Counted from the stretch's first letter, positions 1 to 34,738 are shown. The stretch is DNA of 34,738 bases from Alphaproteobacteria bacterium (GCA_028281075.1 JANQKO010000059.1:1-34738), one strand, 5' to 3'. Translations and numbers: made by a program. The notes: a model not told the origin generated them from the letters alone.

Positions 1-85
1 GATGCCCCACATCGCGCCGCGCAGCGCTCCTGCCCTGTCGACAGCACGGCGCCGCGCAGACCATGATGGTGGGGAGAAAGGCGGG

Positions 86-1897
86 TTAACTGCCGGCGAC
101 GATACGGGGCGGTGGGGCGGGCTGGCCGGTCTCGAACTGCAGCGCCGCCAGGCGCGCGTAGAGGCCGCCGCGCTGGATCAGCTCGGCGTGGGTGCCGGTC
201 TCGACGATGGCGGCCTTGTCCATGACCACGATACGGTCCGCCCGCAGCACCGTCGCCAGGCGGTGGGCGATGACGATGGTGGTGCGGTCCGTCATCAGCT
301 TGTCCAGCGCGGCCTGCACCATGCGCTCGCTCTCGGCGTCGAGCGCACTGGTCGCCTCGTCCAGCAGCAGCACCGACGGATTGCGCAGGATCGCCCGCGC
401 GATGGCGATGCGCTGACGCTGGCCGCCCGACAGCCGCACCCCGCGCTCGCCCAGGAAGGTGTCGAAACCGTCCGGCAGGGCGTCGATGAAGTCCGCCGCG
501 TTCGCCGCCGCCGCCGCCGCCCGGACCTCGTCGTCGCTCGCCTCCGGCCGGCCGTAGCGGATGTTCTCGCAAGCATTGGCGGCGAAGATCACCGGATCCT
601 GCGGCACCAGGCCGAGCCGGCCGCGCAGCGCCTGCGGCTCGACGGCGGCGATGTCGACACCGTCGAGCAGAATGCGCCCGGACTGCGGGTCGAAGAACCG
701 CAGCAGCAGTTGGAAGATCGTGCTCTTGCCGGCGCCGGACGGCCCGACCAGCGCCAGGGTCTCGCCCGGCGCGATCGTCAGGTCGACATTGGCGACGGCG
801 GGCTGCGCCGGCCGCGAGGGATAGGTGAAGTCGACGCGCTCGAAGACGACGGCGCCGCGCGCCGGCTCGGGCAGCGGCAGCGGCCGGGGCGGCGCGGCGA
901 TCGCCGGCTCGACGTCGAGAAGCTGCATCAGCCGCTCGGCGGCGCCGGCCGCGCGCTGCAGGTCGCCGAACACCTCGGACAGGGCGCCGAGCGCGCCGGC
1001 AACGACGATCGCGTAGAACACGAAGGCCGCGAGCTCGCCGCCGGTCATGACGCCGTCGACCACGTCCTTGGCGCCGATCCAGACCACCAGGTCGACGGCG
1101 CCGAACACCAGCAGCATGACCATGGCCGTCATCCAGGCCCGCGCCCGCGTGCGCCTGACCGCGGTGTCGAAGGCGGATGCCGTGACCGCGGCGAAGCGCG
1201 CCCGGTCGATCGCCTCGTGCACGAAGGCCTGCACGATCTGCACCGCGTTGAGGCTTTCGCCGGCATGGCTGCTGATATCGGCGACGCGGTCCTGGCTGGC
1301 CCGCGACAGCCGCCGCACCTTGCGGCCGAAGATCACGATCGGCAGGATCACGACCGGCAGCATCAGGAACACCAGGCCGGTCAGCTTCGGGCTGGAAATC
1401 ACCAGCAGCACCGAGCCGCCGATGAACAGCAGCAGGTTGCGCATGGCGACGGACGCGGACGAGCCGACCACGGTCTGGATCAGCGTCGTGTCGGCGGTCA
1501 GCCGCGACAGCACCTCGCCGGTACGGGTGGTTTCGAAGAAGGCGGGGCTGAGGCCGATGACATGGTCGTAGACGGCCTTGCGGATATCGGCGACGACGCG
1601 CTCGCCCAGCCAGGTGACCAGGTAGAAACGCAGGAAGGTGGCGGCGGCGAGCACCACGACGACACCGAGCAGGCCGATGAAATACTGGTCGATCAGATGC
1701 GCGTCTTCGGCGAAGCCATGGTCGACCACCCGGCGGATGGCCTGGCCGATGGCCAGCACCGCGCCGGCGGCGACCACCAGCGCCACCAGGGCCCCCAGCA
1801 TGACGTGCAGATACGGCCGCACGAACGGCCCCAGCCGCCGCAGCCCGGTCAGACGCCGATCGCCCGACGTGTCCTCAACTCCCGACGTGTCGCTCAC
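86..1897 (-). CDS. ABC transporter, fused permease/ATP-binding exporter (ABCB/MsbA-like half transporter)
   Basis: 603-aa ORF. The N-terminal half is hydrophobic and multi-TM. The C-terminal NBD has Walker [13 protein letters not shown] signature [14 protein letters not shown], Walker [12 protein letters not shown] and H-loop IAHRL. Confidence 0.9.
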
Positions 1898-2045
1898 CCG
1901 GCTTCCCGTTCCGTCCGTCGCGTCCGTGCCCTCGCATTCCCCATTTGGGGTATAGCAACAGGCGGCAGCCGGCTCAACGCAAAGGGACCTTGCGACCGGC
2001 CCGCCCGTTGGCTATATACGCCCGTCGAGATCCTGGAGTTTCGAG

Positions 2046-2267
2046 ATGAAGAAAGACATCCACCCGGAATACCATGAAATTACCGTGGTCATGACGGACG
2101 GCACCGAGTTCAAGACGCGGTCGACCTGGGGCAGTCCGGGGGACGTCCTGAAGCTGGATATCGATCCCAACACCCATCCGGCCTGGACCGGCGGACCGCA
2201 GCGCGTGCTGGAAACCGGCCGCGTGGCGCGGTTCCGCAACAAGTTCAAGGATTTCAACCTGGGCTGA
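2046..2267 (+). CDS. rpmE: 50S ribosomal protein L31
   Basis: 73-aa [25 protein letters not shown]...NKFKDF, a typical L31 sequence. An AGAT/GGAG-like region lies upstream. Confidence 0.96.
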
Positions 2268-2285
2268 GCGGCCGGGCCGCCGGCG

Positions 2286-2744
2286 TCAGGGGCGGCTGTT
2301 CCGGGCCACGATCTCGTCCAGACGCGCGATCCGCGCGTAGAGCCCCTCGCTGCGATCCAGCAGCTCCAGCAGATCCCGCGGCAGGCCGGCCGTCGGCAGC
2401 GGCCCCTCGGCCAGGCAGATGGTCTGCCCGCCCAGCCGCCAGCCGTCGCCGGCCAGGTCCTCGGACGCGATCTCGCCGGCATGGGCCGCGCGCTGCACGA
2501 TCAGCCAGGCCATGACCTGGGTCAGGCGCGAGGTCAGCCGCATGCTCTCGACGCTGTAGGCGAGGCCGCGGTCGACCGGCAGCCCGGAGGCATCCCGCTG
2601 CCCCTTGACCGTCAGATAGTCACGCGCTTCCTGAAGCAGCCGCAACGCTTCATCGAAGGTTCGACCGAAATAGACGGGATCGGCGTCACCCCCCGCGGCC
2701 GGTCTCTCGACGTCCCGCAAAACCTGTCCCTCGTATGCCGACAT
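2286..2744 (-). CDS. DUF1465 family protein (RcdA-like, regulator of CtrA degradation family)
   Basis: 152-aa ORF. Size and sequence (FDEALRLLQEARDYL..., MRLTSRLTQVMAWL) match my recollection of the alphaproteobacterial DUF1465/RcdA family. The family assignment was not verified by search. Confidence 0.6.
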   Translation of the reverse strand: MSAYEGQVLRDVERPAAGGDADPVYFGRTFDEALRLLQEARDYLTVKGQRDASGLPVDRGLAYSVESMRLTSRLTQVMAWLIVQRAAHAGEIASEDLAGDGWRLGGQTICLAEGPLPTAGLPRDLLELLDRSEGLYARIARLDEIVARNSRP

Positions 2745-2808
2745 GTGCCCGGTGATCGGGCCGGATTATCGGCGCAATTCGTTAAAAAACTGGCCGGTTC
2801 GCGCCAGT

Positions 2809-2836
2809 CTTGAATCGGCCCGAGACGGCCATATAT
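2809..2836 (+). promoter_or_regulatory. RpoH (sigma32)-type heat-shock promoter candidate
   Basis: CTTGAA (2809-2814), a 14-nt spacer, then CCATATAT (2829-2836). This fits the sigma32 consensus CTTGAA-N13-14-CCCCATNT. It lies ~110 nt upstream of the hsp20 ATG. Confidence 0.55.
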
Positions 2837-2910
2837 CGAGGTTGTACCGGGCGCCGGACTGGGCCCGGGAACATCGCCGGCCCGGCCGAAATCGGCGGGC
2901 CACCGAAACG

Positions 2911-2947
2911 CTGGTATTGCTCACGCTAAGGAGGATATCAAGCCATG
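2911..2947 (+). promoter_or_regulatory. ROSE-like RNA thermometer hairpin occluding the SD of hsp20
   Basis: UAUUGCUC (2915-2922) can pair with GAGGAUA (2931-2937, the SD), leaving an unpaired or G-G position. The conserved ROSE motif UUGCU is present. The AUG is at 2945. Confidence 0.55.
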
Positions 2948-3376
2948 CGTCACTTCGACCTGACTCCCCTCTATCGTTCCACGGTTGGTTTCGACCGGTT
3001 CAATCGCGTATTCGATGCGATCGGCCGGGTCGATACGCCGGCCCAGACTTACCCGCCCTACAATATCGAGAAATCGGGCGAGGACGCCTACCGCATCACC
3101 ATGGCCGTCGCCGGCTTCCGCGAGGCGGACATCGACGTCACCGTGACCGACAGCACGCTGGTCATCACCGGCAAGCAGACGGTCGACCAGGACGGCGTCG
3201 AATACCTGCACCGCGGCATCGCCGGACGCCCGTTCGAGCGCCGGTTCGAGCTGGCCGACGGCATCAAGGTGGTCGGCGGGCGGCTGGAGAACGGCCTGCT
3301 GCATGTGGACCTCGTCCGCGAGGTGCCGGCGCACAAGCGCCCGCGGCAGATCAAGATCGAGGCCGCCGCGGCCTAA
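2945..3376 (+). CDS. Hsp20/alpha-crystallin family small heat-shock protein (IbpA-like class)
   Basis: 143-aa ORF. PPYNIEKSGEDAYRITMAVAGF...DIDVTV...LVITG...GLLHVDL is a typical alpha-crystallin domain. A strong SD AAGGAGG precedes it. Confidence 0.93.
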   Translation: MRHFDLTPLYRSTVGFDRFNRVFDAIGRVDTPAQTYPPYNIEKSGEDAYRITMAVAGFREADIDVTVTDSTLVITGKQTVDQDGVEYLHRGIAGRPFERRFELADGIKVVGGRLENGLLHVDLVREVPAHKRPRQIKIEAAAA

Positions 3377-3477
3377 AGTCGCAACCAACCGTTAACCACG
3401 GCAACACGGAACATGGCCCCGCCCCCGGCGGGACGACGGGACAATAGCGTCCGCGGGCGGGGCCACTCCGACATGCG

Positions 3478-3969
3478 ATGGAGCAGATCATGGCGACCAA
3501 CCGCCTCGTTCCCTGGAACCGCCGCTTCCCGGCGTCCAGCCCCCTGTTCGGCGATCTGCAGCAGCAGATCAACCGCCTGTTCGACGATGCCTGGAGCGGC
3601 GACATCGCCGCGCCGCAGACCGAAGGCATCGCCCACCTGACGCCCAGCATCGACGTCAGCGAGACCGACGAGGCCTATCACATCGACGCCGAGCTTCCCG
3701 GCGCCGACGAAAAGGACATCGACGTGACGCTGACCGACGGCGTGCTGAGCCTGAAGGGCGAGAAAAGGATCGAAACCGAGCGGAAGCAGAAGAACGCGCT
3801 GGTCAAGGAGCGGCGCTACGGCAGCTTCTTCCGCTCGTTCCGCCTGCCGCCCGAGGCCGACATCGACGGCATCCAGGCCCGGTTCGACAAGGGCGTCCTG
3901 CACGTCACCGTGCCGAAGAAGCCGGAAGCGAAACAGGCCACCCGGCAGATCGAGATCACGTCGCCGTAA
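3478..3969 (+). CDS. Hsp20/alpha-crystallin family small heat-shock protein
   Basis: 163-aa ORF. PSIDVSETDEAYHIDAELPG...DIDVTLTDGVLSLKGEK...RYGSFFRSFRLP...GVLHVTVPK. The more likely start is ATG 3490 (MATNRL), 6 nt after GGAG at 3480-3483. Confidence 0.9.
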   Translation: MEQIMATNRLVPWNRRFPASSPLFGDLQQQINRLFDDAWSGDIAAPQTEGIAHLTPSIDVSETDEAYHIDAELPGADEKDIDVTLTDGVLSLKGEKRIETERKQKNALVKERRYGSFFRSFRLPPEADIDGIQARFDKGVLHVTVPKKPEAKQATRQIEITSP

Positions 3970-4065
3970 CCCGACGGCCGTCCGATCGGAACCGATCGCC
4001 GCCCGCCCCGCCCCGGGGCGGGCGCCTGTAACCGGGGCCAAAGTCCGGGCAGTTTGCCATTAATC

Positions 4066-4396
4066 CCGGACCACGTTCATGCCGGCCTGCGCGGCCTTGA
4101 AGAATGCGCCGAAGGCCCGCCCCCAATTGTCATGCCGGTGGAGACCGGCATCCATGGGCCTGACCGCCCGCCGAACGACAACGTCTTCGGGTTCCCGGCA
4201 CCGGCGCCAGTCTCCCACCATGGTCATACCGGCGGAGCCTGCCCCGGCGCAGGCCGGCGGCCGCCATGCATGGGCACCCGACCGTCGGCGCGGCGCTTGC
4301 CGGCAAAGCCCATGGATGCCGGCCTCCGCCGGCATGACGACGGGGGATTTCTTCGCACGAGAAATCAATAGGGGCAGTCCAAGGGACAGTCCCTAA
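4066..4396. repeat. Composite REP-like palindromic block (GTCATGCCGGCGGAGGCCGGCATCCATGG-type hairpin units), inverted partner at 30396-30715
   Basis: Several imperfect hairpin units. The reverse complement of 30396-30715 aligns along the whole block. A ~120-nt core (4258-4380) differs at only about 4 positions by eye. The ORF-track peptides here (MPAEAGIHG-like) are repeat artefacts. Confidence 0.85.
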
Positions 4397-4494
4397 TAGA
4401 CATGCGCTGGCATGACACGGTCAGGTGATTGTCGCCGGGGCGAGGCCCCTGGCGACCGGGATTATCATCCCGTCCGCTTGATGCCGCCAAATCG

Positions 4495-5283
4495 CTAGAA
4501 GAACGCCCGCATGGCGTCGAGGGTCGCGTCGGGGGCCTCTTCCATCATGATGTGGCCGACGCCTTTCAGCACCGTCACCTCGGCCCGCCGCATCCCGGCC
4601 GCCAGGCCGCGCGCCGCCTTGACCGGCGCCATCATGTCCTTCTCGCCCAGCACGAACAGCACCGGACAGGCGATCGCCTCGGCCGCCGCCGCGCCATCGT
4701 CATAGGCGTTGCAGGCATTGAGGTCGTTGAACAGCACGCCGTCGCCGGCCCGCTCCAGCACCCGGAGCCCGCCGCGCATCATCCACAGGCCCGGCACGCG
4801 ATGGCCGCCGAACTGGGCGTCGCGGCCATAGCCCCAGCTATTCACCAGGTCCATCGCCAGATGCGCGTTCGCCTTCGCCGGTTGCAGCAGGGCGTCGTTC
4901 ACCCGCATCGGATAGCCGGCGCCCAGCAGGCAGGCCGACGTCACCCGGTCGCCATGGCGCGCCGCCGCGTCCAGCGCCACCAGCGCGCCCATGCTGTGGC
5001 CGGCCAGCGCCGCCTTGCCGACCCCGGCGGCGTCCAGCAGGCGCGTGAGCCAGTCGGCCATCGCCGGGATCGTCTCCAGGAGCGGCCCCGCCGACCGGCC
5101 GTGGCCCGGCAGGTCGACGGCCAGGACGCCATAGCCGTGCCAGGCGAAATAACGCGTCTGCAGGGTCCAGGCCGTGTGGTCGAACGAGGCCCCGTGCACG
5201 AAGACGATGGTCGGCAGCGACGGGTCGAACGGCTTGCCGCCGGTGGCGGCGAACACCTCGCGGTCGTCGACGGTCAGTTCCAT
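4495..5283 (-). CDS. alpha/beta-fold hydrolase
   Basis: 262-aa ORF. HG oxyanion motif (VFVHGAS), nucleophile elbow GHSMGA, and late GEKD / GH residues. It lies 5 nt downstream of metY on the same strand. Confidence 0.85.
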   Translation of the reverse strand: MELTVDDREVFAATGGKPFDPSLPTIVFVHGASFDHTAWTLQTRYFAWHGYGVLAVDLPGHGRSAGPLLETIPAMADWLTRLLDAAGVGKAALAGHSMGALVALDAAARHGDRVTSACLLGAGYPMRVNDALLQPAKANAHLAMDLVNSWGYGRDAQFGGHRVPGLWMMRGGLRVLERAGDGVLFNDLNACNAYDDGAAAAEAIACPVLFVLGEKDMMAPVKAARGLAAGMRRAEVTVLKGVGHIMMEEAPDATLDAMRAFF

Positions 5284-5288
5284 CGCCC

Positions 5289-6584
5289 CTACCCCTTCCG
5301 CGCCGCCCGCAGGCCGCGCGCCAGATCGTCGATCAGGTCGGCCGGATCTTCCAGGCCGACGGACAGGCGGACCAGCTCCTCGCCGATGCCGGCCGCCGCC
5401 AGCGCGTCCGCGTCCATCTGCTGGTGCGTGGTGCTGGCCGGGTGGATGACCAGGCTCTTGGCGTCGCCGACATTGGCCAGGTGCGAGAACAGGCCCAGCG
5501 CCTCGATGAAGCGGCGGCCGGCCGCGCGGCCGCCCTTGACGCCGAAGCTGAAGATGGCGCCGCAGCCGTCGGGCAGCAGCGTCCTGGCGAGGTCATGGTC
5601 GCGGTGGCTCGACAGTTCGGGATAGCCGACCCATTCGACCGCCTCGTGCCCATCCAGGAAGCCGACCACGGCGCGCGTGTTCTCGACATGGCGCCGCATG
5701 CGCACGCCCAGGGTCTCGACGCCCTGCAGGATGTAGAAGGCGTTCTGCGGCGGCATGGCGGCGCCGAAGTCGCGCAGCCCCTCGGCGCGGGCGCGCATGA
5801 CCAATGCCCGAGGCCCGAACTCCTCGGCGAAGTCGAGCCCGTGATAGCCGTCATAGGGCTCGGTCAGGGTCGGGAACCTGCCCGATGCCTCCCAGTCGAA
5901 GGTGCCGCCGTCGACCAGCACGCCGCCGATGGCGACGCCGTGGCCGCCGAGGAACTTGGTGGCCGAATGCATCACCAGATCGGCGCCGTGCTCGAACGGC
6001 CGGAACAGGTGCGGCGTGGCGAAGGTGTTGTCGATCATCAGCGGCAGGCCGTGATCGTGCGCCACCCGGGCGATGGCGGGCATGTCCATGACCTCCAGGC
6101 CCGGATTGCCCAGCGTCTCGCCGAAGACCAGGCGCGTCTCGGGCCGGATGGCGGCGGCGAACGCGTCCGGGTCGCGCGGGTCGACGAAGCTGGTGGTGAT
6201 GCCGAAGCGCGGCAGCGTGTGCTGCATCATGTTGTGGCTGCCGCCATAGATCGAGGCCGACGAGACGATATGGCCGCCCTGGCCCATCAGCGTCGCGATA
6301 CCGAGATGCAGGGCGGCCTGGCCGCTGGCCGTGCAGATCGCGCCGACACCGCCTTCGAGCGCCGCGACGCGCTCCTCCAGCACGGCCACGGTCGGGTTGG
6401 AGATGCGCGAATAGATGTGTCCGGCGCGCTCCAGATTGAACAGCGCCGCGGCATGGTCGGTATCGTCGAACACGAACGAGGTCGACTGGTAGATCGGCAC
6501 CGCGCGCGCGCCGGTCGCCGGGTCCGGCCGCTGGCCGGCATGCAGGCTCAGCGTGTCGCGCTTCAGATAGTTCGGATCGGCCAT
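5289..6584 (-). CDS. metY: O-acetylhomoserine sulfhydrylase (PLP-dependent, Cys/Met metabolism family)
   Basis: [18 protein letters not shown]...[10 protein letters not shown]...ISNPT...[11 protein letters not shown] (PLP lysine motif). I chose ATG 6584; the upstream 23-codon extension of the ORF track is R-rich and unlikely. Confidence 0.92.
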
Positions 6585-6740
6585 GTCGCGCCTCGCCGCT
6601 GTCGGGAAAGCCCGGCATGGTAGTCGGGCCCGACGAAATGTCCAGCGAACCACGGCCCGCGAGTCTTGCCCGGCGACAGTCGCGTCTACAGTGATGCCAA
6701 CGGTGACGCCAACCGTGCAATTAGTCCTGCAATTAATTAA

Positions 6741-6776
6741 GGGGCTGCCGAAATCGGCAGCCCCTTATTTTTGTTG
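6741..6776 (+). terminator. Intrinsic-terminator-like hairpin (strand ambiguous)
   Basis: GGGGCTGCCG-AAAT-CGGCAGCCCC, followed on + by TTATTTTTGTTG and on - by TTAATTAATT. It sits ~160 nt upstream of the metY start, inside or at the edge of its leader. Confidence 0.4.
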
Positions 6777-6975
6777 TCGCCTCGACCTGTCAGACTCGCG
6801 TCTTTGTCAAGAAGTGACCTTAAACACTGTGCAAAGACGGTCAAGCCCGAAAACGATTCATTAACTCATTTTGAATGCACGCAAGATTCTTGCGTATCGG
6901 CAATGAACAGGCCGATCCCGGCGCGAATCATTACCCGCGCCCGGCAAATATCGAGAAAAAGCCCGGAATTCCGCG

Positions 6976-7005
6976 AAAAAAAAGAGCCGCGCGTAAACGC
7001 GGCTC
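6976..7005 (-). terminator. Rho-independent terminator
   Basis: On the minus strand: GAGCCGCG-TTTACG-CGCGGCTC followed by TTTTTTTT. It lies ~190 nt downstream of the DUF1192 stop codon. Confidence 0.65.
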
Positions 7006-7195
7006 GAGTCAACAGGGAGGCGTCAACAGACTGGATGAGATCCAGCTGGGACAAGCTTGACTGGAATCAATCAAGCTGTAATGGAGACGTTAAGCCTGAA
7101 GTGTTAATGAAATCTTAAAATTCTTAACGAATTCAGATTTTTTCGTTTTTTCTTGTGGGCAGCTTATAGGCTTCGACGAGACAACCTGCGCGGAT

Positions 7196-7378
7196 CTATT
7201 TTTTAAAGAACGCTTCGGCGCCACCACGCGCCGCTTCCTTGGCGGTGATGGCCTCGCGGACACGCAGGATTTCGGCTTCCAGGTCGGCGATATAGTCGTG
7301 CAGGGCCTCGATCGACATGTCGTCGAGCTTCCGCTTTTCCGGCTTCTTCGCGGGCGGATCCAACCCGTCCCAGTCCAT
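7196..7378 (-). CDS. DUF1192 family protein
   Basis: MDWDGLDPPAKKPEKRKLDDMSIEALHDYIADLEAEILRVREAI...FFKK, a typical short coiled-coil DUF1192. ATG 7378 is preceded by GGGAGG at 7 nt, so the 25-codon upstream extension is rejected. Confidence 0.8.
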   Translation of the reverse strand: MDWDGLDPPAKKPEKRKLDDMSIEALHDYIADLEAEILRVREAITAKEAARGGAEAFFKK

Positions 7379-7480
7379 CGATCGGCCTCCCTGCCTGTCC
7401 CGGGCCATTCGCCGGTTGCCTACCACAGCCGAACATACTAGACCGGACGCCATTATCGCCAGACTTCAGCCGGAAATGCC

Positions 7481-8482
7481 ATGACGACCCTGCCCGACGA
7501 GATGACCGCGATCGAGATCACCGAGCCCGGCGGTCCGGACGTACTGCGGCCCACGACGCGGCCATTGCCCGCCCATGGCGCCGGCGAGGTGTTGATCAAG
7601 GTCGATGCCGCCGGCGTCAACCGCCCCGACTGCATGCAGCGCGAAGGCGGCTACCCGCCGCCGCCGGGCGCGCCGGATATCCCCGGCCTGGAGATCGCCG
7701 GCACCGTCGCCGCCGCCGCGCCCGACGTCACCGGCCTGGCGGTCGGCGACCGGGTCTGCGCGCTGGTCGCCGGCGGCGGCTATGCCGAGTACTGCGTGGC
7801 GGCGGCCGACCTGTGCCTGCCGGTGCCGACGGGCCTGGACCCGACCGAGGCCGCGGCCCTGCCCGAGACCTTCTTCACGGTCTGGACGAACGTGTTTCAG
7901 CGCGGCCGCCTGCGGCCGGGCGAGACCATCCTGATCCACGGCGGCTCGAGCGGCATCGGCACGACGGCGATCCAGTTGGCGAAACAGTTCGGCGCCCGCG
8001 TCTTCGTCACCGCCGGCAGCGCCGAGAAGTGCCGGGCCTGCGAGGCGCTGGGCGCCGACCAAGCCATCAACTACCGCGAGGCGGATTTCGTGCCGGCCGT
8101 GGCGGAACTGACCGACGGCGCCGGCGTCGACCTGATCCTGGACATGGTCGGCGGCGACTACCTGCCCCGGAACGTCGAGGCGCTGGCCGTCGAGGGTCGG
8201 CTGGTGCAGATCGCCTTCCTGCGCAGCCCGAAGATGCAGTTCAATTTCCTGCCGATGATGCTGAAGCGGCTGACGCTGACCGGGTCGACGCTGCGGCCGC
8301 GCACGGTGGCGCAGAAGGCCGTCATCGCCGGGGAGCTGCGCGAGCGGGTCTGGCCGCTGCTGAACGACGGCAAGGTCAGGCCGGTGATGGATTCGACCTT
8401 TCCGCTGGCCGACGCGGCCGGCGCCCATGCCCGGATGGAAAGCAGCAGCCATATCGGCAAGATCGTGCTGGAGATTTCCTAG
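7481..8482 (+). CDS. qor: NAD(P)H:quinone oxidoreductase (zeta-crystallin/MDR family)
   Basis: 333-aa ORF. GVNRPD, Rossmann motif HGGSSGIGTTAIQLAK, C-terminal GKIVLE. A typical Qor/PIG3-type medium-chain reductase. Confidence 0.88.
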   Translation: MTTLPDEMTAIEITEPGGPDVLRPTTRPLPAHGAGEVLIKVDAAGVNRPDCMQREGGYPPPPGAPDIPGLEIAGTVAAAAPDVTGLAVGDRVCALVAGGGYAEYCVAAADLCLPVPTGLDPTEAAALPETFFTVWTNVFQRGRLRPGETILIHGGSSGIGTTAIQLAKQFGARVFVTAGSAEKCRACEALGADQAINYREADFVPAVAELTDGAGVDLILDMVGGDYLPRNVEALAVEGRLVQIAFLRSPKMQFNFLPMMLKRLTLTGSTLRPRTVAQKAVIAGELRERVWPLLNDGKVRPVMDSTFPLADAAGAHARMESSSHIGKIVLEIS

Positions 8483-8845
8483 CAGGCTGCTGAAGAAGCC
8501 GCGATATCGGCGCCAACATGCTTCGAGACGACGCTTCGCGTCTCCTCAGCACGAGGATCGGTCGTTGAATTCAAAAGATTCCTCATCCTGAGAATGTGTG
8601 AAGAAATCGCACCGATGCCCCCCAGGTTGTCATCCTGGCGAAGCCTGCCCCGGCGAAGGCCGGGGGCCAGGATCCATGTTTTTTGTTTTTGAACAGGTTG
8701 CGATGCCGCTGGATGCTGGCCTTCGCCAGCATGACGGTTTTCTTTGGGTCAGAGGTAATTTCTTCACAGGCTCTGAGGAAGCCCCGATAGGGGCTGTCTC
8801 GAAGGATGGTCAGCCGCGATATCGGATCATTTCAACAGCCTGCTA
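8480..8845. mobile_element. MITE-like nested palindromic element with ~30-bp terminal inverted repeats
   Basis: The left end is TAGCAGGCTGCTGAAGAAGCCGCGATATCGG. The right end, read on the opposite strand, is TAGCAGGCTGTTGAAATGATCCGATATCGCGGC. Internal arms are also inverted (CTTCGAGAC...TCCTCAG twice, GTGAAGAAAT/ATTTCTTCAC). The core carries REP-type units (GTCATCCTGGCGAAG...GGATCCATG). There is no ORF. Possible TA target duplication. Confidence 0.5.
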
Positions 8846-8955
8846 GACGCGGGCTTTGTCTCGGGCCGGAGTTGCACTATAAAGCGCGCTTGTTCATGAC
8901 AGTTTGACTTCGGGCGGTCCGGAACCGGGCCGCCCGGCAGCGTGGGAGAAACGGT

Positions 8956-9729
8956 ATGTCCAAACCGCTGATGCCGAAAGCGACGGCCGTCTGGCTGGTC
9001 GACAACACCGCGCTGACGTTCGAGCAGATCGCCGACTTCTGCGGCCTGCACCCGCTGGAAGTGAAAGGCATCGCCGACGGCGAGGTGGCGCAGGGCATCC
9101 AGGGCCTGGACCCGGTCGCCACCGGCCAGATCACGCGGGAGAATCTCGAACGCAGCATCGACGACCCGAACACCATGCTGGTGATGGAGAGGCCACCGGT
9201 CGAGCTGCCGCCGACGCGCGGCCGCGGCGGCCGCTACACGCCGCTCAGCAAGCGCCAGGACCGGCCCAACGCCATCGCCTGGCTGCTGCGCAACCATCCC
9301 GAGCTGACCGACGCCCAGGTCGGCAAGCTGGTCGGCACGACCAAGCCGACGATCCAGTCGATCCGCGACCGGTCGCACTGGAACATGCCGAACATCAAGC
9401 CGCAGGACCCGGTCACGCTGGGCCTGACCACGCAGGTCGATCTCGACGCCGCCGTGCAGAAGGCGCAGGAGAAGCTGCGCCGGCAGCAGGCCAAGGAAGA
9501 GAAGGCCGCGGACAAGGCCAAGGCCGAGCAGTTCGCCGCGGCCGAAGCCGCCGGCATGCCCTCGACCCAGCCCGTGCCCGAGCCGGCGCCGGAACCCGCC
9601 GCCGAGCCGGCGCCCGAAGAGCCGCCGGCCCCCGAGCCGCCGGCGCGGGAACTGTCGGCCGAGGAGGTGTTCGGCGCCGCACCCACCGACGACGCTGGCG
9701 ACGACGCCGGCGACGACGAGCGCCCCTAG
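8956..9729 (+). CDS. DUF1013 family protein (TrcR-like cell-cycle regulator family) with low-complexity C-terminal tail
   Basis: 257-aa ORF. MSKPLMPKATAVWLVDNTALTFEQIADFCGLHPLEVKGIADGEVA... matches my recollection of alphaproteobacterial DUF1013. The last ~90 aa are an A/E/P/K-rich and D-rich tail. Confidence 0.8.
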   Translation: MSKPLMPKATAVWLVDNTALTFEQIADFCGLHPLEVKGIADGEVAQGIQGLDPVATGQITRENLERSIDDPNTMLVMERPPVELPPTRGRGGRYTPLSKRQDRPNAIAWLLRNHPELTDAQVGKLVGTTKPTIQSIRDRSHWNMPNIKPQDPVTLGLTTQVDLDAAVQKAQEKLRRQQAKEEKAADKAKAEQFAAAEAAGMPSTQPVPEPAPEPAAEPAPEEPPAPEPPARELSAEEVFGAAPTDDAGDDAGDDERP

Positions 9730-9825
9730 CCCGGCGTTCAAGGACGTCGGCGACCGGCGACGCGCGCGCCGGCGGGCACGCCGCGCGCGCCCCACGGATA
9801 TGGATCGACAGGAGGCGATGACGCG

Positions 9826-11460
9826 ATGGCGCGGATGACGGGCGGACGGGCGCTGGTGCGGTCGATCATGGCGCAGGGCATGGATACGGTGTTCGGCCTG
9901 CCCGGCGTGCAGATGGACCATTTCTTCAACGCCCTGCACGACGAAGGCAACGCCGTCCGCGTGATCCAGACCCGGCACGAGCAGGGCGCCGCCTACATGG
10001 CCTTCGGCTATGCCGCGGCGACCGGCCGGGCCGGCGCCTTCGCGGTGGTGCCGGGCCCGGGCCTGCTGAACACCACGGCGGCGCTGTCGACGGCCTATGG
10101 CTGCAACACGCCGGTGCTGGCGCTGACCGGGCAGATCCCGTCGGCCTATATCGGCCGCGGCCTGGGCATGCTGCACGAGATCCCGGACCAACTGGCGCTG
10201 CTGCGCGGCCTGACCAAATGGGCCGCGCGCATCGAGCATCCGGCCCAGGCGCCGGACCTGGTCGCCGAGGCCTTCAAGCAGATGCGGACGGGACGGCCGC
10301 GGCCGGTGGCGCTGGAGATGGCGCTCGACATCATGGCGACGGAAACCGAGGTCGGCGCGCCCGCGGCGCCGGCCGACTATCCGCCGCTGCCGGTCGACAC
10401 CGACCTGGTCGAACGGGCGGCGGTGCTGCTGGGCGCGGCCGAGAACCCGCTGATCGTCGCCGGCGGCGGCGTCTTCGGCGCCGAGGCCGAGCTGCTGGAA
10501 ACAGCCGAGCTGCTGCAAGCCCCCGTCGTCAGCCACCGCACGGGCCGCGGCGCCATCGACGACCGGCATTACCTGTCGCAGACCCAGCCGGCCGGGCACC
10601 GGCTCTGGGCCGCGGCCGACGTGGTGCTGGCGGTCGGCACGCGGCTGCAGCACCAGCGCATGTCCTGGGGCACGGACGCGGATCTGAAGATCGTCCATAT
10701 CGACATCGACGCCGTCGAGCTGAAACGCGTCTCGACGCCCGCCGTCGGCATTGCCGCCGACGCCAGGACGGCGCTGGCGGCGATGCTGCCGGCGCTGGCC
10801 CGGCACAACCGCGCGCGGACGTCGCGGGCCGAGGAGCTGACGGCGCTGAAGGCCGAGACCCAGGCGCTGCTGGAGGACAAGCTGGCGCCGCAGATGGCCT
10901 GGCTGAACGCGCTGCGCCGGGGCCTGCCCGAGAACGGCATCCTGGTCGACGAGTTCACCCAGGTCGGCTACCTGGCCCGGGCCGCCTTTCCGGTGCACGA
11001 ACCCCGCACCCTGCTGTCGTCGGGCTATCAGGGCACGCTGGGCTATGGCTACGCGGCGGCGCTGGGGGCCAAGGTGGCGCGGCCGGACCGGCCGGTGCTG
11101 TCGGTGAACGGCGACGGCGGCTTCATGTTCAACGTCCAGGAGCTGGCGACCGCGGTGCAGCACGGCATCGGCGCGGTCGCCGTGGTGTTCGACGACGGCG
11201 CCTACGGCAACGTGCAGCGCATGCAGCAGGAGATGCACGGCGGCCGGGTGATCGCGACCGACCTGCGCAATCCGGATTTCGCGGCCATGGCCGAGAGCTT
11301 CGGCGCGGACGGCCGCCGGGCCGAGACGCCGGCCGAGCTGGAGACCGCCGTCACGGAAGCCGTCGCCGCCGGCGCGCCGGCCGTGATCCACGTGCCGGTC
11401 GGCCGCATGCCCGACCCCTGGCCGATACTGATGCCGCGCCGGGCCCGCGGCCGGCGCTGA
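9826..11460 (+). CDS. Thiamine-pyrophosphate-dependent enzyme (acetolactate synthase large-subunit-like family)
   Basis: 544-aa ORF. N-terminal TPP-pyrimidine domain (GLPGVQMDHFFNAL...RHEQGAAYMAFGYA) and C-terminal TPP motif GDGGFMFNVQELATAV...N. Confidence 0.88.
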   Translation: MARMTGGRALVRSIMAQGMDTVFGLPGVQMDHFFNALHDEGNAVRVIQTRHEQGAAYMAFGYAAATGRAGAFAVVPGPGLLNTTAALSTAYGCNTPVLALTGQIPSAYIGRGLGMLHEIPDQLALLRGLTKWAARIEHPAQAPDLVAEAFKQMRTGRPRPVALEMALDIMATETEVGAPAAPADYPPLPVDTDLVERAAVLLGAAENPLIVAGGGVFGAEAELLETAELLQAPVVSHRTGRGAIDDRHYLSQTQPAGHRLWAAADVVLAVGTRLQHQRMSWGTDADLKIVHIDIDAVELKRVSTPAVGIAADARTALAAMLPALARHNRARTSRAEELTALKAETQALLEDKLAPQMAWLNALRRGLPENGILVDEFTQVGYLARAAFPVHEPRTLLSSGYQGTLGYGYAAALGAKVARPDRPVLSVNGDGGFMFNVQELATAVQHGIGAVAVVFDDGAYGNVQRMQQEMHGGRVIATDLRNPDFAAMAESFGADGRRAETPAELETAVTEAVAAGAPAVIHVPVGRMPDPWPILMPRRARGRR

Positions 11461-11550
11461 CCGCTGGTCTCAATACCTTAACCAAGGCAGGCTAGATACG
11501 GACCGGACGATGGCCGGGGCGCCGACCGCCCCACCGCGCGGAGCCGAGGC

Positions 11551-12387
11551 ATGGACGGCGCGTATCTGGCGCATTACCGCGAGCACGGCTATGCCGTGGT
11601 CCGGGCCCTGTTCGCGCCCGACGAGGTGGCCGGGATCGCCGCCGCCTTCGACCGCCTCTACGCCCGGGGCCTGGCGCACGGCGCCAGTTTCCGGCACGGC
11701 AACCTGCTGTACCGGGTGCGGACCGACGCCGACCTCGGCCCGATCGTGCCCATGGTCCAGTGGCCGGCCTATATCGAGCCGGTGCTGGAGCGGACGCGGC
11801 GGGACCCGCGCCTGCTGGACCTGCTGGCGCCGCTGCTGGGCCGCGACCTGAAGCAGATCATCAACCAGTTGCACTGGAAGCCGCCCTGGGCCCGGGGCGT
11901 CGGCTTCTCCTATCACCAGGACGCGCTGTTCCGCCGGCCGGCGGAGGCCTATCGGGATCTCGCCGGCTCCTATGTCCAGACCGGCATCGCCATCGATCCG
12001 CACGGCCCCCGGAACGGCGGCATGCGGGTCTATCCCGGCAGCCACCGGCGGGGCATCCTGCGCATCGAGCGGCCGGGCCGGGTGACCGACCATGAGATGG
12101 CCGACGCCGACCTGGCGGCGCTGGGCCTGGACCCGGCGGGCGCCGTGGACCTGGAGCTGGCGCCGGGCGACATCGCGCTCTGGCATCCCTATACGGTGCA
12201 CGGCTCGGGCCCGAACCCGAGCGCCGGCGACCGCCGCTTCTTCATCAACGGCTATGTCCGGTCCGCGAACTGCGACCGCGGCGAATGGGCCTTCCGCGAC
12301 GGCGCGCCCTGCCCGCTCGGCGAACCGGTCCTGGTGCATTACGAGGACCTGCACATCAGGCCCGAACCGCACTATACCGGCGACTGA
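11551..12387 (+). CDS. Phytanoyl-CoA dioxygenase (PhyH) family Fe(II)/2-oxoglutarate dioxygenase
   Basis: 278-aa ORF. An HxD facial-triad candidate (YHQD), a distal His in TVHGSGPN, and RR downstream. Confidence 0.8.
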   Translation: MDGAYLAHYREHGYAVVRALFAPDEVAGIAAAFDRLYARGLAHGASFRHGNLLYRVRTDADLGPIVPMVQWPAYIEPVLERTRRDPRLLDLLAPLLGRDLKQIINQLHWKPPWARGVGFSYHQDALFRRPAEAYRDLAGSYVQTGIAIDPHGPRNGGMRVYPGSHRRGILRIERPGRVTDHEMADADLAALGLDPAGAVDLELAPGDIALWHPYTVHGSGPNPSAGDRRFFINGYVRSANCDRGEWAFRDGAPCPLGEPVLVHYEDLHIRPEPHYTGD

Positions 12388-12730
12388 CCCGACCCGGCCG
12401 GCGGCGCATTTTGCCGGGCCCGGCACCCGACTCCAATCGCGAATGACCGGATCTGGGGCAACTCGTCCCAGTCTGGCACAGGCGCATTTTGCGTCAATTC
12501 GGGACAAATTCACCATAAATCCGCGCGAACGCGGATCGGACAGCCATTCCAACGGCTTAGCCAAAAAATGTCACAGGTGCCTCATTTCGGCCACAAACTG
12601 GCCCGGGCTCTGCAAGGACCGGGGTGAGCCGCACCGGCGCCGACAACGGCCCGGGGCACGAACCGGGGACCAGGGGGTCTCGACCATGCCCGCCAACGCC
12701 CGGCGGGACCCGATCGAGAGGAGAGTTCAG

Positions 12731-13348
12731 ATGCTGTTCGGCCGTATCGTCAAAGCCACCGCCACCACCGTCGCCGCCGCCGGCCTGCTGTTGAGCGCGG
12801 CCGCCGTTCCGGCCCAGGCCGACGAGGCCGGCGCCACCGCGCATGTCGCCAAGCTGAGCGAGAACGCCGTGGCCCTGCTGACCGACCGGCAGATCGACGC
12901 CAACGACAAGGCCGCGGCGCTGCACAAGCTGTTCGTCGAGGGCTTCGACATCCGCACGCTGAGCCGGGCCGTGCTGGGCCGGCACTGGCGCAAGGCCGAC
13001 GACGCCCAGCGCGCCGCCTACGTCCAGGCCTTCGAGGCCTATGTGGTCAAGACCTATGTCCGCCGCCTGTCGCAGCTCGACGACGTCAGCGTCAAGATCA
13101 AGGGCGCCCGCGAGCTGAACGAGAAGGACAGCCTAGTCAGCACCCGCTTCGCCGGCCCGAACGGCCAGCCGCTGAACATCGACTGGCGGGTCCGGACCCG
13201 CGACGGCGAGGCCAAGATCATCGACGTGATCGTCGAGGGCGTGTCCATGGCCGTGACCCAGCGGGCCGAGTTCTCGGCGCTGATCCGCAGCCACGGCGGC
13301 AAGCTGGACATGCTGATCGCGGCGCTGGAGAAGAAGGCCGCGGCCTGA
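12731..13348 (+). CDS. mlaC: MlaC/Ttg2D family phospholipid-binding periplasmic protein
   Basis: ATG 12731 is preceded by GAGAGGAG. The signal peptide ends AVPAQA. The body matches the Ttg2D pattern (FDIRTLSRAVLGRHWRK...QRAAYVQAFEAYVVKTY...WRVR...KIIDVIVEGVSM). The 12092 start of the ORF track is rejected. Confidence 0.82.
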   Translation: MLFGRIVKATATTVAAAGLLLSAAAVPAQADEAGATAHVAKLSENAVALLTDRQIDANDKAAALHKLFVEGFDIRTLSRAVLGRHWRKADDAQRAAYVQAFEAYVVKTYVRRLSQLDDVSVKIKGARELNEKDSLVSTRFAGPNGQPLNIDWRVRTRDGEAKIIDVIVEGVSMAVTQRAEFSALIRSHGGKLDMLIAALEKKAAA

Positions 13349-13473
13349 GGCCCGGCCGGCCGGGAGACATCGACAGGTCCGCCGGGAGACGTCGCCACCG
13401 GGCAGTGCAATCGGGATCCCCCCATCCCAGCATTCGCCGCCCACATGAGCGCAGACGTCCCCGGCCCTGCCAC

Positions 13474-13518
13474 GGCGGCGCCCCTCCCCCAGGGCGCCGC
13501 CGTTTCTTTTTGGGTTTC
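13474..13518 (+). terminator. Rho-independent terminator downstream of mlaC
   Basis: GGCGGCGCCC-CTCCCCCA-GGGCGCCGCC followed by GTTTCTTTTTGGGTTTC. Confidence 0.7.
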
Positions 13519-13792
13519 ATGGTTCGAAGGACGCACGGGCGCCGGGATCGGCGGGCGGGATGACGTCGTCCGGCGCGGCGCTCCGGGCCGCTTGAGCGGG
13601 CCACCCCCAGGCGGCCACGCCGGACGTCGACGTCGCCGGCGATCCTGCCGGGCCGGTGTTTCCGGCGGATGTCCGCCGCCACGTGATTTGGTTTCAATTG
13701 TGTCGGCCGGCGGCCCCGCCGGCGTTCACGGCGAAATGGGGCGGCCGGCATGGTATGACGGTCGCGGGGGGCATATATGAGATTCCTGGCAG

Positions 13793-15424
13793 GTGGGCAT
13801 GCGGGGCCGAGAGGAACAAGACGACACCCGACAGGACAGCCGGCGCCCCGTGGGTGGGCCCGCCGGCGACCGCTACCGCATCGTCATCGAGCCGTTGACA
13901 GGGCGGGTGACGGCCAGGTTCGCGGGCACGACGCTGGCCGAGACCACGGACGCCAAGATCCTGCACGAGACGAACCTGCCGTCGGTGATCTTCGTGCCGC
14001 GCGGGGACGTGGCCATGGACCACCTGCGGCCCATCGACCTGCAGACCTTCTGCCCGTTCAAGGGCAACGCGACGCACTGGCGGCTGACGCTCGGCGGGCG
14101 CACGGTGACGCCGGCGGCCTGGAGCTATGAAACGCCCTTGAGCGAGGCCGACGGAATCGCCGGCCATATCGCCTTCTATCCGGCCGCCGTCGAGCAGTGG
14201 ACGCGGGACGGCGAAACCCTGCACGCGATGACGCCGCTGCGCACCGAGCGGCACCCGCTGACCGACTGGCTGCTGCTGTCGGCGGGCGCCGCCGCCTCGC
14301 CGGAAGCGCTGACCGAGCAGCTCGGCCAGCAGCTCGTCGCCGCGGGCGTGCCGCTGTGGCGGCTCTCGGTCGCGATCTGGACACTGCACCCGCAGCTCGC
14401 CGGCACCGGCTATACCTGGCGCGGCGACCGCGACGGCGTGGCGCAGATCTATACGCCGCACGGCGCGCTTGAGAGCCCGCAATACCTCAACAGCCCGGTC
14501 AAGTTCGTCACCGACGGCCTGGGCGGCGTGCGCCAGCGGCTCGATACCGGCGCGCCGCGCTATCCGTTCCCGGTGATGAACGACCTGAAGGCCGAGGGCG
14601 CGACCGACTATGTCGCCATGCCGCTGCCGTTCTCGGACGGCAGCATCCATTCCATGACGCTGACCTCGCGCGACCCGGACGGCTTCTCGACCGCCGACCT
14701 CGGCATGGTGTTCGAGAACTCCGTGGTGATCAGCCGGCTCTACGAGGTGCATACGCTCAGGGCCAACACGGCCGTGCTGCTGAACACCTATCTCGGCAAG
14801 CGCACGGGCGCGCGCGTGCGCGAGGGCCAGACCCGGCGCGGCGACGGCGAACGCTTGCGGGCGGTGATCTTCATGGCCGACCTGCGCGGCTCGACCGCGC
14901 TGGCCGAGCGGCTCAGCCGGGAGGACTATCTCGACGTGCTGAGCTGCTTCTTCGACTGCACGGCGACGCCGGTGACCGAGCGTGGCGGCGAGGTGCTGAA
15001 GCTGATCGGCGACGCGGTGCTGGCGATCTTCCCGCTGCCCGACGCGATCGACGCGACCGCGGCCGAGGCGGCGGCGGCCACGGTCTGCCGCCGGGCGCAC
15101 ACGGCCGCGCGCGACAGCCTGCGGCGGATCGAGACCGCGAACCGGACGGGCGGGCTCAAGGCCGAGATCCGCTGCGCCGTGGCGCTGCATCTGGGCGAGC
15201 TGACCTACGGCAATGTCGGCTCGCGGGACCGGCTCGATTTCACGATCGTGGGCACGGCGGTGAACGAGACCGCGCGCCTCGACGCGGTGGCGAAGAAGCT
15301 CGACGAACCGGCGGTCTATTCCGGCGACGTCGGCCGGCACCTGGGCGAGGCCGCCCGCTCCCTCGGCCACCATGCGCTGCCGGGCGTCGGCCGCGAGATC
15401 GAGATCTTCGTGCCGGTCGGGTAA
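13793..15424 (+). CDS. DUF427 domain / class III adenylate (guanylate) cyclase fusion protein
   Basis: The N-terminus has a DUF427-like pattern (RVTARFAGTTLAET...VIFVPRGDV...CPFKGNATHW...AWSYETP...IAFY). The C-terminus is a cyclase homology domain (VIFMADLRGSTAL...LKLIGDAVLAIF...LHLGELTYGNVGS...DFTIVGTAVNETARL). The start is uncertain (GTG 13793 or ATG 13799). Confidence 0.85.
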   Translation: MGMRGREEQDDTRQDSRRPVGGPAGDRYRIVIEPLTGRVTARFAGTTLAETTDAKILHETNLPSVIFVPRGDVAMDHLRPIDLQTFCPFKGNATHWRLTLGGRTVTPAAWSYETPLSEADGIAGHIAFYPAAVEQWTRDGETLHAMTPLRTERHPLTDWLLLSAGAAASPEALTEQLGQQLVAAGVPLWRLSVAIWTLHPQLAGTGYTWRGDRDGVAQIYTPHGALESPQYLNSPVKFVTDGLGGVRQRLDTGAPRYPFPVMNDLKAEGATDYVAMPLPFSDGSIHSMTLTSRDPDGFSTADLGMVFENSVVISRLYEVHTLRANTAVLLNTYLGKRTGARVREGQTRRGDGERLRAVIFMADLRGSTALAERLSREDYLDVLSCFFDCTATPVTERGGEVLKLIGDAVLAIFPLPDAIDATAAEAAAATVCRRAHTAARDSLRRIETANRTGGLKAEIRCAVALHLGELTYGNVGSRDRLDFTIVGTAVNETARLDAVAKKLDEPAVYSGDVGRHLGEAARSLGHHALPGVGREIEIFVPVG

Positions 15425-15444
15425 CCGACCAACCCATAGGGAAG

Positions 15445-15550
15445 GGTTACCACAGAGGCACGGAGACACGGAGAACCAACTTGTTTTTTCGGCGCTTCGC
15501 GCCAACCAACTTTTTTGTTTGTTCTCGGTGTCTCCGTGCCTCTGTGGTTG
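15445..15550. repeat. Long palindromic intergenic element built from 8-nt units (family P8)
   Basis: The left arm is ACCACAGAGGCACGGAGACACGGAGAAC and the right arm is its near-perfect complement. The tip is GGCGC-TTC-GCGCC. It starts 21 nt after the cyclase stop. Confidence 0.85.
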
Positions 15551-15671
15551 GATTTTCTTGTTCCCGCGCCCCGACCGGCCCAGAGGCGGTTTTGCTTGTG
15601 GCGGCCGGGAGCGGTGCTACGATCGGACGATCCGATATCGGACGGACACGCCATCGAGGGAGGAGATGCTT

Positions 15672-16100
15672 ATGTCCACAGCTACGGCGGTTGCCGAGAA
15701 GCCGGCGGCGATGGAGATCGGCGACGGCGTCATGGTCGCCAAGAAGGACGAAGCGATCTACGTGAAGGGCCGGCGCGACTGGATGCAGTATCGCGAGCTC
15801 GGCGTCACGCAAGGCAGCGCCGGGCGCATCCGGGCGCAGGTGACCTCGTCGTCGCAAGGGCTGTCGGAGCCGACCGGCTGGCACGTGCATCTCTGCGAGG
15901 GCCAGCTCGTCTACATGCTGACGGGCTGGGTGGATCTCGAATTCGCCGGCGGCAAGGTGGTGCGCGTCGGCGCGGGCGACAGCATCTACATCCCCGGCAA
16001 CACGCCGCACAACGAGATCGCCACCTCGGACTCGTTCGAGCTGCTGGAGGTCAGCGTGCCGGCCGACATGGGCACGAAGCCCTGCGACCCGCCGGCTTAG
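15672..16100 (+). CDS. Cupin domain protein
   Basis: GWHVHLCEGQLVYMLTGWVDLEF...GDSIYIPGNTPHNE are cupin motifs 1 and 2. ATG 15672 (or 15666) follows GGGAGGAG. The long 15372 start is rejected because it crosses the repeat. Confidence 0.8.
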   Translation: MSTATAVAEKPAAMEIGDGVMVAKKDEAIYVKGRRDWMQYRELGVTQGSAGRIRAQVTSSSQGLSEPTGWHVHLCEGQLVYMLTGWVDLEFAGGKVVRVGAGDSIYIPGNTPHNEIATSDSFELLEVSVPADMGTKPCDPPA

Positions 16101-16118
16101 GCGGCCTAAACAAACAAA

Positions 16119-16225
16119 GGGTTTTCACCACAAAGACACGAAGGCGCAAAGAACCAAAAAGGTTTGTTGGCGCAAAGCGCCGTAACAACCCGTTTGTTCT
16201 TCGTGTCTTTGCGCCTTTGTGGTGA
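16119..16225. repeat. P8-family palindromic element
   Basis: GGTTTTCACCACAAAGACACGAAGGCGCAAAGAAC ... GTTCTTCGTGTCTTTGCGCCTTTGTGGTGA. The tip is GGCGC-AAA-GCGCC. The two inner 8-mers are in swapped order in the two arms. Confidence 0.85.
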
Positions 16226-16332
16226 CATCTCGGATTTCGGAACGTCAACCACTTATGCCAAGTTGGCATTGGTAAGTCGATCCGAGAGCACTTGGCATCG
16301 AAATCAAAACGCGCCGATGGTAGGATGAGGCC

Positions 16333-16557
16333 ATGGCCACGACGACGTTGGAGAAGGCGATCGCCTCGCTGAAAGAGTTACCGGAAGAGCTGCAGGACGA
16401 GCTCGGCGGACAGCTTCTGTCGTACATCGACCAGTGGCGCGAACTGCAGATGTCGGTCGCCGAAGGCATCGCGCAGCTTCGCCGCGGCGAGGGCGTTGAG
16501 GTCCGGGACGGCGCGGCGCTGGTGCGCGAGATCAAGGCGAGGCATGGTCACACCTAG
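16333..16557 (+). CDS. Type II antitoxin (ParD-like / addiction-module component), partner of ParE
   Basis: 74-aa acidic ORF that overlaps the downstream ParE-family toxin gene by 14 nt. The family assignment rests only on context and weak resemblance. Confidence 0.65.
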   Translation: MATTTLEKAIASLKELPEELQDELGGQLLSYIDQWRELQMSVAEGIAQLRRGEGVEVRDGAALVREIKARHGHT

Positions 16558-16873
16558 ACGGGTCGTTCTCGCGCCGACGGCCATCGCCGACATCGACAAC
16601 ATCTACCTCTACATCGCCGAAAACGGCGACCCCAAAGCCGCCGAAGGTCAGATCGAGCGTTTGTGGAGCGCCTTCGAACGCCTCTGCACCTTCCCCGAAC
16701 ACGGGCGCAAGCGCGATCTGCTGGCACGGGGTCTCTACTCGCTGGTCGCCGGCAACTACGTGGTGTTCTATCTGCCGCACGACGACCGCATCGAAATCGT
16801 CCGCGTCATTCACGGTCGCCGCGACATCGAGCAGGAGATGGTCTCGTTCCTCAAACGGCACTTGCTGCGCTAA
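16544..16873 (+). CDS. parE: Type II toxin, RelE/ParE family
   Basis: VVLAPTAIADIDNIYLYIAENGDPKAAEGQIERL...FPEHGRKR...YVVFYLPHDDRIEIVRVIHGRRD, a typical ParE pattern. ATG 16544 overlaps the antitoxin 3' end. Confidence 0.85.
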   Translation: MVTPRRVVLAPTAIADIDNIYLYIAENGDPKAAEGQIERLWSAFERLCTFPEHGRKRDLLARGLYSLVAGNYVVFYLPHDDRIEIVRVIHGRRDIEQEMVSFLKRHLLR

Positions 16874-16952
16874 GGATCGCGCCTCGGTTTGGTCGTCAAC
16901 TCTGTCGTATCATGTCGGCGACAAGAGCCGATGAGACGTGAACAGCGAAAAA

Positions 16953-17040
16953 TCACCACCAAGGCACCAAGACACCACGATCACGCAGAACGTGAGCAAT
17001 GGTGCCGGCTGATCTTGGTGTCTTTGCGTCTTGGCGGTGA
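16953..17040. repeat. P8-family palindromic element
   Basis: TCACCACCAAGGCACCAAGACACCACGATC ... GATCTTGGTGTCTTTGCGTCTTGGCGGTGA. Confidence 0.8.
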
Positions 17041-17076
17041 ACCTATCTTGTTTTTGAAACGTGACGGGAGGTGGGG

Positions 17077-17964
17077 ATGGCAGACGTGATCAATATCGAG
17101 TTTACGCGGTTCTCGGCCTTTTACAGCCCGCTGATCGCGACCATCGCCGGCGGGTTCCTGGAAGACGAGGGGTTGAGCCCAAGGCACGCGGTGTCGGCGC
17201 CGGGGCGCACGGCCATCGACTCCCTGATCGACGGCACGGCGCACGTGGTGCAGTCGGCGCTGAGCCAGGGCTTCGGGCCGCTGGAGCGTGGGCAAACGCC
17301 GCCGGCGGTGCATTTCGCCCAGATCAACGAGCGCGACGGGTTCTTCCTCACGGCCTGCGCCCCCGACCCGGATTTCACATGGGCCAAGCTCGCTGGCAAG
17401 CGCGTCATAATCGACCACGGCGCCCAGCCGCTCGCCATGTTCAGATACGCCTGCCACAAGCAGGGCCTGGATTTCGGGAGCATCACGGCCGTCGACGCCG
17501 GCGGCACGGCTGAGATGATCGCGGCCTTCCGCGCGGGCGACGGCGACTACGTCCACCTGCAAGGCCCCGCCCCGCAACAGCTCGAGCACGACAACGCCGG
17601 CCACGTCGTCGCGTCCGTCGGCGAAGCTATCGGCCCTGTCGCCTTCTCCAGCCTCGCCGCCACCCGCGAGTGGCTCCAGACCGACATGGCCGCCGCCTTC
17701 ATGCGCGCCTACCGCAAGGCCCGCGCCTGGCTGATCGAAACGCCGGCCGCCGAGGTCGCCCGCGCCGAAGCCGACTTCTTCCCCGACATCGACAGGCAAG
17801 TCCTCACCGCCAACCTCGCCTTCTACCAAACCCTCGGCTGCTGGTCCCCCCACGTCGAGATCACGCCGGAGGCCTACGAAGTCACGGTCGACGTGTTCAT
17901 GCACGCCGGCCTGATCACGCAACGGCACCCCTATGAGGCGATTGTGGCGACGCCGCCAGGGTAG
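17077..17964 (+). CDS. NMT1/THI5-like (ABC substrate-binding-protein-like) protein, no obvious signal peptide
   Basis: ~295-aa ORF. ATG 17077 follows GGGAGGTGGGG. It has a periplasmic-binding-protein-like N-terminus (FTRFSAFYSPLIATIAGGFLEDEGL). No transporter partners are adjacent. The product call is weak. Confidence 0.55.
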   Translation: MADVINIEFTRFSAFYSPLIATIAGGFLEDEGLSPRHAVSAPGRTAIDSLIDGTAHVVQSALSQGFGPLERGQTPPAVHFAQINERDGFFLTACAPDPDFTWAKLAGKRVIIDHGAQPLAMFRYACHKQGLDFGSITAVDAGGTAEMIAAFRAGDGDYVHLQGPAPQQLEHDNAGHVVASVGEAIGPVAFSSLAATREWLQTDMAAAFMRAYRKARAWLIETPAAEVARAEADFFPDIDRQVLTANLAFYQTLGCWSPHVEITPEAYEVTVDVFMHAGLITQRHPYEAIVATPPG

Positions 17965-18335
17965 GTCGAACATGCTCAATTCGAAGCTTTAGAGACCCAA
18001 GCAACCTAAGTGTTTGAATCCTCTCACCCAACGCTTAGATGTCTTTGTCGGTTGGAACTAGTTGGCCGAATGGCCATTTGACCGCCCACCACGCTTGCAG
18101 CGTCCGACCAAAAATCACTAAGGGTCTCGGCTAGGAATTGATATGCTATCTTCCGACTTTAGACTAGCTGTAATAGCGACGGCAGTAACGATGCTATGCT
18201 ACGTTGGCTACCTCAATTCGGACCTTTAATCATGATCCGCATCCGGAAATCCTCGATGCCGATATAAACAGCAAAAACGATTTTCGTTACTAAATCAACT
18301 TAGACAACATAGTAGGGTACTACACTTGAATATTC

Positions 18336-21300
18336 ATGCCACCCACTGACGAACATTCGATCTACATCCCTCGCCGCTTGACGAGAATTGACGATGATGG
18401 AAACATCCAGGAAATAAAAGAGTCTGAACTGTCAAGTCGAAGCTTGCCAATCGTGGTATTGGGCGAACCAGGCATGGGCAAAACTCGTTTGCTCGAACAG
18501 CTCGCCAATGACCAGAAAAATTGGCGCTTCATACGCGCTGGCACCATTGTACGAAACCCTCAGAAAGCCTGGTCCCCAAATCCTAAGCAAATTCTGGTGA
18601 TTGACGCTCTTGATGAAGTAGCGGCTCTCCAAGAGGGGGATCCGCTACACAATGTTCTGAAAGCACTTGGCGAGATTAACTATCCGAACTTCGTCATGTC
18701 CTGCCGTTCAGCGGACTGGCGCAGCGCAATAGCCAAATTCGATATTGCTGAAGACTACTCTAATGCACCAGAGGAATGGATTCTAGAACCCATCACGAGA
18801 GATGAAGCTCTAGACTTCCTGCTCGGTCAACAAGTGCGAAGAGAGATTGCCGACGAGCTGGTTCTCCAACTCGAAGCCAGAAATCTTTTTGAATTGTTCC
18901 GTAATCCACTCACGTTAAGCCTGCTGGCAAATGTGGTCAAGACACCGAACTACACACTTCCAAAAACGAAGGCAGATTTATTTGCGCAGGCTACTGATTT
19001 TCTGCGGCTAGAGATGAATAACAGACACGCTGATAAAGAATTTGCCCAAATGGCAAAAGAGCAGGCTTTGGATGCGGCAGGAGCGGCTATGGCCGGATTG
19101 CTGCTTACAGGCAAAGACAATATTTCGATCGGCCAAAACTCAAGTGAAAACAGCAATAATCTGCCTATCTCAGAAGTGACAACTCTTCCGAATGGTGAAT
19201 ATGCAAAAGCCCTTCTACACAGCCGACTCTTTCGGATTGGAGAATTCCATGAGCGTGGGTTTGTTCCCCTCCATCGCACGGTCGCTGAATATTTGGGCGC
19301 GCGGTGGTTGGCGAGGCGGATAAGGGGCAACAGGCAAGCGACGGCACGTTTTTTTGCGTTGATCACAGCCGATGGACTTGTCCCCGCCTCTCTGCGAGGT
19401 CTGCATGCTTGGTTGGCGCATTGGAGTCCTGAGCTTGCAAGAATAGTAATAGAAAATGATCCGTACGGATTGTTGCGCTACGGCGACGCCGATGGTCTTG
19501 ACGTAGTGCAAGGCAGAGAATTGCTAGCAGCGTTGCAGCGCTTGGAGGAAGAGCAACCATACTTTCGTGCCGGGGACTGGGCTCACTACTCTGCAAAAGG
19601 ACTGATGCACGAAGAACTGGTCGATGTAATGCGTGCCGTCATCACCAGTAGTGGCACCGGCTATCAATTGCGTACTCTTCTGCTCGAAGCCCTCAAAGAT
19701 ACTTCGATGGCGGATAAGCTTGGCTCCGAACTTGAAGCGATGATTAGAAATTCAACGCTCGACACCGGTGAGCGCTTGGACGCAGGGTTGGCTCTAGCTG
19801 GTGCCAGCGACTACGCGATCAATTGGCCTCAACTCATTGACGATTTGCGCGAAGAAGAGAATGAGGATTCACCGCATTTAGCAATCGGATTGATACTAGA
19901 GATCGGAATAGAGAAATTCTCCGATTGGTCAATTGCGAAGACGGTGCTTGCCGCAGTGGGACTTCTAGGATCGAGCAGCAGAAGGCGAGGCAGTGCGTAT
20001 TTCGGCAGCCTCCATAGTCTCGCACAAGCGATTCCAGATGATCGCACAGCAACAATGCTCGATTGCCTTGCTGACGAAGTCGCAGCACAACGATCCAGCA
20101 AAGACTCAGATCGGGAGAGTTGGGAAATTCAGTTCGAGATCGGTGGCTTTTCTCGGAAGCTAATAGCTCGACAACTCGAGCACGGCATTGATGATCCCCT
20201 GCGCCTCTGGCGATGGCTCGAAGCTCTCGAGGATAAAAACGGCTACGATGATGAAACTCGCAAGAAAATTGCGAAGTTCCTAAAAACTAACTCCAATGCG
20301 CGGGTTGCCATTCAGAGTCATTTCTTGTTTTCGACCGCATCAGAGCACTGGCGACTCGGCAGTCTCTATACCGCGAATCAGATATCGTCGGGTCTGATAC
20401 TCCAACCAGAAGACATTATCTTTCATCTACAGCAAATTGCTGAACGCAACGATAGAAGCGATCGTTACCGCGAGGTTTGGCGCACGCTGGTAGCTGTATC
20501 CCGGGGCGTAAACGGTATTCCTGACGACGTACGCGCTGTCGCCACGCCTTATGCATTGGGTGACGACGAACTTACCAATTTCCTCGATCCCAAACCGTCA
20601 CCTAGCGATCTGGATCGGCAAAACCGAGAGAAGATGTGGGAAGCACAGCGCAAGCGACAAGAAAAGGATAAGAAACGGCTATGGGATAAACACCGCACAG
20701 ATTTCGCGGCCCACAAGAATGAAATGCGATCCGGCGAGCTTGGCTGGATCGCGTCGCCAGCCAAAGTATATTTCGGTCTATTCAGCGACGTCGACACCGA
20801 GAAGGATCCACCTGATCGCATTAGAGATTGGCTAGGTCCAGAACTTCAGCAAACGGCATTGGCGGGGTTCGAGGCGACGCTTTTCCGCGACGATATTCCA
20901 ACACCAGAACAAGTAGCCAACAGCTATGCGGTTGGTAAGTACTGGAACTACATACATCCAATTTTGGCTGGTCTCGTCGAACGCTGGCGAAATGGTCGCG
21001 ATTTTAGCAATGTACCGATCGATGTGATCATGACTGGACGGCTCGGGGCCAGCAGTGAACTAATTGAACAACATGCCAAGCTTGAGGGATTTGAAGACGC
21101 ACTTGAAGCTCTACTCAGAACCGATCAAGCAATATTTGAGAGGTTTTTGAGGACTTGGTTAGAGCCGCATCTCTCGGTCGAACATCAACATGTCATGGGT
21201 CTCTACAAGTTTGCTCGTGATGTCAGCTATCGCCCTCTTTCTACCAAGCTTGCGGCGGAATGGCTTGGGAGATTTCCGAATCTTCCATTTCAGACAGAAA

Positions 21301-22427
21301 GCGAATTGATCTATTGCCTTGCAACAGCACCTGTTTCCGAGCGCAATTCGGCTTGGAGTGAGCTAATGGTCCTGGCGGAAAAACGTCGCCAAGTTGGCTT
21401 TCAGTCTGATGAGCACGGATACTTGTGGCAGTCTGTGTGCTTTCTCGTCGATTTTGAGAGTAACGGCAACTGGCTGAGATCCGGCGGAGACCTAAAGCCC
21501 GAGTTCATTTGGAGCATCCGCTCAATCCTCAACTATCAGCGTCATATTGTAGGCGACCCTCTCCCCATATCATCGAAACAATTAGCGTGGATCGTTCGGG
21601 TATTCAGGAGGATTTGGCCTCGAACCGATCGTCCCGGCGGCGTTACCTCAGGCGATGTCAATCCTTGGGACGCGGTGGAGTTTATTGATTGGGCTATTTC
21701 ACAGCTTGCAAGTAAGACATCCGATAATGCAATGGAACAACTTACCGCTCTACTCAATGCGCCGAAGGACAGCTACACGACCCGTCTAAAGGATGCTGTT
21801 GCCAATCAACGCCGCTCGCGCATGGAAGCGTCATTCGGGTCTATCAGTCTGACCGACTTTGCCGCCGCGCTGAGGAATGACACTCCGCGCTCAGCCGATG
21901 AGGTACAGGTAATAGTACTTGACGAAATTGCCCAGTTGCAGAAAGAGCTTCGTGGAAATGCCACGAATACTGTCGAGCATTTTTATGACCATAACGGTAG
22001 ACCAAAAACAGAAAATGAATGCCGCAACTTGTTGCTGGACCTGCTGAGACGACTCCCGTTTGGCATTCAAACGTCGCCTGAAGAAGCGATGCCTGGAGGG
22101 ACTCGGGCTGATGCCGGCTTTCGGCTCGACAACATAAAGGTTCCATTGGAAACCAAGGGCCAATGGCACCGAAATGTCTGGGAGGCTGCCAATTCACAAC
22201 TTGGCCAGCTTTATTCCATTGACCATCAAGCGCACGGTCGGGGCATCTATGTCGTGTTTTGGTTTGGTCGCGACGCACCACCCGGCAAAAGACTTAGGCG
22301 CCCTCCAGACAACAGGGATTCACCCCAAACGTCCGAGCAGATGAAAACGATGCTGGAACGGCGAATTCAACCGGCGCTGCGTGGTTCCATTGCCGTGTTT
22401 GTGCTCGACCTAAGTAAATCAAATTAG
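18336..22427 (+). CDS. Giant STAND/NACHT-type P-loop NTPase with C-terminal PD-(D/E)xK-like nuclease module
   Basis: 1363 aa. Walker A GEPGMGKT (aa 43-50, nt 18462-18485). Walker B ILVIDALDE (aa 86-94). NACHT-like NFVMSCRS and FRNPLTLSLL motifs. A long helical middle. C-terminus: ENECRNLLLDLL...TRADAGF(x12)LETKG (D1259 at nt 22110; E1272/K1274 at nt 22149-22157). Confidence 0.8.
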   Translation: MPPTDEHSIYIPRRLTRIDDDGNIQEIKESELSSRSLPIVVLGEPGMGKTRLLEQLANDQKNWRFIRAGTIVRNPQKAWSPNPKQILVIDALDEVAALQEGDPLHNVLKALGEINYPNFVMSCRSADWRSAIAKFDIAEDYSNAPEEWILEPITRDEALDFLLGQQVRREIADELVLQLEARNLFELFRNPLTLSLLANVVKTPNYTLPKTKADLFAQATDFLRLEMNNRHADKEFAQMAKEQALDAAGAAMAGLLLTGKDNISIGQNSSENSNNLPISEVTTLPNGEYAKALLHSRLFRIGEFHERGFVPLHRTVAEYLGARWLARRIRGNRQATARFFALITADGLVPASLRGLHAWLAHWSPELARIVIENDPYGLLRYGDADGLDVVQGRELLAALQRLEEEQPYFRAGDWAHYSAKGLMHEELVDVMRAVITSSGTGYQLRTLLLEALKDTSMADKLGSELEAMIRNSTLDTGERLDAGLALAGASDYAINWPQLIDDLREEENEDSPHLAIGLILEIGIEKFSDWSIAKTVLAAVGLLGSSSRRRGSAYFGSLHSLAQAIPDDRTATMLDCLADEVAAQRSSKDSDRESWEIQFEIGGFSRKLIARQLEHGIDDPLRLWRWLEALEDKNGYDDETRKKIAKFLKTNSNARVAIQSHFLFSTASEHWRLGSLYTANQISSGLILQPEDIIFHLQQIAERNDRSDRYREVWRTLVAVSRGVNGIPDDVRAVATPYALGDDELTNFLDPKPSPSDLDRQNREKMWEAQRKRQEKDKKRLWDKHRTDFAAHKNEMRSGELGWIASPAKVYFGLFSDVDTEKDPPDRIRDWLGPELQQTALAGFEATLFRDDIPTPEQVANSYAVGKYWNYIHPILAGLVERWRNGRDFSNVPIDVIMTGRLGASSELIEQHAKLEGFEDALEALLRTDQAIFERFLRTWLEPHLSVEHQHVMGLYKFARDVSYRPLSTKLAAEWLGRFPNLPFQTESELIYCLATAPVSERNSAWSELMVLAEKRRQVGFQSDEHGYLWQSVCFLVDFESNGNWLRSGGDLKPEFIWSIRSILNYQRHIVGDPLPISSKQLAWIVRVFRRIWPRTDRPGGVTSGDVNPWDAVEFIDWAISQLASKTSDNAMEQLTALLNAPKDSYTTRLKDAVANQRRSRMEASFGSISLTDFAAALRNDTPRSADEVQVIVLDEIAQLQKELRGNATNTVEHFYDHNGRPKTENECRNLLLDLLRRLPFGIQTSPEEAMPGGTRADAGFRLDNIKVPLETKGQWHRNVWEAANSQLGQLYSIDHQAHGRGIYVVFWFGRDAPPGKRLRRPPDNRDSPQTSEQMKTMLERRIQPALRGSIAVFVLDLSKSN

Positions 22428-22438
22428 GGAAGTTAGAG

Positions 22439-23740
22439 TTGGCAGCGGCTACGACCGAATCGAACCGCTCCGACGGCCGCCTGGAACGCCAACTCAAGAG
22501 TACGATTCTAGAAAGGCTCGAAAACTTCGATTGCGTCGCCCTTCTTGGACCTCGCCAAGTAGGCAAAACCATACTCGCTAGAGAGATTATCTCGAACCAT
22601 TCCAACTCAATTTATTTGGACCTTCAAAGTCCGAAGGACCTTGAAACACTAGGCAACGGAGAACAGTTGTTCACCGATAACCAACATGCCCTCATTGTGT
22701 TGGATGAAGTCCAATGCCGGCCTGACCTCTTTCCAATCTTGCAAAGCCAGATAGATTCTCGCCGAGATCGATTAGGAGACGATCGCGGACGTTTCTTGAT
22801 ACTGGGGTCGGCCAGCTTAGATCTGCGGCGTGCTGCCTCCAAAAGTCTTACTGGGCGTATGAGTGAAGTTCTTTTGCCAGGCTTTCAACTCGTCGAAGTA
22901 AGTCAGATGAATCATGCGACATTTGGCGCTATTCCAACTGATCCCACCGAATACGAGCAACAAACGGCTAGTAACCCGACCGCTCCGCCTCTGGATCAAG
23001 ATAATGTCAACCGACTTTGGCTAAGGGGCGGTTTTCCGTTGAGCTACTTGGCGAAAAACGATCAATCGAGCCTGCAATGGAGGCGGGATTTCATTCAAGC
23101 CTACATTGAACGCGATATTGCAGACCTCGGGCTTACCGTACACCCACCAACACTTGGCCGTTGCTGGGGATTACTTGCTTCGCGCCAAGGCTCAATTTGG
23201 AACAAAGGAAAATTCTCCAATGCCCTTGGAGTGAAGATCACGCAAATAGACGAATGTATTTATGCCCTTGAAAAGCTCTTATTCATTCGTGCGTTACCGT
23301 CATGGCATGGTGATGTTAGAAGGCAGTTAATCAGAGCTCCAAAATATTATGTCTGTGACTCGGGACTGCTTCATTCCCTATTGAACATCAGAACCATAGA
23401 TGAGCTTGTCGAGCAGGAAGTTGCAGGTCACAGCTGGGAAGGGTTTGTAATTGAGACGCTCATTAACGCAGCACCAAGAGCACAAGCCGCTTTCTTCTAT
23501 CGCGACCAATATGGTTCGGAAGTCGATCTAGTGCTGGAATTCTCTATAAACAATCGTTGGGCGATTGAGGTAAAATTCAGCGGTGATCCAGATGTCACAA
23601 AAGGATGTCTCACGGCAGCTGATGTTATGAAAGCTAGCCGAAGACTAGTGGTCCACACAGGACCGGAGAGTTTCACAATGAATAATGGCTTTGAAGCCAT
23701 GACATTAATTGATGCTTGTGCCGCCGCAGCTGCTGCATAG
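22439..23740 (+). CDS. AAA+ ATPase with DUF4143 domain (COG1373-like; AAA_14 + DUF4143)
   Basis: 433 aa with a TTG start 11 nt after the upstream stop. Walker A GPRQVGKT (aa 37-44), Walker B LIVLDEVQ, GSAS, LRGGFP, PKYYVCDSGL, and a terminal restriction-endonuclease-like SEVDLVLE...WAIEVKFS. Confidence 0.85.
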   Translation: MAAATTESNRSDGRLERQLKSTILERLENFDCVALLGPRQVGKTILAREIISNHSNSIYLDLQSPKDLETLGNGEQLFTDNQHALIVLDEVQCRPDLFPILQSQIDSRRDRLGDDRGRFLILGSASLDLRRAASKSLTGRMSEVLLPGFQLVEVSQMNHATFGAIPTDPTEYEQQTASNPTAPPLDQDNVNRLWLRGGFPLSYLAKNDQSSLQWRRDFIQAYIERDIADLGLTVHPPTLGRCWGLLASRQGSIWNKGKFSNALGVKITQIDECIYALEKLLFIRALPSWHGDVRRQLIRAPKYYVCDSGLLHSLLNIRTIDELVEQEVAGHSWEGFVIETLINAAPRAQAAFFYRDQYGSEVDLVLEFSINNRWAIEVKFSGDPDVTKGCLTAADVMKASRRLVVHTGPESFTMNNGFEAMTLIDACAAAAAA

Positions 23741-23894
23741 ACGATCGACCTGTGGTCGCAGCGTCGAAGCGAGTCTCACGTAGCTCGACTACGAAAATTA
23801 TACAACAGACCGCCGAACGCATAAGTACACGATCATCATTCTGTCCAAGCGCCCGTCAAAATCTGAAATTGCTCTCAAATTGGGCAGGCAGACT

Positions 23895-24505
23895 TCAGTA
23901 TCCTGTCTGCCATAAACTGCCGAACGGCTCCAACCGCAACCACGCTACCGTCTCCCGCAAAAACGTCGGGATGTCGTGTAGCGGCACGTTGAGGCTGTTG
24001 CGGCGGGTGAAGTCGAAGCCGGTTGCGGGTGCGAGTGCGAGTGGCTCGGTGAGCGGGGCGGGCATCTTCATGTCGGGGAGGATCTTTTTGAGCTCGGCGT
24101 AGATGTCCTGCCAGTGCCAGCTATCGTAGACACCATAGTAGCGGCCGGACGCGGCCTCGTTTTCGTAGGCCGCCAGGAACAGCGCGGCGAGGTCGTGGAG
24201 GTGGATCATCGACGTGGAATCGTTGGGGATCTTCTCGTGCCTCGGCGGGCCGCCGGCGATGAGGGACCGCAGCCATTTGTGCGGGTTGTGCTCCAAATGC
24301 CCTGGCAGGATGACGGGGCCGAACAGGCCGGTCGGCAATAGAATGCAGAGACGCATGTCGTGCTCGGCGGCAAACGCGATGGCAGCCTTTTCCATCACGG
24401 TCTTGGTGGCGGATGTGTATTTCTTGGCCCGGCACTGCTCGCCTTCGTCGGACCAGTGGTCGACCTCGTTCTTGACCGGCACGGGCGGCACCGGATTGGT
24501 GCTGC
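23895..24505 (-). pseudogene. 5'-truncated copy of the NAD-dependent epimerase/dehydratase gene at 25682-26686
   Basis: 23958-24505 aligns without gaps to 25721-26268, with roughly 30 substitutions by eye. Protein-level similarity continues to the stop (ETVAWLRLEPF vs ETIEWLRSAPF). Homology breaks at 24505/24506 within the STNPVPP codons. No Rossmann N-terminus is present. Confidence 0.85.
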
Positions 24506-24537
24506 ATATACAGATCAACGTTTGGCCCCACTTCCCA

Positions 24538-25026
24538 TTACGTATTCGACATAACAAACCTCATTACCTTTACCAAGTCTATACAAATATAAACCAATGA
24601 TTTTGGATTTGGTGGGTATGATTCTGATCTTATTCCACTCTCGATTCTTCCAGATTCGCCACTCCACAATATGAAATATCTCGAAAAATTTCCCGATAAA
24701 ACTACCTCCTCAATATTACTTCTATTATTAAATATACTCACAAAAATTTTATTCGCAAATTCTGATGCTTGTTTTGGCCTCATTCCAAATCTTGATAACT
24801 CACTCAATATCATTATTTCGACAATGTCGAGTTTTGAATACAACCTTTTCTTCCCAGATTTGATCTTTTTGTCGGCACGTTGAAGCAAGCCTCTGTTTAC
24901 CCAGTGCTGAAATTGTCCCGGAGGAAGCCCACATACCCGGCAAACGTCAGCCTGAACATATTGCTTTTTCAACATATTGAATGACGAACCTCTGCTACTT
25001 TTAGGAGAAAATCTTCTCGTAGACAT
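24538..25026 (-). CDS. MerR/excisionase-like helix-turn-helix protein (hypothetical)
   Basis: 162-aa ORF at ~33% GC. VCRVCGLPPGQFQHWVNRGLL...GKKRLYSKLDIVEIMILSELSRFGMRPKQA resembles a MerR-type HTH plus wing. The alternative start MLKKQY (codon 18) would place the HTH at the canonical N-terminal position. Confidence 0.6.
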   Translation of the reverse strand: MSTRRFSPKSSRGSSFNMLKKQYVQADVCRVCGLPPGQFQHWVNRGLLQRADKKIKSGKKRLYSKLDIVEIMILSELSRFGMRPKQASEFANKIFVSIFNNRSNIEEVVLSGNFSRYFILWSGESGRIESGIRSESYPPNPKSLVYICIDLVKVMRFVMSNT

Positions 25027-25071
25027 CTTTTTTTAGCCGTTCCTCAATACCCCAAACGTGCCAAAAATTAG

Positions 25072-25087
25072 AATACCAACTGGTATT
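25072..25087. promoter_or_regulatory. Palindromic operator-like site upstream of the HTH gene
   Basis: AATACCA-AC-TGGTATT, perfect 7-bp inverted arms, ~50 nt upstream of the 25026 start in an AT-rich spacer. Confidence 0.3.
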
Positions 25088-25381
25088 TTACTTACTCGCG
25101 ATGCTCATCGCCAACGCAGTTTTTGTGCCCAAAAAAGAAGGTTTTGGTGGGTTATTCGATCACTTTTTCGTGATAGCCGCGAACTCAAAAAGGCAATTGG
25201 CTCCAATCAGGTTCACTATCCATCTTATAAGGCGTTGTTTTATCGTAAGAATTTTCAAGTAGGGGGTCAGCCACAATCTGTCACCGATGCTGACCGCGCC
25301 GTTCTATAGGTACTGCAACCGAACAGCAGCAGTTGCGGAGGTGGCAGCACCGTTTTGAAAACAAACCAGTAGGTTGAATCA

Positions 25382-25534
25382 ATGTCAAAACGGCCCCCTA
25401 AAATCCGTGTCAGGTTTCCGTTCGGAAACGGGACCAACATCACAATCGAGATTAGCGGAACTGTGGCAGTCATTACAGCGATTGCCGTTCCAACTTCATT
25501 AGCATTCCTCGGGCGCCTTTTTGGACTCTGGTAG
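25382..25534 (+). CDS. Possible 50-aa small membrane protein (hypothetical, unsupported by homology)
   Basis: MSKRPPKIRVRFPFGNGTNITIEISGTVAVITAIAVPTSLAFLGRLFGLW has a basic N-terminus and one hydrophobic C-terminal segment. The SD is weak. It is shorter than the ORF-track cutoff. Confidence 0.2.
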   Translation: MSKRPPKIRVRFPFGNGTNITIEISGTVAVITAIAVPTSLAFLGRLFGLW

Positions 25535-25681
25535 CCGTCAAAATCAGGACTGGCTTCACAAGTTAACTGGGGTGTCTCCAGATCAAACTCCGCAGTTCAA
25601 ATGCGGGATTATAGTAGTAATCGGCGCTTTGCATCGGCGACAACGACTGCTGGATCGCTAGAAGACAGACATTCCGTGCCC

Positions 25682-26686
25682 TCAGAACGGTGCGGAGCGG
25701 AGCCATTCGATGGTTTCGCGCAAAAACGTCGGGATGTCGCGTAGCGGCACGTTGAGGCTGTTGCGGCGGGTGAAGTCGAAGCCGGTTGCGGGTGCGAGTG
25801 CGAGTGGCTCAATGAGCGGGGCGGGCATCTTCATGTCGGGGAGGATCTTTTTGAGCTCGGCGTAGATGTCCTGCCAGTGCCAGCTATCGTAGACGCCGTA
25901 GTAGCGGCCGGACGCGGCCTCGTTTTCGTAAGCCGCCATGAATAGCGCGGCGAGGTCGTGGAGGTGGATCATCGAGGTCGAGTCGTTGGGGATCTTCTCA
26001 TGCCTCGGCGGGCCGCCGGCGATGAGGGCGCGCAGCCATTTGTGCGGGTTGTGCTCCAGGTGGCCCGGCAGGATGACGGGGCCGAACATGCCGGTCGGCA
26101 GCAGAATGCAGAGGCGCATGCCGTGCTCGGCGGCAAACGCGATGGCGGCCTTTTCCATCACGGTCTTGGTGGCGGATGTGTATTTCTTGGCGCGGCACTG
26201 CTCGGCTTCGTCGGACCAGTGGTCGACCTCGTTCTTGATCGGCACCGGCGGCACCGGGTTGGTGCTGCTGGTGCTGCTGCAGATGATGGCGGTCTTGACG
26301 CCCTGGCGGGCGGCGGCGCGCAGGATGTTGAGGCAGCCGTTGACGGTCGGCATGATGATCTCGGCATAGCCTTGCTCGTCGTCCATCTCGCGGGCGGGCT
26401 TGCCTGACGGGCCGGCATAGACCGGGATGAGGCTGGCGATGAAGACGGCGTCGGTGTTGGCGAGCGGTTCGTCGAAGTCGGCTTCGTGGGCCATGTCGGC
26501 GCTGTGGAGCGTCAGCCGTTCGGCGGCGCCGGGGAGCGCCATGAGGTAGGGCGCCTTGTCCGGCGCCTTCGCGTCGCGCAGCGTACCGCGCACCGTGTAG
26601 CCGCGATCGAGCGCCGCCTTGACGATGTTCGAGCCGACAAGGCCGCTGGCGCCGACGATGCAGAGGGATTTGTCCGCGAGCCTCAT
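25682..26686 (-). CDS. NAD-dependent epimerase/dehydratase family (extended SDR, aldehyde/flavonol-reductase-like)
   Basis: 334 aa. N-terminal Rossmann motif IVGASGLVGSNIV. Active-site region KKYTSATKTVMEKAA. High GC. Confidence 0.88.
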   Translation of the reverse strand: MRLADKSLCIVGASGLVGSNIVKAALDRGYTVRGTLRDAKAPDKAPYLMALPGAAERLTLHSADMAHEADFDEPLANTDAVFIASLIPVYAGPSGKPAREMDDEQGYAEIIMPTVNGCLNILRAAARQGVKTAIICSSTSSTNPVPPVPIKNEVDHWSDEAEQCRAKKYTSATKTVMEKAAIAFAAEHGMRLCILLPTGMFGPVILPGHLEHNPHKWLRALIAGGPPRHEKIPNDSTSMIHLHDLAALFMAAYENEAASGRYYGVYDSWHWQDIYAELKKILPDMKMPAPLIEPLALAPATGFDFTRRNSLNVPLRDIPTFLRETIEWLRSAPF

Positions 26687-26710
26687 TTTCTTTCTGCCTC
26701 TTTCCTGTTG

Positions 26711-27362
26711 GGCCGGCAGAGAAGGGAGGTTTCACCACAAAGACGCGAAGACGCAAAGAACCAAAAAGACGTTGGCTGGCGCGGGCCGGTATGCCGACGT
26801 GTGGGATGTCGGCACGAACACGGCGTCGCGGGACCTGAGTCTTAGACGTGAATGGGATCGACCACAGAGGCACGGAGGACACGGAGAAAAGTTGGTTGGC
26901 GCGAAGCGCCGGAAGAAAGCGCATTCTCTCTGTGTCCTCCGTGCCTCCGTGGTGGAAACCCCTTCGCTCTCACCGCGTCGCGGCGGAACGGATCAATGGG
27001 ATGGACTGCCCATGTTCTGCATCCGTCGGGTCGGCCGGAAAGAGAGGTTTCACCGCCAAGGCGCCAAGACACCAAGTCGGCATGTCGAATTGCGCCGGTA
27101 TGCCGACGTGTGGGATGTCCGCGCGAAAACGGCGTCGCGGGACCTGAGTCCTAGACCGGAATGGGATCGACCACAGAGGCACGGAGGACACAGAGAATAC
27201 ACATGTTTTTCCGGCGCTTCGCGCCAACCAACTTTTCTCCGTGTCCTCCATGCCTCTGTGGTGAAAACCCCGTCGTCCTCACCGCGCCGCGGTGAAACGG
27301 ATTAACGAGGACTGTCCTCATGTCGTCGGTCAACAGCAGAGACGCGGAGGGCACGGAGAAGG
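26711..27362. repeat. 322-bp tandem duplication (x2) of a composite of P8 half-element, GCCGAC hairpin and a full P8 palindrome, plus a partial third arm
   Basis: Unit 1 starts at GGCCGG 26711 and unit 2 at GGCCGG 27033. The modules are collinear (GGTTTCACC..., GGTATGCCGACGTGTGGGATGTC, GGCGTCGCGGGACCTGAGTC, GAATGGGATCGACCACAGAGGCACGGAGGACAC...). Confidence 0.85.
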
Positions 27363-27416
27363 AAGCTGGCCGGGCGCGACGCGCCCGATGGGAACAACGC
27401 GCCCGCGCGGCCCGCG

Positions 27417-28115
27417 CTACCCCCGCCCCGGATTGGCCTGGGCCATGAGGTTCTTGCGGGCTTCCGCGTCCCAGTCGCCGGTGGGCTTGCCGAACTCGCG
27501 GCCGACGTCGTAGCCGCGGCGCAAGGCCGGGCGCTGCTGCAGGGTCTTGTACCAGCGGCGGACGTTGGGGAATTTTTCCAGGTCCACCTCCTGGCGCTTG
27601 TAGGTGATGACCCAGGGCCAGATCGCCATGTCGGCGATGGAATAGTCGCCGGCGACATAGTCACGGCCGGCCAGGCGCCGGTCGAGCACGCCGTAGAGCC
27701 GGTGCATCTCGTTGTCGTAGCGTTCCCTGGCGTAAGGGATCTGTTCGGGGGCGTAGAAGCGGAAGTGGCCGGCCTGGCCGAACATCGGGCCGACACCGCC
27801 CATCTGCCACATCAGCCATTCCAGCACTTCCATGCGGCCCCGCAGGTCGGCCGGCATGAAGCGGCCGGACTTTTCCGCGAGATAGACCAGGATGGCGCCG
27901 CTCTCGAACACCGAGACCGGGTCGCCGCCGCCGGGCGGGTCGTGGTCGACGATGGCGGGCATGCGGTTGTTGGGGCTGATGGCCAGGAACTCGGGCGCGA
28001 ACTGGTCGCCCTTGTTGATGGCGACCGGCACCACGCGGTAGTCCAACTCCATCTCTTCCAGCGCGATGGAGATCTTCCAGCCGTTCGGCGTCGGCCAGTA
28101 ATATGCGTCGATCAT
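27417..28115 (-). CDS. yfcG: Glutathione S-transferase, Nu-class (YfcG/YghU-like disulfide-bond oxidoreductase)
   Basis: MIDAYYWPTPNGWKISIALEEMELDYRVVPV...ISPNNRMPAIVDH...FESGAILVYLAEK...WLMWQMGGVGPMFGQ closely resembles E. coli YfcG as I recall it. The start is ATG 28115; the longer ORF-track start is rejected. Confidence 0.88.
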   Translation of the reverse strand: MIDAYYWPTPNGWKISIALEEMELDYRVVPVAINKGDQFAPEFLAISPNNRMPAIVDHDPPGGGDPVSVFESGAILVYLAEKSGRFMPADLRGRMEVLEWLMWQMGGVGPMFGQAGHFRFYAPEQIPYARERYDNEMHRLYGVLDRRLAGRDYVAGDYSIADMAIWPWVITYKRQEVDLEKFPNVRRWYKTLQQRPALRRGYDVGREFGKPTGDWDAEARKNLMAQANPGRG

Positions 28116-28132
28116 GGGCGGCGTCCGGTCAG

Positions 28133-28741
28133 TTACTTGGTGGCGAAAGCCTTTTGCAGGGCCGGGCGGGCCTGCAGGCGGTCGATATAGGCGGCAAGCC
28201 CGGGCTTGTCGGCGATGTCGCCGACGAGGCGCGAGGCGACGATGCCGGCATGGCCGGTCATGATGTCGGCGGCGGAGAAGTCGCCGGCGAGATAGTCGCG
28301 GCCGTCGAGCGCCTTGTCGACGACGCCCAGCATGCGGGCCAGCAGCTTGGTGGCGCGGTCGACATTGACCTGGTTGCGCTTCTCCTCGGGCAGGATGATG
28401 GTCTCGACGACGAGGGTGTTGACCGGCGGCATCAGCATGCCCTCGGCGAAGTGCAGCCATTGCAGGTAGTCGGCGAAGGCCGGCGTCGACGTGTCCGGCA
28501 CCAGGCGGCCGTTGCCGTATCGCGCCAGGACGTATTCGACGATGGCGCCGGACTCGAAGATCCGGATGTCGCCGTCCTCCAGCACCGGCACGCGGCCGAG
28601 CGGATGCACCTGGAGATATTCGGGCGCGCGCATGCGCGGATCGCCGAGCGTGAACGGCTCCAGCGCGTAATCGAGCCCCAGCTCCTCGCACAGCCAGACG
28701 ATGCGCACCGCGCGGGTGTTGGGGGCGTAGTAGATCTTCAT
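28133..28741 (-). CDS. Glutathione S-transferase family protein
   Basis: 202 aa. N-terminal thioredoxin-like GST fold (VHPLGRVPVLEDGDIRIFESGAIVEY) and a C-terminal helical domain. Confidence 0.85.
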   Translation of the reverse strand: MKIYYAPNTRAVRIVWLCEELGLDYALEPFTLGDPRMRAPEYLQVHPLGRVPVLEDGDIRIFESGAIVEYVLARYGNGRLVPDTSTPAFADYLQWLHFAEGMLMPPVNTLVVETIILPEEKRNQVNVDRATKLLARMLGVVDKALDGRDYLAGDFSAADIMTGHAGIVASRLVGDIADKPGLAAYIDRLQARPALQKAFATK

Positions 28742-28779
28742 GCGGCCTCTCTTACATACGCGGCGCGGACGCGGCCGGG

Positions 28780-29688
28780 CTAACGGTTCGACGCGGTCGG
28801 CGCGTAGGCGTCGGCGCGGTCGTCGGGCGTGCTGTCATGCGCGAGCTCGGTCGCCGGATCGCCGGCGACGCGGGTGTGGCGCATGACCCGTGGCAGGTCG
28901 AAATCGTAGGGCCGCGCGCGGTGCAGGACGCAGCGGTTGTCCCAGACGACCGTGTCGCCCGGCCGCCAGTGGTGGGTGTGGATACGTGGCGGCCGGCAGG
29001 CGAAATCCTGCAGCTCGTCCAACAGCGCCAGCGCCGCGCCGTCGTCGAGGCCGGGGATGCGGTAGGCATGGCGGCCGATGAACAGCGACTTGCGGCCGGT
29101 GACCGGATGGGTCTTGACCAGCGGCCGCAGCGGCGCGCCCTTGGTGTGGTAGCCGTAGCCGGCGCCGGTCCTGATCTCGTAGCCCATCTTGGCCTGCGAC
29201 TGGTAGAGCGAGTGATAGGCCGAGAGCCCCGATATGCGCCGCTTGCGCACGTCGTCGAGCGCGTCATACGCGGCGCGCATGTCGGCCCACTCGGTCTCGC
29301 CGCCGCTGGGCGGCACCTCAACCGCCGACAGCACCGAGGCCTTGGCGGCGAGCGGCATGTAGGAGCTGTCGGTGTGCCAGCCCTCGTTGCCGCGCAGCAC
29401 CTTGAAGCGGTGCTCGCCGGCCCCGGCGACCGTGCCGTCCGGCTTGGCGTTGCTGATCTCGACGGACTTGTGGTCGCTGTCGCCGCGCAGGATCTCGATC
29501 TCGCCGAAGCGGGCGGCGAACGCCTCCTGCGCCGCCGGGCTCAGGTTCTGGCCGGGAAAGACCAGCAGCGCGTATTGGTGGAACGCGTCCTCGACGACGG
29601 CCCAGGTGCCGTCGTCCAGGTCGGCGAGGCCGATGTCGGTCACGGTGGCGCCGAGCGTGGCGTCGAGGGCGGTGATGGTGGGCGCCAT
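28780..29688 (-). CDS. TauD/TfdA family Fe(II)/2-oxoglutarate dioxygenase
   Basis: 302 aa. WHTDSSY (HxD), GGETEWADMRAAYDAL, and a distal H/R in VWDNRCVLHRA. Confidence 0.85.
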   Translation of the reverse strand: MAPTITALDATLGATVTDIGLADLDDGTWAVVEDAFHQYALLVFPGQNLSPAAQEAFAARFGEIEILRGDSDHKSVEISNAKPDGTVAGAGEHRFKVLRGNEGWHTDSSYMPLAAKASVLSAVEVPPSGGETEWADMRAAYDALDDVRKRRISGLSAYHSLYQSQAKMGYEIRTGAGYGYHTKGAPLRPLVKTHPVTGRKSLFIGRHAYRIPGLDDGAALALLDELQDFACRPPRIHTHHWRPGDTVVWDNRCVLHRARPYDFDLPRVMRHTRVAGDPATELAHDSTPDDRADAYAPTASNR

Positions 29689-29762
29689 GGCGGCTTCCTG
29701 CTGGTCGTTGGGCCCCGACAGTATGGGCGCGCGCGCCGGCCGATGACAAGCGCGGGCGCGCG

Positions 29763-30212
29763 TCAGAGCGTCCGCGACATCAGGACATAGCGGTCGCGCG
29801 GGGCAAAGCCGAGGCGGCCATAGAGGCGCCGGGCGCGGGTGTTGTCGCGGGCGACCTCCAGATGCAGCGCCTTGACGCCGAGGCCGCGCGCCGCGTCCGC
29901 GACCCGGTCCAACGCCGAGGTGCCGAGGCCGCGGCCGCGCGCGGCCTCGACGAGGAACATCTCGTCGACGAAGGCGTCACGGCCGCCGAACTCGATGCTG
30001 TAGCCGAAGCAGAGCGCGACATAGCCGACCGTCTGGCCGTCCTCTTCAATCAGCCAGATACGCCCGGCGCCGGTCCGCGCCAGCAGTGGCGCGATGGTGT
30101 CGGCGGTGGCGACGGCATCATGGGAAATCCGCTCGACGGCGTGACAGGCCGCGATCAGTCCGAGCAGCACGTCGCCGTCCGACGATGTCGCGAGACGGAT
30201 GGACACCGTCAT
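29763..30212 (-). CDS. GNAT family N-acetyltransferase
   Basis: MTVSIRLATSSD... with acetyl-CoA motif VEAARGRGLGTSAL. ATG 30212 is preceded by GGGAGAA. The upstream extension is rejected. Confidence 0.82.
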   Translation of the reverse strand: MTVSIRLATSSDGDVLLGLIAACHAVERISHDAVATADTIAPLLARTGAGRIWLIEEDGQTVGYVALCFGYSIEFGGRDAFVDEMFLVEAARGRGLGTSALDRVADAARGLGVKALHLEVARDNTRARRLYGRLGFAPRDRYVLMSRTL

Positions 30213-30395
30213 CTGGTCTGTTCTCCCTTGCCGTCCGGCCGGAAATGCTTCCCACGACATCGACAGCCTGGATGACGGCATCTCCAACGTCGTCATTGCC
30301 GGACTTGATCCAATAGTGTCCGGTGATGACGAACGGGCATAACTGGGGCAGAAGTCCGAGCGTATTCGGATTCCTTAGGGACAATCCCTAATCCA

Positions 30396-30715
30396 TTAGG
30401 GTGGACTGTCCCTATTGATTTCCCGTGCGAAGAAATCCCCCGTCGTCATGCCGGCGGAGGCCGGCATCCATGGGCTTTGCCGGCAAGCGCCACGCCGGCG
30501 GTCGGGTGCCCATGCATGGCGGCTTCCGGCCTGCACCGGAACAGGCCCCACCGGCATGACCGTGGCGGGAGACTGTCGCCGGTGCCGGGAACCCGAAGAC
30601 GTTGTCGTTCGACGGACGGCCAGTCCCATGGATGCCGGCCTCCGCCGGCATGACGATTGGGGCGGGTCTTAGGCGTTTTCTTCACGGCCGCGCTGGCCGG
30701 CAGTCCGGCATGGAA
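30396..30715. repeat. Composite REP-like block, inverted copy of 4066-4396
   Basis: See 4066-4396. It is flanked by TTAGGGA-CAA-TCCCTAA (30375-30391) and GGGGACTGCCC (30721-30731) palindromic motifs. Confidence 0.85.
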
Positions 30716-30857
30716 TCGATGGGGACTGCCCTATCAACTACGGCAACTAACTTGGCGCCTATGCGGGACACGGGCCCATTTCCGGCATTGCCCACCGCCA
30801 AATGTTCCCTTATTGTTCCGAGATGAGCCCCCCGCCCTGAACCGGGAGAACCACTTT

Positions 30858-31256
30858 ATGATCAGTGGAAGCTGCTGCTGTGGCGCGATCAAGTTCGAGC
30901 TATTGGCCGAACCATCGATGATGGGGACGTGTCATTGCACGCGATGCCGCAAGGTCGGCGCGAGCACCTTTGTCTTCGTCAAGAAGGCGGACCTGAAGTG
31001 GATTCAGGGGCGCGATCAGGTCCAGCTCTTCGCGCCGGTTCCCCCTTACAAATACGGTCGTTGCTTCTGCCGAACCTGTGGCACGTCGCTCGGCGAAATC
31101 TTGTCGGAAGAAGACAGCTTTCCAATCGCGGCGAATGCCCTCGACGGTGAACTGGGCCTCAGAACCCGGTTCCACGAGTTTGTCGCCGAAAAACCCTCGT
31201 GGTACGACATCCGTGACGATGCAAGACAGTTCGATGGGCATCCCGTCTCCACCTGA
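30858..31256 (+). CDS. GFA (glutathione-dependent formaldehyde-activating / CENP-V-like) family protein
   Basis: MISGSCCCGAIKF...CHCTRCRK...CRTCG are the Cys-rich Zn motifs of the GFA family. ATG 30858 lies 8 nt after GGGAGA. Confidence 0.82.
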   Translation: MISGSCCCGAIKFELLAEPSMMGTCHCTRCRKVGASTFVFVKKADLKWIQGRDQVQLFAPVPPYKYGRCFCRTCGTSLGEILSEEDSFPIAANALDGELGLRTRFHEFVAEKPSWYDIRDDARQFDGHPVST

Positions 31257-31404
31257 CTGTTCGTCAAACGAACAGATGTTCGATGGCCGTTGCCGAGCGG
31301 CCGCTTCGGGTCACGCGCGGGAGGGCGGCAATCGACCATGCGGGCGTCGGACAAGGTGACGAACCCGCTCTCGTATAGTCTCCGGCTTCGGCACGAGAGA
31401 TCGA

Positions 31405-31908
31405 ATGACCGAGATACCGACGATCGAGACCGAGCGGCTCATCCTCCGCCCACCCGGAACGGAAGACTGGCCTTCATATGCCGAGCTGATGTCCTCGGCG
31501 CGCGCCATTTACATGGGCGGCCCGTTTTCGACCAGGGACGCCTGGGGCATGTTCTGTCACGACGTCGCCCAGTGGACGCTGATGGGGCACGGCGCGCTGA
31601 TGCTGGAGGCCCGCGGCAGCGGCCAGTGTCTCGGACAGGTCGGCATCAATCACGGACCGCTGTTTCCCGAACACGAGCTGGGCTGGCTCGTCTATCCCGA
31701 GGCCGAGGGAAGAGGCTACGCGTACGAAGCGGCACGGGCCTTGCGGGACTGGGCGTTCACAAAACGGCGCCTCGAGACCCTTGTCAGCTACATCGATCCG
31801 CGAAACGGCAGATCCCGCAGGCTCGCGGAACGCCTGGGCGCGGTGCTGGATACGGCCGCGCCGCGTCAAGATCCGGACGATCTGGTCTATCGCCACCCCA
31901 AGCCTTGA
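31405..31908 (+). CDS. GNAT family N-acetyltransferase (RimJ/RimL-like)
   Basis: 167 aa. TERLILRPP...EDW..., EAEGRGYAYEAARAL. Confidence 0.82.
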   Translation: MTEIPTIETERLILRPPGTEDWPSYAELMSSARAIYMGGPFSTRDAWGMFCHDVAQWTLMGHGALMLEARGSGQCLGQVGINHGPLFPEHELGWLVYPEAEGRGYAYEAARALRDWAFTKRRLETLVSYIDPRNGRSRRLAERLGAVLDTAAPRQDPDDLVYRHPKP

Positions 31909-32174
31909 CCAAGCTCGGGGCGCGTAAGCGGGGCCGGTCGTCCCTAGGCGTCCGCATCCATCTTCGACAGCAGGTCCAGGTCGCCCGTGGCCAGCCGCCG
32001 GGGACCTGGCCGTCGAGCGGAAAGTGGGCGCGCACGGCTCCGTACATGGCGGCACGGTGGCGGGACGACCGCCGCGACAAGGCCGCGCTTGGCAATCCGG
32101 GCCGGGGCTTTCATAGTGGCGGTCGGGACGCGCAACGGCGACGAAACGCGCTCGACGAGTGGAGGGAGAGCATC

Positions 32175-32603
32175 ATGGCGGGACCCTATAAGGGGCGGTG
32201 CTTCTGCGGCGCCATCGAGTTCGAGGTCAGTGGCGAGCCGGCGGCGATGGGCTATTGCCATTGCACGGACTGCGCCGAATGGGCCGGCGCGCCGATCAAT
32301 TCGTTCAGCCTGTGGCCGCAGGGCAGCGTCAGCGTGACCAGCGGCGCGGACAATATCGGCACCTACAACAAGACCGAGAACTCGTTCCGCAAGTTCTGCA
32401 AGAGCTGCGGCGGGCATGTCTTCAGCGACCATCCGGGGATGTCGCTAACGGACGTCTATCCGAACGTGGTGCCGGACCTGACGCACGCGCCGACGCTGCA
32501 CGTGTTCTACGGCGAGAAGACCGTGTCGGTGCAGGACGGGCTGCCGAAGTTCAAGGACCTGCCGTCGGAGTTCGGCGGCTCGGGGGAAACGCTGCCCGAC
32601 TAG
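32175..32603 (+). CDS. GFA family protein
   Basis: MAGPYKGRCFCGAIEFEV...CHCTDC...CKSCGGHVF. ATG 32175 follows GGAGGGAGAG. The long R-rich 31290 start is rejected. Confidence 0.85.
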   Translation: MAGPYKGRCFCGAIEFEVSGEPAAMGYCHCTDCAEWAGAPINSFSLWPQGSVSVTSGADNIGTYNKTENSFRKFCKSCGGHVFSDHPGMSLTDVYPNVVPDLTHAPTLHVFYGEKTVSVQDGLPKFKDLPSEFGGSGETLPD

Positions 32604-32651
32604 GGTCCGCCGGCCGCCAGGCGGCCAGACACATGGGGTTCGGGGCGCGTC

Positions 32652-33332
32652 GTGGTGATCATTCTCGGTATCGGCGCGCTGCTGGCGCTGGTCTTCGGGC
32701 CGTCGATCTGGGCCAAGGCGGTGCTGGCGCGCCACAGCGCCGAGCGGCCGGACTTTCCCGGCAGCGGCGGCGAACTGGCCCGGCACCTGCTGGACGCGGC
32801 CGGGCTGGCCGACGTCCGGGTCGAGGTCACCGATCGTGGCGACCACTACGATCCGGAGGCGCGCGCCGTGCGGCTGTCGCGGGACAACCATGACGGCCGG
32901 TCGGTGACCGCGGTCGCGGTGGCCGCGCACGAGGTGGGCCACGCCCTGCAGCACCGCGACGGCGACCCGGCGCTGATGCGCCGGACACGGCTGGTCAAGA
33001 GCACGGCCGCGTTCCAGCGCATCGGCTCGATCGTGATCTTCGGCACCGCCATCGTCGGCCTGGTGGTGCGGGTGCCGGGCCTGATGCTGCTGGGCCTGGT
33101 CGCCGGCGTGCTGACCATGGCGGTGTCGGTGGTGGTCCACCTCGTCACCCTGCCGGTGGAATTCGACGCCAGCTTCCGGCGCGCCCTGCCGATCCTGGAC
33201 GAGGGCGGCTACCTGCCGCCGGAGGACCTGCCGGCGGCGCGGCACATCCTGCGCGCCTGCGCGCTGACCTATGTCGCCGCGTCGCTGACCGCGCTGCTGA
33301 ACCTGTGGCGCTGGATCCGGCTGATCCGATGA
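32652..33332 (+). CDS. Membrane-associated neutral zinc metallopeptidase (Zn_peptidase_2-like)
   Basis: 226 aa with a GTG start. An N-terminal TM segment, HEVGHALQH (HExxH), and C-terminal TM segments. Confidence 0.8.
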   Translation: MVIILGIGALLALVFGPSIWAKAVLARHSAERPDFPGSGGELARHLLDAAGLADVRVEVTDRGDHYDPEARAVRLSRDNHDGRSVTAVAVAAHEVGHALQHRDGDPALMRRTRLVKSTAAFQRIGSIVIFGTAIVGLVVRVPGLMLLGLVAGVLTMAVSVVVHLVTLPVEFDASFRRALPILDEGGYLPPEDLPAARHILRACALTYVAASLTALLNLWRWIRLIR

Positions 33333-34522
33333 CCGGTGCCGCCGACACCGCCGCCCCCGCCATCGACACGCCGGACTGGGCCTCGATCGTCGCGGTGACG
33401 CTGGGGATCTCGGCCTTCGGCATGGCGCTGGGGCTGACCTACCCGCTGATCTCGCTGATCCTGACCGACCGCGGCCATGGCGAGACCGTCGTCGGCGCCA
33501 ACGCGGCCACCATGGCGCTCGGCCTGGCGGCGGCGACCTTCATGATCCCGCGGCTGACGGCGACGCTGCCGGCGGCGCGGCTGGTGGTCGGCAGCCTCTG
33601 CCTGGCGGCGGCGGCGATCCTGGGCTTCGCCCTGTTCCCCTCGCTCGCGGCCTGGTTCGCCCTGCGCTTCATGCTGGGCTTCTGCATCAACGTGGTGTTC
33701 GTGCTGGGCGAGGCCTGGCTGAACGCGGCCTGCACGGAGAACCTGCGCGGGCGCGTAGCCTCGGTCTACACGGCCGTGCTGAGCGTCAGCTTCGCGATCG
33801 GCCCGCTCGGCGTGCCGGCCTTCGGCAAGGAAAGCGGATTCGGTTTCGCCGCCGGCGCCGCGCTGGTGGCGCTGATCGCCTTCAGCTTCGGCGTGCTGAC
33901 GCGCCGCGCGCGGGTCCGGCCGGAGCCGGCGCCGCCGGGCGCGCTGCTCGGCTTCGCGCGGGCGGCGCCGCATCTGGTGCTGATGGTCGGCGTGTTCGCC
34001 TTCGTCGACGCCGCCGCGATCTCGCTGCTGCCGGTCTATTTCGTCGAGAAGGGCCTGAGCGAGGGCTGGGCGGCGACCACGGTGACGATGCTGTTCATCG
34101 GCGTGGTCGGCTCGATGCCGCTGGTCGGCTATGCGCTGGACCGGCTGAACCGGCGCGCGGTGGCAGCGGCCTGCGCGCTGATATCGGCGCTGGCGGCGCT
34201 GCTGCTGCCGCTGGCCGACGCCCAGGGCTGGCTCGTCTGGCTGCTGCTGTTCGTGCTGGGCGGCGCCTTTTCCGGCCTCTATGCCTGCGCGCTGACCGGG
34301 CTGGGCGAGGAGTTCAAGGGCGGGCTGCTGGTCACCGGCAGCGCCGTGTTCGCGCTGGCCTATGCCGGTGGCGGCATTATCGGGCCGGCCACGGTGGGGC
34401 CGCTGATGGAAACGGCCGGCCTGGAGGCGGTGCCGATCTCCTTCGCCGTCGTGCTGCTGGCGGCGGGCGCCGCGCTGCCGCTGCTGCGCGGCCGCGCGAA
34501 ACAGAACAGAGGCGCTGGTTAA
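33329..34522 (+). CDS. MFS transporter
   Basis: ~397 aa with about 12 hydrophobic segments. ATG 33329 overlaps the peptidase stop (ATGA). Confidence 0.85.
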   Translation: MTGAADTAAPAIDTPDWASIVAVTLGISAFGMALGLTYPLISLILTDRGHGETVVGANAATMALGLAAATFMIPRLTATLPAARLVVGSLCLAAAAILGFALFPSLAAWFALRFMLGFCINVVFVLGEAWLNAACTENLRGRVASVYTAVLSVSFAIGPLGVPAFGKESGFGFAAGAALVALIAFSFGVLTRRARVRPEPAPPGALLGFARAAPHLVLMVGVFAFVDAAAISLLPVYFVEKGLSEGWAATTVTMLFIGVVGSMPLVGYALDRLNRRAVAAACALISALAALLLPLADAQGWLVWLLLFVLGGAFSGLYACALTGLGEEFKGGLLVTGSAVFALAYAGGGIIGPATVGPLMETAGLEAVPISFAVVLLAAGAALPLLRGRAKQNRGAG

Positions 34523-34540
34523 TAGCGCGTTGACAAACCA

Positions 34541-34625
34541 GGTTTCACCGCCAAGACACCAAGGTCACGCCGAACGTCTGAAGACCGCGACGTCCGGTCT
34601 TGGCGTCTTGGCGTCTTTGTGGTGG
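34541..34625. repeat. P8-family palindromic element
   Basis: GGTTTCACCGCCAAGACACCAAGG ... GGTCTTGGCGTCTTGGCGTCTTTGTGGTGG, starting 19 nt after the MFS stop. It is followed by ATAGGGACAGTCCCCAT. Confidence 0.8.
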
Positions 34626-34738
34626 AATCAATAGGGACAGTCCCCATAGGCGCTAAGTTATGCGGTTTGATATGTGAAGGCCTGGCTTTTCCGCTTTCTA
34701 GTTGGCTCGCATATGTACCGTCTGAGTTTTTCAGCGAT

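Follow-up and report, generated by a model that had tools for sequence, protein, structure and literature searches.

Described relatives of the two genes

Erebus is an antiphage system whose protein, EruA, was reportedly described by van den Berg et al. in 2024 (Cell Host Microbe 32:1427). Only one component of it carries a name in the catalogues, as far as we could establish. Lee et al. (Nature 2026, PMC13581612) use Avs10 as a new name for Erebus, Hypnos and bNACHT64, and reported that the Avs10 sensor binds a single molecule of the phage major capsid protein (HK97 fold), that Avs10 cell death is effector-dependent, and that mutations in the effector abolish cell death in all of the Avs families tested. 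The text of that paper (PMC13581612) makes no mention of an adjacent ATPase gene. A STAND switch, a repeat or helical region that senses phage proteins, and a fused effector that is often a nuclease are also found in Avs1-5 (AVAST) and in the bNACHT proteins (PMC13581612, and general knowledge of these systems), and the first gene of the locus described here resembles them in this general plan.

The second gene of the locus belongs to a different group. PDC-S01 is a candidate family in PADLOC, consisting of COG1373-type proteins with an AAA_14 and a DUF4143 domain, which combine an ATPase with a PD-(D/E)xK module (PMC12988326); DUF4143 was placed in the PD-(D/E)XK superfamily by Steczkiewicz et al. 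(2012, PMC3424549). By frequency, these ATPase-nucleases are reported to rank fourth among defence calls in prokaryotes (PMC12988326). The one PDC-S01 representative tested in E. coli B did not protect it from T7, T5 or T4 (bioRxiv 10.1101/2024.09.26.614923). The family is abundant and its function so far undemonstrated, and a sub-lineage tied to a sensor whose trigger is known would give an experimental handle on it.

We analyzed a 34,738-nt stretch of alphaproteobacterial DNA (GCA_028281075.1, JANQKO010000059.1; referred to as the window), which contains two open reading frames on the plus strand: gene 1 (18336-22427, ATG start, 1363 aa) and gene 2 (22439-23740, TTG start, 433 aa). An earlier note, made from the sequence alone, had described them as same-strand genes 11 nt apart, and this is borne out by the TAG stop at 22425-22427 and the TTG at 22439. 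The same note proposed that they make up an undescribed defence system. This does not hold for either gene separately, since gene 1 is an EruA and gene 2 a PDC-S01 protein; it may hold for the pair, which the tools did not assign to any named system. Neither gene is therefore new by itself, and the new point is the pairing of EruA with a DUF4143 protein. We found no description of such a pairing in the searched literature, and neither the name “EruB” nor any other name for a second Erebus gene is present there; the original Erebus description lies outside that literature. Our preferred interpretation, which we consider probable, is that the cassette is a two-gene form of the Erebus (EruA/Avs10) antiphage system, with gene 2 as an add-on module.

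EruA and its predicted nuclease

Gene 1 matches the NCBIfam equivalog model NF058535 (antiphage_EruA, with the full name “NACHT domain-containing antiphage protein EruA”) with 1203.4 bits against a cut-off of 1000, and the alignment runs from end to end, with residues 13-1360 on model positions 1-1318 of 1318. Judged by this model, gene 1 is a member of the published Erebus family at the equivalog level. Its likeness to Erebus EruA extends to its length (about 1350 aa), the NACHT-type NTPase at its N-terminus, and a C-terminal set of motifs found across the family. Hypnos (HyoA) is a related NACHT antiphage protein, and residues 147-799 of gene 1 partially match its model (NCBIfam NF058534); we rejected it as the home of gene 1, as the 137 bits of this match fall far short of the 1200-bit cut-off. 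Full-length homologs of gene 1 number more than 956.

The NTPase core lies at the extreme N-terminus (about residues 33-200; 18432-18935, plus strand). It contains a Walker A motif (GEPGMGKT, with K49) at residues 43-50 and a Walker B motif (ILVIDALDE, with D90, D93 and E94), and the two other motifs quoted for gene 1 in the earlier note, NFVMSCRS and FRNPLTLSLL, were also found. Pfam nSTAND3 matches this region with 28.9 bits (cut-off 27.2), while NACHT (narrowly), AAA_16 and AAA_22 remain below threshold. Residues G46, G48, K49, D90, D93 and E94 are invariant in alignments of 26 and of about 80 homologs. A profile search of PDB sequences with gene 1 returned generic P-loop matches only.

With its Walker A motif at residues 43-50, gene 1 has no room for an N-terminal effector. 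In Avs1-5, the effector is N-terminal, ahead of the NTPase and the sensor. Avs7 also differs from gene 1 in having its effector at the N-terminus (PMC13581612), whereas in gene 1 the NTPase occupies this end and the predicted nuclease is C-terminal. Between these two modules is a central region of about 985 aa (18936-21890, plus strand), which is conserved over its full length in the family. It is probably mostly helical, as is the portion that was modeled (residues 1000-1185), and, from the work of Lee et al. (PMC13581612), it is presumed to be the sensor.

The C-terminal module (about residues 1186-1363; 21891-22424, plus strand) is a predicted PD-(D/E)xK-like nuclease effector. Residues E1226, D1259, E1272-x-K1274 and Q1276 show no variation among about 80 homologs, regardless of whether a partner gene is present, and the residues that had been singled out for mutation (K49, D1259, E1272 and K1274) are invariant in the set of 26 as well. 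An AlphaFold2 model of the C-terminus (pLDDT 81.7) has a helix-strand-strand-strand-helix-strand core, as the PD-(D/E)xK superfamily requires, with E1226 in a helix and D1259 and E1272-x-K1274 in two successive strands. Foldseek gave no match to it at E<=1e-3. The top match was a weak one to McrC (7vsr_M, E = 5e-3), and about three quarters of the best 50 weak matches are PD-(D/E)xK nucleases, including McrC, Cdn1, SfsA, Hjc, Bax1, PspGI, and bunyavirus endonucleases. When 19 C-terminal fragments were scanned against Pfam at E<=1, no nuclease family was matched, and PDB sequence searches yielded no match for the EruA C-terminus. Taken together, nSTAND3, the invariant motifs and the model agree with the reading in the earlier note, in which gene 1 is a P-loop NTPase of the STAND/NACHT type that ends in a conserved PD-(D/E)xK-like module.

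By analogy with the characterized Avs10 proteins, the gene 1 product would be a self-contained immune sensor that combines a NACHT/STAND NTPase switch, a sensor about 1000 aa long and, at the C-terminus, a PD-(D/E)xK-type nuclease. On infection by a tailed phage, the sensor would wrap the HK97-fold major capsid protein, and the NTPase would then drive oligomerization of the gene 1 product. Oligomerization would activate the nuclease, leading to destruction of DNA, which would halt the infection and probably kill the cell. We infer the capsid trigger, the nuclease activity and the abortive outcome from this analogy. Gene 1 resembles Avs10 in being a STAND NTPase, and Lee et al. equate Avs10 with Erebus (PMC13581612); it is only about 30-43% identical to most of its homologs in genomes, and with this low identity it may respond to a trigger other than that of the Avs10 proteins tested.

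The ATPase-DUF4143 gene and its linkage to EruA

Gene 2 aligns to the PADLOC PDC-S01 model PDLC04790 almost throughout (1.1e-78; residues 15-422 on model positions 12-413 of 422). Both of its expected Pfam domains were matched, namely AAA_14 (6e-21, 75 bits, cut-off 27) and DUF4143 (1e-35, 123 bits, cut-off 28.1, residues 224-380), in keeping with its original annotation as an AAA_14-DUF4143 ATPase; none of the NCBIfam models matches it. The ATPase domain (22532-22900, plus strand) has intact Walker A (GPRQVGKT, K43) and Walker B (LIVLDEVQ, D89/E90) motifs, and the DUF4143 region (23108-23578, plus strand) consists of a winged-helix-like part and, after it, a core of PD-(D/E)xK type, which includes the EVDLV...IEVK stretch noted previously. 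In a 26-sequence alignment, K43 is nearly invariant, and the PD-(D/E)xK-type residues E361, D363 and E377-x-K379 are invariant. A structural model of gene 2 (pLDDT 85.8, pTM 0.85) has an AAA+ fold, with a strand-strand-strand-helix-strand core at residues 350-406. Its top structural matches are the archaeal AAA+ ATPases 2qen and 2fna, Orc1/Cdc6, and RuvB, and a profile search of PDB sequences with gene 2 found AAA+ matches only. In a profile-profile comparison, nothing related the nuclease module in the EruA C-terminus to that of the gene-2 family.

We searched for gene-2 homologs around EruA in 80 species-representative loci with about 16 kb of flank each; the loci were retrieved with an alignment of homologs, as a single-protein query gave none. 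A DUF4143 ATPase gene, for which the earlier note had proposed to look, directly adjoins EruA on the same strand in 25 of the 80 loci (about a third), and the gap between EruA and its partner is 0-21 nt in nearly all of these. Only a single weak, non-adjacent match was found in the flanks of the 80 loci. Besides the window, examples of the pair include Methyloceanibacter sp. wino2 (complete assembly CP028960.1, with a 4-nt overlap), a JGI metagenome contig, and a conjugative Paracoccus plasmid; the wino2 genome and the plasmid are defined sequences from which the pair can be cloned. Compared with Erebus as catalogued, this locus, along with about a third of the family loci, has an additional co-inherited DUF4143 ATPase-nuclease.

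The partners located downstream of EruA fall into two clades (referred to as dnA and dnB; gene 2 is in dnA) that contain EruA-linked members only. The trees of EruA and of the partner are congruent, and the EruA and partner distances are strongly correlated within each of the two clades (Mantel r = 0.93 and 0.95, p = 1e-4), which shows the co-inheritance of linked genes, not their functional coupling. Same-strand adjacency, dedicated clades and congruent trees agree with the view of the earlier note that the two genes are inherited as one unit. We rejected ordinary clustering in defence islands as the whole explanation, since, apart from one weak match, all homologs adjoin EruA and share its strand, and the clades of downstream partners are exclusive. 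Residues K43, E361, D363, E377 and K379 are retained in dnA, in the upstream partners, and in nearly all solo homologs. In dnB, the Walker A lysine (K43) is replaced by R and the Walker B glutamate by H, A or M, with the nuclease motif wholly retained. Judging from these motifs, the pattern in dnB fits a dedicated partner and not a free-living gene.

Most EruA genes do not have such a partner. In 55 of the 80 loci EruA is present without it and without any other conserved neighbor, and this, along with the lack of an “EruB” in the searched literature, indicates that EruA probably works alone. As the EruA catalytic residues are also kept regardless of the partner, gene 2 is not a required core component. 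The gene-2 family in turn mostly occurs on its own: about 65 of 86 PDC-S01 genes lack a tight same-strand neighbor, no EruA gene lies within 6 kb in any of 80 further DUF4143 loci, and three homologs that are 44-46% identical to gene 2 are solo. Gene 2 has the same ATPase and PD-(D/E)xK architecture as PDC-S01 (PMC12988326), but PDC-S01 is a single-gene and usually solo candidate, whereas gene 2 is 11 nt downstream of eruA and in an EruA-only sub-clade.

These solo occurrences on both sides would be expected if EruA and the PDC-S01-type ATPase-nuclease were two independent single-gene defence systems, each autonomous, that travel together as a compact islet. That both proteins in the window carry their own NTPase and predicted nuclease modules with intact motifs also agrees with this explanation, as does the clade of upstream partners, which includes solo genes. 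However, the order, strand and spacing (0-21 nt or overlapping) of the pair are kept across Alpha-, Beta-, and Gamma-proteobacteria, two partner clades hold EruA-linked genes only, and the decay of the ATPase in one of them with its nuclease motif kept is hard to reconcile with an autonomous ATP-driven system. We therefore regard independent systems as rather unlikely, though deserving serious consideration.

Some EruA loci bear two copies of gene 2, one on each side. This, together with the abundance and wide transfer of the gene-2 family and the multiple copies of COG1373-type ATPases in many genomes, could also mean that gene 2, as a selfish or mobility-associated element, was inserted beside eruA and is carried passively. 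Gene 2 is, however, not flanked by terminal repeats, a transposase or an integrase, the precise orientation and junction have been kept over deep divergence, and the motifs of gene 2 are under purifying selection, so that passive carriage appears highly improbable.

The 11-nt junction (22428-22438, plus strand) contains a Shine-Dalgarno-like GGGAAG at 22428-22433 ahead of the gene 2 TTG, and the equivalent junctions in homologous loci are likewise 0-21 nt or overlapping. This arrangement suggests operonic, and possibly coupled, translation of gene 2. Apparent coupling of its translation to the 3' end of eruA, co-inheritance with EruA, and the frequent use of AAA+ and Orc/Cdc6-like folds in assembly or remodeling could together point to gene 2 being a safeguard or regulator (a brake, a chaperone, or an antitoxin-like protein) that silences the EruA nuclease until infection, and not an effector. 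Yet most EruA proteins have identical catalytic motifs and no partner, so a brake is not generally needed, and the nuclease motif is the part of the partner that is most strictly kept, even where the ATPase has decayed, which suggests a catalytic and not a purely regulatory role. A regulator of this kind seems improbable.

In the two-gene form of Erebus that we favor, gene 2 would be made from the same operon as EruA, with which it is inherited across bacterial classes, and would most likely serve as a second nuclease arm or a co-sensor that broadens or strengthens the response. More specifically, it is possible, and we put this forward tentatively, that Erebus/Avs10 and the DUF4143 ATPase-nuclease work together, the latter for instance as a second nuclease that is recruited or switched on by activated EruA. 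Such a role fits the EruA-linked lineage in which the ATPase switch of the partner itself has decayed and the nuclease motif is intact. Such functional or physical coupling of the two proteins, if it exists, would provide the first functional setting for COG1373/PDC-S01, which is among the most abundant defence candidates in bacteria and archaea, and would mean that a STAND sensor can here control an effector that has a gene of its own. The pairing suggests that some Avs-type sensors may not be strictly single-protein systems.

The low-GC block

The two genes are within a low-GC block (about 17965-25681) that extends beyond them and also contains a 663-nt piece of a neighboring epimerase gene and a MerR/excisionase-like ORF. 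The foreign composition pointed out in the earlier note was confirmed, although its figure of about 45% GC was not: the cassette measures 50.4% GC (51.0% in gene 1 and 48.7% in gene 2), and the flanks 68.5% and 67.4%. GC3 is 0.51 in gene 1 and 0.46 in gene 2, versus 0.90 in a neighboring host gene. Upstream of the cassette is a non-coding leader (17965-18335, plus strand) of 45% GC, in which a promoter-like site at 18138-18165 does not exceed chance expectation; promoter and terminator scans of 17900-24000 likewise gave no excess over shuffled sequence. We saw no integrase in the low-GC block and no tRNA gene within the window. At the same site, the closest relative has a different low-GC cargo with defence-type genes, which, along with the contrast in composition (50% versus 68% GC), upholds the horizontal acquisition of the block.

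Identity of the two genes

The cassette consists of two same-strand open reading frames, gene 1 (18336-22427, +; ATG start, 1363 aa) and gene 2 (22439-23740, +; TTG start, 433 aa). Their junction reads, in order, TAG (22425-22427), GGGAAG, TTAGAG, and TTG (22439), and the 11-nt gap contains a Shine-Dalgarno-like purine run. Translation and the junction sequence bear out the two genes and the gap claimed in an earlier note on this DNA, and every motif it quoted from either gene is found in the translations. The GC content of the cassette is 50.4%, against 68.5% and 67.4% in its flanks, and GC3 is 0.51 in gene 1 and 0.46 in gene 2, against 0.90 in the adjacent host gene; the contrast noted earlier as foreign composition stands, but the accompanying value of ~45% GC was too low. 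The low-GC block spans about 17965-25681 and holds, beyond both genes, an epimerase-gene fragment and a MerR/excisionase-like ORF.

Gene 1 matches the NCBIfam (release 20) model NF058535, "NACHT domain-containing antiphage protein EruA" (the Erebus antiphage protein), at 1203 bits (cut-off 1000), with residues 13-1360 aligned to positions 1-1318 of 1318. The model is of the equivalog type, and this match settles, at the level of sequence, the identity of gene 1 as EruA. Pfam yields only weak N-terminal P-loop matches, with nSTAND3 slightly over its cut-off and NACHT, AAA_16, and AAA_22 under theirs, and no convincing model for gene 1 was found in PADLOC v2 (2023). Assignment to HyoA of the Hypnos system was rejected because the sister NCBIfam model scores 137 bits (cut-off 1200). 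The EruA family comprises more than 956 proteins at E<1e-10, nearly all of ~1350 aa and alignable end to end. In an alignment of 26 sequences, and likewise among ~80 genome homologues, the invariant residues include G46, G48, and K49 of Walker A, D90, D93, and E94 of the Walker B region, and a C-terminal set of E1226, D1259, E1272, K1274, Q1276, and W1277. Erebus and Hypnos reportedly originate with van den Berg et al. in 2024. Together with bNACHT64, they were grouped as Avs10 by Lee et al. (Nature 2026; PMC13581612). The phage major capsid protein triggers cell killing by Avs10 proteins, whose sensor binds the penton- and hexon-forming face of that protein's HK97-fold A-domain, and effector mutations abolished killing in all families tested (PMC13581612).

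The C-terminal region of gene 1 (residues 1000-1363) was modelled using an alignment of 19 fragments (mean pLDDT 81.7). In the model, a helical stretch is followed by a helix-strand-strand-strand-helix-strand unit across the last ~180 residues, with E1226 on a helix, D1259 on a strand, and E1272-x-K1274 on the next strand, a predicted placement that is canonical for a PD-(D/E)xK nuclease. No PDB entry was matched by Foldseek at E<=1e-3. The best match is the weak one to McrC (7vsr_M, E = 5e-3), and some three quarters of the 50 highest-ranking matches, all weak, are PD-(D/E)xK enzymes, among them McrC, Cdn1, Card1/Can2, SfsA, Hjc, Bax1, PspGI, Nt.BspD6I, Kpn2I, HincII, DdmD, and the R2 endonuclease; bunyavirus and arenavirus cap-snatching endonucleases are also among the weak matches. 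Sequence searches (Pfam, PDB sequences) gave no match to this module. Because the structural matches are weak and the sequence searches empty, we regard a PD-(D/E)xK nuclease at the C-terminus as likely but not proven. The earlier description of gene 1 as a NACHT-nuclease is thus upheld for the P-loop, by the weak Pfam matches and the invariant Walker residues, and is likely, from the model, for the nuclease. In Avs7 the effectors are N-terminal (PMC13581612), whereas gene 1 has its NTPase at the extreme N-terminus and its predicted effector at the C-terminus.

Gene 2 had been read as an AAA_14/DUF4143 ATPase, and Pfam agrees (AAA_14, 6e-21; DUF4143, 1e-35). PADLOC assigns it over its full length to the candidate defence family PDC-S01 (model PDLC04790, 1e-78), and it has no match in NCBIfam. 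The top structural matches of its AlphaFold2 model (pLDDT 85.8, pTM 0.85) are the archaeal AAA+ ATPases 2qen and 2fna, Orc1/Cdc6, and RuvB, with Apaf-1 and Avs5 more distant. Its C-terminal strand-strand-strand-helix-strand unit bears the invariant residues E361, D363, and E377-x-K379, and DUF4143 belongs to the PD-(D/E)XK class (Steczkiewicz et al., 2012; PMC3424549). PDC-S01 is an unvalidated "guilt-by-embedding" candidate that ranks fourth in frequency among defence calls in prokaryotes (PMC12988326); one representative failed to protect E. coli B from T7, T5, or T4 (bioRxiv 10.1101/2024.09.26.614923). Neither gene by itself therefore fits the undescribed defence system proposed earlier, as the EruA family of gene 1 is known, named, and mechanistically characterised, and the family of gene 2 is a catalogued candidate. 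Overall, the observations in that note held and its interpretation held in part.

Linkage and co-inheritance of EruA and its partner

Gene 2 was used to scan 80 EruA loci, each from a different GTDB species (out of more than 566 loci in GTDB representatives), and a same-strand homologue directly adjoining EruA, referred to here as the partner, was found in 25 of the 80. The partner follows EruA in 22 loci and precedes it in 7; at five (L003-L007) a DUF4143 ATPase paralogue flanks EruA on each side (about 6720-7990 and 12047-13370), and at two (L013 and L069) the partner is upstream only. In nearly all paired loci EruA and the partner are 0-21 nt apart, and in the complete genome of Methyloceanibacter sp. 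wino2 (CP028960.1, 1217254-1234567) they overlap by 4 nt. The pair also occurs on a JGI metagenome contig, with a partner 58% identical to gene 2, and on the conjugative (MOBP/MPF_T) plasmid p2 of Paracoccus sediminicola (NZ_CP115770.1; locus L247, 4986-10216), the latter with a partner annotated as "DUF4143 domain-containing protein". A profile search of ~16 kb of flank per EruA locus added one match, weak and non-adjacent, and no other conserved neighbour of EruA was found at the 80 loci. A DUF4143 ATPase downstream of gene 1 homologues, which the earlier note had proposed to look for, is found in 22 of 80 loci; EruA stands alone in 55. Conversely, no EruA was found at 80 loci of other gene 2 relatives (32-42% identity), three homologues of 44-46% identity are likewise solo (without adjacent EruA), and most solo relatives have no tight same-strand neighbour.

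Large, defence-like genes lie beside two of these pairs: one for a 1333-aa HTH_3 protein upstream on the JGI contig (locus L161, 1-1444, +) and a divergent one for a 1193-aa SIR2_2 protein in wino2 (locus L249, 1-3378, -). The pair on plasmid p2 directly adjoins coupling protein and relaxase genes.

In the partner tree, the downstream partners form two clades made up exclusively of EruA-linked genes, dnA, which includes gene 2 of the window, and the more divergent dnB, while the upstream copies group with some solo genes in a third clade. In the EruA tree, every dnA partner falls within one EruA clade (partner present in 12 of 17 members), and dnB partners are spread over three sub-clades. Sister pairs agree between the two trees, and the EruA and partner distance matrices are correlated (r = 0.93 for dnA and 0.95 for dnB; p = 1e-4 by permutation). 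Members of dnA come from alpha-, beta-, and gammaproteobacteria, so EruA and its partner have crossed between classes as a pair. These data show co-inheritance, and EruA and gene 2 may also be coupled physically or functionally; the main rival explanation, that two independent defence genes co-travel as a compact islet, seems to us rather unlikely.

The partners also differ in their motifs. Intact GK[TS], Walker B DE, and nuclease motifs are shared by the dnA genes, the upstream copies, and nearly all solo homologues, whereas all dnB partners that have an ATPase domain (L014-L016, L018 from Roseobacter sp. S98, L020 from Brevundimonas sp. R86498, L023-L025, L027-L029, and L057; about 11890-13260) carry R in place of the Walker A K (LPRVGR[ST]) and H, A, or M in place of the Walker B E (DH, DA, or DM vs. 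DE), with E-x-D...E-x-K intact. In two further dnB members, L070 and L075, the whole ATPase domain is gone and K379 is replaced by G. Among the genes compared, ATPase-motif decay is specific to this EruA-linked lineage, and it is the strongest hint that partner function there may depend on EruA and not on the partner's own ATPase switch.

The reading that the evidence favours has two parts. EruA would be a complete sensor-switch-effector protein which, by analogy with Avs10, would be triggered by the phage major capsid protein and, after NTP-dependent oligomerisation, would act through the predicted C-terminal nuclease. Gene 2 would be an operonic, co-inherited add-on. Judged from sequence comparison, gene 2 is not a core requirement of EruA, because most EruA proteins have no partner and their catalytic residues are otherwise identical. 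The add-on could be a brake on EruA; as the most strictly kept feature of the partner is its nuclease motif, we favour a second nuclease arm or a co-sensor over such a brake. What seems new here is the conserved pairing of EruA with a DUF4143 gene, together with the dedicated partner clades and the ATPase-dead lineage; no description of it was found in the papers open to search, Lee et al. (PMC13581612) among them.

The cassette site and neighbouring elements

The closest genome, an alphaproteobacterial MAG (locus L167), has flanks 85-94% identical in nucleotide sequence and the same flanking genes, NMT1-like on the left and NAD-dependent epimerase on the right. Between them (10895-15119) lies a different 4.2-kb low-GC island in place of the window's 17965-25681, encoding one protein each of the Haem_oxygenas_2, Nmad2, HTH + Peptidase_M78 (PADLOC RmrA/CapP-like), and PDC-S70 types, and a fifth of unknown family. 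This makes the site a variable hotspot for defence-type cargo and lends independent support to a defensive role of the cassette.

The window contains the 3' part of the epimerase gene twice (23895-24557 and 25682-26686, -), the copies being 94% identical over 556 nt without gaps. They are separated by ~1.1 kb of 37-48% GC DNA coding for a MerR/HTH_17 (excisionase-like) protein (24538-25026, -), and the fragment retains 30 nt of native downstream sequence missing from the full copy. The arrangement resembles that of a small integrated element which supplied its own replacement 3' end; no integrase was seen at it in the window.

A toxin-antitoxin cassette (16245-16873; antitoxin putative), with a toxin ORF at 16496-16873 matching Pfam ParE_toxin (1.4e-19), is flanked by REP-like hairpins; it is missing from L167 and is therefore a separate small insertion. 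Intergenic palindromic elements of ~100 nt (ACCACAGAGGCACGGAG ... CTCCGTGCCTCTGTGGT), REP- or MITE-like, form a family with several copies to the left and right of the island (15449-15548, 16125-16225, 16953-17041, 26726-26764, 26858-26956, 27050-27076, and 27170-27262) and occur in L167 too. Further away, the stretch 6977-7125 (-), inside a local GC dip, matches the alphaproteobacterial sRNA BjrC1505 (Rfam RF02356; 54.3 bits, gathering score 50).

Follow-up and report, generated by a model that had tools for sequence, protein, structure and literature searches.

Genes of the locus

The window analyzed here, a stretch of 34,738 nt from an alphaproteobacterium (GCA_028281075.1, JANQKO010000059.1:1-34738), carries on its plus strand an ORF at positions 18336..22427 that encodes a protein of 1363 amino acids; the coordinates agree with those of a preliminary description of the window. 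The ORF was annotated as an eruA-like gene, and its product was assigned, as a NACHT-type STAND protein, to the anti-phage family Erebus. Eleven nucleotides downstream, on the same strand, lies a gene (22439..23740) for a protein of 433 amino acids with an AAA_14 ATPase and a DUF4143 domain, a possible accessory partner. Both genes are located on a low-GC island (17980..25712), the GC content of which is 0.44–0.51 versus approximately 0.67 in the flanks. No gene on the same strand was found upstream of the ORF at 18336, and no tRNA genes were present in the 34,738-nt window. Promoter and terminator scans gave results at chance level, and a megablast search of positions 17000-24000 against plasmids yielded no match. 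In the window, the flanking genes are metabolic.

The ORF at 18336 is a real, conserved gene rather than a chance ORF, with 120 full-length homologues that are colinear with it, equal in length and 35–63% identical; the identity of the closest database protein is thus at most 63%. An in-frame TGA is located 9 nt 5′ of the ATG, so only 42 residues are left ahead of the P-loop and an N-terminal domain is ruled out. This is in line with the preliminary description, which had placed the Walker A motif at residue 43 with no domain in front of it: the motif covers residues 43-50, and the match to the EruA family model starts at residue 13.

The NACHT switch

The NACHT module occupies residues ~36-329. 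Its nucleotide-binding domain (NBD, residues 36-150; 18441..18785, plus strand) was delimited by motifs, Pfam matches and the predicted model, in which the beta-alpha-beta pattern of an NBD is visible. The Walker A motif at 18462-18485 (plus strand) reads G43-E-P-G-M-G-K49-T50 in agreement with GxxxxGK[ST], and G46, G48, and K49 are invariant among the homologues. The Walker B motif at 18591-18617 (plus strand) includes D90-A91-L92-D93-E94, with D90, D93, and E94 invariant, and fits the D[GAS]hDE signature, which was used as a criterion for the NACHT clade by Kibby et al. Also invariant are the sensor-1 arginine R124 and the pair H313-R314, in which H313 is the histidine of the winged-helix domain (WHD). 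Helical domain 1 (HD1) and the WHD were assigned to residues 155-329 (18798..19322, plus strand) from the model and Foldseek.

The whole-protein Pfam scan gave weak matches of the P-loop type only: nSTAND3 passed its cutoff (28.9 vs 27.2 bits), NACHT (PF05729) stayed under its gathering score (23.4 vs 26.7 bits), and AAA_16 and AAA_22 were below their cutoffs. A precomputed PF05729 match is, on the other hand, carried by several of the homologues. Only P-loop matches were likewise obtained when the full-length profile was compared with the PDB sequences. At the level of structure, the model of residues 1-1200 (pLDDT 85) was matched by Foldseek to NOD2, NLRC4, Avs4, and NLRP3 with E-values of 1e-7 to 1e-5 and a probability of 1.00. 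The predicted fold of the switch is that of the NACHT clade, NBD-HD1-WHD.

The helical middle region

Residues 333-1200 (19332..21935, plus strand) were modeled with a pLDDT of 85 as an all-alpha solenoid consisting of helices only, and Foldseek related it to HEAT-type solenoids such as karyopherins, CAND1, and transportin (E-value about 3e-4). The HEAT/ARM-like helices and the charged coiled segment that had been read from this region earlier are both recognizable in the model, where the charged stretch REKMWEAQRKRQEKDKKRLWDKHR is located inside one long helix (residues 756-792). The solenoid of ~870 residues is presumed to be the sensor.

The C-terminal domain

To the last part of the protein (residues 1205-1363; 21948..22424, plus strand) we assigned, based on an AlphaFold2 model and conservation, a PD-(D/E)xK-like domain that is presumed to be a nuclease effector. 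The model (pLDDT 89.5, pTM 0.81) shows an alpha-beta-beta-beta-alpha-beta core composed of alpha1 (1226-1236), beta1 (1245-1252), beta2 (1256-1264), beta3 (1267-1275), alpha2 (1284-1293, with Q1288), and beta4 (1303-1309), followed by alpha3 and beta5. The catalytic positions of PD-(D/E)xK enzymes are taken in the model by E1226 on alpha1, D1259 on beta2, and E1272-x-K1274 on beta3. The motif string is exactly E1226-N-E-C1229, R-A-D1259-A-G-F, 12 residues, and L-E1272-T-K1274-G. Conservation of the motif residues is 93% or higher across 120 homologues, and in an alignment of 53 they do not vary at all. In a set with one homologue per species, E1226, D1259, E1272, and K1274 are kept in 74–75 of 76 sequences, down to 26% identity, and the gaps in this count stem from truncated contigs. 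Both the restriction-endonuclease fold and the conservation of D1259, E1272, and K1274, on which the preliminary description had made its proposal of a nuclease depend, were thus found.

The structural matches to this domain were individually weak. In the PDB, the best Foldseek matches had E-values of 0.008–0.04 with probabilities of at most 0.84 and none reached an E-value of 0.001 or below, and the best matches to nucleases were at E-values of 0.026–0.05 with probabilities of 0.57–0.84. In the BFVD, the best matches (E-values of 8e-4 to 2.5e-3) were to uncharacterized proteins, and named endonucleases appeared at about 7e-3 or weaker. Both lists contain many members of the PD-(D/E)xK superfamily, among them Can1, SfsA, Cdn1, McrC, Bax1, NucS, Hjc, and EcoRV, as well as the LACV endonuclease and viral entries named "endonuclease". 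The high-confidence model supports the restriction-endonuclease topology of the domain, and we presume it to be a nuclease effector by prediction from this fold.

The domain has not been detected by any Pfam model in the copy searched. Ten diverse C-terminal segments, compared with Pfam at E-values up to 10, gave no relevant family, and phmmer and profile searches against the PDB sequences gave no nuclease. The more specific suggestion of an Mrr/Cap4-type nuclease is not supported, as the domain gave no sequence-profile match to Mrr or Cap4 in these searches. Every complete homologue carries the domain, invariably at its very C-terminus. Within the best 150 of 2571 matches, the domain was confined to the ends of EruA-like proteins, the short matches being colinear fragments.

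Relation to Erebus and other anti-phage systems

The window protein scored 1203.4 bits with the NCBIfam equivalog model antiphage_EruA (NF058535), the cutoff of which is 1000. Residues 13-1360 correspond to model positions 1-1318 and all segments of the protein are matched, including the C-terminal domain (model positions 1164-1318, 195 bits). By its sequence, the protein is one more member of the Erebus (EruA) family, which has been described before and with which it shares the full-length colinear match, the length and the three-part layout; it differs as a divergent member coupled to an AAA_14/DUF4143 gene, whereas most family members are without that gene. The HyoA model of the Hypnos system (NF058534) matched residues 147-799, comprising HD1, the WHD and the solenoid's first half, with an E-value of 1.6e-35, but with a score of 137 that is far below the cutoff of 1200. 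No match to the HyoA model was obtained for the NBD, the rest of the solenoid or the C-terminal domain. The NACHT protein was not recognized by PADLOC 2023. Three Pseudomonas homologues are approximately 30–34% identical to the window protein, and because the experimentally tested Erebus system is presumably of Pseudomonas origin, the trigger specificity may differ between the two.

The paper of van den Berg et al. (Cell Host Microbe 2024) is cited by Lee et al. for the Erebus anti-phage system, and anti-phage activity of Erebus relatives is reported through such citing papers. According to Lee et al. (Nature 2026; PMC12803255, PMC13581612), Erebus, Hypnos, and bNACHT64 form the sensor class Avs10, in which the sensors of Erebus and Hypnos are grouped together. 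The same source states that Avs10 homologues are activated by the phage major capsid protein, and that cell death was lost on mutation or deletion of the effector in all families tested. A literature search on "EruB" returned nothing relevant.

A different reading would be that the window protein is a STAND regulator or housekeeping sensor that merely resembles the NACHT proteins of defense. The metabolic genes on its flanks in the window and the Pfam NACHT score below the gathering cutoff would fit this. However, the score exceeds the curated cutoff of the EruA equivalog model, the gene is located on a low-GC island, its relatives adjoin mobile or defense genes such as those for SIR2_2, HEPN and conjugation, and the protein is devoid of an output domain for DNA binding, as is typical of STAND regulators. 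We consider a function outside defense highly improbable.

Domain order and activation geometry

The canonical order of Avs1-5, with an N-terminal effector, a central NTPase and a C-terminal sensor, is not that of the window protein. The preliminary description had regarded the arrangement as unusual. The order itself, a switch followed by a helical sensor and a C-terminal restriction-endonuclease-like domain, was confirmed, but it is not an undescribed oddity, as it is the fixed layout of the Erebus family. Effectors at the extreme C-terminus are a minority layout previously noted by Kibby et al. for some bacterial NACHT proteins, and restriction-endonuclease-fold DNase effectors occur among bacterial NACHT proteins in the same study. 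With bNACHT25 and other bNACHT proteins of Kibby et al. the window protein shares the D[GAS]hDE signature, the WHD histidine and a putative effector of this DNase type; bNACHT25, however, has its Mrr-like restriction endonuclease at the N-terminus, while the window protein belongs to the C-terminal-effector minority.

Avs3 and Avs4 (Gao et al. 2022) and Avs7 (Lee et al. 2026) resemble the window protein in combining a switch of the STAND type and a large helical sensor with an output of the PD-(D/E)xK type, and Avs4 (8dgf) is one of the top structural matches to residues 1-1200 of the window protein. Their Cap4/Mrr-type PD-(D/E)xK nucleases are N-terminal, in contrast to the C-terminal domain of the window protein, which has no N-terminal domain, and they form tetramers on binding of a phage protein. 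As the effector follows the sensor in the window protein, its active oligomer could be built on a plan fundamentally unlike that of the known Avs tetramers, for instance with nuclease domains that come together at the distal end of the solenoids and not beside the NTPase ring. The confirmed succession of the three parts along the chain, from switch through sensor to effector, speaks for such a geometry, as does the fact that the solved structures have no sequence similarity to the window protein beyond the P-loop. Against this stands the prediction of Kibby et al. that a sensor of toroidal or helical shape brings a C-terminal effector back to the position that is usual for N-terminal effectors, and a basically different assembly thus appears unlikely to us.

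Among NLR-type proteins, human NLRP1 and CARD8 also have their effector (UPA-CARD) C-terminal to the sensor region. It is a death-fold adaptor that is freed by proteolysis and not an enzyme, and the two proteins are not close relatives of the window protein.

The adjacent AAA_14/DUF4143 gene

The gene at 22439..23740 was identified by Pfam (AAA_14, 6e-21; DUF4143, 1e-35) and as the PADLOC defense candidate PDC-S01 (263 bits). DUF4143 is itself a PD-(D/E)XK family (family 100; PMC3424549), so the earlier view that the only effector-like motif lies near the end of the 1363-residue protein had overlooked this gene. With hhalign, the profile of the EruA C-terminal domain and that of the neighbor's DUF4143 were unrelated (probability <1%), indicating that the two are not detectably one family. 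Of 79 related loci, 28 have a gene of the AAA_14/DUF4143 family next to eruA; the two genes mostly overlap by 4 nt, and in some cases there is one copy on each side. Other neighbors of the relatives are mobile or defense genes, those for SIR2_2, HEPN and conjugation among them.

It is conceivable that the two genes form a two-component system, in which EruA recruits or activates the adjacent AAA_14/DUF4143 protein and the latter does the killing, while the C-terminal domain of EruA, nuclease-like in fold, serves for DNA binding, tethering or autoinhibition. The spacing of 11 nt and the 4-nt overlap in many relatives would suit such a system, and so would the PD-(D/E)xK nature of DUF4143 and the listing of the neighbor as a defense candidate; in addition, Kibby et al. 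suggest that small, distinct C-terminal domains behind the repeats may anchor such a protein to a component of the cell itself. Yet in the 51 of 79 loci without the neighbor the C-terminal domain is kept with its E, D, and ExK intact, indicating that EruA can act alone, and the invariance of just the catalytic-type residues is hard to reconcile with a purely structural module. PDC-S01 is, moreover, classed as a single-gene candidate and could be a co-traveling defense gene. Taken together, we find it improbable that the neighbor is the killing component. A combined reading, by which Erebus in the subclade represented in this window would be more than a single-protein system, working with one or two translationally coupled AAA_14/DUF4143 ATPase-nuclease proteins (PDC-S01), and by which the C-terminal placement of its nuclease would lead to an active assembly unlike the solved Avs tetramers, is rather unlikely.

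Proposed mode of action

We consider it likely that the locus encodes an Erebus (EruA) NACHT protein, horizontally acquired on a low-GC island, in which a sensor solenoid controls a C-terminal nuclease effector that cuts DNA. The protein would consist of a short N-terminal hairpin, the NACHT switch (residues ~36-329), the solenoid sensor of ~870 residues and an effector of ~160 residues with the restriction-endonuclease fold. In the resting state, the nuclease domain would be held away from its partners by the solenoid and by the NACHT module with its bound ADP. During infection, the solenoid would bind a protein of the phage; judging from the family, the HK97-fold major capsid protein is the most likely one. 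The NACHT module would then exchange its nucleotide and oligomerize. The C-terminal nuclease domains would thereby be united and cut DNA, so that phage replication is stopped, probably with the death of the cell. Of this scheme, the assignment to the family, the motifs and fold of the NACHT switch, the solenoid, the nuclease-like fold and the invariant catalytic-type residues come from the present analysis. Capsid sensing, effector-dependent toxicity and anti-phage activity are carried over from published work on relatives, and the trigger, oligomerization and DNA cleavage of the window protein itself are inferred.

The locus does not represent a new type of system, as the family, the likely trigger class and the C-terminal effectors of bacterial NACHT proteins have already been published. 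Only the repeated association of eruA with AAA_14/DUF4143 genes may add something new. A large, otherwise unannotated gene is now assigned to a known anti-phage family, and E1226, D1259, E1272, and K1274 are put forward as residue-level predictions of the catalytic centre, giving testable positions in an effector of the Erebus system, the mechanism of which is called unclear in one 2026 preprint.

The ORF and its NACHT module

The window contains an ORF of 1363 residues at 18336..22427 on the plus strand, with the Walker A motif GEPGMGKT at residues 43–50 of its product, hereafter the EruA-like protein. An in-frame TGA lies 9 nt 5' of the ATG and the closest ORF upstream is on the opposite strand, so an N-terminal effector domain cannot be accommodated. 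The ORF, the motif position and this TGA bear out the preliminary description, made from the sequence alone, of a Walker A motif near the start with no N-terminal domain before it. The motif string that it read near the C-terminus is exact (ENEC 1225–1229, RADAGF 1257–1262, 12 residues, LETKG 1271–1275); the feature is real and was correctly described.

The N-terminal 1200 residues were modeled by AlphaFold2 with 53 sequences (pLDDT 85.0, pTM 0.74). The model shows a short beta-hairpin (residues 14–28), a P-loop domain (39–150), a helical domain (155–225), a winged-helix region (241–329), and an all-helical region (333–1199), in which the previously noted "charged coiled segment" is a single 37-residue helix (756–792). 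A Foldseek search of residues 1–1200 against the PDB returned NOD2, NLRC4, portal-bound Avs4, NLRP2, NLRP3, and NLRP1 (E 1e-7 to 1e-4, probability 1.00), followed by HEAT-type solenoids (E ~3e-4). In agreement with the HEAT/ARM-like stretches suspected earlier, residues 333–1199 are modeled as helices only and have HEAT-type solenoids among their matches. The Walker B region D90-A-L-D93-E94 fits D[GAS]hDE, the NACHT signature given by Kibby et al., and D90, D93, E94, R124, H313, and R314 are invariant among homologues. We consider the NACHT assignment sound.

A nuclease-like domain at the C-terminus

Residues 1140–1363 were modeled with a pLDDT of 89.5 and a pTM of 0.81. Three linker helices precede a core consisting of an alpha helix (1226–1236), three beta strands (1245–1252, 1256–1264, and 1267–1275), a second helix (1284–1293), a strand (1303–1309), and then a further helix and strand; as modeled, this order is that of a restriction-endonuclease core. 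The first helix carries E1226, the second strand D1259, and the third strand E1272-x-K1274, a placement that is canonical for the PD-(D/E)xK superfamily. None of the four varies among 53 aligned homologues, and they are retained in 74–75 of 76 species-level homologues with identities down to 26%, the cases without them stemming from truncated contigs. The putative nuclease domain of the preliminary description has therefore held up, both in the modeled core and in the conservation of D1259, E1272, and K1274. C1229, Q1276, W1277, Q1288, and Y1293 are likewise near-invariant; the invariant Q1288 and near-invariant Y1293, both on the helix that follows the ExK strand, may recall the QxxxY motif of RecB/Cas4-type PD-(D/E)xK nucleases, although their spacing is one residue longer.

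Foldseek found no PDB match to the C-terminal domain at E ≤ 0.001. Many of the weaker matches were PD-(D/E)xK nucleases, and the nucleases among them included Can1, SfsA, Cdn1, PspGI, McrC, Bax1, EndoMS/NucS, the R2 endonuclease, the La Crosse cap-snatching endonuclease, Hjc, Mus81, PaqCI, Kpn2I, LmuA, EcoRV, OkrAI, and HincII; the low TM-scores are partly due to 85 linker residues in the query. The viral structure library gave the same pattern, its named matches being endonucleases. Sequence methods (Pfam, PDB sequences, and hhalign against DUF4143) did not recognize the domain, and the proposal of an Mrr or Cap4 type found no support, as no Pfam family matched and the PDB-sequence searches found no nuclease. 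The restriction-endonuclease fold and active-site pattern are well supported, and the domain is most likely the effector, with a predicted nuclease activity.

When a profile of this domain was run against 1.84 billion representatives, 2571 proteins matched at E ≤ 0.001 and 1601 at E ≤ 1e-10. Among the best 150 of the 2571, the domain invariably formed the very end of an EruA-like protein, the short proteins being colinear EruA fragments, and every complete homologue in a one-per-species genome scan retained it. The domain is therefore a fixed part of the family and not a recent fusion. While the canonical layout has an N-terminal effector, a central NTPase, and a C-terminal sensor, the EruA-like protein departs from it in that its effector-like domain is C-terminal. 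The switch-sensor-effector order is nevertheless a known minority layout: Kibby et al. have already described effectors at the extreme C-terminus of some bacterial NACHT proteins, count REase-fold DNases among the effectors, and predict that the sensor brings a C-terminal effector back to the usual spatial position. The putative activation geometry unlike that of the Avs assemblies, which the order had suggested, would run against this prediction and gained no support from the computations made here.

Genomic setting

The gene lies in a low-GC island at about 17980–25712 (GC 0.44–0.51 versus about 0.67 outside), flanked by metabolic genes and containing, in addition, an AAA_14/DUF4143 gene and a MerR/HTH_17-type ORF. 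At 23950–24505 and 25713–26268 stand the two copies of a 556-nt direct repeat with 94% identity, a duplicated 3' part of an NAD-dependent epimerase gene; both copies have host-like GC (0.63). The intact gene is at 25682..26686 on the minus strand and a fragment ORF at 23895..24557, and the 1.2-kb segment between the copies is low in GC and holds the MerR/HTH_17-type ORF. There is no integrase, and no tRNA in the window. The arrangement resembles what is left of an element that had inserted at the 3' end of the epimerase gene. Short repeated and inverted REP-like elements with the core TCACCACAAAGACRCGAAG (16100–16231, 16953–17041, and 26707–27270) sit in intergenic host DNA on either side of the island.

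The AAA_14 ATPase with DUF4143 (433 residues, 22439..23740) starts 11 nt past the eruA-like stop codon and is candidate PDC-S01 in PADLOC; DUF4143 has been listed among the PD-(D/E)XK families. In three distant homologues, a gene of this kind overlaps the downstream end by 4 nt, and one of the three has a second copy upstream. Across 79 loci of eruA relatives, a translationally coupled gene was found in 28: downstream in 14, upstream in 5, and as one paralogue on each side in 9. The coupling was noted at L001–L013, L017, L022–L025, L027, L037, L038, L058–L061, L064, L066, L068, and L071. Downstream copies are shortened to about 280–300 residues in L025, L037, L066, and L071. As the gene is absent from the other 51 loci and no other conserved coupled gene was found there, EruA can do without it, and the partner either serves one subclade as an accessory or is a defence gene that travels along. 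Some relatives adjoin SIR2_2, HEPN_LA2681, ArdC/ParB, and TrwC/TraG conjugation genes (L001 1933–5514, L002 11345–12934, L004 11386–16080), which fits defence islands and mobile elements.

Homologues and family assignment

Among 5.8 billion proteins searched there were 956 matches, and the best 120 of these are colinear (1305–1389 residues, 35–63% identity). The scan of one genome per species found 75 loci with a homologue, mostly in Alphaproteobacteria (Sphingomonadales, Hyphomicrobiales, Caulobacterales). The rest come from Gamma- and Betaproteobacteria, Pseudomonas among them, apart from one case each in Opitutaceae and Nannocystis. For many homologues a match to Pfam PF28130 (DUF8371) is precomputed, a model that postdates the Pfam copy searched here.

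Pfam gave only marginal P-loop matches for the whole protein, nSTAND3 barely over and NACHT barely under the cutoff, and PADLOC 2023 did not recognize it. The curated NCBIfam equivalog model NF058535, "NACHT domain-containing antiphage protein EruA", matched residues 13–1360 with 1203.4 bits (cutoff 1000). When the protein was split into four segments, each matched the corresponding stretch of the model, the C-terminal 159 residues aligning with positions 1164–1318 (195 bits). The sister model HyoA covers residues 147–799 only, with a score far under its cutoff. From the names, we infer that "Eru" stands for Erebus and "Hyo" for Hypnos. Lee et al. (bioRxiv PMC12803255; Nature 2026, PMC13581612) place Erebus/Hypnos/bNACHT64 in the sensor class Avs10, crediting the names to van den Berg et al. 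2024 and Kibby et al. 2023, and report that Avs10 responds to phage major capsid protein. We conclude that the EruA-like protein adds a divergent new member to an anti-phage family already described; by this assignment, its trigger would most likely be a phage capsid protein.
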